Positions 1-64,000 of a stretch of DNA of 64,000 nt are shown here, one piece after another. The notes under the pieces are model-generated. The model saw nothing but the letters and a program-made list of their open reading frames with translations, was not told the origin of the DNA and ran no database searches. The first letter of the stretch is position 1; every line of letters begins with the position of its first letter. The DNA is taken from NCBI GenBank assembly GCA_002269645.1, contig NIVC01003836.1:1-64000 (forward strand), in the 5' to 3' direction. The translations under genes and the position numbers were made by a program. This DNA is from Macrostomum lignano (Eukaryota).

Positions 1-3
1 TTT

Positions 4-1734
4 ATGAGTGAAGTGCGGCTGGAAAAAACTGATGTATGGGATGGAGAGAATATCTTGAAATCCGTTCTTGACAGCGAATTTTTTGATCAAAGGGCACTGC
101 TTAACAAGGAATGGGACGCTAGACATGCTGTGCCATTTGCTGGGCAGCGAATTTCAGGCTCATTTCCGCTTATGCGTGTTGAAAAAAATGACTTTTCACA
201 TGTTACTGGTTGGAATAAGGTTTGGAAAGAGATTAAAAAGTCATTTGGCTTTGAGACTGCAGAGGGCTATGTACACTCTGAATGCAATGAAATTCTGAAG
301 GAAGCTGATGAAGTGCTTGATCAGTCAAAGACCTTGGAGCCGAAAGTAATTTTGAGATTAGCGCTGACTCAAATCGTCAGCAGTATCCGCGATCACGTCT
401 CCATGTTCAACTCCAGTGACACCGAAGGTAAAAAACCAAAAGTGTCGCTAAAGCCAAACCTCGCCATAAAGCTTTCTGTACACGCAGGCCGCTCTGCTGA
501 GAAGATTCTCAGAAAAAGGCAGGGTGAGTTCGATGCACGGCATGGACTGAAAGCTCAGCTCGAGTCTTTCAAAGAGACCGCTTTTACTGTCTTTAAGAGT
601 CTGTACAAAAAAGAGAGTGAAGAAGTTATGGCTGCCAACTTTATTGCCAGCAGCATAAAACAAGCTGCGATCGTGCAGGTGCGTCAGTTGGTAGCAAACC
701 GTGTTACACTCGACATAGAATCCCAGTTTTCAGGCATGAAGCTTGGGCTCATTAAAGCGATTTTAAGGGACTTAGCAGACAGAGAACCATTTCGAGAATT
801 TCAAGCCTACCTACACAACAGCAAACAGTTTGCGGAAAGTTGGCTGGAAGCCAAGATGAAGTATTATTTGCTTAAAAAGGATGATGAAACGAAGCGCACA
901 CGACTGCGGAATCTCATTAAAGACTATGCTGGTGTCTTGATCGGAAACGTTGAGAAAGATATCCGCGACGCTGCAGACAGTGTTGATTCAACGAATGCAC
1001 AGAACGCGGTGACTGGCTGCAGCCTGGGTACGTTGGTGCATGTATTCTGTGAAGGACAGAGAACTCTCGGGATAACACCCGACGACTTTGAGCAAATCAG
1101 CCAACTTTCTGTCGCAAAGCTGTCGGGTTTTATCCGGGTGTTAAAGACGAAGATCAATGACTTAACTGAGCAAATTGAAACGCAGCTGGACGTCCCACTA
1201 GAAGAGTTTGACTGGGGTCAGATGAGTCCCCATTTGTGCGCCTGTGAAAAGCTGTGGGGCTGTCCTGAGCAGTGCCCGCTCTGCAATGAGCCATGCACAA
1301 ATATGACCGGATGTGGTTCATGTAATAAGCATTGCTGCATGCAACACAGGATTCATGGTGTGCGTGGAAGTATTGTAGAAACAACCGATGGCAAACAGAC
1401 CGGCGTGTCATTAGGAACATGCGGCTATTATGTCGCCGAAAACAGAGGATTCTGGTGTTACTCCACATGTAAGAAAACTGGAAGATGCGAACCTTATGCG
1501 AAACAAGATAAAGACAGAAAATACCACAACTACTCGGATTTTCATAAAATATTCCTTGATTGGAATGTCCTGCCGGATCCAGCAATGGATAACTGCGACT
1601 ATTGGAAATGGTTACTCGTCACTTTCAAGGAGGAACTTGAGAATTACTACAACTGGAAAGTCTGTGATATTCCTGACTACGGCGTTACCAAAACCCAAGC
1701 AATCGAAAGTCTGGACAAACTGTACAAGGGCTAA
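4..1734 (+). CDS. GVIN1-like: C-terminal part of an interferon-induced very large GTPase (GVIN1/VLIG/URGCP-like); 5' end probably lies upstream of the window
   Basis: Uninterrupted 576-aa ORF starting at the window edge. The C-terminus has the family pattern GCPEQCPLCNEPC...H...HR.HG, then W.V.PD...YWKW....FKEELE.YY....IP...TK..AIESL, matching my recollection of the GVIN1 tail (CWKQCPFCKAIC...HR...YWKWF). The GTPase domain is not in the window. Confidence 0.75.
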   Translation: MSEVRLEKTDVWDGENILKSVLDSEFFDQRALLNKEWDARHAVPFAGQRISGSFPLMRVEKNDFSHVTGWNKVWKEIKKSFGFETAEGYVHSECNEILKEADEVLDQSKTLEPKVILRLALTQIVSSIRDHVSMFNSSDTEGKKPKVSLKPNLAIKLSVHAGRSAEKILRKRQGEFDARHGLKAQLESFKETAFTVFKSLYKKESEEVMAANFIASSIKQAAIVQVRQLVANRVTLDIESQFSGMKLGLIKAILRDLADREPFREFQAYLHNSKQFAESWLEAKMKYYLLKKDDETKRTRLRNLIKDYAGVLIGNVEKDIRDAADSVDSTNAQNAVTGCSLGTLVHVFCEGQRTLGITPDDFEQISQLSVAKLSGFIRVLKTKINDLTEQIETQLDVPLEEFDWGQMSPHLCACEKLWGCPEQCPLCNEPCTNMTGCGSCNKHCCMQHRIHGVRGSIVETTDGKQTGVSLGTCGYYVAENRGFWCYSTCKKTGRCEPYAKQDKDRKYHNYSDFHKIFLDWNVLPDPAMDNCDYWKWLLVTFKEELENYYNWKVCDIPDYGVTKTQAIESLDKLYKG

Positions 1735-3446
1735 CTATATATGAAAGATCATCGATAAGACATCTGCTTCTCGGTGACGAGTTGCATTGACGTTTGACAA
1801 ATTTTCTGTTCAAAATTTATTTGTCCGAAACTTGAAACAATAATAGCTTACAGCGACAAAATAGCACAGTTATAGGTTACAATATAGGTCCTGCTGCTAT
1901 TAAGATAATTTTCCTAATTATCAATCTCATAGACAGACTGAATATTTTCGAAATATTTCGGACAAAAAATGAAAACTCTTGCAGTTTTAATTTTGTTTTT
2001 CTACGCTCTGTTTATTGGTATAAAGTTTTTATCCTTTTAAATTACGTAAAAAGACCGGAAATTTTGAAACTGTATGATTCCAATTTTTGTCGCTTTTGCT
2101 CGCACTGCAATTCGCGGAGTCAGTTTGAACTGCACTGTAGATTTTAACTGATTCGGTATTTGCAGAAGTTTCCTTTTGTAGCGTGTTGTTCTTCTCGCTT
2201 TAATTTTCTATGTTTTTCATTATGCTATTTAGCAGGTATTCTATTACGAGCGTATGATTCCGAGCAAATTTTAAACTTGAAAAACAACAATATTTTGCGC
2301 TTTTCCTCGTCTTTATCAACTTTTGGTTCTACGTCCTTTTGCTGAAATCCTCGAAATATTTCTGATTCTTGACTGTGTTCGTCAACTGTGTTCAAAACAA
2401 TCTAGCTAGCTCGTATCTATATAACTTTTTTGGGATTTTTGTTCTCCTACTATTCAAACTTTCCCCCTTTTTAAGCTGTGCTTAACAATGACCTTAACAC
2501 ACTATTATTTAGTAGCTTATTCAATAAGTCTCCATTAATCATTTTTTATTACACTTTATCAGTGCTAAACGCCTAAACTATGCTATCGGCGAGTGAATAG
2601 CTTGAGAAAGTCGCACAAATTTTCCCGAAGGCAATTAGACACATTCAGCTTTGTCAAAATTGGAAAATTAGGAAATAAATAATTCGTCTGTGAGCCCGGG
2701 ATTCTTTTTACAAATCCGATACTTTGTCAGACCAGTCGACGACAGACAGACCCCACGGTTCTTCACTTGGGTCTTGGTGTCTTCACATTTCTTCAAATTT
2801 TTAATGCAACTTCGGCGGTTGTTAACATTCTAGCTAGAGCTTAGTGTTGGCATGAAGTCCTAACTACAGTAATTAGCTATTCAAATTACTCCCTCGGACA
2901 CCGACTAAGGACTGACATGGGTTTACGTAAAGTTGATATCCCCTTTTTATGCGACGACCCTACAGGCTATATCACATGGATAATTTTGTTTAATCTTTGT
3001 TATTCGTTCAATATTATAGGCATGTACGTGTGGCGGTCTTTTATCCACTTTTTGCGTATTTATCCCGTAGCTATAGCTAATCAATATTAAATATTTATCC
3101 AGACAAAAATATACATGTTTTATGCACTAAAACGGACACGATTTTTTCAACTATATTTAATTAGTCCCTCATCACACTATTGGCTTTTCTGCATTCATAC
3201 TTTCCTATTAAAAGTGAAAAAAACAAATAATGTGAAGATGAAGCATTGAGTTATGTTTCAAAACTTTTCGTTCTGCAGTTCTTGAGCTCCAATTTTAAGC
3301 TCTCTGGGGCGTTAAGAGCCTGTAATATTTATTTACGGTAACCCACCGATAGCTGTATGTAGATATCAATTTTCAAGGCATCAAAGTTATAACAGTTATT
3401 CAGTTTTTTAGTACAAAACCAGATCGTACAGAACTAAAAGCACACA

Positions 3447-6400
3447 TCAGTAGAGACTGCAGCTGTGCACGTTGCCCGCTGGGCAGCCGAACGCTTTGGC
3501 AAAACCCGGAGCGTTGGACAGAACTGTGTTGGCCCTGCAGATTGAAATAATTGGAACATTGGAACATATTCGTCATACATGTTGACTAATTACGAGTATA
3601 TGGGTTGCAGTTTATTATAAATTTCTGTTGTTGCGAAGTGCCTTTCCCGGGAAAAAAACATGCTGAAACTTCCCAAGTCAACCATGTACTTGGATGACAT
3701 TGTTGACTTATCAAGTTTGCAAAGTATCATTGTCATGAACTTAGAAAGTATGCAATGTTCTTGTCCAACTTCAATTGACTTGCAAAGCTTACAAAGTACT
3801 GCACGCCCTGTCTCTACATCCAAGTACTTCGAAAGTACTTGAGAAGTGACTCGAGAAAACATCGTAAGTACTAAAGGAAAGTACTTATTGAATGCACTTG
3901 GAAAACTTAAAAAGTTAATGGGCGGTACTTGCCTCGAGGTTGCATTGCGTTGACCAAGTACTCAGCAAGTTTGGTTTGTTCTTATTTCTCTGTTTAGCAG
4001 ATTTATACATGTACGAGCGTAGCTTATGCTCATAGGTGAAGTTAGTTCACAGGGGCCTTTAGCTGCCTCAAATTAAGGCAAGCAATCATACGGATGAGGA
4101 CTCAACCACACATTCGCACAAAGTTTACAACAGCATCTTCACTCAATTCCGAACTCTAACCAGACAGACACGTCATCACTAAAATACTCTTCTCCCCTTT
4201 TAGATGAAGTTGAGCTGAAGAAAGTTTGGCAATAAAATGATTGAAAATAGTTTGCCTAACTTTTAACACCTCAGGAACACAAAAAATGAACTTCTTCAAA
4301 GATTTCCCTGCCCGAGGAACTCACAGAGCCCGGCTCAGAATCAGAAGAGCATCATCGCCATCCGAATGTTTAAAGCCGTCAGAGTCGTGAAATTTGCCGC
4401 CGAGGCCTCGTCGCCAATCGGCGCCTCTGCTGGCGCGGCGCACCGCCAGACCGCTGGCGCCGCGCTTGTGGCAGAACTTCTGAAATCACGGCGACGAACA
4501 TTAAAATCACGGGTTGATTAAGATTTTGTGCATGCATCCAGCTTTTATGCCGTAGCCCCATAGTCAAGCGCGGCGCTCTGATGTTCTAGCGGCCCAAGCT
4601 CGATTCCAAGTGCAGTCGCATTAATTCTGGGGCTATAGATTGGAATCTCGGCTTGGCTCTGCTCGTGCAATTAACGCCCTAGAGGTCCATTCCCAAGACA
4701 CAGTGAAGTGTACATGCCTAACGATAAATAAAGTTAGGGCCGCTGTACACTCCTGTGTGAGTGTGTGCCTGTGCGTATGACTGCGTACGTATCCGCGCGC
4801 CTGTGTGCCTTCTCAGGCCGGGAAGTCGGCGGAATGAGCAGTTATGAATCTCGCCGGTTGTGTGACAATGTCGCTTAAAGTGCACCAGGATGCGCACAGC
4901 CCCCTGCCTCTAACAAAGAAAAAAAATTTATAATACTAAAATCGCGGTACCGTGTCTATGTGACTATCGAACCAGGTACCGATTCTGCAATAATTAAACA
5001 TTAACATCATGGACACAGAGTGTACATGCCATACGATTAGAAAGTCAAGGCCGCTGTACACCCTGTGTGATCGAGTGTGTGAGTGCGCGCCTGCGTACGT
5101 ACCCGTGCGCGCGTGCGTGCTCGGGGATCAGGGGATTGTTGACCTGCTTTAACTGAATTTTATTCAAAGTTCAACAGCAGAGTAACTCCTAAACAGTATC
5201 AATTAGATTTGTGTCGACTCGTCATAAGAGTACTGCTTAGAGTTACCTGCATATAGAACACGTAGAACATCTGGTCCTCGGTGAGGTGCAGCAGCGGCAG
5301 CCGCTTGTCCGGCCGTCCGCCTTGCAGCCGGTGGGCGTCAAACTGAGCTCGAGCTGAGCTGACCGCGGCCATCTCCCTGGCTGTCCAGTTGCTCAGTAGC
5401 AGCCTCTGATGCTGATTGCGCTCGCTCTGATAAGGGATGGAGAGAGCAGCTGAAGGCTGTAAAGTTGGCAAGTCTTTGTTTAAAACCATTATAAATTGTC
5501 TTGCCTTAAACAAGTCCATGATGCATGCCGTTCGCTTGCGATATTCGGAAATTGTGGCGTCTGACCACCAACCGCTGGTCCTCTGCGCTTCGTATGCGTG
5601 ACCTGCAGGAAAAAAAAGTTATCAAAAATTTGAGCCAAATAATTCCAGTCTGGACTCATACGCTTGTTTTCACGACGGAGCTGTCTTCTCTCCGACAAAT
5701 TCACTGTCATCTCTCTGATCAAGTCACTGTCATCTCTCTGACCAAGTCACTGTCATCTCTCTGACCTAGTCACCGTCATCTCTCTGACCAAGTCAAAATC
5801 ATCTCTCTGACCAAGTCACCGTCACTTCTCTGACCAAGTCACCGTCACTTCTCTGACCAAGTCACCGTCACCTCTCTGACCAAGTCACCGTTACCTTTCT
5901 GACCAAGTCACTGTCATCTCTCTGACCAAGTCACTGTCATCTCTCTGATCAAGTCAACGTCACCTCTCTGACCAAGTCACTGTCATCTCTCTGACCAAGT
6001 CAAAGTCATCTCTCTGACCAAGTCACTGTCATCTCTCTGATCAAGTCAACGTCACCTCTCTGACCAAGTCACTGTCATCTCTCTGACCAAGTCAAAGTCA
6101 TCTCTCTGACCAAGTCACTGTCATCTCTCTGACCAAGTCAAAGTCATCTCTCTGACCAAGTCACTGTCATCTCTCTGACCAAGTCACTGTCATCTCTCTG
6201 ACCAAGTCACCGCGTCATCTCTCTGACCAAGTCACTGTCATCTCTCTGACCAAGTCACCGCGTCATCTCTCTGACCAAGTCACCGTCATCTCTCTGACCA
6301 AGTCACCGTCACTTCTCTGACCAAGTCACCGTCACCTCTCTGACCAAGTCACCGTCACCTCTCTGACCAAGTCACCGTCACTTCTCTGACCAAGTCACCG

Positions 6401-9400
6401 TCATCTCTCTGACCAAGTCACCGTCATCTCTCTGACCAAGTCACCGTCATCTCTCTGACCAAGTCACTGTCATCTCTCTGACCAAGTCACCGCGTCATCT
6501 CTCTGACCAAGTCACTGTCATCTCTCTGACCAAGTCACTGTCATCTCTCTGACCAAGTCACCGTCATCTCTCTGACCAAGTCACCGTCACTTCTCTGACC
6601 AAGTCACCGTCACCTCTCTGACCAAGTCACCGTCACCTCTCTGACCAAGTCACCGTCACCTCAAGTCACCGTCACCTCTCTGACCAAGTCACCGTCACCT
6701 CTCTGACCAAGTCACCGTCATCTCTCTGACCAAGTCACCGTCATCTCTCTGACCAAGTCACCGTCATCTCTCTGACCAAGTCACCGTCACTTCTCTGACC
6801 AAGTCACCGTCATCTCTCTGACCAAGTCACCGTCATCTCTCTGACCAAGTCACCGTCATCTCTCTGACCAAGTCACCGCGTCATCTCTCTGACCAAGTCA
6901 CCGTCACCTCTCTGACCAAGTCACCGTCATCTCTCTGACCAAGTCACCGTCATCTCTCTGTCCAAGTCAGCGTCATCTCTCTGACCAAGTCACCGTCATC
7001 TCTCTGACCAAGTCACTGTCATCTCTCTGACCAAGTCAAAGTCAAAGTCATCAATCTAACCAATTCATTGTCATCTCTTTAACCAAGTCATTGTTATCTA
7101 TCTGACAAAGTCAAAGTCAAAGTCATCTCTCTGACCAAGCCACCGTCATCTCTCTGACAGATTCGCTGTCATCCCTACGCAGCACTCACTTGTAATGTCA
7201 AAGGACTGCAAGATTTCATGCGCCATCATGCTGGCAGCCCCGCTGTAGGCCAGCAGCTGCGGCAGGCCGGCCGACGGGAACAGCGGCACCTGCAGAGCGC
7301 CCGCCTGAGCCAGCAGCTCGCGGTCGTAGGCCAGATAACGAAGTCCAGGCTCCCACAGCTGGCCCCAGTGCTGGAAATCCAGCGGATTGTAGGTCTGGGT
7401 GAGCAGCCGGGCCTGGCGAGTCTTCCAGTAGTTGATGCAGCTCACAATCAGGCTGAAGTAGCTGTGCGTACTCGGATCAATCTGAAACGTACAGGAAATC
7501 TGCATGGAGTTGCTGATGCTGCTGCTTGGAACAACACTCTTAACAGGGCAGCACAGTGGAAAATGCGTCTGACTGGTCTCGCGCCACGACCCCTGGTATG
7601 ATGACGCGATAAATTGACAAGGGTTGCCGTGCCATTCACGCCCATGAGGGCCCAGCCCCCAAGGCACAGAAATTGTACATGTACGCTGACGATTAGAAAG
7701 CCAGTCAGGACCGCCGTACACCCTGCGTGAGCGTGTGTACCCTATTGGCGCGCTTGTAGGTTTTCAGGAGTCAGTGGAACGGGAAGAATTGTCGAAGTGC
7801 TGGTTGTGAGACGATATATATTAAATATGTATTGAGCAGTAAGCTACTCACCTGGCGGAACTCCGCGTCCAAATAACTGTCATCCCAGGCCTCATCTGGG
7901 TAGCCGGTTTTCTCCACCATGTCGGCCAGTCGCTGCTTGGCTCGACGCTTCGTCTCGTTGTCCATCCAGACCAGCCGGTTGATGCTGTCCTTCGCAGCCC
8001 GGCGCATCTTCTCGAAAAGAGCACCGGCCTGCATGCGCGAGTCAGGTGTGACAGCTCGAAATTAGCGAAACAGGAGTTGCCTAGTTCTCACCTACTGGAC
8101 TTGGGACAGCTGCACTTTTGTTTGTTTGCCGTGCAGTTATGAATGCCTTTTTAACCTCACAGTCAGTAAGCCTGTGAAATCATGTCGGATGCTGGTTCAA
8201 ATAACTTTATTAAACTGGTTTACCGATAGTGACGGTCTCAAACGTCAAGCTTAAAAATGGAAAAAAAACCTTTCTCTTTAACAATTTTTAGCTAAATTAG
8301 GCCTTCATAAATAAAAATTCCTAATACTAAAGCGTTAAATCCTGTTCTTACCAGTGCTCCTTGGCCTGAGTGCAGTCCGTACTTATGTACTCCTGTACTT
8401 GTGTACTCCCGAACTTGTGTACTCCCGTATGTTGTGTTCTAGTTGATTGATTAAATTCAATTCAGTTGGAGACACTTGAGTCTCGCTCAATATATTTATA
8501 CTCATGTGCACGTTGAAAACAGTGTTACGCAATCGAAACAACGATACCATGATTGAACGCACGATGCATATAAGGTAATTGAACAATTCTAGCCTCAAAG
8601 TTAGTTAGTTACAACACCTAGGCCTGATGCACAGTCACTACATTCTCCCCCCTTCCGGAAGAGGATAACGCGCCGGTTGCCGTCGAGCTCGAGTTGACCT
8701 TCGAAGTTCAGGTGGAGGTGGCGGCTCGCCCGTCCGTGGGGGCGGAGCCGGCGGCAGCGGCAAATCGAACCAGTCGTCCTCTTGGTCGGCCGCGCCGTTG
8801 TCAGCCGGTGGGCTGTTGCACTTAACCAGCCGACTCGCTTGCCACTTTGTACCGTCGGACAGCACGAAGGTGTTGCGCCCTGCTTTGGAGGCGATCTTTA
8901 GCGGTTCCTTCAGTCGGGTCGCCAGCTTGTGCGCTCGGTGCGGCGTCTGTCGCCAGACCCAGTCTCCGGCCTGGAGCATAGAGTCACGAGCTCGCCTTCG
9001 CTTGTTGGTGTAGTCGGCATTCTTGGCTTGCCTCTGTGCGATACTGTCTCGCAGGTCGCTGTCGTCCCGCTGTTGCACTGGAGTTGGCCTGAGCAGCTGC
9101 AGTCCGGACCGCAGCTTGCGCCCGATCATCAGCTCGGCTGGAGTCAGCCCGGTGAGAGCGTGCTGGCTGGTCCTGTAGGTCTTGAGCACCAGGTCGATAG
9201 CGTCCTCGAACTTCGCTCCCGCCCTCAGGTTCGCTGCCAGGCCCTCCTTCAGACTCCGGTTGAATCGCTCGACTCCGCCGTTGCCTTGCGGGTAGTACCG
9301 GCTCACTCGGCTGTGCTTGATGCCCTCGGCTCGCAGGAACTCTTCGAACTCGTCGCTGACGAACTGGGGTCCGTTGTCGCTGATCAGCATCTTCGGGACT

Positions 9401-12400
9401 CCCCACCGGCCGAATAGCTTCCGAAGCGTCTTGATGATGTTGGCAGAGGTGACGGTTTCCATGGCTGCAATCTCCGGCCACTTGCTGTACAGGTCGTGGA
9501 TCACCAGTAGAAACCGCTGGTGTCGAGGAGCCGCGGCGACCTCGCCGAAGATGTCGATCTCGACCTTGTCCCACGGTCCATCTGGCCACTCGATTGGTGT
9601 CACGATCGTCTGTTGAGGCTTGCCGGACTTCTCCGCCAGAGTGCAGGCCGTGCAGTTCTTGACGTAGTCCTCCACCTGCCGGTCAATTCCAGGAAACCAG
9701 ACCGTGTCGCGGCACCGCTGCTTTGACCGAACGACGCCCGGATGCCCTTCGTGGGCCTCCTCGATGACTTGAAGTCGCAGGCTCGTCGGGATGATCGCGC
9801 GTTCACCACGACCGAGGCACTGACCGTTGTTCCAGCAGAACAGCTCGTCCCGGACGTTGAAGTACGGCTTTAGAGAGCTGTCCACCTTCGTTGGCCAGCC
9901 GCCCGAGATGTACTGCAAAACCGCCTGCAGCACTTCGTCCTCCTTGGTCGCCGTTGCCAGTGCGTCTGCCGTCAGCGTTGTCTTCGAGTCGACGACTGCG
10001 TAGACGTAGCCCTCCTCGTCGGTCTCCTCGGCTGGAACGCGCTCCGTCGTGGCCCATCTGGACAGCATGTCCGCGCACTTGTTGTCAGCGCCAGGGATGT
10101 GCTCAAACCGAACGTCGTAGCCGCGAAGTCTCTCGACCCATCGATGAATGCGAAGAGGCCTGTGCCCCATGCCTTTCGAGTCGAGCAGAGTTGTCAGGGC
10201 CTTGTGGTCGGTGCGCAGCGTTACTCGTCTGCCGTATAGATAGTAGTGCCAGCGTTCGATGCTCCATACACAGGCCAGGGCTTCTCGCTCTCCGGCTGAG
10301 TATCGCTTTTCCGCTGGGCTGAGTGCTCTCGATGCGAACGCGATTGGCACCTCTTTTTCGTTTTGTACTTGGCTGAGCACTGCCCCCAGTCCGTCTAGAC
10401 TTGCATCGCAGGTGACGTACGTCTCAGCTTGGCAGTCAAAATGAGCTAACACTGGGCTGCTGGTTACGGCTGACTTGAGTGTACGGAAGGCTGTACGTTC
10501 CCGCTCACCCCAGTGCCAGTCCGCGTCCTTTTTGAGCAGTTGTCTCAGAGGCTCGGCAATTGCTGAGTAATGCGGTATGAACTTGTGCAAAAAGTTCACT
10601 GCCCGAGAAACGATTGAATTTGCGCGACCGTTGATGGCTCAGGAATTCTTAGAATTGCGTCGACGTTGCACTTGGTCGGTTTGATGCCGTCTGCAGAGAT
10701 GACCAATCCGAAGAAATCCACGCTCGCCTGCCGGAATTTGCACTTCTCTCGATTGAGTGTGAAGCCTTCGCGATGAATCCGCCCTAGGACTTCTCGGAGG
10801 TTCTTGTCGTGCTCAGTCTCGTCCTTGCCGTGCACCAGGATGTCGTCCACGATGTTGATGGCGCCAGGAGCTCCTCGAAGCACCGTCTGCAGGGCTCGCT
10901 GGAAGGCAGCTCCGGAGCTAGATAGCCCGAATGGCACCACGGTGAACTGGTACAGGCCGGCATCGGTGATGAAGCACGTCAGTCCTCGAGAGTCTGGATG
11001 CAGCGGAATCTGCTGGTAGCCTTGACGCAGGTCCAGCTTGCTGAAGCACTTCGAGCCGTTGATGCTGGCCGATAGGTCCTCGATTGACGGTACCGGATAG
11101 CGGTCCGCGATCACCGCCTTGTTGACCTGCCGCAGATCCACGCAGAGACGAACCTTGTTGGACTCCTTCTTGCGCGTCACGACAACGTTGCTAACCCACT
11201 CGGACGCGTCGACCTTCTCAATGATGCCCTGTTGCTCCATCCGGCTGATCTCTGACGTCACTTCGTCCTTCAGGCCGATCGGCAGCTTCCGCATTGGCTG
11301 AGACACTGGCTTGACCGAGGCGTCGATCTTTGTCCGGTGAATGAAGCTCTTGGACCGGCCCAGACCGTCGAAGATTCCGGGGAAGTCGCGCTCGATCGTA
11401 GTCTCGCTGATGCTCATCACTCTGTTGTCACCTTGGAAGATTTTGAATCCGAGGGCCTGAAACAGGTCGCGGCCCAGGATGTTCGCTCCTTTGTCGGCGA
11501 CGTAGAATGTGGCTTCTGTCCTGATGCCGTTGAACGTCACTGGAAGCTCGACCTTGCCGATGGTCTTGATCGCAGATCCGCCGTATGCCTCCAGTTTTGT
11601 GCTCGTCGGAAGCAGCGGGTGCCTAGCGAAGGACTTCTTGAACGTCTCCATGTTGAGCAACGAAACGGCAGCACCGCAGTCGATTTGCAGTCGAATCAGC
11701 TGTCCGCCCAGACGGCATTCGCAGAATAAGCTGTCTGTGCTCTTGTTGTTCACGGCCAGGACCGTCAGACTGGACTCTGCAGGCTCTTTGGTGTCGATCG
11801 CAGAGACCGCTTTCATGCGGCACATTTTCGCGAAATGGTTCGTCTTGCCGCATCGTCTGCATTTCTGGCCCATCGCCTTGCATTCGCCCCTGTGTCCGTG
11901 GTTGCCTCCGCATCGAGTGCACTTTGGACCTGCTGCTGCGGTCTTCTCATGGCGAGCAGCTGGCTTCGGCTTCTTGCTCAGCGCCTTCACGTGGAGCTCT
12001 GGGCCGCTGACCTGCTTGGCATCTTTGATGGCTGCTTCGATTCGCTCAGCCTTCTTGATGGCGTCATCTAGCGTCAGATCGTCCTCCTCCATCAGGAGTC
12101 TTTCCCTAATGCGAGGTACGCAGGTTTTCTCCACAAGTTGGTCTCGAATCATTTCGTCGTGAAAGGTGTCAAATTTGCAGTTTGTTGCCAGTTCTCTCAG
12201 GGCCATCACGTAGTCTCCGATGCTCTCGCCGTCGTGCTGGGCTCGCTGCCGAAAGGCGAAGCGCTCTGCTATGACGCTTCTCGACGAGCTGAAAATCGCC
12301 TTCAGTGCCTTTTTGGTCTCCTGAAGCGACTTGCTTGCATCGACGTTTGCAGCTCGGCGGCGTCCTTCCTCACCAAGCAGATGCAGGAGGATCGCCTTTT

Positions 12401-15400
12401 TCCGACTCTCTGATGCCTCTTCGAGAGCTCCAGCTACCAGGAAGTTCTCAAATGACTTGATCCACCTTGCCCATGGCACAGGAGGTTCGCCTGGTACTGG
12501 TTGAAACTCCGCTGGGTACGGGAGTCCGCTCGTCGCCATTTGTTGTGTTCTAGTTGATTGATTAAATTCAATTCAGTTGGAGACACTTGAGTCTCGCTCA
12601 ATATATTTATACTCATGTGCACGTTGAAAACAGTGTTACGCAATCGAAACAACGATACCATGATTGAACGCACGATGCATATAAGGTAATTGAACAATTC
12701 TAGCCTCAAAGTTAGTTAGTTACAACACCTAGGCCTGATGCACAGTCACTACACCGTACTTGCGTACTCCCGTACTTGTGTACTCCCGTACTTGCGTACT
12801 CCCGTACTTGCCCGTCTCCGACTGCTCGTTGGCCACATTTTCGCTTCTTTTCATTGGCTGACACCGACATTCTGTCTGTCATTGCACTTTTTGAATGTGT
12901 TCGACAAATTAATTACCCTGGCCTTGGCGCCTGGTTCGAAATTGTTGCGAACGAAGAGCGCCGACAGAGCCTGGTTCATGCCCCACCGCACGGTCTCCAG
13001 GCAGTCAGTCGCTGCGTCGTCACCACCACTGCCGCCGTCGACGCCAATTGTGAGCCCGTTGCTGGGCCAAACTATTCGTCGGTAGGCGGCAAATCTGAGC
13101 CGGTACTCGCCGCTCAGATCCCATTGGAAGAAGGCGATCAGGGTCCAGGTGAGGTAGTTGTTCATCTTTCTGCTCGGGGTGCGGCCAATGAAAAAAATTA
13201 GTCTCTTCCAAAAGCTCGAAACACCTCGAAACTTCCTAACCTGGAAACTTCCCAACCATGGAAACTTCCCAATCTGGAAACTTCCCAACTTTAAAACTTC
13301 TCAACCTTGAAGCTTCCCAACCTGGAAACTTCCCAACCTTGAATCTCCCAACCTTGAATCTCTCAACCTTGAATCTCTCAACCTTGAATCTCCTAACCTT
13401 GAATCTCCCAACCGTGAATCTCCTAACCTTGAATCTCCCAACCTTGAATCTCCTAACCTTGAATCTCCTAACCTTGAATCTCCCAACCTTGAATCTCCTA
13501 ACCTTGAATCTCCCAACCGTGAATCTCCTAACCTTGAATCCCCCAACCGTGAATCTCCTAACCTTGAATCTCCCAACCTTGAATCTCCTAACCTTGAATC
13601 TCCCAACCGTGAATCTCCTAACCTTGAATCTCCCTACCTGGAAACTTCCCAACCTTAAAACTTCCCAACCTTAAAACTTCCCACCCCGAAACTTCCCAAC
13701 CTTGAATCTCCCAACCTCGAAACTTAATTTTAGTCTAAAACGACGTGAATGGCGTCTAATCAGACTCAATCTGCAGTCTGGTAAATTAAAACTCGAAAAC
13801 TGCGTTTTCTCAATATCTCTGAGTGCAGACTCAGCGTTTCATTAAACTTTTTAATCGGCCTTTTCTCAATAGACCAACTTTACCGATTGAAGTCAGTGGG
13901 GCTGCCTCTGCGCATGGAGTCCAACAGGTCCCGCAGCTGGTCAACATAATACCAGTCAGTCACCAGCACCTGGGTGTCGTTTCTTATCACCAGACCTGGC
14001 TGGTAGATTTCAGCCAGGTAGGCTCGGAAGTCAAAGTAAGACGAAATTCTATCAGTGAGATCGCTGATTTTCGCTAAGTTGGCCGGATGGTCGGCGGGTT
14101 GCTCGGGAAGGCTGGCGTGCTGCAGGACGGCCTCGTGAGTCTGCGGAGTTCGAGGGATGCAAGTTTGAGCTGAAATTCTTACTGAAGTGACAATAAAACG
14201 GAGGAATTCCCTGTTGTAAGAAAATTCCCCGATAGTGGAATGGCAAGAGGGAATTCCCATCTTACTGAACCTTAATGGTATGATAGCAAGGGGAATCCCC
14301 ATCTGAACCCATCTTAAATAGTGTGATAGCAAGGGGAATCCCCATCTGAACCCATCTTAACAGTATGATAGCAAAAGGGAATCCCCATCTGAACCTATAT
14401 CTTAACAGTATGATAGGAAAGGGGAATTCCCATCTAAACCCATTTTAACAGTATAATAGCAAAGAGGAATTTCCAATCGGAACCCATCTTAACGGTATGA
14501 TAGCAAGGGGGAATTCCCAACTGGGCCCATCTTAACGGTATGATAGCAAGGGACAGTAGAATGCCCATAGAATTCCCATCTGGACAGTAGAATGGCAAGG
14601 CGGAATTCCCATTAATTTCGTTTTAAAATCAAGTTTCTTCCTATTAAGCTGAGATGCATTTAATTTTCTTAGGTTTATTCTCTACTTCTTAAACTACTGC
14701 CAGTAGCAAGCAGCGCTTTCTGAGCTTCCATTTCAAAATCCCTCACCAGCAGCAGCTGCTCCTCAACGTAGAGCACATCGTTGGCAAATGTCTCAACTCG
14801 AGCTGTCTGATTGGTCATCGCCGCGTCTCTCAACAGCATGCCGGCCACGTCCTTGATCAGGCTGCGGTACAGCTCCTTCTCCTAAATTATTTGAAAAAAA
14901 TTTTTTCGTATTTTCATAGAAAATGTGGTCTACTTTGCGACTACTTTGTACTAAAATATCAACAATGAGACTTACATGACGGACGTACATCGCGTCGCTT
15001 CGAGAGTTCATGCCAACCTAAATTATAGAGTGAGTTTTGTCTCTGTTTTCTGGGAACTTATTGAGAATCTCTGATTGAGAATCACTCACCCGAGAATCCC
15101 TCACCTGCGAATCTCTTACCTGAGAATATCTCACCTTAGAATCTCTCACCTGAGAATCCTTCTCCCGAGAATCTTTCACCTGAGAATCTCTCACCTGGGA
15201 ATCTCTCACTTGAGAATCTCACACAAAGAACCTCCCACTTGGGAATCTCTCACCTGAGAATCTCTCACCTGAGAATCTCTCACTTGAGGATCTCTCACCT
15301 GAGAATCTCTTTGCACTTGAGAATCTCTCACCTGAGAATCTCTCACTTGAGAATCTCTAACCTGAGTATCTCTCACCTGAGAATCGCTCACCTGATAATC

Positions 15401-16869
15401 TCTCACCTGAGAATCTCTCACCTGAGAATCTCTCACTTGAGAATCTCTAACCTGAGTATCTCTCACCTGAGAATCGCTCACCTGATAATCTCTCACCTGA
15501 GAATCTCTCACCTGAGAATCGCTCACCTGAGAATCGCTCACCTGATAGTCTCTCACCTGAGAATCTCCCACCTGAGAATTAATCTCTCACCTGAGAATCT
15601 CTCACCTGAGAATCTCTCACTTGAGAATCTCTCACCTCAGAATCTTTCACTTGAGAATCTCTCACCTGAGAGTCTCATTTAAAGTCGCTCTAATACTCAA
15701 CGGAAATTAACATAAAGAAAAATGGTTCTCTACAATACAAAACCTCTCTGGGTTTTCTCCTATGAGACGAAATGCTATTGTCTCAATCAAAGAGCAAAAG
15801 CTCCTCACCCAGATAGCGTAGCGCCTGTCGCTGCCCCTCCGGTGCAGGAAGTCGCTGTAGACGGCTCTCGTGGCGAACAGCGAGTGCGCGAAGAACCTGC
15901 CGCTGACCGCCTGGAAAGTGCGGCTGAAACCGCCGAGGCCGCCAGCCGCTGAGCTGGACTGGTTGAGCAGGAACTCGCCGACACCTGCCGCTCGCATCGC
16001 GGCCAACAGCGGGTTGTCGCCGATGTAACTCGGCGTGTCGAAATTCTCCTCGCACCTGGAGAAGCAATCATGGACGGCAATTCTGCCCATTCCTCTGACT
16101 CCTGAGCGCATGCACTCGTACACACGCTCACACAGGGTGTACACACGCTCACACAGGGTGTACACACGCTCACACAGGGTGTACACACGCTCACACAGGG
16201 TGTACACACGCTCACACAGGGTGTACACACGATCACACAGGGTGTACACACGATCACACAGGGTGTACACACGCTCACACGCTCACACAGGGTGTACACA
16301 CGCTCACACAGGGTGTACAGCGGCCATTTGACTTTCTAATCGTCAGGCATGTACACTGTCTGTTGGTTGGCCCTCATGGCTGTGATCTGCTCTTCTCCCT
16401 ACCTGGCGTAGAACCGTCTCAGCTTCCGTTCCCAAGCAGGATTTCCGCCCCCACCGCCGCCGCCGCTTCTCAAGCTACTCGCCAGTTTCCGCCGAGCTCC
16501 GAGCTCCATCTCCGCAGGGACATTGCCCGCTGTTCCGTCTCCGCCGCACGCGAAGCTGTAGAAATCTGAGCACGGCTCCGAGCTGGTGTTCATCCGTCGG
16601 GCTGCCGCGGCCGCCACGGAGAGGCAGTCTGGCTCGGTCAAGCAGATGTCGGTCAGCTCCAAGCTGCCGTTGTCAGCGCCTCGGCGAATGGCTACGGCGA
16701 ACAGGCAGATGAAGACAATGGCGAGCAGGCTGACCAGACCGGTGGCGACGGCGAGGCAGCGGGCCGGAGGCAGCGGAAGGCGCCGGAAGAATCGGCTGAA
16801 GACGCCGCTGCTGCCGCCGCTGGCACTGTCGTCAGAGTGGAAGATGTGCGCTTTGCCGGGGTGCCTCAT
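3447..16869 (-). CDS. M13 family (neprilysin/ECE-like) type II membrane protein, about 808 aa, predicted non-catalytic
   Basis: Ten exons with GT-AG junctions and consistent phases: 16869-16403, 16055-15809, 14881-14747, 14140-13884, 13169-12917, 8028-7852, 7481-7190, 5602-5247, 4479-4325, 3534-3447 (2427 nt). N-terminal TM segment, CLTEPDC...PCSDFYSFACGG, KMNNYLTW, WMDNETKRRAKQRLADM..KTGYPD, AGALQVPLF, HEILQSFD, and C-terminal VLSNAPGFAKAFGCP..CSLY*. Confidence 0.9.
4549..4925 (+). mobile_element. tRNA-derived SINE, near-full-length copy A (in an M13 intron)
   Basis: B-box-like GCTCGATTCC, a body shared with 42575-42881 and 57504-57867, and a tail ctctaacaaagaaaaaaa. Confidence 0.7.
5010..5125 (+). 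mobile_element. SINE central-domain fragment
   Basis: gtgtacatgcc..acgattagaaagtcaaggccgctgtacaccctgtgtg, the same core as SINE copies A/B/C. Confidence 0.6.
5700..7160. repeat. 23-bp minisatellite (ccaagtcaccgtcatctctctga)n filling an M13 intron
   Basis: Roughly 60 tandem units with point variants, lying between exons 7481-7190 and 5602-5247. Confidence 0.95.
7635..7745 (+). mobile_element. SINE central-domain fragment
   Basis: cccccaaggcacagaaattgtacatg..gacgattagaaagccagtcaggaccgccgtacaccctgcgtgagcgtgtg. Confidence 0.55.
8638..10599 (-). CDS. pol: RT thumb/connection, RNase H and integrase (continuation of pol across a 1-nt frameshift)
   Basis: CDASLDGLGAVL, YSAGEREALA, TDHKAL, ADMLSR, HEGHPG...C..C, DLYSKW, SDNGPQF, NGGVERFNRSLK. 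The junction CTC GGG CAG TGA would read CTC GGG GCA GTG AAC (LGAVNF) with one extra G. Confidence 0.9.
   Translation of the reverse strand: MNFLHKFIPHYSAIAEPLRQLLKKDADWHWGERERTAFRTLKSAVTSSPVLAHFDCQAETYVTCDASLDGLGAVLSQVQNEKEVPIAFASRALSPAEKRYSAGEREALACVWSIERWHYYLYGRRVTLRTDHKALTTLLDSKGMGHRPLRIHRWVERLRGYDVRFEHIPGADNKCADMLSRWATTERVPAEETDEEGYVYAVVDSKTTLTADALATATKEDEVLQAVLQYISGGWPTKVDSSLKPYFNVRDELFCWNNGQCLGRGERAIIPTSLRLQVIEEAHEGHPGVVRSKQRCRDTVWFPGIDRQVEDYVKNCTACTLAEKSGKPQQTIVTPIEWPDGPWDKVEIDIFGEVAAAPRHQRFLLVIHDLYSKWPEIAAMETVTSANIIKTLRKLFGRWGVPKMLISDNGPQFVSDEFEEFLRAEGIKHSRVSRYYPQGNGGVERFNRSLKEGLAANLRAGAKFEDAIDLVLKTYRTSQHALTGLTPAELMIGRKLRSGLQLLRPTPVQQRDDSDLRDSIAQRQAKNADYTNKRRRARDSMLQAGDWVWRQTPHRAHKLATRLKEPLKIASKAGRNTFVLSDGTKWQASRLVKCNSPPADNGAADQEDDWFDLPLPPAPPPRTGEPPPPPELRRSTRARRQPARYPLPEGGRM
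10596..12539 (-). CDS. gag-pol: gag (two CCHC knuckles), aspartic protease and reverse transcriptase
   Basis: CTRCGGNHGHRGEC and CRRCGKTNHFAKMC; LQIDCGAAVSLL; LCVDLRQVNK, LDLRQGYQQI, PFGLSS, VDDILVHG. Confidence 0.93.
   Translation of the reverse strand: MATSGLPYPAEFQPVPGEPPVPWARWIKSFENFLVAGALEEASESRKKAILLHLLGEEGRRRAANVDASKSLQETKKALKAIFSSSRSVIAERFAFRQRAQHDGESIGDYVMALRELATNCKFDTFHDEMIRDQLVEKTCVPRIRERLLMEEDDLTLDDAIKKAERIEAAIKDAKQVSGPELHVKALSKKPKPAARHEKTAAAGPKCTRCGGNHGHRGECKAMGQKCRRCGKTNHFAKMCRMKAVSAIDTKEPAESSLTVLAVNNKSTDSLFCECRLGGQLIRLQIDCGAAVSLLNMETFKKSFARHPLLPTSTKLEAYGGSAIKTIGKVELPVTFNGIRTEATFYVADKGANILGRDLFQALGFKIFQGDNRVMSISETTIERDFPGIFDGLGRSKSFIHRTKIDASVKPVSQPMRKLPIGLKDEVTSEISRMEQQGIIEKVDASEWVSNVVVTRKKESNKVRLCVDLRQVNKAVIADRYPVPSIEDLSASINGSKCFSKLDLRQGYQQIPLHPDSRGLTCFITDAGLYQFTVVPFGLSSSGAAFQRALQTVLRGAPGAINIVDDILVHGKDETEHDKNLREVLGRIHREGFTLNREKCKFRQASVDFFGLVISADGIKPTKCNVDAILRIPEPSTVAQIQSFLGQ
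13225..13725. repeat. 15-bp minisatellite (aaccttgaatctccc)n, intronic
   Basis: Direct tandem units; explains the repetitive ORFs at 13236-13674. Confidence 0.95.
14190..14610. repeat. Degenerate tandem repeat of about 37 bp (gatagcaaggggaatccccatctgaacccatcttaa..), intronic
   Basis: About 8-10 diverged units, visible by eye. Confidence 0.75.
15065..15675. repeat. 15-bp minisatellite (gagaatctctcacct)n, intronic
   Basis: Tandem units; on the host (minus) strand each unit reads ttctcag|gtgaga. Confidence 0.95.
16118..16368 (-). repeat. 21-bp minisatellite (tacaccctgtgtgagcgtgtg)n expanded from a SINE core fragment
   Basis: The reverse complement of 16321-16368 is the SINE core, and it runs directly into about 9 copies of its own next 21 bp. 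Confidence 0.85.
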
Positions 16870-16957
16870 GGCTGTTGCATTCCCTGAAAGCAGCTCCGCC
16901 ACCCACCTTGGCCAGCGGCCTATATCTGCTGTCTACCTAGGCAGCAATTTGCATTCA

Positions 16958-16971
16958 GTTGTCATGGTTAC
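16958..16971 (-). promoter_or_regulatory. RFX X-box-like motif upstream of the M13 gene
   Basis: GTAACCATGACAAC on the minus strand fits GTHNYY-AT-RRNAAC exactly and lies about 90 bp upstream of the ATG at 16869. Confidence 0.55.
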
Positions 16972-17209
16972 GCGCTGTGTTTAACACTCAGTTTGAATAT
17001 GTTTATATTCTTATGCATGAGAATATTTATTCAAATGCAAATCGCTATATTAATAATCAGATCAGAGCTGCTTATTTTAAAAGGTATTTTTTTCGAGCGA
17101 ATCCAGGGTACAAAGTCTGCATAGCTTAGAAGTTCGCTAAACTCATGGGTGAAGATTTACACTGGCTGCTTTTGGCTAAGTTATTTATTCAAAATTCTTT
17201 AAGCCAATA

Positions 17210-17890
17210 GACTTCAGGTGATCTATACCCAATCAGTTCCATAATCTTCAGGTGATCTATACCCAATCAGTTCCATATCCTTCAGGTGATCTATACCCAA
17301 TCAGTTCCATAATCTTCAGGTGATCTATACCCAATCAGTTCCATATCCTTCAGGTGATCTATACCCAATCAGTTCCATATCCTTCAGGTGAGCAATACGA
17401 ATCAGTTCCATATCCTTCAGATGAGCAATACCAATCTGTTCCATATCCTTCAGGTGAGCAATACCAATCTGTTCCATTTCCTTCAGGTGAGCAATACCAA
17501 TCTGTTCCATATCCTTCAGGTGAGCAATACCAATCTGTTCCATTTCCTTCAGGTGAGCAATACCAATCTGTTCCATATCCTTCAGGTGAGCAATACGAAT
17601 CTGTTCCATATCCTTCAGGTGATCTATACCCAATCAGTTCCATATCCTTCAGGTGAGCAATACGAATCAGTTCCATATCCTTCAGGTGAGCAATACCAAT
17701 CTGTTCCATATCCTTCAGGTGAGCAATACGAATCAGTTCCATATCCTTCAGGTGAGCAATACGAATCAGTTCCATATCCTTCAGGTGAGCAATACCAATC
17801 TGTTCCATATCCTTCAGGTGAGCAATACCAATCTGTTCCATATCCTTCAGGTGAGCAATACGAATCTGTTCCATATCCTTCAGGTGAGCA
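17210..17890. repeat. 33-bp minisatellite (ttcaggtgagcaataccaatctgttccatatcc)n
   Basis: About 20 tandem units in two variant types, upstream of the M13 gene. Confidence 0.95.
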
Positions 17891-19374
17891 TTTAGGCTGT
17901 CAGCAGAGCGGCACATGACACAGGGCAAGGAGTCTGATTGCGGGTGTTAAGTCACCCACCCGCAGAATTTCTTGCAGACACTGGCTAATTTATTTATATC
18001 TGTTCCGCATCAGTGAGTACAGCCCCCCCCCCGTCAGACAAGTCATGTTCCTACAAGCTTAAGAGCTTTAACAAGCAACAAGCAAGGAAAAATATAAAAA
18101 AAATGCGGGTCGCACTGGATGACCTCGGCCGACACTGTTCATTGTGTTTGAAAGCTTTATGCGCTCGTATGCGAGGAGATCTTAAACTTGAGTCTGGAGT
18201 TGCCGGCTCCTTTGGGTAGCAACAGTTTCCTTCAACAGTTTTCATTTTACAAACATGAAGAGATATCCTCCCCTCTCCCTCCCCTCTCCTCTCCCTCCCC
18301 TGTCCTCTCCCTCCCCTCTCCTCTCCCTCTCCTCTCTGCACTCCCTCCCGACCTGTTCTCCTCTCTACCCCATTTCCATCCACTATCCAAGCTTCATATC
18401 AGTTAGCAAACTCTCTGCCTCTTCGAAAACGCTAGTTACCTATCAGTCCAAGCCCTCGCATACACGTAGAAAGGGGACTCCGGCATTCATGGCTCATCTC
18501 AAATTGAAGTTCTGTCTAAAAAAACGCACTTACAGAATTCGCTCAATCTTAGGTCAATCGGTGCATAATGCCGTCCCGTCATTTTACTCAAAGTTGGATC
18601 TCTATGCAGGCAGTCTGACTAGCTAACCTTACCAAATTCCCCTGCATAGTTCCACACCCTCATGCGGATGCAGATGCGCCCCCATCACATGCTTTTGCTC
18701 CGCAGTAACCCTCTCTGATCAGCCACCGCCATCCTCGCTTGTTGGACGGGGCCCGGTTGGGAGGGGGCGCAGTCTGTCTGGCACGGCCCACGCACCGGCC
18801 AAGGACTCTTCCCGTAGGAATTATTAACAGCATTCCGGACTAGAAACCTTAGAGATCTACCTGTCCCGCTAGTCCAGTTGTCACTAATAGGGGGTCTTTG
18901 CCGCCGGACAACAGGTGCCGCATATTATATAATTAAAATGAAAGCGGCCCTGCCGCAGCGGCGGAGGCTGGGGAGCGGCTCCCCGTTTCCCTCATCAGCC
19001 ACTTGCTCCAACCACCCCCCGGATTTAAGGGAACTCTACATGCAGTTTGAGCAATATGACGGGCTTCAGAGCAACTTTAAACCTGTATATGCGGGTCCAG
19101 ACAATGCGCAGCATGCTGACGGGAGAAGGGGACGAGAGGATCAGCCGGAGACTCCGGCAACAAGAAGATCCGTGAATTGAAGTCTGGAGTGCCAGTTCAT
19201 CTTGCTCATGACCTGGTTTCTCAAAAAAATCCCAGGAAAGTTGCGATACAGAAAGTTCCATAACCCTTGCTCGATCTTCAATTATGCGGTGAAATTCAAA
19301 GAATTTATTTAGCTTTAAATAGGAACCAAGCATGTCGCTTTGTGAAGAGTCGCTTACATTTCAGACCGAATTCG

Positions 19375-20050
19375 AAATTTCACAAGACCGAAACTTCACA
19401 AGACCGAAACTTCACAAGACCGAAACTTCACAAGACCGAAACTTCACAAGACCGAAACTTCACAAGACCGAAACTTCACAAGACCGAAACTTCACCAGAT
19501 GGAAATTTCACAAGACCGAAACTTCACCAGACCGAAACTTCACAAGATCGAAACTTCACAAGACCGAAACTTCACAAGACCGAAACTTCACAAGACCGAA
19601 ACTTCACAAGACCGAAACTTCAAAAGACCAAAACTTCACAAGACCGAAACTTCACAAGACCGAAACTTCACAAGACCGAAACTTCACAAGACCGAAACTT
19701 CACAAGACCGAAACTTCACAAGACCGAAACTTCACAAGATCGAAACTTCACAATACCGAAACTTCACAAGACCGAAATTTCACAAGACCGAAACTTCACA
19801 AGACCGAAACTTCACAAGACCGAAACTTCACACGACCGAAATTTCACAAGACCGAAACTTCACAAGACCGAAACTTCACAAGACCGAAACTTCACAAGAC
19901 CGAAACTTCACAAGACCGAAACTTCACCAGACCGAAACTTCATAAGACAGAAATTTCACAACGCCGAAAACTACTAGCTCGTACATGGTCTTTGTTATAT
20001 TGATTTCTACTATGTGAAGTTTCAGCTTTGTGAAGTTTCGGTCTTGTGAA
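19375..20050. repeat. 16-bp minisatellite (acaagaccgaaacttc)n with a short inverted copy at 20012-20050
   Basis: Tandem units at 19375-19960; gaagtttcggtcttgtgaaa downstream is the reverse complement of the unit. Confidence 0.9.
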
Positions 20051-20859
20051 AAGAAAATGTTTAGGCGTTGAAAAAATTCTGCGTTACGAAGCCCCGTTTG
20101 TGAATATTGAAAAACCACTCCAGATTATGCTCTCAGCTCTCCATGACTCAGGAATGGGGAAGCGGGACAACCCCCACCCCCAGCCTAACCTTAACAAGAA
20201 AGTAGCGTAATTAAGCTGGCCCGCAGTCTCACTGACCAGTGAGGGAAACGCGGGAGCGCAGTCTGATGATAGCCAGTTTTTTGGACAGTTTTTTTGCCGG
20301 GCAGTTTTATTGTTGAGCCCCCTTGCTGAGAAGGGTTTACGGCTGGTGATTCTGACCCGATCATGCGAGGCTGCAGGTAGGGCAGTAAACTCATGTTCAT
20401 TTTCCCTCATCTCAGGCGCCGCAGCCTCCCACAGTCCTCCCCCCCCCAGTTCCACCCCCGCCGCCCGCTGCTTGACAACTGTTGCAGCAAATTTTTCCCC
20501 AAAAGTTTCTGCTATCTTGGCAGAAAGTACGAGCCAGAAACGGATTAGTTGCGGATTAAATCGCGTGGGTTCAGCTGCCAGGGCGGCCAGGGCCCGTGTT
20601 GGGCCAGCCAACAAAGACCTTTGATTGTCTGCTCTATGCGGCGGCGTCTGCTAGCAATTTACTGTCTCTCAAAGCCAGTTAGATTGATTGAGTATCCAGC
20701 TGTATGGCTGATGCATGCTAACTGATGGAATGCACCACATTCGCTAGTGTTCTGAGGTTTGAAGGCCGCGGAGCCAAAGTGGACACTTTTATCGACGTAA
20801 GAAGCAGCCTCTCAAAGAGCAACAAGAAAACCTGTGTTCCACAATCAGCACTGATGAAC

Positions 20860-21205
20860 AGCACCCCATGAACCAGCACCTCACAAACAGCACCTCACAA
20901 ACAGCACCCCACAAACAGCACCTCACAAACAGAACCCCACAAACAGCACCCCACAAGCAGCACCCCACAAACAGCACCCCACAAACAGCCCACCACAAAC
21001 AGCACCCCACAAACAGCCCACCACAAACAGCACCCCACAAACAGCACCCCACAAGCAGCACCCCACAAACAGCACCTCACAAACAGCACCCCACAAACAG
21101 CACCCCACAAACAGCACCCCACAAACAGCACCCCACAAACAGCACCCCACAAACAGCACCCCACAAACAGCACCTCACAAACAGCACCCCACAAACAGCA
21201 CCCCA
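20860..21205. repeat. 15-bp minisatellite (aaacagcaccccaca)n
   Basis: Tandem units; explains the Cys/Trp-rich pseudo-ORFs at 20789-21206. Confidence 0.92.
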
Positions 21206-21673
21206 CAAGCCAACAGCTGCCGCAGCAGCAACATGGCTAAGAATTCTTGCTGAGCAGGACTCACCCGCATGGGGAACCCACCCGTTGGAGAGGCCAGATG
21301 AGTAGGGGGTCGGTCCACAGGGGTGTGGGTGGACAAACTCTACCTGTTAGCAGTTCCTGTTGAGCTGAGTTGATCATGGTCCGATTAGGGCTCAACAGTG
21401 GTTAGCGAAAACCTGTGTTCCCCCATGGTAGTAATAAAGTGGGATTTCACTTCCGTTCTCTTCCCGTTTCCCCTGCAGCGGCAGCCAATGAGGATGACCG
21501 GCTTTCAGAGAGTTTTGGGAGGCAACGGATGGGGTGGGAAGTCGGCGGCATATATTAAAGTCTCTGCACTTCGCGACAACCCGCTGTCCTCCCCGGACTG
21601 GGAAACCCGCACTGAAGCTAGCCAGACTCACTTCGTTGAAACCAATATTCAAGTCATCTTTTGGGCCTTCATC

Positions 21674-24088
21674 ATGAGCTTCAAAGACAGTTTGGAAGAT
21701 TCTAAAGTGGAGCAGCAAGCTGACAGCGAAATTGGGCAGGTGAGAGAGGCTTGTATTTGCTGGAATTGACCTGTTGCTTCACCGGCTTCCTGTGAGATTT
21801 CTGACAATCTGTATCTTTTGGCGTCATGTACTGATCTACTGACATCATGTACTGATCTTCTGACACCCTGTACTGATCTTCTGACACCCTGTACTGCTCT
21901 TCCGACACCCTGTACTGCTCTTCTGACACCCTGTACTGCTCTTCTGACACCCTGTACTGCTCTTCTGACACCCTGTACTGCTCTTCTGACACCCTGTACT
22001 GCTCTTCTGACACCCTGTACTGCTCTTCTGACACCCTATACTGCTCTTCTGACACCCTATACTGCTCTTCTGACACCCTGTACTGCTCTTCTGACACCCT
22101 GTACTGCTCTTCTGACACCCTGTACTGCCGTCGAACCCCCCGAAGGTGCTGCTGCACGGCGTGTCGCTGGCGTCGCTGCGCCTTAACGGTGAGGAGCGGC
22201 TCTGCCTGGCCCAGATCTCCGCCCAGCTGCTCTCCGGCCACACATACAACGACATTCACAACCGACGCGTCGCTCTGGGCATCACCTGCGTCCAGTGCAC
22301 CCCGCGCCAGTTGGACAGCCTGCGCCAGGCCAGCGCCATGCCAGCCAGCGCCAAGCGCTGCGGCACGATCACGCGGCGCGAGGCCGAACGCCTGGTCCGC
22401 TCCTTCCTAGGCGAGCCGGAGCGGCCGCGCCTGCCGCCTGGTTACAAATTCAATGTCGGCCACGCCTGCGGCTGGGGCTGCCGGGGCAGCTTCTGGCCGG
22501 AGCGGTACACCAGCTCCAGGGCCAGGTGGGTGCCATTAAATTTTATTTAAGGGGGCGCCATTTTATTTGAGGGGGCGCCATTTTATTTGATGGGGTGCCA
22601 TTTTATTTGAGGGGGCGCCATTTTATTTGATGGGGTGCCATTTTATTTGAGGGGGCGCCATTTTATTTGAGGGGGCGCCATTTTATATGAGGGGCGCCAT
22701 TCTATTTGACGGGGCGCCATTCTATACGAAGGCGCCATGCTATACGACGGGCGCCATTCTATACGAAGGGTGCCATTTTATCTATGGGGCCCTATTTCAT
22801 TTGAGGGGGCGCCATTTCATTTGGGCGCGCATTTAAGTTTAGGGACGCCATTTTATATGAGGTGCGCCATTCTATCTGAGGGGGCGCCATTCTATCCAAG
22901 GGGCGCTATTCTATACGAGGGGCGCCATTCTATCCAAGGGTCGCCATTCTATACGAGGGGCGCCCTTCTATTTGAGAAAGCGCCATTTTATTTGAGGGGC
23001 GCCATTCTATACGAGTATGAGGGGCGCCATTTCATTTGAGGGGCGCCAGAGCTACAGTGTAATTGGTTACCAAATACCAACTGACTGGGGGTGGCTGGCC
23101 CCCATGGCAACATAAAAGCCAATACTTTAGTAACCAATCACTGCCCTCAGGTGCGTGATGTGCAGCCAGTGCCGGCAGTTCTTCTCCCCGAACAAGTTCA
23201 TCTTCCACTGCCACCGCCCGGAGGACTCCGAGTCGGCCAGAGTGGCCGAGTTCCGCCAGCCGGATGCGGCGAACTTCAACGCCTGGCGAAGGCACCTGGC
23301 GCTGACGGACCCGGAGCCGAGCAGCGAACTGCTGCACAACTGGGAGGACGTCAAGGCGCTGTTCAACGGCGGCTCGCGGCAGAGCACCGCCTCTGGCAAG
23401 GTTGGTCGCATGCCCCACGATTCACAAACACGAGGGGCAACTTCCAAGGCGCAGCAGAGAGTGTTCACGCCTGATGATTAGAAAGTCAGGGCTGCTGTAC
23501 ACCCTGTGTGAGCGTGTGTGCCTGCATGCGCATCAGTGCTCAGGGAGCAGCGGAACTTCATTCACAAGCTCTCCATTGCAAACGATTGCTTCATTTCAGC
23601 CCGGCAGTCCAACAGCGGAGCAGCGGCAGGGATCGACCGCCGCCGCCGCCACCGGCGCCCCAGACAGCAACGACAGCAGCAGCAGCAGCAGCAGCCAGGG
23701 CGGCAGCATCTGCGGTGAGATGGCCGGCAACGGCGCAGCAGTTATCGGCGAAGAGCCGCCGCCGAAGATCTCGCCAGCTGCGGTGGCGTCGCCGCTGATG
23801 TGGGCCCAGCTTCTCATGCGGGCGGGCGCTACTCAGGGGCTGCTGCAGCCGCCCTGGCCGCTTGGACCGACTCCGCCTCCGCCGCCGATGCCGATGCTGA
23901 TGCCGATGTCGATGCCGCTGCCAATGCCGCTGCCCGTCCCGCTGTCGCCGCCCCACCCGGCCATGTACTTTGGCTGCCCGCTGGTCGGCCGGGACAGTCC
24001 GGCCGGACAATCCGGTAATCTCCGTGGTCTGAAGAGGCGCCTTAGCGACCACTCCATCGAGGCCATTATGGGCGGCTCCGGCGTTTGA
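21674..24088 (+). CDS. SKOR: SKI family transcriptional corepressor (SKOR1/2, fussel/CORL), about 394 aa
   Basis: Exons 21674-21739, 22146-22525, 23151-23400 and 23600-24088, with consistent phases. EIGQ|VLLHG..ERLCLAQIS..IHNRRVALGITCVQCTP..CGWGCRGSF.P.RY.SSRAR|CV.C..C..FFSPNKFIFH.H..QPDAANFNAWRRHL..WEDVKALFNGGSR is the SKOR DHD/SAND signature. The start ATG is inferred; a TATA-like tatattaaag lies near 21550. Confidence 0.92.
21825..22128. repeat. 21-bp minisatellite (ctgacaccctgtactgctctt)n in SKOR intron 1
   Basis: Tandem units ending about 17 nt before the acceptor. Confidence 0.93.
22545..23045. repeat. Degenerate minisatellite of about 20 bp (ttttatttgagggggcgcca)n in SKOR intron 2
   Basis: Tandem, progressively diverging units. 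Confidence 0.9.
23465..23535 (+). mobile_element. SINE central-domain fragment in SKOR intron 3
   Basis: gcctgatgattagaaagtcagggctgctgtacaccctgtgtgagcgtgtgtgcctgc. Confidence 0.65.
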
Positions 24089-27000
24089 AATTTCTATTAC
24101 AGTTTTTACGAGTAGTGTCGAACAAAACCAATTTGGTGACTATTTTTATTGATAAAAAATTTTTTTCAATGTCATCGAGTTTCATATCGGCTTCGTAAAT
24201 AAGTACAGGACGCAAAGATTTGCTGTTCTGCACAGCGCCGAATGGGGTTTGGCCATAGACAAAGTTGTTCGAAAAACATACTATGAATACAGTAAATATC
24301 TCGATAAACTTGTTAGCTAGTGCACCTTAGATGAAGCACGCTGCGCTTTCTTCTTTTGCAACTCGAACAGCAACTGAGCAGCCTCAGTTAGTGCAGGAGC
24401 TTGTACCCGGTGCAGCAATTCTCAGGAACCAAGCAGACCGCAAGTACTGCCAAACTGGGACTCGAGCAGACTCATAACAGAACATCATGTGCCAATTGTC
24501 ATGTCCTGCAGCAAGCCTATAGCCTAAATTGATGCTTTATTTGATTACTATTATTGGCCATGTAGGCTTTGCCAAAATATTTGGTTATCTTTAGTTTCCC
24601 TGTGCTTTTTCCTCTTGCATTACTACTTTTATTAGTTCAGTAGCCAATTAGAGATGTTATTTACTAGCTAAATGAGACGAGGAGTGCTGCACTGCTTCGG
24701 TCTGTTCTGCTTTTTTTCCTATTCAAACTTTTAGATTCAAATAAACTCGTGTGAGGCGCCAAGTTGTACCCACTTTACCTTTGGCAACAATTTTCATCAG
24801 GTTGTTCTATATTTTTCTGTCTACCAGTAGTAAGTAGTAAGTAGTATAAGTAACTAGTGCAAAAGACTGCTCATATGAGTGAGCGGCTGTTATAAAAAAT
24901 GACCGTGTAAATAGAATATAATGCACACATAAAAACGCACAGTGCAGGCCAAAGCAATTATTAAAATATACGAAACAAGGACTACTTAAGTATCGTTTAT
25001 AGAAGGACGCTGCACTCGCGGTTCGTGTAATTTTTTTTGAAGGCCAATTTTCGCCGAAAAATACATTAACGAGATACAAAAAATTCACGATTTTCATCTT
25101 CAATGGCTTGCTCAGACTGACTACAACCCTGCTGAAAAGAAAAAACTGCTGAAACTTATCAAAAAGACCTAGTGTATTCGCTCCTCTATTGTATTTCGCC
25201 AAGTTAGTGTCCTTGACACGTTTACTTTTAAATACTTCGTATTTTTTCGAGGGTTTTCAATTCTGTAATGTTAAATGTTAAAGGTTGGATTAAAGTGTTA
25301 GTTTCTCTCAATAATCAGTAGTTTCTTTAGCATTCTATGATGACTGCTTTCTATGTCTTTATTTTTTTGGTAAATTTAAATTAGCTATAGACATTCTATA
25401 TTAAATGTTAGTCTATACCCTGGCTATGCCTGATATATAATAATATCTAGGGCCTACTATGCTTTTTTAGCATGTTCTACAAAAATGTTGTGTAGAAAGG
25501 ACCTACTGATTAGTTTATGAGTAGATCGTTATAAAGTATTATTCTTAATTTGAAGGTAGATAGATATTAGATACTTGCATATTGTATAGAAGGTACTAAT
25601 TTTACTATTCTGTCAAATATCTGTAGATTAGGCTTCTTAAACGGTTCTACTGGATACAAAAGTTCTATTTTCAGACTTGTCTTGAAACTTTATATTTTAT
25701 TTAAATGATAGGCCTAACAACATATTGAATTTATTTCTGCTGTTTGGAGAGCAGTTTTTTAACCTAGTCTAGTTTAATGGAACCAAGATATATTCAATAC
25801 TCAGGCCTTGCATTGAATTTAAAATATAAATATTTATATATAGAAAGTGATTCTAAAGGAAAATGCGTATAATAGACTTTAGAAGACAAATTTTCAACTT
25901 TAGTAATACTATTGAAGTGATTTAGTATAGAATTGATTATATTGGATTTTTGAGAAATCCGTGACATTCTATCAACACACCGAGTTCGTATAAAACTTGA
26001 ACACCCATTGTACACTTAGACACCTCTAATTTAAACAAACGAAGTGGACACTGGAAAATATCGAAATATCCAACCAAAAATGCAATAAGCCAAAATCGGA
26101 GGCAACATAGCTCGTAGAATTGAAGCGAACATTGTTAATTGATTGAGCATGTAATTTGACCCATAGTCCATGGTTGTCCATGTTTTATACAGACCCAATT
26201 CACATTCACGTCATTGAATATGCTTATGCTTTCATAAGTTGGTTTATGCATCTGTTGCTGCTTTCATACGTTGGTTTAAACATTTGTTGCTGCTTTCATA
26301 AGTTGGTTTCTGCATTTTACTGCTGTTGCCTACCCAATAGTTGCCACAGTTTCTATACACTATACACTATACACAGTCTTATATTTGCAGCCTTACATAC
26401 ATATTTGCCTTACTGTAGCTATCAATTGAGATTAAAGTACAATGAGCTGCTGTGCAACAAGCAACCAGTTCAGTTCAACATTTTTTGTTTCCAGTCCAAC
26501 AACGATACATCGATTGTTATCAGCACTGGCATTGTGCCAGTTTCTCTGCTTTTGCTCTTTGTTATTTTATTGTTGAAAAGATCAGGGATGGCTTTTGAAA
26601 AGTACAGACTGACGGGCTTCGTTCTTTGTTAATCTCATCTCATTTTAATTGGATTACATTAGCTCAATTGTCGGAATTATCCTTTAAATATCCTAGCTTT
26701 ATTGTTCTATAATAAAGAAGGGGGTAACAGTACCTTGCTGTACATTTCTCGCGAATACATGTAGTTGCAGCCGAAACTGTTCACTCATCTAAAAGAGGAA
26801 TAAATTCTGAGCAACCCCGTGAAAAAACTAGACCTCTACATGCAACCATTTAAAAATAACAGCATTTTGAAAAATGGCCTTCAAAAAAATCTACACCATT
26901 CGGGAGTGCAGCGTCCTTCTACTTAAGTAGTCCTTGATACGAAATTAATAATCAAGTTTGTTTAAATGAAGTTATCTGAGAGTTACAGGGTCGACGTGTC

Positions 27001-28273
27001 TGCTGATTTGTAGTTCAAAGAAGACAACAGAAAGGCAATTTTCTAGTGGTATTTGTTGCAGGATTACGAGTACTATATGATAACTTGATGGGGGCCACTC
27101 AGCACATTTGCGTGCAAGCTACTGCCAGTTCAGTAGTAAGTTAAATAGAAGCATTTTAATGTATTTTACTTCCGACCGCGTCTTACCCCACCAAACCCCC
27201 GCCCCAGCCCCCAATTTTTATTGCCCTTCCTCGCCTGGTTTTCCAGTCTATGGCTGCTTGCCATGTACATTTTGGTGACGCAGGGCTAATGTACATTAGC
27301 AATAGCAAGAAGCTGCAGTTTACGCCTGCAAGTCACTCCAACTGCCTCATTTTATAAAATAGCTGATAAAATTCTTTCTTACTACTGAACTGAAAGTAGA
27401 GGAACTGTTTTATCAAGCAAATATGCCTAATTGGGCCGAAGTCATCTAGTTGTTTGCCCGAGTAGTTACCTATAAATAGCTATCAAAGTACCTAATAACA
27501 ATTAAACTTGAATATTACACACACTACACAGAATGTGTAACGAGGCGAAAATTAACACGCGAGTTTCGGTTAGCAATTTACAATTGATTGTACGCACAGC
27601 AATCGGCATGAAAGTACAGTCACTGGTTCGAAGAATATCGCAATGTATACATGCACGCTCTTAAAATATTTTCAAGCCAGAGGCGGAGATGTGTACGTTT
27701 ACGGGGTTAAAACAATCACGTGACGTGGCTATCGCAACTGACCCTGCCTCAAACGGGTCAGTCGTGTAGCGATTGTACATTTATCTTTACACTGGAGTAT
27801 ATTACAAAGCTAGGCACGCTGGTACTACTGTAAGTAAGTAGCGGTTTAATAAATGTTTGCCAACAATTAATATAAATAAAAAAATGGAACTGGAACTTCG
27901 AGTATATAAAAATGTAATACAAAATATTTGCTGTAAATGTGCGATGTTGTAAAACAACAACAACAAATGTGCGATAGTGATCTGGTTGAATTACCGTGAA
28001 TATCGCAGAGATTAAGGTTTATTCCAGTTTCTATTCCAATTAACAACTCTATTCTATTATTGGTAAATAAAATAGATGAATAATAATTATATCTGTGCAA
28101 ACTTGGAACAGTCACTTTCGTTGTGAGTGCCATAAATTATCCCAAAAACAGCTTTTGTCACTGCACAAAATAGCTTCGAACTTTGAAATTATTTGACTTG
28201 ATTATTCGAAAACACAGGTACCACAAGTACCATTCTGAGTACTTGTGGTAATGAAAACGATTGAATTGTCTTT

Positions 28274-29358
28274 CAGAGGCGTAACCACGATTTTTTTCAT
28301 GGGGAAGTCGGGTCGCTAGCACCGGGGGGGGGCGGTAGCACCGGGGGGCGCTAGCACCGGGGGGCGCTAGCACCGGGGGGCGCTAGCACCGGGGGCGCTA
28401 GCACCGGGGGGCGCTAGCACCGGGGGCGCTAGCACCGGGGGGCGCTAGCACCGGGGGGCGCTAGCACCGGGGGCGCTAGCACCGGGGGCGCTAGCACCGG
28501 GGGGCGCTAGCACCGGGGGGCGCTAGCACCAGGGGGCGCTAGCACCGGGGGGCGCTAGCACCGGGGGGCGCTAGCACCGGGGGGCGCTAGCACCGGGGGC
28601 GCTAGCACCGGGGGCGCTAGCACTGGGGGGCGCTAGCACCGGGGGCGCTAGCACTGGAGGCGCTAGCACTGGGGGGGCGCTAGCACCGGGGGGCGCTAGC
28701 ACCGGGGGGCGCTAGCACCGGGGGGCGCTAGCACCGGGGGGCGCTAGCACCGGGGGGCGCTAGCACCGGGGGGCGCTAGCACCGGGGGGCGCTAGCACCG
28801 GGGGGCGCTAGCACTGGGGGGCGCTAGCACCGGGGGCGCTAGCACTGGAGGCGCTAGCACTGGGGGGGCGCTAGCACCGGGGGGCGCTAGCACTGGAGGC
28901 GCTAGCACTGGGGGGCGCTAGCACTGGGGGGCGCTAGCACTGGGGGGCGCTAGCACCGGGGGCGCTAGCAACGGAGGCGCTAGCACTGGGGGGCGCTAGC
29001 ACCGGGGGGGGGGCGCTAGCACCGGGGGCGCTAGCACCGGGGCGCTAGCACCGGAGGCGCTAGCACTGGGGGGCGCTAGCACCGGGGGCGCTAGCACTGG
29101 AGGCGCTAGCACTGGGGGGCGCTAGCACCGGGGGCGCTAGCACTGGAGGCGCTAGCACTGGGGGGCGCTAGCACTGGGGGGCGCTAGCACTGGGGGGCGC
29201 TAGCACCGGGGGCGCTAGCAACGGAGGCGCTAGCACTGGGGGCGCTAGCACCGGGGGGGGGCGCTAGCACCGGGGGCGCTAGCACCGGGGCGCTAGCACC
29301 GGAGGCGCTAGCACTGGGGGCGCTAGCACCGGGGGCGCTAGCACCGCCGGCTTCGCCC
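28274..29358. mobile_element. MITE-like element containing a 15-17-bp G-rich array (gctagcaccggggggc)n
   Basis: Array at 28312-29345. Left flank cagaggcgtaacca and right flank ggcttcgccc resemble the termini of 43378-43542 and 48160-48644. TIRs are imperfect and no TSD was found. Confidence 0.55.
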
Positions 29359-29466
29359 AATAGTTCCCTTTGGTATTAAAAAATCGCTTTCAAAACCCTA
29401 ATATTAACAGAACCATTTAGAAAACCCATCAGTAATTGTGCCGGCCTGTATCAACCAGCTGGGACC

Positions 29467-32400
29467 TCAGCCCACAATGTACTGCTTGTAATTGGACAGC
29501 TTCTTCAGCTGCGCCTTGACTGCTCGCACCAGATCGGTGGGCTGCATCACCAGGCTGATCTCCGGCCCGTGCGCGGACAGCCGGTGCGCCACCTCCTTGG
29601 GCTCCGGCCACAGCCTCAGCGGACGGCCGTTGACCTCTGTCAGCGTCCAGGTGGTGAAATTGGCGTCGTCAAGGACGCCCGCGGTTCGATACGCGAGGCC
29701 GTGGGCCGCCGCCAGACCATCCTGGAAGATGCAGTTTTGTTTGATTGGGATTTGAGAAGATTTGTGGATGAGGCTCGCTTCAGGTGTTTTTGACCATTTG
29801 ATAATGGGGGTAGAAGTTTAGGTAAGTGGAAGGAGACTCAGGTAGGTGGAATGAGACTCAGGTAGGTGGAATGAGACTCAGGTAGTGGAATGAGACTCAG
29901 GTAGGTGGAATGAGACTCAGTTAGGTGGAATGAGACTCAGGTAGGTGGAATGAGACTCAGGTAGTGGAATGAGACTCAGGTAGGTGGAATGAGACTCAGG
30001 TAGTGGAATGAGACTCAGTTAGGTGGAATGAGACTCAGGTAGGTGGAATGAGACTCAGGTAGGTGGAATGAGACTCAGGTAGTGGAATGAGACTCAGGTA
30101 GGTGGAATGAGACTCAGTTAGGTGGAATGAGACTCAGGTAGGTGGAATGAGACTCAGGTAGGTGGAATGAGACTCAGGTAGGTGGAATGAGACTCAGGTA
30201 GGTGGAATGAGACTCAGGTAGGTGGAATGAGACTCAGTTAGGTGGAATGAGACTCAGGTAGGTGGAATGAGACTCAGGTAGGTGGAATGAGACTCAGGTA
30301 GGTGGAATGAGACTCAGTTAGGTGGAATGAGACTCAGGTAGGTGGAATGAGACTCAGGTAGGTGGAATGAGACTCAGATAGGTGGAATGAGACTCAGGTA
30401 GGTGGAATGAGACTCAGGTAGGTGGAATGAGACTCAGGTAGGTGGAATGAGACTCAGGTAGGTGGAATGAGACTCAGGTAGTGGAATGAGACTCAGGTAG
30501 GTGGAATGAGACTCAGGTAGTGGAATGAGACTCAGGTAGTGGAATGAGACTCAGGTAGTGGAATGAGACTCAGATAGGTGGAATGAGACTCAGGTAGTGG
30601 AATGAGACTCAGGTAGGTGGAATGAGACTCAGGTAGTGGAATGAGACTCAGGTAGTGGAATGAGACTCAGGTAGGTGGAATGAGACTCAGGTAGTGGAAT
30701 GAGACTCAGGTAGTGGAATGAGACTCAGGTAGTGGAATGAGACTCAGATAGGTAGAATGAGACTCAGTTAGGTGGAATGAGGCTCAGGTAGTGGAATGAG
30801 ACTCAGGTAGGTAGAATGAAGCTCAGGTAGGTGGAATGAGACTCAGGTAGTGGAATGAGACTCAGGTAGGTGGAATGAGACTCAGGTAGGTGGAATGAGA
30901 CTCAGGTAGGTGGAATGAGACTCAGGTAGTGGAATGAGACTCAGGTAGGTAGAATGAAGCTCAGGTAGTGGAATGAGACTCAGGTAGTGGAATGAGACTC
31001 AGGTAGGTGGAATGAGACTCAGGTAGGTGGAATGAGACTCAGGTAGGTGGAATGAGACTCAGGTAGGTAGAATGAGACTCAAGTAGGTGGAAGGGATTCA
31101 AATCCGCCTCACCTGCTGCACGTGGGCCACCTCGGCCGATTGTCCGGTGGTCACCAGGCCGAGAGAGCGGCCGTCTGGCCGGCTCACGCAGAAGGCCTTG
31201 CCATGCGGCAAGCGCCGCAGGCGGAGGGCCACCCGGCCAACGGAGCCCTGCAGGATTCGGCGGCACTGCTCCAGCGACTCCAGCCGGAAGCCGTCCACGC
31301 TCATCACCTGTTGACGGAAGGTGAGCTGGTATTAACCGACCAACCAAGTGAGGAGGAAGGAACCGCCAAGGACCGCTGATATTAAGCGGGTCTACGCTAG
31401 CTGTGCATTCCGCCGCCGGCTCACCTGGTCGCCAACGCGAAGGCAGCCGTGCAGTCGAGTCGCTCGCCGATTCCAGCCAGCGATCCACAGCCTACCAGCG
31501 CAGTGGACGATGGCCACATTGTCGAGTAGGTCGGCAGCGTTGCAGTACACCTGCACGCCACCTGGGTGCAGAATCTGGCGCTTCAACCGTTCGACCGAGG
31601 CGCAGAGCGGACTGAGACGCGGCCCGCCGGGACCCAGGGTGTTCACCACGAACTGGCCGCCCTGGGTCTCCTCGATGCTGATGTCCGCCTGGAGGAAAGG
31701 ATGGCGGGATGAAAACATTTACTAAGAATCATCCAGAGTTCTGTGGTGGACCACAAAATAGCTTGGCAAGTTAAGCACTGAAACGTAGCTATCAACACAA
31801 ATTCTAATTTGAGCAACCCCTAAATTTCACAACCCCTAAAAACGATTTTGTCGACAAACTGATTAATAGTATTTTTACCGAACTACCCTTTTTCCAGCTT
31901 TTCTTATTAAACCAAGTGCTAGAGTCAAGGATTCGAACCGGGCAAATCCAATTCGAATTTGCGCCAAAAAGTGACGTCGTTAAAAAGTCGTTAAACTCAG
32001 AATAGATTTTTTAAATACTACGAGTACACGATGTAATTGTAATTTTTGAAGGTACCAGAAATATGCTTAATGATACATGCTTAATACTAATATGAATCCA
32101 AGAATTTCTCTTTTTGGCGCCAATTCGAATTGGATTAATTTCAGCAAAAACAAAGCCAGATCATGTGCACGCAATCTGTTACCTTTCTATCAAAGAAGCC
32201 GGACACCAGCACCGGCTTAGTCAGGTGCTGATAGGGCGGCGGGTCCGGATTGGGCCGGAACACCCCGACGGCTGACCGAAACCGCCTGGTACGCAGTCGA
32301 GTCAGGGCGTCCCAGTCCTCCAGCTCGCGGTATTTGCTTTCAAGCACGGCGTACGCCTCCGGCTCCATGGCGTCCAGCTCGGCGAACTGAGGATAGGTGT

Positions 32401-34017
32401 ACTCGATGTGAATAATACAATTGCATCGCGCTATTCCATCACGTGACTGCCATCCCACCATTATTAGCCATCCACTCCTTATCTATTCTTATCTTACGTA
32501 GACATTACTTCAACATACAGCTACAACCCAAAATCTACGAAACATTGCCCCCTCGTCACCTCGTCGCCTTTGTCTTTGTCAACCTCCTCGCTGTCCTCGC
32601 CGCCCTCGTAGACGCTGTACACTGTCTGCAGCTGGTCGCGCAGATCCTTGACCCCGGCTTCGCCACGCTCTCGACGCATTCGATCTTCCAGGCGGTGCAA
32701 TTCGCGCAGCACTTCGCCTCCGCGCTGACGTCTTTGCTTTTTGGACTGGCTGAGCAGCCTGCTCCGGTCTGCCGTGTCCTCATCCTCAGCATCAGACTCG
32801 GCCTCCTCCTCTTGAGCCTCAGCCTCCGCCTCCGCCTCCATCCGCTTCAATCCGTCGATATCATCGGAGTCGAAGTCGAACGAATCGCTAGAAATGTTCT
32901 CTTCCGCTGCTGCAGCCTGAGCTCCTTGTCGCTGCACTGCCGCTAGCTTTTCATTGTTGGGGCTGCAATGATTTTTTCACTTTTTTGCTCGGTTGCCTTA
33001 GCTGATTGAAATAAAAAAGTGTAAGACAGTTAAGAATTTCAAAGATTTGATTGCAGTCAGTCAGCTATCTGTAGGTCTCGCAAGGGCGTATTCAGCATGC
33101 CAGTGAAGTGTGAGACAGGACCAGGACCATGGGCTAAGGTCTGCGATGCTCCATGCCTGCCCTCATCTTCAGCAGGTAAAGGCCGGAGGGAGGTCTGCCC
33201 CCTCTATTTGCCTCTGGCAGCCGCAGACCCCCCACGCTGTCTCGCAAGCCGACCCAGGGTCCCCGCGAGTGTTCAAGACAGACCCTAGGGCGCTGGTGAC
33301 CCATCCAAGTGGCTTTTGCCGAACTTGGGTATGCTGGTCTGGCTCGCCAGTCCGCAGGCCGTGGTACTCTCAACGTACCCTTTAATACCTAAGGTGTTCG
33401 ACCGTGCCGATGGGCTGGAAGGCCGGGGAGTAGTCCGGTCGCAAGCGGTCCCCCTCCTGGTGTCGGGCCAGCCTTGGGGGTTCTTTTGGCCTTTTGGCCT
33501 ACTGCCCGGTCAGGTGGAGTGGCCCGGTGAGTACCGCGCTCCTTCGAGGGTAGCCCACCAACCTTCATCTCTAGGGCACTACCCACCTGATGTCCCCGTT
33601 GTCGTACACCTCGCCTTCATCGTCCTCATCATTATCCCCCAAGGTGCCGTAGATGTTCTCCGGCTTGCTCCTGTCGGCCAGCTGGGCCAGATTCCTGGAC
33701 AGACAAGCCACCCAGTCGGCGGCCTCCTGCTGCGATTCGGCGGTGAGGGTCAGCATGCGGTCGGACAGTGCCATCAGGAAGCTGCAGGGATCGTCTACTA
33801 GCGCGGCGACCCGGCTGCAGCCGCGCAGGTCGAACGAGTTGATTGGTGGGTCCGTTCTGGCCGCGGCGGCGTCCTCGTAGTACTCGAGCGAGGGCAGACC
33901 GCCGAACAGCAGGAAGACGAACCAGCGGCGGGTTGGGCGGCGGAGCAGGCTGATGGGGCCGCTGGCCAGGGTCTGCTTCTTCAGGTAGCCAGCTTTGATT
34001 ACTACCTGCTGGTTCAT
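29467..34017 (-). CDS. PH-domain + acidic linker + tandem PDZ-like scaffold protein, about 583 aa
   Basis: Exons 34017-33587, 32962-32560, 32386-32183, 31688-31425, 31307-31113 and 29721-29467, all phases consistent (1752 nt). PH: VIKAGYLKK..RRWFVF..LEYYED..FDLRGC..LTAESQQEAADWVACL. PDZ-like: LRVGDQ|VMSVDG and TLTEVNGRPL. Confidence 0.8.
29830..31090. repeat. 19/20-bp minisatellite (gtaggtggaatgagactcag)n, intronic
   Basis: About 60 tandem units. Confidence 0.96.
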
Positions 34018-34119
34018 CTAGGCCGCAGTGCTTGGTAATGACGGGGTGGTTGTGAGTTGTTAGGCCATGTTGTAGTCAACGCTTTTCTGCTTTTCTTAAT
34101 AATTTCTGCCTTCAAGGTC

Positions 34120-34545
34120 CGACCACAGACTACAGAAACGTATTTCTTTGGCCCCGGCCATAGACTACAGAAACGTATTTCTTTGGCCCCGGCCATAGAC
34201 TACAGAAACGTATTTCTTTGGCCCCGGCCATAGACTACAGAAACACATTTCTTTGGCCCCAGCCATAGACTACAGAAACGTATTTCTTTGATCCGACCAT
34301 AGACTACAGAAACGTATTTCTTTGGCCCCAGCCATAGACTACAGAAACGTATTTCTTTGGCCCCAGCCATAGACTACAGAAACGTATTTCTTTGGCCCCG
34401 GCCATAGACTACAGAAATGTATTTCTTTGGCCCCGGCCATAGACTACAGAAATGTATTTATTTGGCCCCGGCCATAGACTACAGAAATGTATTTATTTGG
34501 CCCTGGCCATAAACTACAGAAACGTATTTATTTGACCTGGGACAA
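34120..34545. repeat. 35-bp minisatellite (ccatagactacagaaacgtatttctttggccccgg)n
   Basis: About 12 tandem units upstream of the PH-PDZ ATG. Confidence 0.93.
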
Positions 34546-34942
34546 TAAAATTCCAAATTTGGATTCTAACAAAGGTTCAGCACTACCGGTCGAATACTAA
34601 CCGTTACCATCGCAACCAGCGGTTGCTATCGAATCACAGTATTCGGGGCCAAAGGCGGTCTTAGGCCTTTATGATACACACGCTTTGACAGAGAGCTTAT
34701 CTGTAGTGCGAATTGTCTCAGCATCTCTGATGCTGTTTTATACTCAACAATGAGAGACAGTGGGTACAGAGATGGTCCATACTATTATTCTCATCTTTTC
34801 TCAGACACGGAGTGAGTGTAGGTTCAGTATGGGTTGAGTCACCGTTGACACACTTCAAGCAAAAAAAAATTGAGTTCATTTTAGAAATGATTTCTCTCAT
34901 AGACGTGCTTTTGCGTATGCAAAATGGGATTAAGCCAAACAA

Positions 34943-35190
34943 GGGATTGCCATCATAAACTCGAAAAATCACATCGTCGAAAACAAGGCTCCATCACAAG
35001 CTCGAAAAGGCACAAGCTCTAACCCTAACCCTAACCCCAAGGCACAAACCCTAACCGTAACCCCAACCCTAACCTAACCCTAAACTAACCCTAAAGGCAC
35101 AAGCTCTGACCCTAACCCTATTCGAGCTTGTGATGGTGGTTGCTAAATCAGTTTTCGACGATGTGATTTTTCGAGCTTATGATGGCCCCC
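34943..35190. mobile_element. MITE-like element with internal degenerate (TTAGGG)n telomeric repeats
   Basis: Inverted repeats ccatcataaactcgaaaaatcacatcgtcgaaaac / gttttcgacgatgtgatttttcgagcttatgatgg, plus an inner pair ccatcacaagctcgaa / ttcgagcttgtgatgg. Internal ccctaaccctaa runs. The 8-bp direct flank CCAAACAA occurs on both sides. Confidence 0.7.
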
Positions 35191-36184
35191 CCAAACAAGG
35201 ACAGAGTCGCAATCATGTAAACACTTACAGTTCGAGTTTGAAACCGATGTTTCTCAAGATCAATTAAACCCCTCCGTCAGGAAATGAAATTGTTGTCTTT
35301 TGCGCGTTTATTGCCGTGCTGGCTAAGAGCGCGAAACTTTTGGTTTGGGGTGGCGAGCAGATCGAATGAGGCCACAAAAAAAGAGAAGAAATGCTCAGCT
35401 GAGCAGAGTGCTGCTGCTGTAGCTCTTGTGTTTATAAGCAGTAGGCGAAAATAAGAGAGAAGGTACTGAAAAATTGTGCACACACACTGTCGAAGCTTCT
35501 CTGCTCCAAGTGAAAGAGAATTCTGCTTGGTCTTCCAAAAGAGACTCTCCAAAAGGTGTATCATCGGTAAGAGACAGAGCTCAAATTCTCAGCCAATGAG
35601 TATACGGAATGCTTGCTATTTCCATGTTCCTACACTGAGTAAGCTGTTATTTTAATACCATGACACGGCAGATGCGCTCTTAAAGTAGCCATGAACTCAA
35701 ATCTGACAAATTTGTGTAATTATAGTGTTGTACAGATTGCCTGCTGTTGTGATAGCACCATCGGCACATTGCAGCTCTGCTTTTGTGGGTGCATTGTGTC
35801 CACTATGTATGAAACCTCTATTGGTGGGAACATTAGAGCAAAAAGTGAATGATGAGCTGCAAAACGTATAATGATATCAACCTTAGACAATCGCTCGACT
35901 CAGTAGGTCACAATCCTGGAAAACCACCTGCCACAGGTCATGTTTCACAGATCACCTATCTATCACGGAAGAGCGATACTGGATAGTTACATGTACAGAA
36001 TTTTGTTTACAAGGCAATTAATGTTATTTTATGATGAAGTCAGTTCCTATTTGATTACACGTTTATTTCGTGCGATAATGACATGACTGAGTGATTAAAA
36101 TGAAATTTAAAATCAAACCGTCACCCGTCAGTCAAGGATGTACCGCATCAGTCAGTTTAAAGACCCAATGACCACACCAGCCTC

Positions 36185-37646
36185 CTAATCAGTGCCGCTG
36201 GTGTTGCAGCTCACGTGGTACCAGGTGATGGCATCCATCAGGTTCGGGTCCGTGCCCTTCACGCACTGGCAGTCGGCGCCTCTCACCTTCATGGTGGCTC
36301 CCGGCTCGTAGAACACATTGCGACCCTCGGCCTCGTTCCACACCTCGCAGCCATTGAGGCGGCACACCCACTCGGTCTGGTCGCTGCGCCGGCGGCCAAG
36401 GATGTAGGCGAAGCCGCACCTGCACAGGTCGTTGCCGACCGTCTTCTCGGCGCCGTACGTGTCGCACGGCTCACCGCAGCTGGCCACGGCGAACAGGCTG
36501 CGGTTTGCGGGGTGGGGGTTAGTGTCTGGTACAGGACTTCCATTGTCCCTGTTGGACAGGTGTCTGATACAGCTGACTATCATTGTCATCTGTTGGACAG
36601 GTGTCTGGTACAGCTGACTATCATTGTCACCTGTTGGACAGGTGTCTGATACAGCTGACTATCATTGTCCCCTGTTGGACAGGTGTCTGATACAGCTGAC
36701 TATCATTGTCACCTGTTGGACAGGTGTCTGATACAGCTGACTATCATTGTCACCTGTTGGACAGGTGTCTGATACAGCTGACTATCATTGTCACCTGTTG
36801 GACAGGTGTCTGATACAGGACTTCCAGTGTCTCCTGTTCGACAGGTGTCTGATACAGGACTTCCAGTGTCACCTGTTGGACAGGTGTCTGATACAGCTGA
36901 CTATCATTGTCACCTGTTGGACAGGTGTCTGGTACAGCTGACTTCCAGTGTCACTTGTTGGACAGGTGTCTGGTACAGGACTCCAGTGTCACTTGTTGGA
37001 CAGGTGTCTGGTACAGGACTTCCAGTGTCACCTGTTGGACAGATGTCTGGTACAGGACTTCCAGTGTCACCTGTTGGACAGGTGTCTGGTACAGCTGACT
37101 TCCAGTGTCACTTGTTGGACAGGTGTCTGGTACAGGACTTCCAGTGTCACCTGTTGGACAGGTGTCTGGTACAGGACTTCCAGTGTCACCTGTTGGACAG
37201 GTGTCTGGTACAGCTGACTTCCAGTGTCACTTGTTGGACAGGTGTCTGGTACAGGACTCCAGTGTCACCTGTTGGACAGGTGTCTGGTACAGGACTTCCA
37301 GTGTCACCTGTTGGACAGGTGTCTGGTACAGCTGACTTCCAGTGTCACTTGTTGGACAGGTGTCTGGTACAGGACTCCAGTGTCACCTGTTGGACAGATG
37401 TCTGATACAGGACTCCCATTGTCACCTGTTGGACAGGTGTCTGATAAAGGACTCCCACTGTCACCTGTTGGACAGGTGTCTGATACAGCTGACCTCCATT
37501 GTCACCTGTTGGACAGGTGTCTGATACAGGTGTCAGTCCCAGAAGTCCTAGTCACGTCTCCTACTCATCTAAAATCCAACCAGTTAAACAAAAGAAGCTC
37601 ACCATGTCACCAGGACAGCCGCAGCTCCGAAGGTCTTGGCAATCAT
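36185..37646 (-). CDS. Small secreted cysteine-rich protein, 118 aa (left arm, intact)
   Basis: TATAAAA at 37755-37749. Exon 1 37646-37603 and exon 2 36497-36185 (phase 2) give MIAKTFGAAAVLVTCLFAVASCGEPCDTYGAEKTVGNDLCRCGFAYILGRRRSDQTEWVCRLNGCEVWNEAEGRNVFYEPGATMKVRGADCQCVKGTDPNLMDAITWYHVSCNTSGTD*. AATAAA lies near 36062-36067. Confidence 0.8.
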
Positions 37647-38335
37647 ATCGATGGCTGTGGAGTTTCTGCAGAATATTTCTCTGTAGAAGGCTTTACTTGT
37701 CTCGTTGCAGAGCAAAGTTTGTCTCAATGGGCAGCAGGACCTGCTTATTTTTATAGACTCTGGCACGTTGACAATGCACTGCGTTATTTGGGGAGCAGGT
37801 CGGTTCTTTAATTATTTAGTAATTGTTTTCATTGCATAATCAGGTACCTCGATTTCTAAATATTCAGAATGTATTCAGAGAACACAATAAATTGCTAGTC
37901 ATAGCCAACACAGATACATGTAAGAAAACATAATGGATTGCTAGACTAGCCAAACACAGATAGGAGAGAAGAATGGATTGCTAGACTCTGCACAAGATTA
38001 CAAAAGAGATTATTAACAAATTCGTTTTTGCTTGTCCTTCAAAGAACTAAAACTTTATTTAAAGATTATTAAAATTCTTTAAACTGATAGATCTGCCCGA
38101 TCCAGCACTTGCTGCACACTATTTAGAAATCGAGGTACCCTGATTATGCAATGAAAACAATTGATAAATAATTAAAGAAGCAACCTGCCCATCCATAACG
38201 CAGTGACGTGTCAACGTGCCAGAGTCTATAAAAATAAGCAGGCCCTGCTGCCCATTGAGACAAAATTAGCTCTGCAACGAGACAAGTAAAGCCTTCTACA
38301 GAGAAATATTCTGCAGAAACTCCACAGCCATCGAT

Positions 38336-40004
38336 ATGATTGCCAAGACCTTCGGAGCTGCGGCTGTCCTGGTGACATGGTGAGCTTCTTTTGTTTAACT
38401 GGTTGGATTTTAGATGAGTAGGAGACGTGACTAGGACTTCTGGGACTGACACCTGTCCAACAGGTGACAATGGAAGTCCTGTATCAGACACCTGTCCAAC
38501 AGGTGACAATGAAAGTCAGCTGTATCAGACACCTGTCCAACAGGTGACAATGATAGTCAGCTGTATCAGACACCTGTCCAACAGATGACAATGATAGTCA
38601 GCTGTATCAGACACCTGTCCAACAGGTGACAATGAAAGTCAGCTGTATCAGACACCTGTCCAACAGGTGACAATGGAAGTCAGCTGTATCAGACACCTGT
38701 CCAACAGGTGACAATGATAGTCAGCTGTACCAGACACCTGTCCAACAGATGACAATGATAGTCAGCTGTATCAGACACCTGTCCAACAGGTGACAATGAT
38801 AGTCAGCTGTATCAGACACCTGTCCAACAGGTGACAATGATAGTCAGCTGTACCAGACACCTGTCCAACAGATGACAATGATAGTCAGCTGTATCAGACA
38901 CCTGTCCAACAGATGACAATGATAGTCAGCTGTACCAGACACCTGTCCAACAGATGACAATGATAGTCAGCTGTATCAGACACCTGTCCAACAGGTGACA
39001 ATGATAGTCAGCTGTATCAGACACCTGTCCAACAGGTGACAATGAAAGTCAGCTGTATCAGACACCTGTCCAACAGGGGACAATGATAGTCAGCTGTATC
39101 AGACACCTGTCCAACAGGTGACAATGATAGTCAGCTGTATCAGACACCTGTCCAACAGGTGACAATGGAAGTCAGCTGTATCAGACACCTGTCCAACAGG
39201 TGACACTGGAAGTCCTGTACCAGACACCTGTCCAACAGGTGACAATGATAGTCAGCTGTACCAGACACCTGTCCAACAGGTGACAATGAAAGTCAGCTGT
39301 ATCAGACACCTGTCCAACAGGTGACAATGAAAGTCAGCTGTATCAGACACCTGTCCAACAGGTGACACTGGAAGTCCTGTATCAGACACCTGTCGAACAG
39401 GAGACACTGGAAGTCCTGTATCAGACACCTGTCCAACAGGTGACAATGATAGTCAGCTGTATCAGACACCTGTCCAACAGGTGACAATGAAAGTCAGCTG
39501 TATCAGACACCTGTCCAACAGGGGACAATGATAGTCAGCTGTATCAGACACCTGTCCAACAGGTGACAATGATAGTCAGCTGTACCAGACACCTGTCCAA
39601 CAGATGACAATGATAGTCAGCTGTATCAGACACCTGTCCAACAGGGGACAATGGAAGTCCTGTACCAGACACTAACCCCCACCCCGCAAACCCGCAGCCT
39701 GTTCGCCGTGGCCAGCTGCGGTGAGCCGTGCGACACGTACGGCGCGAGAAGACGGTCGGCAACGACCTGTGCAGGTGCGGCTTCGCCTACATCCTTGGCC
39801 GCCGGCGCAGCGACCAGACCGAGTGGGTGTGCGCCTCAATGGCCTGCGAGGTGTCGAGGCCGAGGGTCGCAATGTGTTCTACGAGCCGGGAGCCACCATG
39901 AAGGTGAGAGGCGCCGACTGCCAGTGCGTGAAGGCACGGACCCGAACCTGATGGATGCCATCACCTGGTACCACGTGAGCTGCAACACCAGCGGCACTGA
40001 TTAG
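38336..40004 (+). pseudogene. Mirror copy of the secreted Cys-rich gene (right arm), with apparent frameshifts in exon 2
   Basis: TATAAAA at 38227. Exon 1 (38336-38379) is identical to the left copy. Exon 2 (39698-40004) has several 1-3-nt indels relative to the left copy (e.g. ggcgcgag vs ggcgccgag, gaaggcac vs gaagggcac). These may be consensus errors. Confidence 0.6.
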
Positions 40005-40706
40005 GAGGCTGGTGTGGTCATTGGGTCTTTAAACTGACTGATGCGCGTACATCCTTGACTGACGGGTGACGGTTTGACTTTAAATTTCATTTTAATCACT
40101 CAGTCATGTTATTTTTTATTGTATATTGTGTAGGCTATATACTAGCAATCTACTGTTGTTTACTGTCCGTGAATTAGTCACTTCCTATCAGTGCTTAAAT
40201 ATAATGAGTATGATTAATTGATTTGATAATACCATAGTAATAAATAGAATAATAATAAACAATACTATCCATTGCCAAGTATATAATTATAATAGTACGT
40301 ATTTAAAGTAAATTTAAACGAAAGTCAAGGTCAAAATGCTTAAATTTTAATCACAGCATCAGTAAAAGCAACGAATCCGTAGTTAGTGTAAACTTGCCTC
40401 TATATATTTTATTGCTCAATTTTGTTTAACTGCAGCAAAAAAAAATAACAAAGAAGCGATAAGGCAGCAGGTTACAAAAGTATAAAATTTGAGACTAGAA
40501 GCTTTGATTAGGATTTGATAATTGACTTCTTTAGTAAAAATCAAGTTTGACAGCACAAGCGGCTAAAAATAACAATATTGAAATTATTGAAAAAAATGGA
40601 TTATTGCACGTTTAAGATACAGAAATTTCATTTTAGAGAAATTTTATCAACAAATATTCGTTCATTGCACAGAAAACACTTGGATAGCTGGACCGTTATG
40701 GCACAT

Positions 40707-43700
40707 TCAGTGTCGGTTATTTCTTCTTTGCGAACCGGTATCGAAGTCTTTTTGACTCTCCTGAATTTAAGTGCATGCCAGACATGTCAGAAAAATAAGA
40801 TAACATCGGGATCAGGTGACATCGGGATCAGGTGACATCGGGATCAGGTGACATCGGGATCAGGTGACATCGGATCAGGTGACATCGGATCAGGTGACAT
40901 CGGGATCAGGTGACATCGGGATCAGGTGACATCGGGATCAGGTGACATCGGGATCAGGTGACATCGGGATCAGGTGACATCGGGATCAGGTGACATCGGG
41001 ATCAGGTGACATCGGGATCAGGTGACATCGGATCAGGTGACATCGGGATCAGGTGACATCGGGATCAGGTGACATCGGATCAGGTGACATCGGGATCAGG
41101 TGACATCGGGATCAGGTGACATCGGGATCAGGTGACATCGGGATCAGGTGACATCGGGATCAGGTGACATCGGATCAGGTGACATCGGGATCAGGTGACA
41201 TCGGATCAGGTGACATCGGATCAGGTGACATCGGGATCAGGTGACATCGGGATCAGGTGACATCGGGATCAGGTGACATCGGGATCAGGTGACATCGGGA
41301 TCAGGTGACATCGGATCAGGTGACATCGGGATCAGGTGACATCGGATCAGGTGACATCGGATCAGGTGACATCGGGATCAGGTGACATCGGATCAGGTGA
41401 CATCGGGATCAAATGTTCTCTTGCCTCCGCTAGCTCGACCAGGCGTTGCAGAGCCTCCTCGCTGAGGTCAAAGTCCTCCACTACGGACCAGGTGCCCTTC
41501 GGCTGAAATCTGACTGGAAAGCTGAACACCACGCCCTCCGGGATGCCGTACCAGCCTGGGGTTTTTTGCATGGTTCAAAATCATTGTTGAAGCAAGCGAA
41601 TAAAACTTAAGAAATAAATCATTAGTACAGGAGGGAGAACTCAGTCACATTGGTACAGGATCAGTGGGAGAACTCAGTCACATTGTACAGGATCAGTGGG
41701 AGAACTCAGTCACATTGGTACAGGAACAGGATCAGGGGAGAACTCAGTCACATTGGTACAGGATCAGTGGGAGAACTCAGTCACATTGGTACAGGATCAG
41801 TGGGAGAACTCAGTCACATTGGTACAGGATCAGTGGGAGAACTCAGTCACATTGGTACAGGATCAGTGGAGAACTCAGTCACATTGGTACAGGATCAGTG
41901 GGAGAACTCAGTCACATTGGTACAGGATAAGTGGGAGAACTCAGTCACATTGGTACAGAAGCCGGAGCAGTGCTCACCCTTGGATGCGATGCCCAGCGAG
42001 GTGACGCCGCCTCCGGCCGCCTGTCCGAGCCACCAATCTCGTAGGGTGTCGGCCGTGGCCCGGGCGAGGCTGGCCGCAAAGTGTCCGGCCGCCTTGCCGT
42101 CGGTCGCCAGAGACTCTCGGCCTGCCGCTTGGCCAGCAGCCTGGGCAGATCGGTCTGGACCCATTCCTGGTCCCACAACGGCTCGGACAGTGGCCGCTTG
42201 TACCAATCTGGCCCGGTCACGGCGCCAGTCTCCTCGCCGCCCAGGTTGCGCGGTCCAGCTCCGGCCAGTGGCCGCCGGCCGGGTCACCCCAGATGACCAG
42301 GTCGCCCACGCATGCCGGATTCACCTCGTAGCGGCCCTGGCCGAGCCGGGCGGCTACGGCGCCCTTGGCCCAGCGCTCCATCAGGCGCGGAGTGGCGGCC
42401 ACCCTGTCCGGGTGTGGGGCCGAGGGGCCACCGCCGCGGGCCCGGCCAGCGCGGACCATTCGAGAAGGACGCGAGCGCCGAAGTTCACCGGGGCGCGGCC
42501 GGAGACGAGGATTCTGGGATGGGGTGGTCGGGGTATTTGAGCGATGGGAAACTGATCTCTAGTTAGCTGTTAGTGGGGGCCGTAGCCCAGTGATGAGTTA
42601 GCGGCCCAGGCTCGATTCCAAGTGCAGTCACCATTAATTTGAGGCTAAATTGGAATCTCGGCTTGGCTCTGTTCGTGCAATTAACGCCCTGAGGACCAAC
42701 CCCCAAGGCACAGTGAAGTGTACATGCCTAACGATAAATAAATAGGGCCGCTGTACACTCCTGTGTGAGTGTGTGCCTGCTCAGGGGAGTCGGCGGAATG
42801 GGCAGTAATGCTCTCCGGTTGTGTGACAATGTCGCTTAAAGTGCGCCAGGGTGCACATGGCCCTCTGCCTGTGATAACAAAGGAAGCATGCAGCATCATC
42901 AGCAGCAGCACCTCCAGCACCGGCTGCGGGCAGTGCGACTCGACGCGGATGATGCGGCCTGCCAGCTGGAGCCGCCGACGGCAGTTACTAATCCTACAGA
43001 TTAAAATTACATGTACCTAATGGATTTCAGGTAACGTAGTTTAGCAGTGCTCTCACGAATGCGGCGGGCCCGCCGCAGCCAGCCGCCTGGATGGCGGCCG
43101 CGTACTCCGCATACAGACTGGCGTAGCGCCTCAGCCAATGGAGCGAGCCTCGCCCTGATTGGCTGGCGAGTCACCCGACGCTGCTGACTGCGACGGCTCG
43201 AGTTCGTCAGCAACACCAGCAGTTCGGCGCCGGCCAGCGCGTCTGCGAGACTTCGCGTGCATCTGATGGAGCGGACAAGCGGCTGGGCCAGGTCTCGTGA
43301 CTTCCATGCCAGACCCTTGGTAATTTGAGGAGTGAGTGTTGAGTTTTTTAAGTTATTTCGTTCACAAATATTTATTTAGGGGCGTAGCCAGGGAGGGGCA
43401 AGGGCTGTACTTCCATCTCCCTAACCGGATGGCAAAGTCTATGGCGCCCCTGGTGCTAAAGCCTCTGGTGCTGGCGCCCCTGGTGCTAAAGGCCTTCAAA
43501 TTAAATGGCACTCCCTCCCTTAAAAATTCTGGCTAAGCCCCCATATCATATTAACAAACTAAACGCATTGCGGTATACAAATAGAAAAACAAAATTAATG
43601 TGAGTCCAACAAACAATTACGAGTATTTTTGACTTGCCTTGATTTGTGAATAAAAAATGGAGGTAGCGCAAAGCCAACTTGCATACCATGTTGATGTAAT

Positions 43701-46700
43701 TGCCTCCCGTGTAACAATCAGTCTCAAAAACTGCACAGGTTTTTATTGTTGCCATTTTAGCAGTTTCAAGATACTATTTAAAAAAGGTTCATAATTTTTA
43801 TACCTGGCTTCTAATTAGTATCTCTTCATTCAATGGATATTGAGATAGACACTTGGGATGTCTTGACAGAAAACTAATTATACCTTATCTTCATATCTCC
43901 TGTCTCACCTATCTTTCCCCTAACTCTCCCCTACCTCTCCCCTATCTCTCCCCTACCTCTCCCCTACATCTCCCCTACCTCTCCCCTACATCTCCTCTAC
44001 CTCTCCCCTACCTCTCCCCTAACTCTCCCCTACCTCTCCCCTACATCTCCCCTACCTCTCCCCTACCTCTCCCCTACATCTCCTCTACCTCTCCCCTACC
44101 TCTCCCCTAACTCTCCCCTACCTCTCCCCTACATCTCCCCTACCTCTCCTCTACCTCTCCCCTACCTCTCCCCTACCTCTCCCCTACCTCTCCTCTACCT
44201 CTCCCCTACCTCTCCTCTACCTCTCCCCTACCTCTCCCCTACCTCTCCCCTACATCTCCTCTACCTCTCCCCTACCTCTCCCCTACCTCTCCCCTACCTC
44301 TCCCCTACATCTCCCCTACCTCTCCTCTACCTCTCCCCTACCTCTCCCCTACCTCTCCCCTAACTCTCCCCTACCTCTCCCCTACCTCTCCCCTATCTCT
44401 CCCCTACCTCTCCCCTACATCTCCCCTACATCTCCCCTACCTCTCCCCTACATCTCCCCTACATCTCCCCTACATCTCCCCTACCTCTCCCCTACATCTC
44501 CCCTACATCTCCCCTACATCTCCTCTACCTCTCCCCTACCTCTCCCCTACCTCTCCCCTATCTCTCCCCTACCTCTCCCCTATCTCTCCCCTACCTCTCC
44601 CCTACATCTCCCCTACCTCTCCCCTACATCTCCTCTACCTCTCCCCTACCTCTCCCCTACCTCTCCCCTACCTCTCCCCTACATCTCCCCTACCTCTCCT
44701 CTACCTCTCCCCTACCTCTCCCCTACCTCTCCCCTAACTCTCCCCTACCTCTCCCCTACCTCTCCCCTATCTCTCCCCTACCTCTCCCCTACATCTCCCC
44801 TACATCTCCCCTACCTCTCCCCTACATCTCCCCTACATCTCCCCTACATCTCCTCTACCTCTCCCCTACCTCTCCCCTACCTCTCCCCTACATCTCCCCT
44901 ACCTCTCCCCTACATCTCCCCTACCTCTCCCCTACCTCTCCCCTACCTCTCCCCTACATCTCCTCTACCTCTCCCCTACCTCTCCCCTACCTCTCCCCTA
45001 ACTCTCCCCTACCTCTCCCCTATCTCTCCCCTACCTCTCCCCTATCTCTCCCCTACCTCTCCCCTACATCTCCCCTACATCTCCCCTACATCTCCTCTAC
45101 CTCTCCCCTACCTCTCCCCTACCTCTCCCCTACATCTCCCCTACCTCTCCCCTACATCTCCCCTACCTCTCCCCTACCTCTCCCCTACCTCTCCCCTACA
45201 TCTCCTCTACCTCTCCCCTACCTCTCCCCTACCTCTCCCCTAACTCTCCCCTACCTCTCCCCTATCTCTCCCCTACCTCTCCCCTATCTCTCCCCTACCT
45301 CTCCCTTACATCTCCCCTACCTCTCCCCTACTCTCCCTACCTCTCCCCTACCTCTCCCCTACCTCTCCCCTACCTCTCCCCTACATCTCCCCTACCTCTC
45401 CTCTACCTCTCCCCTACCTCTCCCCTACCTCTCCCCTAACTCTCCCCTACCTCTCCCCTATCTCTCCCCTACCTCTCCCCTACATCTCCCCTACATCTCC
45501 CCTACCTCTCCCCTACATCTCCCCTACATCTCCCCTACCTCTCCCCTACATCTCCTCTACCTCTCCCCTACCTCTCCCCTACATCTCCCCTACCTCTCCC
45601 CTACATCTCCCCTACCTCTCCCCTACCTCTCCCCTACCTCTCCCCTAACTCTCCCCTACATCTCCCCTATCTCTCCCCTACCTCTCCCCTACATCTCCCC
45701 TACATCTCCCCTACATCTCCTCTACCTCTCCCCTACCTCTCCCCTACCTCTCCCCTACCTCTCCCCTACCTCTCCCCTACCTCTCCCCTACATCTCCTCT
45801 ACCTCTCCCCTACCTCTCCCCTACCTCTCCCCTACATCTCCCCTACCTCTCCCCTACATCTCCTCTACCTCTCCCCTACATCTCCCCTACCTCTCCCCTA
45901 CATCTCCCCTATCTGTCCCCTACCTCTCCCCTACCTCTCCCTATCTGTCCCTATCTGTCCCCTATATTTCCCTTATCTCTCCCCTATCTCTCCTCTACCT
46001 CTCCCCTACCTCTCCCCTACCTCTCCCCTAACTCTCCCCTACCTCTCCCCTATCTCTCCCCTACCTCTCCCCTATCTCTCCCCTACCTCTCCCCTACATC
46101 TCCCCTACCTCTCCCCTACATCTCCTCTACCTCTCCCCTACCTCTCCCCTACCTCTCCCCTACCTCTCCCCTACATCTCCCCTACCTCTCCTCTACCTCT
46201 CCCCTACCTCTCCCCTACCTCTCCCCTAACTCTCCCCTACCTCTCCCCTATCTCTCCCCTACCTCTCCCCTACATCTCCCCTACATCTCCCCTACCTCTC
46301 CCCTACATCTCCCCTACATCTCCCCTACATCTCCTCTACCTCTCCCCTACCTCTCCCCTACCTCTCCCCTACATCTCCCCTACCTCTCCCCTACATCTCC
46401 CCTACCTCTCCCCTACCTCTCCCCTAACTCTCCCCTACCTCTCCCCTACATCTCCTCTACCTCTCCCCTACCTCTCCCCTACCTCTCCCCTACCTCTCCC
46501 CTACATCTCCCCTACCTCTCCTCTACCTCTCCCCTACCTCTCCCCTACCTCTCCCCTAACTCTCCCCTACCTCTCCCCTACCTCTCCCCTATCTCTCCCC
46601 TACCTCTCCCCTACATCTCCCCTACATCTCCCCTACCTCTCCCCTACATCTCCCCTACATCTCCCCTACATCTCCTCTACCTCTCCCCTACCTCTCCCCT

Positions 46701-49547
46701 ACCTCTCCCCTACATCTCCCCTACCTCTCCCCTACATCTCCCCTACCTCTCCCCTACCTCTCCCCTACCTCTCCCCTAACTCTCCCCTACCTCTCCCCTA
46801 TCTCTCCCCTACCTCTCCCCTACATCTCCCCTACATCTCCCCTACATCTCCTCTACCTCTCCCCTACCTCTCCCCTACCTCTCCCCTACCTCTCCCCTAC
46901 CTCTCCCCTACCTCTCCCCTACATCTCCTCTACCTCTCCCCTACCTCTCCCCTACCTCTCCCCTACATCTCCCCTACCTCTCCCCTACATCTCCTCTACC
47001 TCTCCCCTACATCTCCCCTACCTCTCCCCTACATCTCCCCTATCTGTCCCCTACCTCTCCCCTACCTCTCCCTATCTGTCCCTATCTGTCCCCTATATTT
47101 CCCTTATCTCTCCCCTATCTCTCCCCTTTTTTTACCTTATCTCCCCTATCTTTCCCTTATCTCCTCTATCCTTCCGGTTCCCTACCTCTCCCCTCTTTTC
47201 CCTCTCTCTCCTCTATCTACGATCTCTCCTCATCTCTACTCAATCCAATCCCCTCTCCTCCAACCCTCTCTCGCAGACTGCTCACCTCCATCTCATCCGA
47301 TCCCCGCCTGTCGTACAGGGTGACGGCCAGCTCGGTGCCGCAGCCGAACACGGAGCCGTCCGCAAGCAGCGGCAGCAGGTGATAAGCGGCATCGCCGCAG
47401 GCGGCCGTCACGGTGACGCGAAGCGGACGAGATTTTGCTCGCAACGCGGACGTCTCCGCGTCCAGTTTGGCCTTGTAGCGAGTGTTGTCATTGGCAACCG
47501 CCCGCTGCTGGGGACTCGTCATGTCCGACTCGAAGTCGTAGTAAGCTGATTGAATGATGTAAAGAATAGTAAAAAGAGTGGCTGGATTGTTGTGTCGTGG
47601 CAAGGAGCCCGTAAAAGGGCCGTTTTTCTGACTAACTAAAAAGGGGTATTTTTTCCTACTACTCTACTTAAAGTAGTGCAGTTCATAAATCATTCGTATA
47701 ATGTATTTTGGAATCACGTGACATTTTGGGGTTTCTAATTTATTGATTGTGTAATAATTTATTGTTGGATGTCAAATATAAGCGCGGGTTGTCCTAAGGG
47801 AGCTCTTGTTCTTGTTTACCGGCAAAAGTCTTACCTGCCTAAGTACTCGTTTGTTTTTCCTGTGTTAGTCTATCGAGACACCACATGGATACTCGTAGTT
47901 AGCGAATCAGCAGGTGACTTTGGAAACTGTACATCTGCTCTGAATTTCTCATACACCTTTATTCCTTCTTTCCTTGGGAGGAAAGCGTTGACCCTTCATA
48001 GGCTCTGTAATAAGCTCTTTAAGTCTTGCGCCACTCAAGTCAAGAACTCGCTTTGAAATCATTGCTGCAAAAATTCTGTATGAAACTTTGCGGCATCTTT
48101 GTTTGGGTTTTCCAATTTGGAAGCTGCAGACATCTGACCCATTCTGACGCTTAAAAGACACCAGAAACGTCGCCACCGGGGGTGACAGGGGGACAGGGGC
48201 CAATGCTTTGCCCGCCACCCCACCTTTGTTGACCTGTTATGGAAATCAATAATTTTGCTTCAGGGCAACAAAAATGGTGCCTACGGCGCTAAAATGAGTG
48301 CCTGTGGCGCTAAAATGAGTGCCTGTGGCGCTAAAATGAGTGCCTGTGGCGCTAAAATGAGTGCCTGTGGCGCTAAAATGAGTGCCTGTGGCGCTAAAAT
48401 GCGTGCCTGCGGCGCTAAAATGAGTTCTTGTGGCGCTAAAATGAGTGCCTGTGGCGCTAAACTGCGTGCCTGCGGCGCTAAAATGAGTGCCTGCGGCGCT
48501 AAAATGAGTGCCTGTGGCGCTAAAATGATCGCTGACAACACCGATTCTGAAAATAATGTACATTTAGGAATTTAGTCGCGTACATGAACATGCAGAATTC
48601 TTGGCTTTGTCCCCCCCACCATAAAATCCATGGCGAAGCCCCTGAAAGACACCCAGTTCAAAGTTCAACACACGAAGTTGGCTAGATCAAGGCACCTAAA
48701 AAATCTCGAAGACTTGATACGAGTTGAGTAGAGTTTTTCAATTTGAGTACTTCAATCTCACCTTTAGCATATTCCTGGAATTCGTTGGCGCCCCCAATCA
48801 GGACACCTTTGCCGCCTTGGTTCACCAGCTCTCGCCACACGATAGGGGATTTGTACTGATGCCAGCCGCGCTCCTCGCAGCACTGACGGGACCAGTCCTG
48901 GCGAAATAAAATGGCCAATGCAGACTTCTTTTGGCTTAAACAGAATTTTATATCAAAGTTTATAGAAGGACCCGCCAATTGTGTAAATTCACAGTATTTT
49001 ACAACAAGGTGCGCCCACCTAGTTTATAAATCTATGTAAATTTATTGAGCGTCGCTTCTTTCAATTTTTTTCTTGACAAACTTGTAAGTTCAACTCGAAC
49101 AAAACGCATAGTCTTTTTTCGTTTTGTTTGAATTCGGAAGTCCAGAAGGTGACATGGCTATTGTGAGTTTTGACGATTTTCTCACCGGCCATTCCTCTGG
49201 AGTTTTCACGATCTTCGTCAATTTGAAGGCTGGCAAATTCTTGGCTAAATAATCGGCCAGTAGTTCTACTCTGGCATAGTACGGACAGTCTGATGAGCCT
49301 AAAATGTATTATTTTGTTTTTATGTTTGATGATGTGCGGCGTAAATATCCTTTATGCAAAATCAGTTAGTGACGAAAATTCAATGATTACTCGTATTAGC
49401 AAAGTATGATTGAATATTTTGAATACATTTATAAAAGGATACGAATCACTAAATTTTTACATAATTTACATCAATTTTTGGATATATATGGCATTACTGA
49501 GTATTCGCAACTGAGAAAAACTTACCAGCAATAACAATTTTTGCCAT
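40707..49547 (-). CDS. MDH1B: Putative malate dehydrogenase 1B, with several frameshifts in exons 5-6
   Basis: Exons 49547-49526 (MAKIVIA), 49298-49186 (GSSDCPYYARVELLADYLAKNLP), 48897-48762 (SPIVWRELVNQGGKGVLIGGANEF), 47545-47286 (RPLRVTVTAA..YHLLPLL..VFG), about 43315-43060, 42513-41978 (VIWGD..GAVTGP..DQEWV..TSLGIASK), 41555-41425 (WYGIPEGVVFSFPV), and possibly 40760-40707. The N-terminal extension is diagnostic for MDH1B rather than MDH1. Confidence 0.85.
40805..41411. repeat. 15/16-bp minisatellite (catcgggatcaggtga)n
   Basis: About 38 tandem units directly after the penultimate MDH1B exon. Confidence 0.96.
41630..41958. repeat. 33-bp minisatellite (gggagaactcagtcacattggtacaggatcagt)n, intronic
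   Basis: About 10 tandem units. Confidence 0.93.
42575..42881 (+). mobile_element. tRNA-derived SINE copy B (in an MDH1B intron, antisense to the gene)
   Basis: ggggccgtagcccagtg..ggctcgattccaagtgcagtc; body as in copies A and C, with two internal deletions. Confidence 0.75.
43378..43542. mobile_element. Short MITE-like element with TIRs aggggcgtagccag / ctggctaagccccc
   Basis: 14-bp imperfect TIRs and two internal copies of ggcgcccctggtgctaaa. Confidence 0.65.
43910..47205. repeat. 3.3-kb 11-bp polypyrimidine satellite (ctctcccctac)n in an MDH1B intron
   Basis: About 300 units with variants (tacatc, tatctc, taactc) arranged in higher-order blocks. Confidence 0.97.
48160..48644. mobile_element. 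MITE-like element containing a 21-bp array (ggcgctaaaatgagtgcctgt)n
   Basis: Left end cagaaacgtcgcca and right end tggcgaagcccctg; array at 48285-48530. Confidence 0.55.
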
Positions 49548-49949
49548 ATTTATCCCGCCTTTTAATTGCTTGCAAGTAGAAGCGAAAACAAAAACTAAGC
49601 CTAGGCCCCTAACCGTTTCTTGGAAGTTGCCATGACTCCCTAAAAGTCAAAAAAATCAAAATGCAATGAGCAGAAAATCAAATTTTAATCTGCATATATA
49701 AATTGTTTTATTGCATTTTAATTAAAGCGAAATTTAGCACAGTTAACAACACTAAAAAATGGAATACTATCGAGGAAAGACATAATATACGAATGACTAA
49801 TTCGCGCTATTCAAATCTGGACACATTGGCACTTCTTTTTCTTCCCCGAAATTGGCTGATTTAGCCTGATTAGCCTTGCCTTGCCTAGATTGCTCTTGTA
49901 TCAACCCGGCATTTGTTCGTTAATGTTCGTTCGTTAACTGCTTTTGTAG

Positions 49950-50390
49950 GTCCATGGCTTGGCAGCGTGCAAAATCTTGTTGCCAAAGGGCAAGTACTCA
50001 CGAAGCTTTGACGTACCTATGCAAAAAATTTTGGACAGACTGCAGACAAACTTTCTGATCATCAGCTGCCATGTTGTTGAAAAGGTGTCTGGCTGACTCT
50101 CCAATACGCAGCTGGTAGGGTGATAGCTGAATTATAATGTCTGTCTCATCTACCGTCCAAAACTTTTCGGCCTTCGGGCAGACTTTGCTGCTTGACGAAG
50201 CGCAGAAGCCATTGCTTCATGATATTGGTGAGCTCATTGTATAGCTCCTGTATATGACATCCCTCCTGATAGAAGAGGAGCTCTAACTGCTGAAGCAGCT
50301 TTAAAAGCTTAGCTAGGATTAGGAAGCAGAGAAAGAACTCGATCTTAGAGTCCTCCAGAGTGCCTTTGATGCTTGAATTTTTGGGGACAT
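49950..50390 (-). pseudogene. Degenerate hAT-superfamily transposase fragment
   Basis: Manual translation GTLEDSKIEFFLCFL...LELLFYQEGCHIQELYNELTNIMKQWLLRFVK...LREYLPFGNKIL resembles the FQ.E...IH.L...+K.LL.RF.K and L...LP..N segments of hAT-like transposases; interrupted by stops and frameshifts. Confidence 0.45.
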
Positions 50391-51545
50391 TATGCTTGGA
50401 TGGCTTTACTTAAATGAAGTAAAGATATTCAATTCAATTCAATCAAGGAAAAATGCATAGCTTTCAAAACACAAAGGTCTCATTTCCTATCGTTTATAAA
50501 TTGGTTTGTTAATTAGACATTACAATACCATTATTATTCAATTTATTTGAAAAAGTAAAGTTTATTTGAGATAATTAGAAAGATATTTTGAATTGTAAGT
50601 TATTCAATGCCTTGCTTTAGATTCAAACTTTGGATGAAAGTAAATACACATGCTGCAAATTGTTGTAAATAAAATTTTGCATTCATAGCAGTCTTATATA
50701 GAGATTTGGCACATGGAAAAGAAAAATGCATTTTAAATATTATAAAATAAATATGTTATAGAATGTATGTATGTTATAATATGTCAATTTAAGCATAGAA
50801 GATACACAAAACATTGAAGTATAGAATGCAAACACTGAACACCAAACAATAAAATTTAAATACAAAAACTGAACATTGGAAAGTGTAGCATTCAATTCAG
50901 AATATACAGACAGTGGTAGGAATGAGGAGTAGGGTCGCCTTTTTTGAGTCCCAGAAAAGTTTTTGAACCAAACTATTTTTAAAAGAGACTTGTAAATCAT
51001 AGATACTAATTCTTTATTTTTCAGGAAATGTTTTTGTAGGCTCAAACTAAATAACATTTATAAATACAAAACAACTAGTAGCATAAATACTTACTAAACA
51101 ATGTCTACAAAGGTTGAACTGTTGTACTGTTTCTCGTATCTTTTAACTAAAGTAATAACATTGAGTAAACCTGATACAAAAGAAATTTAAAAGACTAAGA
51201 GAGTGAGACATGCTTTCAGTAGTCGATGTCAACACTAAAAATAAAAAAGTGTCATTCCAATCCCTCTCCCACTTTCTCTCTCCCTCACGCCAAGGCATCA
51301 AAGGCATCTGTGAAAGATTAGTCAATAAAGAATAAGACTTAGCAAAGGAAAAATCCGGGCCATTAGGTACAAAGAAATTTGGGGCACCCAGGCATTTGGG
51401 CCTGGCCCAAATTCGGGCCTTATTCCCCCACTGCATACAGAGGCTCAAGCCCAAAGAATTGGGAAAAATTGCTTCAGACAAATAGAGTCCACTAAAGTGA
51501 CTCAGCATAAATAAGTTCGGCTTGCTAAATAAAAGACAAAATTGC

Positions 51546-52810
51546 TTATTCAGTCTTTAAAAGAATTTTAGTCACCATTCTGTCTGAACTGTTTAAGCCT
51601 TTGTTTGGCTTCTGAAAGCTATAAATAATCTCTAGCACCTCAATCGCATTCTCAATCACTTTGTGCTTCAAGTTCAGGGCCAAGTAGTTGTAGGCGCTCA
51701 AAGTTTTCCATTGTACTAAACAGGCTAGAAAAGTAAAGTTTTGCTTAGATTGCATTTCTAGAGGTACATTAAGAATCTTATAATAAATTGCTAATAGCTT
51801 ATGTTTAGTTTTTGCCTTTCCAATTAGGTTACATAACTTCAAATTCATCAGTATAAAGTGACAGATAAATTGCTTTACTATATTGCTCAGAGACTAACAA
51901 TGGAGCAATATAGTCTTTGAAATATAGAAATAAATAAAAAAAATGATCCTTTCTCTTCAATCTTTGTGCCTAGAATAATCTGATAAAAATTTGGGTCTTG
52001 CAAGAGTGTAGTAAGAGTATTAGAAATTGGAACATAATACATTGCTGATGACTTTGGAAAAGTAGGAATTTCAATAGGCTCTACATACCTAAAGTTTTGC
52101 TTGAGGTATTACAAGAGCTGCCTATCAATAACAATAATATCATGGTAAGCATCAAAAAAACTATTCAAATTTATACTACGCATAATGTCCTGCATTTGCT
52201 CATTATCAATATTATGCTCCTTCAAAACTTGTTCAACAAGAGAAGTAAATGAGTATAAAAAAGTTGATAGAATATCATAAAGCTCACTAGTTAGGCCCTT
52301 TGCAATACTATGAGGTAAGCTATGAAAATTGCAAGAGTTAATCAAAAAGAGAATTATCTTATGTGCTATATCATTCTTAAGCTGCCCCTTTAAGTCAGTT
52401 GAAGTACCATCTCTTCTGTTTTCCATTAAAACATTGGCTATAGCTAAACAATCATAGGCACTTATAGTATTAGTAGGCTGCTATCGAATAGTACGACTAT
52501 GATGAGCATGATCTCTGACACTAGAACTTGAATTAGAACCAGAAGAACTACCCTGATCAAGAGGAAGCAATGGATCAAGCATTGGCAATGTGGTAAAGTT
52601 GCAAGAAGTTGCCTTTTTAAAAAGTCTAAAAAATGGCTTCATTGCAAATGCCAAATAACAAGTAATTTTGACTTTTTGACAACTTAAAGCTTCTATTCTT
52701 GACAAACTTGTTGGCACAAAAGTACTTGTAGTGATAAAAAACAATTGTCTAGTCATTGTCCTTAAAGTTGCATTTACAACAATATAAAAACAAAAGTCCA
52801 AGCTGAACAT
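51546..52810 (-). pseudogene. Degenerate CMC/EnSpm-type (animal CACTA-like) transposase relic
   Basis: YTDEF..CN.IGKAKTKHKLLAIYYKILNVP..QSKQNFTFLACLV matches the D.FE..NP.G...KHK..A.Y....N.P motif of this superfamily; an upstream helical segment (52109-52426) and Cys/His remnants are also present. Broken reading frames. Confidence 0.55.
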
Positions 52811-54491
52811 CTTTAAGAGGAGAAAGCATGTTTTTAATCACAAAAATGTCTTAATTGGAGTAAAAAATGAAAATATGGTAGATAATTTGCACTTGGTTTG
52901 ATTGAAGGTAAATTTCTGAATCAATTATTAGCTGAGTGCCAGCAATTTCAGAACAATAATGTCATGTAGAGAATGATCAAGATGGCTTATCACCTCAGAC
53001 AAGTCACAAAATGAAAATGCTATTTTTTTCATTTAAATAATGCAGACTAAAACAAAGCAAAGGCAAATGTTTGTTTGCTTAGTACATTTTCATAAATAAA
53101 CTTTTGAGGCATATATTATTTATGCATTATGTTGATTCCAAAATCTCCCTTAGCATTAAGTTGTAACTTTGAATCCATATGATAAAAGGCCAGAAGGCAG
53201 CATCCTTATCTGAAAAGTGGAATGCAGTGATATACAGATTACATTAAATATGTCTCTTTATAGAAAAACTGGTTGCCACTTTTGGCCACTTTACAGCCAC
53301 ATCATTTTTTGGCCACTCTGTCTACTCTTTGGCCACTTTATTTTTACAGTGTATCTCACTTCTCTTCCTATTGTCCTCTCCCTTCTCCCTATTTCTTTCT
53401 GAGTCTTCTTGTTCTTATTCAACAATAAATAAGAATATTCAAAATGCTTTGCTTCTGCTGAGACTTTCATAAATTAGACTTTCTTAAATACATGAAACAA
53501 AAACGAGATGTACAAGCGTAAGATGAAGAAGGTACTGCTTCCAACACAAATTTGAGGAAAACAATGGCACAAAAGTTCACAAGGCTGAAATTTGTGCCTG
53601 GCCTTAATATTTGCAGATTCACACTTCTTTCATGAATTTTGCGCCATGGTAAGACCACTGTAATACCACTACATCTATTCTTGATGACTTGGACTAAGAT
53701 TATACCATAAGACATTTTGTCTGTTCTATGACAAGACAAGAATAATGGCATCTTATTGTGTCAAACTGCACCCAACTGACAATTATTTTAGTTTATATTT
53801 GTGTCACCTTTTTCATAGGATCACTATTGCAGATTGATATAAACTGTTTTTGTTTAATGGTTTTTGTTTGACAAACACTTTTTTAACTGCTATAGCAGAA
53901 TATAATAGGAAATTATATAATATATTTGATAAAAGAACACATAAAATGATATGTAAACCAAGAGGGCCAGTAGACATGCATTAATAAACTGATATACTGG
54001 TATTGTAGCAGTATGACTATTCAAGAGCTAGGAGAACTGCAATAAGGGGTGTGAAACAGAGCCATGAAATGATAACTATAATAAGAGAACTTAAGAACCA
54101 TAATTTAAGTACCAAAAATGTTCAGGAAAAATGCAGTAAAATAAGCACACTTTTAAAACAAGTTCACTTTTAATTCTATTTGAATTCTAACAGTAAGCTT
54201 TTAGAATATTCAGAAAGCAATTTGACAAAAGTGTAAAAGTTGAACATGATTAAAAATAACAAGCTAACTTATAGACAAGTAGGTAAAACACAAACTAAAG
54301 TCATCCTATCCTGTAATTAGCATCATATCTGACTCCAGTTATATTTGAGGGCTTTACTTTACTATTTTGTACCATATTATTACATTAATTTATATCATAG
54401 AATTACTTTTTCATGTCAGCCTAATGAGTGCAAACTGTGTATTTATTGCATGCTGCAATCAAATCCAATAAACCTAATCCTTTTGTTTTAA

Positions 54492-56071
<1,580 letters not shown>

Positions 56072-56809
56072 CAAAAGCAACAAAACAAAGCATTCTTTAT
56101 TGAGCTGCTCTCTGCTGCCTCTGTCTAGTTGCTTTTCTGTTAAACTGTGGAAGAAAAGTTGAAATTATTAATCGCTTTATGGTTAGTTTGCCTGGTGAGC
56201 AGACATGATACACGTGCAGAAAATGTTACAATCCATTCTATTAAATTCTGCTCCTAAGTCCTAGCTTGCAGCTCTACTCTGTGTAAAATTAAGTTTATTG
56301 ACAATATTCAGAAGCTCTGTTTACTAGTTTGTTGACCATTAATAGATTTTTTATGTATGCAGCAATAAATTTATTGTTATCTATCTAGTTATGAGTCATT
56401 GTGTTGCTTCTGTTAATTACTCAGAAAGTTCTGAAAAAACTGATGCAAAAACCACAAAGTTACTGCTGGTTCAATCTTTTCTTAGAAGTCTAATTGGAAA
56501 ACAAAAGCTGGTTGGAAATGGCAGGTTTTCAATTACAAAAATTGTGTTTTATTAATTCCATGTTGTACATGCGCATGTTGATTTAATTAACTACTCGTCA
56601 TGTTTATTATTTAGCTTATAATAAATATACGATTTGTTTTGAATTCGTCGAGTTTTGGTTTTTTAAACTTCATAACCAATCATAGACGATTGCTTCTGTT
56701 TTTATAAAACTCAGATATTCATTTTCTTATTTACAAAATTCGATTCCAACTTCCCCGCATATTTCCAAAAAGTTTCTAGTCAATCTGTGGGTATTATGTA
56801 CTCATGCAG

Positions 56810-56900
56810 CACACGCTCACATAGGGTGCACAGCGGCCTTGAATTTCTCATCATTAGGCCACAGATACTATATCTGTGCATTAGGCGTGTACACTCTGGA
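56810..56900 (-). mobile_element. SINE central-domain fragment
   Basis: The reverse complement reads gcctaatgatgagaaattcaaggccgctgtgcaccctatgtgagcgtgtg. Confidence 0.55.
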
Positions 56901-56954
56901 ATCTGCCTGGTAAGAACGTGACAATAATCACTAGTCATTGCTAACAATTCTCGC

Positions 56955-57360
56955 TAGTGACTCTAGCGTCTTGTGAATTTTTAACGACTCAAACGACTAA
57001 ATGCGACGGAGAGCCGAGAGGCAAATGTTGAGTCGTAAGAGTCGCGAAAAAGTCGCACAAGTGTCGTGTTAGCGCTTCACTTTCTACTACCTCTAGTAGA
57101 TTAAATAGAGTTGTTATGAATGCGAAATGCGATTCTAATTCATTACTCGTAAAATAACCTAGAAGCGCTTTAGACGCAACTCCGTGATTCTATACAGCGA
57201 CTCTAGCTCGCATCAGATACGACTCAACGGTCTTAGAGCCATAATAGAAGCACCCCACAGTCGCAGACAACAAAACGCCTCTAATCTAACCGACTCTGAC
57301 GACTTTTTGGCGACTTGTACCACAACATCTCGTCGTTTTCAGAGTCGTCTAGAGTCACTT
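56955..57360. mobile_element. Possible old MITE
   Basis: Imperfect inverted ends agtgactctagcgtc / gagtcgtctagagtcact and internal cgactc/gagtcg motifs. Confidence 0.4.
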
Positions 57361-57503
57361 CTTTTCCATTTTATTTACCTGTGTTGCCCGCAACGACTGG
57401 GGCGACGCAAGTGACTCTGGGACGCTTCTTAACCTAGGTACCGTTTTTCATCGGGATGTGTCGGATGAAAGCCCTTTGAACTGTTTTCGTACAAACCGGG
57501 CCC

Positions 57504-57867
57504 GGGGGGGGGCGTAGCCCAGCGGTATAGCGGCTGCTCTGGTGTGCCAGCGACCCAGGCTCGATTCCAAGTGCAGTCACATTAATTTGGGGCTGAATTG
57601 GAATCTCGGTTTGGCTCTGCTCGTGCAATTAACGGCCTTGAGAGCCAACCCCCCAAGGCACAGTGAAGTGTACATGTCTAACGATATAAATAAAGTTAGG
57701 GCCGCTGTACACTCCTGTGTGAGTGTGTGCCTGCGTACGTATCCGCGCGCTTGTATGCCTGCTCAGGGGAGTCGGCGGAATGGGCAGTAATGCCTCTCGC
57801 CGGTTGTGTGCCTATGTCGCTTAAAGTGCGCCAGGGTGCACACAACCCCCCTGCCTCTAACAAAAAA
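57504..57867 (+). mobile_element. tRNA-derived SINE copy C (best-preserved head)
   Basis: GGGGGCGTAGCCCAGCGGTATAGCGGCTGCTCTGGTGTGCCAGCGACCCAGGCTCGATTCC with A box (TAGCCCAGCGG) and B box (GGCTCGATTCC), then the shared body and the tail ctctaacaaaaaa. Confidence 0.8.
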
Positions 57868-57886
57868 TCCCTGTGTTGCCCGCAAC

Positions 57887-59512
57887 GGGTCTACGACGTT
57901 TGCCTGCGGGACGTTTGCCAGCCGACGTTTGCCTGCGGGACGTTTGCCAGCCGACATTTGCCAGCCGACGTTTGCCAGCCGACGTTTGCCAGCGGGACGT
58001 TTGCCAGCCGACGTTTGCCTGCCGGACGTTTGCCTGCGGGACGTTTGCCAGCCGACGTTTGCCAGCCGACGGTTGCCAGCCGACATTTGCCCGCCGACGT
58101 TTGCCAGCGATACGTTTGCCAGTCGGACGTTTGCCTGCCGGACGTTTGCCAGCCGACGTTTGCCAGCCGACGTTTGCCTGCCGGAAGTTTGCCAGCCAAA
58201 ATTTGCTAGCCAATATAAAGCCAGTCAGTGAAAAATTTGATACTGAAATATTCGCAGTTTAGCGGTTTGACAAAAACCGTTTTTACTCCAACTTTCTGAC
58301 GGTTATTCGCATATATACAAGTTTGAAAGCAAAATATATAAATTATGCAATTTATATAGATTTACATCTAATATCCAGTTTAACAACGATTTTCTTTGAA
58401 TGTGAAAATATTGTTTACTTTTGACAATTTTGTATCGTTTTTCCCAGTTTGAGATGTTTGATTTTTGATGTGCGAAAGAAGACGCGCAGATTACAACGGG
58501 AATCTCCAGCGATTAAGTTATGAGGCAAACAAAAAGAGCTGCTGAGCGGTAATTCTGGCTCATATATTTCTCAGTTCATTGGGAGATCCAAAAGTAAGCA
58601 AATTGATTCCAATTCTGTTGTATTACTACTCAAGTAAGCCAGGAAACCGCGATCTCAACGTACATGTGTAGACGAGTCGAATGCGGTACGTTTGTATAGT
58701 AAGCTATATAGCTGAATAGCCAGACAAGCCGCCAGTAACAAGCTAGTAGGATAGCAAGCGCTAGACACTACGTATGCAAAGCTTAGTCATGCCAAGGACT
58801 ACTAAAGTAGTAGTACGCAGCACTCGAAATCTATGAAAAATGTTTTGAAGGCCATAGGGAGATAGGAAGTTTTCATCTTTTCAGCACAACAATTGTTATT
58901 GCTTTCATACGAGGCAAACCCAATGTTCATCTTTTGATATGTTGTGCCAAAATCGTTGTTAAACTAGATTTATATATAGTTAGATTTAGATTTTCTTAGA
59001 TTTTGATTTTCTAGATTTATACTATATTTATATATTTTGCTTTCAAACTTGTATACATGCGAATAACCGTCAAAAAGTTGGAGTAAAAACGGTTTTTGTC
59101 AAACCGCTAAACTGCGAATATTTCAGTATCAATTTTTTCACTGACTGGCTTTATATTGGCTAGCAAATTTTGGCTGGCAAACTTCCGGCAGGCAAACGTC
59201 GGCTGGCAAACGTCGGCTGGCAAACGTCCGGCAGGCAAACGTCCGGCAGGCAAACTTCGGCTGACAAACGTCCCGCTGGCAAACGTCGGCTGGCAAACGT
59301 CGGCTGGCAAATGTCGGCTGGCAAACGTCCCGCAGGCAAACGTCCGGCTGGCAAACGTCCGGCAGGCAAACGTCGGCTGGCAAACGTCCGGCAGGCAAAC
59401 GTCGGCTGGCAAACGTCCCACTGGCAAACGTCGGCTGGCAAACGTCGGCTGGCAAACGTCCGGCAGGCAAACGTCGGCTGGCAAACGTCCCGCAGGCAAA
59501 CGTCGCTATCCC
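57887..59512. mobile_element. Non-autonomous foldback/Mutator-like element, 1626 bp
   Basis: Inverted arms of about 500-550 bp, beginning GGG..CGACGTTTG and ending CAAACGTCG..CCC; each arm has an outer 14-15-bp minisatellite (gacgtttgccagcc) and an inner unique AT-rich part. 9-bp TSD GCCCGCAAC at 57878-57886 and 59513-59521. Confidence 0.88.
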
Positions 59513-59623
59513 GCCCGCAACGACTGGGGCGACGCAAGTGACTCTGGGACGCTTCTTAACCTAGGTACCGTTTTTCATCGGGATGTGTCGGATGAAAGCC
59601 CTTTGAACTGTTTTCGTACAAAC

Positions 59624-59712
59624 GGGCGGGGCCCGAAGTCATGAGTGATCAAGCGCGGCGCTCGTATGTGCCAGCGGCCCGGGCTCGATTCCAAGCGCAG
59701 TCACAATAATTC
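59624..59712 (+). mobile_element. Truncated SINE head (copy D)
   Basis: aagcgcggcgctcgtatgtgccagcggcccgggctcgattccaagcgcagtcac. Confidence 0.6.
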
Positions 59713-60860
59713 TGCTCCCACGTCTCTCAATTACAAACCAATGTGATTTCTTAATTCTCTTCTCATCGATCCACATCCTGACTCGCTTTCGACACGTTTT
59801 ATACACTTAGGAATAAAATCCAAGAGTTGTAGCTCGTAAGAAATTTGACAAATTCAAGAATTCCAGAACTAGAAATCTTTACCATGCAGTTTTCTTGAAT
59901 CTGACTAAATTATAATGTTTAGGTGATTGCGTTTCTGTCTACTAAACCATCGTAGCATCTATTAGCCAACTGTTAGAAACTACGAGCTATTACAAGCACT
60001 TGGATTTTCCGAGAATTATTGAGCCAGCATCGAGAAGCGTACATTGTTCCCTATTTAAATACGTCTCTTACGTATGAGCTTAGAATAGCTCACGCACTCC
60101 CTTCTATAGGAGCGTGTGGATAGAGATTCCAATTTGTTGGGTGAATCAGAAGGTACTAAGTGAGCTCACCAGACTAAAAAAGGTATTTAAGCCCGCCAGT
60201 ATCACCCCCGAAGTGCCCCACTTCCATTTATTTTCAAATTAACATTTGTTCCACATCTTCTTTCGCAATTGCGAGTATGTCGAATCAAGGTGAGTAGCCC
60301 AGAAAACTTGATTTAACTACGAGCGTAAATAGTTTTTCAATTCACTTTTCTATGGGTCAATAAGCTTGTCACCGAACTTTCCTATTGCAGGCTAGAGCGC
60401 AGTCGAATCCCTGAAGTGTCCGGCCTGACAGGTTTGAGTCTGCTGCCGCTGGACCAGATCGATCTGCGGCGCCCAATATGCAGCGGCCACTCAATCTCCA
60501 ATGCTTGCAAAGCGCCCGACATCGGTTTGGGTTCCGCCCTGCCGGTCCTGGCACTCGAACCCCCCATCGAGGAAGCTCTGAGAGAGCAGCCGGGACCCCA
60601 GTGCGCGGCGCTTGGCCTCTGCACCGGGTTGCTGCGGGCGGAGTTGGCGGTTCGCGGCGAGCGGGTCACCGCGGATTGTCCCTGGATCCGGGGGCAGTCT
60701 GACTCGCCTCAGGCGAGCGGGCCCGTCAATTTTTTGTCGTCAAATTTTTTTCGGCAAGAATACTGGCGGCCCCACGCAGTCTCCGATTGTCACCATAGGA
60801 GTCTGTGACGCGGTAAAACGATGGAGATTTGACGACTCTACAGAGCCTTAGCGCTTTGAA

Positions 60861-61385
60861 ATGGTTGATTGTGTGGTGTTGAGCAGCAGCAAGAGCTACA
60901 TCAGGAGCCTGAGCAGTAGGTACAACTGCATCCAGGCTGGAACAGTAAGGAGGAGCTTCGGAGACCAGCTAGCGTGCTTCCGCTTCAACTTTGAAGGCGA
61001 AGATAGGGAGAGAGATAGAGAGCGAGATGGAATATTTTTGTACCACGCTTGGAGCAGAGAGCTGGAGAAAACTGCAGCCAGCATTCGCGTGCGGCTACCG
61101 TCAAAAGTGCACAAGTACTGCAGCGTCTACGCTGTGGCGGTAAGATTCAAAGACCCAGTCCAAGACAATTGGATGGGTTTCCTGGCCGAGATGGAGGACG
61201 AGTCTGCGGCAGCGAGGAGCAGCGGCCGCTATCACAGATGGGAGAAGCTCGAGGTGCCCGACTGCGGCACTAGCGACCCGATTGTGATCGTCAGCAGCCT
61301 ATCAGATGCTGATGAGCTGGGCCGAACACGCCCAGTAATTTATAATTTTTTTAAGGAAAACCCTGTTGTATTTTCTACAGAGTAG
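60861..61385 (+). CDS. Hypothetical protein, paralog 1 of an unrecognised family (174 aa)
   Basis: Open, GC-richer ORF that aligns end to end with 63356-63913 (YIR.L..Y.C...VR.S...Q.ACF.F, YHAW..EL, VR.P..VHK.C.VYAVAV.FKDP, W..F...ME......SSG.YH.WE.L). True start uncertain. Confidence 0.7.
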   Translation: MVDCVVLSSSKSYIRSLSSRYNCIQAGTVRRSFGDQLACFRFNFEGEDRERDRERDGIFLYHAWSRELEKTAASIRVRLPSKVHKYCSVYAVAVRFKDPVQDNWMGFLAEMEDESAAARSSGRYHRWEKLEVPDCGTSDPIVIVSSLSDADELGRTRPVIYNFFKENPVVFSTE

Positions 61386-62659
61386 AAGTCAACGTTTTAG
61401 CCCTTTAGCATCTGTTATTATTGCGCTCATCGGAGTATGGGGGGCTCCGGTTTCAGTCCATGCCGTTTTCAAAGTAAGCAACGATTTCCTCGACGTTAAT
61501 GTCGAGACGGTCTGTTGAATCTTTCTGAATCTGTTATACCCTCTGTATTGAATTTACAGATGTGAGTTCACAGTAATTCAAAGTTACACACAATTGTTAT
61601 AGACTTGTGACAAAGTGTCCCTGTTTGCAATTCAAAGTGTTCAACTGTGTCGATTCTCGATTTACGAGAAGTTTCACTCGACTTTAACGCAAAGAGCAGA
61701 ATGTCCTTTATATCAAATCAAGGCACAAAAGCCTGATTCTTGATTCTTTTTCAGCGCGTTAAGCGCCCAGACACCATGCTAGATTGCTGGTGTACTTTTT
61801 GCAGGTGAAAAAATGCCTGAAATGTATTACTGTCACTGACCTGGATACCTATAAAAATGAATTCGCTCTGAGAGCGGCAGGTAATAATGCGCGCCTAATT
61901 CAATGCTATTGTGGCTGTGATTCAACAAAACTTGACTACTACAAATACAAAAAAGATTCATACTAAGAGATATTTAAAGTTTAAACAAATAATTCTGTTC
62001 GACTTTTTAATTCCATGCAAAAAAAACCGGCATTAACTTAAAAAATTATTTTGCAAGAAAGGATGACTTTTTAAGAAAACAAACTTGTGAGTGATAGCTA
62101 GGGCTAAATTTTTTCGAAGAAAAATCCAAGCTAACTTGCATTTCTTGTTAAAGCAAAGGCAGCAATTTACTCGGATTTTCCGAGAAAAATCTTGCCTCCA
62201 AGACAGTGTACAAGCGGTCGATTTTCCAGTGTACATTTCCGATGCACTCTCTCTCTCTCTCTGCCCCTACTCTTTTGGGTGAACAGTTCAGCTGTGTGGA
62301 AAGCATGGAAATGCGTGTGACGTTTCCTCTACGTTGCTAATCTGTCTCTTCTCTTTTGTGCAGGACCTAACCGTAGTTCACAGTGCGGCCCCGATGTACA
62401 CGTAGCTTGTATAAAACAAGCAGCGAAAATCCCTGTTTACTTTTTGCCTTATTTTTCTCTCTGCAGGCGCAGCACAACATGGCTGCGTTTCCAACTCTTG
62501 GTAAGTATAGTGCGTTTTGGAATGAAACCTCTTAAGACACATATGCATATAAAAGCACTATAGCATCTAATATAAGTCAGTTCACTTAACCTACTCATCT
62601 TTCATTGACCCATTCCTACAGGCTGAATACAAACTAGGTCGCAGAGGTGACCGGTCTGA

Positions 62660-63102
62660 CAAGCGGTGACCAAATATGGCGCGCCTGACATCGCCCGCTT
62701 TCTCAGCTCCGATCTCTGCGCCGCCGCGCCTATACTTCGCATTTGGTTTCTCCGACTGACCCGGAGTCGGCGGAGACGCCCAGAAAGTGCTCAGCTGCGA
62801 GCCGACCGCGGCGCGCACGCGCGCGCCCCACCCACTACCGGCCAAGACATGGATTGGCAACGGTGGGTGGGGCGCGCGCGCACGCGCCGCAGTCAGCTCA
62901 CAGCTGCCACTTTCTGGGCGTTTCCGACGACTCTGGGTTGCTTGTGACGCTTCGCACTCAGTGCGACGACTGATCCCCAGTCGGAGAGGCTGGCTACGGC
63001 TCGTCTGAAATCTGAATGGAATGCGCAGGTGAGGATGCGGCCGCAGAGATCGGATCTGAGCAAGCGAGGCGCTGTCAGGCGCGCCATATTTGGTGGCCGC
63101 TT
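62660..63102. mobile_element. Near-perfect GC-rich palindrome of about 440 bp (MITE-like)
   Basis: caaatatggcgcgcctgacatcgcc..ccgatctctgcg / cgcagagatcgg..tcaggcgcgccatatttgg; inner arms gcgcgcccacccact / gtgggtggggcgcgc around a loop of about 20 bp. Confidence 0.75.
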
Positions 63103-63355
63103 TCGGGCATGGCCGATCCAAGGTTGCCGCCTGCGGCGGGCTCGGCCGGGGGCTGTCAAAAAGTTCAGTAGTCAAACTCGAATTTTGGCCAGCTAGCTGG
63201 ATACTTGATAGACTAGTTAAGGCAACCCCCCGGATCGAAGCTCGCACGCCGGACTGGCAAATTCTTGGCGGCCGCCGTCTACAGCCAACAAGATCGGCTC
63301 TGAAGGCGGGGAATCCGATGGCGATCAGCTGTATTCGTGAAGCCAGTAACTCAGC

Positions 63356-63913
63356 ATGTTCCCAATCGTATTAAGCACTAATGAGACCTATATTAGACGA
63401 CTCGGCGACAAGTACGAGTGCACCTCTGCTGTCCAAGTGCGCTACTCACTCGATCAGCAAGTTGCATGCTTCCTCTTCCATCTGGACGATGAGGCGAGCG
63501 GAGAGCTTAGAAAGGTTCGCATGTACCACGCCTGGTGCAGCGAGCTGGACAGGAAGACGAAGCCCAACTTTACTGTGCGAGTACCGGCACGAGTGCACAA
63601 GCACTGCAAGGTGTACGCCGTGGCTGTCAAGTTCAAGGACCCGCAGAGCTGGCTAAAGTTTCAGCCGGACATGGAGAGGGACCGTCAGCAGCTGGAAAGC
63701 AGCGGCGCCTACCACTGCTGGGAGCTGCTGCCAGAAGGCAAAGTCTGCAACACGGCATCCAAAGACGAGAAAGATTATCCGTGCCCGATGATAATTGCCG
63801 CCATGATTGCCGAGAACTATCAAAGCCTGCGGTTGGACTTGTACACTGACGCCACTTGTGTATTCGTCCCTTCGTCTGATTCGGTCGATAACAGTAGTAT
63901 ATGCGCGAGTTAG
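63356..63913 (+). CDS. Hypothetical protein, paralog 2 of the same unrecognised family (185 aa)
   Basis: See paralog 1. Motif conservation combined with divergence elsewhere suggests coding constraint. Confidence 0.7.
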   Translation: MFPIVLSTNETYIRRLGDKYECTSAVQVRYSLDQQVACFLFHLDDEASGELRKVRMYHAWCSELDRKTKPNFTVRVPARVHKHCKVYAVAVKFKDPQSWLKFQPDMERDRQQLESSGAYHCWELLPEGKVCNTASKDEKDYPCPMIIAAMIAENYQSLRLDLYTDATCVFVPSSDSVDNSSICAS

Positions 63914-64000
63914 CTTAGCCTACTTAGATTCCCCAATTTGTTCTGTACTGATACTGTACTCGTAGTATAATTTCTGCAGTATACATATTATATATAATGT

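Follow-up and report, generated by a model that had tools for sequence, protein, structure and literature searches.

A genuine head-to-head inverted duplication of a small two-exon gene in Macrostomum lignano, with arms probably kept alike by gene conversion

Introduction

Inverted gene pairs whose members do not evolve independently of each other have been described in very different genomes and at very different scales. In Drosophila, Hsp70Aa and Hsp70Ab at 87A are inverted, divergently transcribed duplicates that evolve in concert, and in the human Y chromosome the palindromes P1-P8, with arms of 9 kb to 1.45 Mb, undergo arm-to-arm gene conversion. Long-read libraries are also known to produce palindromes as artefacts.

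The locus described here resembles both systems. With Hsp70Aa/Ab it shares two complete head-to-head copies around a short unique spacer, transcribed sequence that is near-identical between the copies, and a part of the upstream region that is free to diverge. With the human Y palindromes it shares gene-bearing inverted arms around a unique spacer and perhaps an arm identity above that suggested by the age of the structure. It lies in contig NIVC01003836.1 (L002) of the M. lignano assembly Mlig_3_7 (GCA_002269645.1), and the window, that is, the whole stretch of DNA analysed, covers 64 kb of this contig; positions 19467-44017 of the window agree with the reverse complement of L002 at 24551 of 24551 positions, and two paralogous contigs are referred to as L001 and L003. 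The head-to-head duplication of this small two-exon gene is genuine and spans ~4 kb. Taken as a whole, the locus is probably an inverted duplication older than the subgenomes of this species, with arms homogenised by conversion and with indels in the right exon 2 that stem from assembly error.

Architecture of the palindrome

Local alignment of the reverse-complemented left side with the right side gives arms of 1786 and 1994 bp (Table 1), where a reading made from the sequence alone (hereafter the sequence-only reading) had put about 1.8 and 2.0 kb; its 257-bp spacer matches the unique spacer exactly. Both arms contain the elements it had listed, namely a TATA box, exon 1, a minisatellite intron, exon 2 and part of the 3' UTR, and the genes diverge, the left on the - and the right on the + strand. 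No third copy of the arm is found within the 64-kb window.

Table 1. Features of the palindrome in the window (positions count from the first letter of the window)
Feature	Position	Strand	Remarks
Left arm (P arm)	36077..37862	-	adjoins PH-domain gene; intact gene copy; from the arm alignment
AATAAA nearest the left arm	36067..36062	-	just beyond the arm end
Left 3' UTR, part within the arm, 108 nt	36077..36184	-	read from the sequence
Left exon 2, 313 nt including stop codon	36185..36497	-	residues 15-118; 65% GC
Left intron, 1105 nt, GT..AG	36498..37602	-	contains minisatellite 36522-37530
Left exon 1, coding part, 44 nt	37603..37646	-	MIAKTFGAAAVLVT + 2 nt
Left 5' UTR and promoter	37647..37862	-	P-type promoter patch
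Left TATA box, TATAAAAATA on the - strand	37746-37755	-	
Spacer, unique, AT-rich, 257 bp, 34% GC	37863..38119	.	from the arm alignment and three contigs
Right arm (D arm)	38120..40113	+	exon 2 scrambled, in NIVC01003836.1 only
Right promoter and 5' UTR	38120..38335	+	D-type patch
Right TATA box	38227-38236	+	
Right exon 1, coding part	38336..38379	+	same sequence as left exon 1
Right intron, 1318 nt	38380..39697	+	contains minisatellite 38448-39672
Right exon 2, 307 nt	39698..40004	+	five indel events relative to the other five copies
Right 3' UTR, part within the arm	40005..40113	+	next AATAAA at 40239, well beyond the arm

The unique parts of the arms are 95-97% identical with indels counted. 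In the proximal part, 340 alignment columns comprise 324 matches, 10 substitutions (the scattered promoter changes that the sequence-only reading had noticed) and 6 gap columns, and all differences lie upstream of, or directly past, the TATAAAAATA box; there is complete agreement (100%) over exon 1, correctly read as identical, over the greater part of the 5' UTR and over the intron's initial 70 nt. The distal part, 488 columns, has 475 matches, 2 substitutions and 11 gap columns. At the acceptor of the left exon 2 the sequence is CCGCAG up to the junction and C after it.

The intronic arrays are unlike in length and in the order of their variant units, as had been claimed: the left one has 25 units of 41 or 39 nt, the right one about 29-30 units with a period of 41 nt. 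Each unit carries a hairpin and E-box motifs. We rejected the minisatellite as a coding sequence, the units being 38-41 nt long, variable and not multiples of three, with open reading frames that are frame-dependent repeats. A minisatellite intron is not special here, since simple and tandem repeats make up 15% of the M. lignano genome (Wudarski et al. 2017, PMC5730564) and the window is full of minisatellite-type arrays. A second inverted repeat, non-coding and with minisatellite arms, lies at 57894-58343 / 59026-59505.

Three contigs and two assemblies

Some 70-85% of the assembly is present as three paralogous copies (PMC10733133), and the palindrome follows this pattern. Both arms occur on L001, L002 and L003, around a spacer that is 100% identical and has the same orientation throughout, and the flanks to either side are unique; from contig to contig the neighbouring flank agrees to 99.6-99.7%. 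On L001 and L003 the promoter, exon 2 and 3' UTR of the left arm are 100% identical. In the older ML2 assembly two gene models cross the palindrome, P0001 corresponding to the L003 copy and P0016 to the L001 copy, and in both an antisense exon 2 without interruption precedes the sense gene. Mlig_3_7 and ML2 were built from the same PacBio reads and are thus independent assemblies, not independent data (PMC5730564). As the two arms and their common spacer are found on each of the three paralogous contigs, the duplication predates the split of the three subgenomes.

Shared and arm-specific sequence

The differences between the arms are concentrated. A promoter patch of 47 nt holds 13 fixed differences between P and D arms, common to the three contigs, and the motif TGACGT occurs in the D-type patch only; against these 13, some 600 nt of UTR, intron flank and coding sequence have 0-2 differing sites between arms, in a comparison of the six arms on the three contigs. 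Among the sites that separate the arms, 38266 and 38269 (D arm), opposite 37716 and 37713 (P arm), probably fall within the 5' UTR, and 40110 (D arm), opposite 36079 (P arm), falls in the 3' UTR. The arrays are similarly divided. Their 5', exon-1-proximal structure is arm-specific on all three contigs, and in unit-variant maps a 5' block, KLMNOFDPFDDF, is common to the P arms and S(C) opens the arrays of the D arms, while the 3' motifs GEB and HI are found in both arm types. This distribution of common and arm-specific sequence agrees with the arm-to-arm exchange that the sequence-only reading had put forward, and the likeness of the transcribed unique sequence and of the 3' array ends fits polar gene conversion. 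The identity of the arms could in part reflect purifying selection or locally low divergence, the latter being considered because the neighbouring flank is itself so similar between contigs.

A sequence of events can be proposed on this basis. The gene would have been duplicated before the three subgenomes of the neopolyploid M. lignano diverged, the left (P) arm probably being the parental copy, to judge from the AATAAA just past its end. Afterwards, arm-to-arm gene conversion would most likely have held identical the unique sequence that is transcribed, together with the end of the minisatellite that lies next to exon 2, and arm-specific differences would have persisted in the 47-nt promoter patch and at the minisatellite end next to exon 1.

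The scrambled exon 2 of the right arm

The sequence-only reading overlooked damage to exon 2 in the right arm of NIVC01003836.1. Compared with the left exon 2 there are five indel events (-1, -1, +1, -4 and -1 nt; net -6) and zero substitutions, so that approximately residues 32-95 are read in wrong frames, with no stop codon arising. The damage is private to the right arm of L002, and among the six copies exon 2 is without any substitution. One of the events is the 4-nt deletion, not a change in a single-base run; the indels within the arms lie mostly in G/C runs. Over the right exon 2 and 3' UTR there are 7 indel events in 422 nt, about five times the background of L002 (21 in 6.7 kb). This background is itself high: private substitutions and indels in the 6.7-kb flank number 12 and 6 on L001, 22 and 21 on L002, and 53 and 6 on L003, which gives L002 3.5 times the private indels of its paralogous contigs.

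Mlig_3_7 is a Canu assembly of PacBio CLR reads, polished with Pilon, and REAPR rates 64% of its bases as error-free (PMC5730564); of the read pairs, 93% map to more than one locus (PMC10733133). Rather than real decay, the indels of the right exon 2 most likely represent PacBio consensus errors left uncorrected in a sequence of which the assembly contains six copies; it is the excess of private indels on NIVC01003836.1 that points this way.

Gene product and relatives

Of the six gene copies, five specify one and the same protein of 118 amino acids with nine cysteines, all nine conserved in the paralogue Mlig010735 (PAA68186.1), and the GC3 of the gene is 87%. Its hydrophobic N-terminus (MIAKTFGAAAVLVTCLFAVASC), shared with the paralogue, resembles a signal peptide, and together with the conserved cysteines it makes the product look secreted, as the sequence-only reading had suggested. 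Other parts of that proposal fare less well. Dosage amplification is too strong a term for two copies per subgenome, the search for further copies having returned none in the 64-kb window beyond the two arms, and the copies, with their five identical proteins, do not evolve rapidly among themselves. Measured against Mlig010735, dN/dS is ~0.46, which is relaxed yet still in the purifying range. The suggested reproductive, adhesive or toxin-like role gained no support from the protein collection or the gene calls described below.

The paralogue belongs to the same family (55% identity; HMMER E = 6e-33 for P0002), with the same cysteine pattern within M. lignano, and its intron agrees with that of the palindrome gene in position and phase. 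It differs in not being part of an inverted pair and in having a 995-nt intron without a tandem repeat. Outside the flatworm, HMMER matches came from nemerteans, P0006 and P0009 from Lineus and P0010 from Tubulanus. The nemertean members, LOC135495358 and LOC135495360 (Lineus longissimus) and LOC141902683 (Tubulanus polymorphus), are ~30% identical, longer, and have extra N-terminal regions. The C-terminal family motif CRxNGC..PG..C.C..G.DPNLMD..TLYH.KC is conserved, and the six cysteines of the C-terminal domain are invariant throughout the family. No inverted partner was seen among the called genes at the metagenomic relative P0005 or at the Lineus locus. We found no literature on Mlig010735 and nothing relevant on DUF4789, the name that UniRef gives to a fragment of the cluster containing the paralogue; as a family assignment DUF4789 was discarded, there being no significant Pfam match by hmmscan at E up to 10. 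The same search gave no Pfam family for the 118-aa protein, P0002, P0017, P0018 or P0010.

A word-indexed protein search gave no match for the 118-aa protein, and with the family alignment it returned only the query members P0007 and P0008; a family-profile search of PDB sequences gave no match. AlphaFold2 with the family alignment yielded an all-beta model of two sub-domains (pLDDT 78), which was used in place of a single-sequence model (pLDDT 57). A Foldseek search of the PDB returned nothing significant (best E-value 0.07, for a fibronectin type I (FnI) pair), and the sole neighbours were FnI pairs and VWF C6, the latter with probability 0.66 and a target-normalised TM-score of 0.43; TM-scores were 0.25-0.34 when normalised to the query and up to 0.43 when normalised to the target. 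The protein is like VWC and fibronectin type I modules in being small, all-beta, cysteine-rich and built of two sub-domains, and unlike them in that neither structure, Pfam nor PDB sequences give a significant match. Our best guess, for which the model is weak evidence, is that it may serve as an extracellular binding module, small, rich in disulfides and similar in shape to VWC/FnI.

The locus has escaped annotation. The transcriptome-guided annotation has no gene call at the palindrome on any of the three contigs, and a collection of 15 billion proteins, queried by exact match, contains neither the spliced 118-aa protein nor any of three variants. Scanning the window for Rfam families and tRNAs gave no hits.

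Alternative explanations

Given the error-prone Mlig_3_7 assembly, one could think of a fold-back or chimeric long read, or of an inverted mis-join of two haplotypes. Such an event would leave mirror-identical arms on a single contig, and what is found instead is arm-specific promoter haplotypes and array structures on three contigs, with differences between the arms that are fixed across them and six minisatellite arrays that are all distinct. The same palindrome with the same unique 257-bp spacer on three contigs, within unique flanks, and in two models of ML2, where a second assembler arrived at the same order, is not a fold-back artefact; the sequence-only reading was right to prefer a real duplication, and we give an assembly origin almost no credence. 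A foldback-type transposable element with long tandem-repeat inverted termini, in which the gene would be incidental or captured, would be in keeping with the tandem repeats in the arms and with the second, non-coding minisatellite inverted repeat in the window. However, each arm is a complete gene unit with an intron placed as in the paralogue, which is neither palindromic nor minisatellite-bearing, and the protein family is conserved in nemerteans. Copies are confined to the three syntenic paralogous sites in the window and the fetched loci, the arm ends show no target-site duplication, and inspection of the sequence reveals no direct repeat flanking 36077 and 40113. We thus regard an element of this kind as extremely improbable.

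The state of the right arm leaves more room for doubt. That it is a true pseudogene, small indels having eroded one of the six redundant copies after the subgenome split, would suit the restriction of the indels to the D arm of L002, their density, the 4-nt deletion and a six-copy redundancy that would tolerate one loss. Natural decay normally yields many more substitutions than indels, and here five to six indels stand against zero private substitutions in exon 2. On L002 the sister arm, too, shows two private deletions of 1 nt each, within runs of G and C, the excess of private indels extends to L002 as a whole, and short-read polishing of PacBio CLR sequence had to rely on read pairs of which most map to several loci; a pseudogene is therefore unlikely, though it deserves to be taken seriously. 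It is more doubtful that both arms are silent relics, in which a conserved-looking reading frame has outlived its transcription. The missing gene call and the missing match in public protein collections would agree with this, but five of the six reading frames are intact and identical, their cysteines are conserved against a paralogue of only 55% identity, GC3 is high, the TATA box and splice sites are intact (with a nearby AATAAA in the P arm as well), and annotation easily loses reads that map to six identical copies. Similarly doubtful is the idea that the arms are regulatory variants actively kept apart, to which the arm-specific patch and exon-1-proximal half-array above homogenised downstream sequence would lend themselves. 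If it were true, the minisatellite would be the zone in which polar conversion tracts start or stop, and the locus would be a compact natural case of regulatory subfunctionalisation surviving ongoing gene conversion. The preferred reading remains a pre-subgenome inverted duplication with arms homogenised by conversion and a right exon 2 altered by assembly error.

Significance and comparison with known systems

For annotation, the analysis adds one unannotated gene in six copies and flags the UniProt models A0A1I8H5Q8 and A0A1I8ITQ0 as chimeric; it also illustrates that multi-copy sequence in Mlig_3_7 can be made to look like a pseudogene by indels left uncorrected. The product represents an unnamed family of cysteine-rich, predicted secreted proteins common to macrostomid flatworms and nemerteans, and the three subgenome copies provide a small, clean natural replicate in which to study how polar conversion proceeds and minisatellites turn over within a palindrome.

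As a phenomenon this is well known: the locus is probably an ordinary inverted pair of genes whose likeness is maintained by gene conversion. In contrast to Hsp70Aa/Ab, the M. lignano gene has an intron with a hypervariable minisatellite, its product is an uncharacterised, predicted secreted protein, and the locus exists in three subgenome copies. Compared with the human Y palindromes P1-P8, the arms are only ~2 kb long and carry a single small gene each; the pair, read from genome sequence, carries no evidence of germline-specific expression, and a diverged patch persists within its otherwise near-identical arms.

Structure of the inverted duplication

A direct reading of the sequence, and an alignment in which the left side was reverse-complemented and set against the right, bear out the inverted duplication that a sequence-only reading had described as a palindromic head-to-head gene pair. 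In the proximal unique part of the left (P) and right (D) arms 324 of 340 alignment columns match, and the 10 substitutions all lie upstream of the TATA box TATAAAAATA or just past it, identity being complete for exon 1, the intron start and most of the 5' UTR. Amplification of the locus, also proposed, found no support, as no third copy of the arm was found within the 64-kb window.

Features of the window
Feature	Position	Strand	Details
Left (P) arm	36077-37862	gene on -	from arm alignment
Right (D) arm	38120-40113	gene on +	from arm alignment
Unique spacer	37863-38119		257 bp, 34% GC
TATA box, left	37746-37755	-	TATAAAAATA
TATA box, right	38227	+	TATAAAAATA
Left-arm minisatellite	36522-37530		41-nt period, about 25 units (Tandem Repeats Finder)
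Right-arm minisatellite	38448-39672		41-nt period, about 30 units (Tandem Repeats Finder)
ORF entering from window start	4-1734	+	576 aa, zero Pfam matches
Retrotransposon	8638-12539	-	two long ORFs: RVT_1, RNase H, integrase zinc-binding domain, rve
SKI/SNO/DAC Dachshund-homology exon	22146-22550	+	Pfam E = 2e-28
Degenerate interstitial telomere-type run	35019-35094		short; (CCCTAA)n alternating with AAGGCACAAGC
Very long array	43903-47127		about 294 copies of 11-nt TCTCCCCTACC, GC skew near -1
Second inverted repeat	57894-58343 / 59026-59505		arms about 450-480 nt, 90% alike; AT-rich spacer, 682 bp
Tandem ORFs	60861-61385, 63356-63913	+	174 and 185 aa

The three annotated copies of the neighbouring PH-domain gene (Mlig033688 g1, g2 and g3) led to loci on three paralogous contigs of Mlig_3_7 (GCA_002269645.1), L001, L002 and L003, the second being the window's own (24551 of 24551 positions identical over window 19467-44017). 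All three carry both arms in unchanged orientation around a 100% identical spacer, which fits the published state of Mlig_3_7, in which three paralogous copies are present for about 70-85% of the assembly and the SNP rate is 2.2% (PMC10733133). Two gene models of the earlier ML2 assembly, P0001 (A0A1I8H5Q8, corresponding to the L003 copy) and P0016 (A0A1I8ITQ0, to the L001 copy), show in order an uninterrupted antisense exon 2, a sense promoter, exon 1, exon 2 and the PH gene. The three contigs and two models therefore exclude a fold-back or chimeric artefact, within the limit that ML2 and Mlig_3_7 were both built from one PacBio read set (PMC5730564), and the duplication is real, as first proposed, rather than an assembly mirror. 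The ML2 models themselves appear chimeric: beyond the N-terminal part, each joins antisense-translated D-arm exon 2 and a translation of P-arm upstream sequence to the secreted-protein and PH-domain genes.

The gene and its protein family

Each arm runs from the TATA box through about 100 nt to an ATG, exon 1, the minisatellite intron and exon 2 (313 nt). Coding exon 1 has 44 nt (MIAKTFGAAAVLVT plus 2 nt); the splice junctions are G/GTGAGC and CCGCAG/. The left copy yields a 357-nt CDS (GC3 87%) for a predicted 118-aa protein with a hydrophobic N-terminus followed by nine cysteines, and a secreted product, as had been proposed, is plausible. The annotation of all three contigs lacks a gene at this locus, and the exact protein is absent from a collection of 15 billion proteins. 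The gene model is supported by its homologue Mlig010735g1, from the transcriptome-guided annotation of Mlig_3_7 (PMC5730564), whose single intron matches in position and phase, interrupting in both genes a Cys codon of the signal-peptide-like region. An AATAAA lies 10-15 nt outside the P-arm end, against 126 nt for the nearest one outside the D arm, which suggests that P is the parental copy.

Searched exhaustively with HMMER, the exon-2 product matched P0001, a 1024-aa model that contains it at 99% identity, and P0002, the Mlig010735 product (55%); the relatives comprise Mlig010735, two adjacent Lineus longissimus genes, a gene of Tubulanus polymorphus and three proteins from metagenomes or read assemblies. 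Pfam scans of the protein and its relatives gave zero matches, including to DUF4789, a UniRef label on a fragment of the paralogue cluster, and a PDB sequence search with the family profile found nothing. Family-wide invariant columns are G49, C50, G66, C76, C78, G81, D83, L86, D88, H94 and C97, and the consensus motif is CRLNGC..PG..C.C..G(T)DPNLMD.ATLYH.KC; against the paralogue, dN/dS is about 0.46 and all nine cysteines are retained. AlphaFold2 with the family alignment gave an all-beta model (pLDDT 78) whose Foldseek neighbours, FnI-pair and VWC, are weak matches. Our best guess is a small extracellular binding module; the reproductive, adhesive or toxin-like role once suggested finds no support.

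The scrambled right-arm exon 2

The two-gene reading holds for the left exon 2, which is intact; it overlooked that the right one is frame-scrambled. Five indel events (-1, -1, +1, -4 and -1 nt; net -6) and zero substitutions separate the right from the left exon 2, and put the right-arm frame wrong over about residues 32-95 with no stop codon arising. Indels without substitutions are a signature of consensus error rather than decay, and assembly error is therefore the probable cause. The window contig, NIVC01003836.1, has a 3.5-fold excess of private indels over the paralogous contigs, which suggests lower consensus accuracy and therefore calls for caution with frameshifts elsewhere in the window; its left arm likewise has two private 1-nt deletions, one in a G run and one in a C run. 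Mlig_3_7 was assembled from PacBio CLR reads with Canu and polished with Pilon, REAPR counting only 64% of bases as error-free (PMC5730564), and since 93% of read pairs align at more than one locus (PMC10733133), short-read polishing is expected to fail on six-copy sequence. A local indel density about five times the contig background and the 4-nt deletion would favour a true pseudogene, but the lack of substitutions, the contig-wide excess and the left-arm deletions make this unlikely.

Minisatellite variant-unit maps, and private changes counted over 6.7 kb of flank outside repeats
Locus	P arm	D arm	Substitutions	Indels
L001	KLMNOFDPFDDF-VCHAEAAGEB	SYZCUCUCUCHECHEAA	12	6
L002 (window)	KLMNOFDPFDDF-DQRFAHIAAAGEB	SCABCJEBAEBTBACGAJDECCHIACGEB	22	21 (16 single-base)
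L003	KWMNOFXPFDDF-DQRFAGEB	SCUCHaGG	53	6

Proposed exchange between the arms

Five of the six gene copies, all except the window's right arm, encode an identical protein, which does not bear out the rapid evolution once suggested, and exon 2 has zero substitutions across the six. Common to the three contigs are 13 fixed promoter differences between P and D (alignment columns 44-90, 147 and 150), with a patch that contains TGACGT in D at the place of TGCATT in P; one further arm-specific site lies in the 3' UTR, close to the outer arm end. Intron length varies between 500 and 1318 nt. Array ends near exon 1 are arm-specific; the motifs GEB and HI near exon 2 occur in both arm types, and the window's two arrays share their final 231 nt, identical in register. 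The duplication, present on three contigs, would be older than the subgenome split; arm-to-arm exchange, plausible as originally proposed, may homogenise the downstream part of the arms, with the promoter patch and the upstream half of the array escaping. Selection and locally low divergence could also contribute to arm identity, given that the contigs agree at 99.6-99.7% in the adjoining flank.

Genomic setting

The retrotransposon, apparently intact for the most part, is probably an LTR element of the Ty3/Gypsy type. The tandem ORFs (41% mutual identity, E = 1e-36; zero Pfam matches) form an uncharacterised local gene pair. The second inverted repeat, which is non-coding and may represent a foldback or MITE-like element, has arms that combine a 14-nt minisatellite (CGACGTTTGCCAGC) with about 130 nt of unique sequence; some 1 kb separates the telomere-type run from the left arm. 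Most 41-nt units of the two intron arrays contain the hairpin CACCTGT-CCA-ACAGGTG, and most also CAGCTG; E-box hexamers total 127 over the approximately 2.2 kb of both arrays (46 CACCTG, 44 CAGGTG and 37 CAGCTG).

Many minisatellite arrays occur across the window, 15% of the M. lignano genome consists of simple and tandem repeats (PMC5730564), and introns filled by minisatellites are ordinary for it. The locus is useful to annotation, and warns of indel errors where Mlig_3_7 regions are multi-copy. Unlike the palindrome gene, the paralogue Mlig010735 has neither an inverted partner nor a tandem repeat in its intron; thus palindrome and minisatellite are specific to the present locus. The palindrome is a small pair of inverted duplicate genes, probably evolving in concert, and so belongs to an already known kind of structure.
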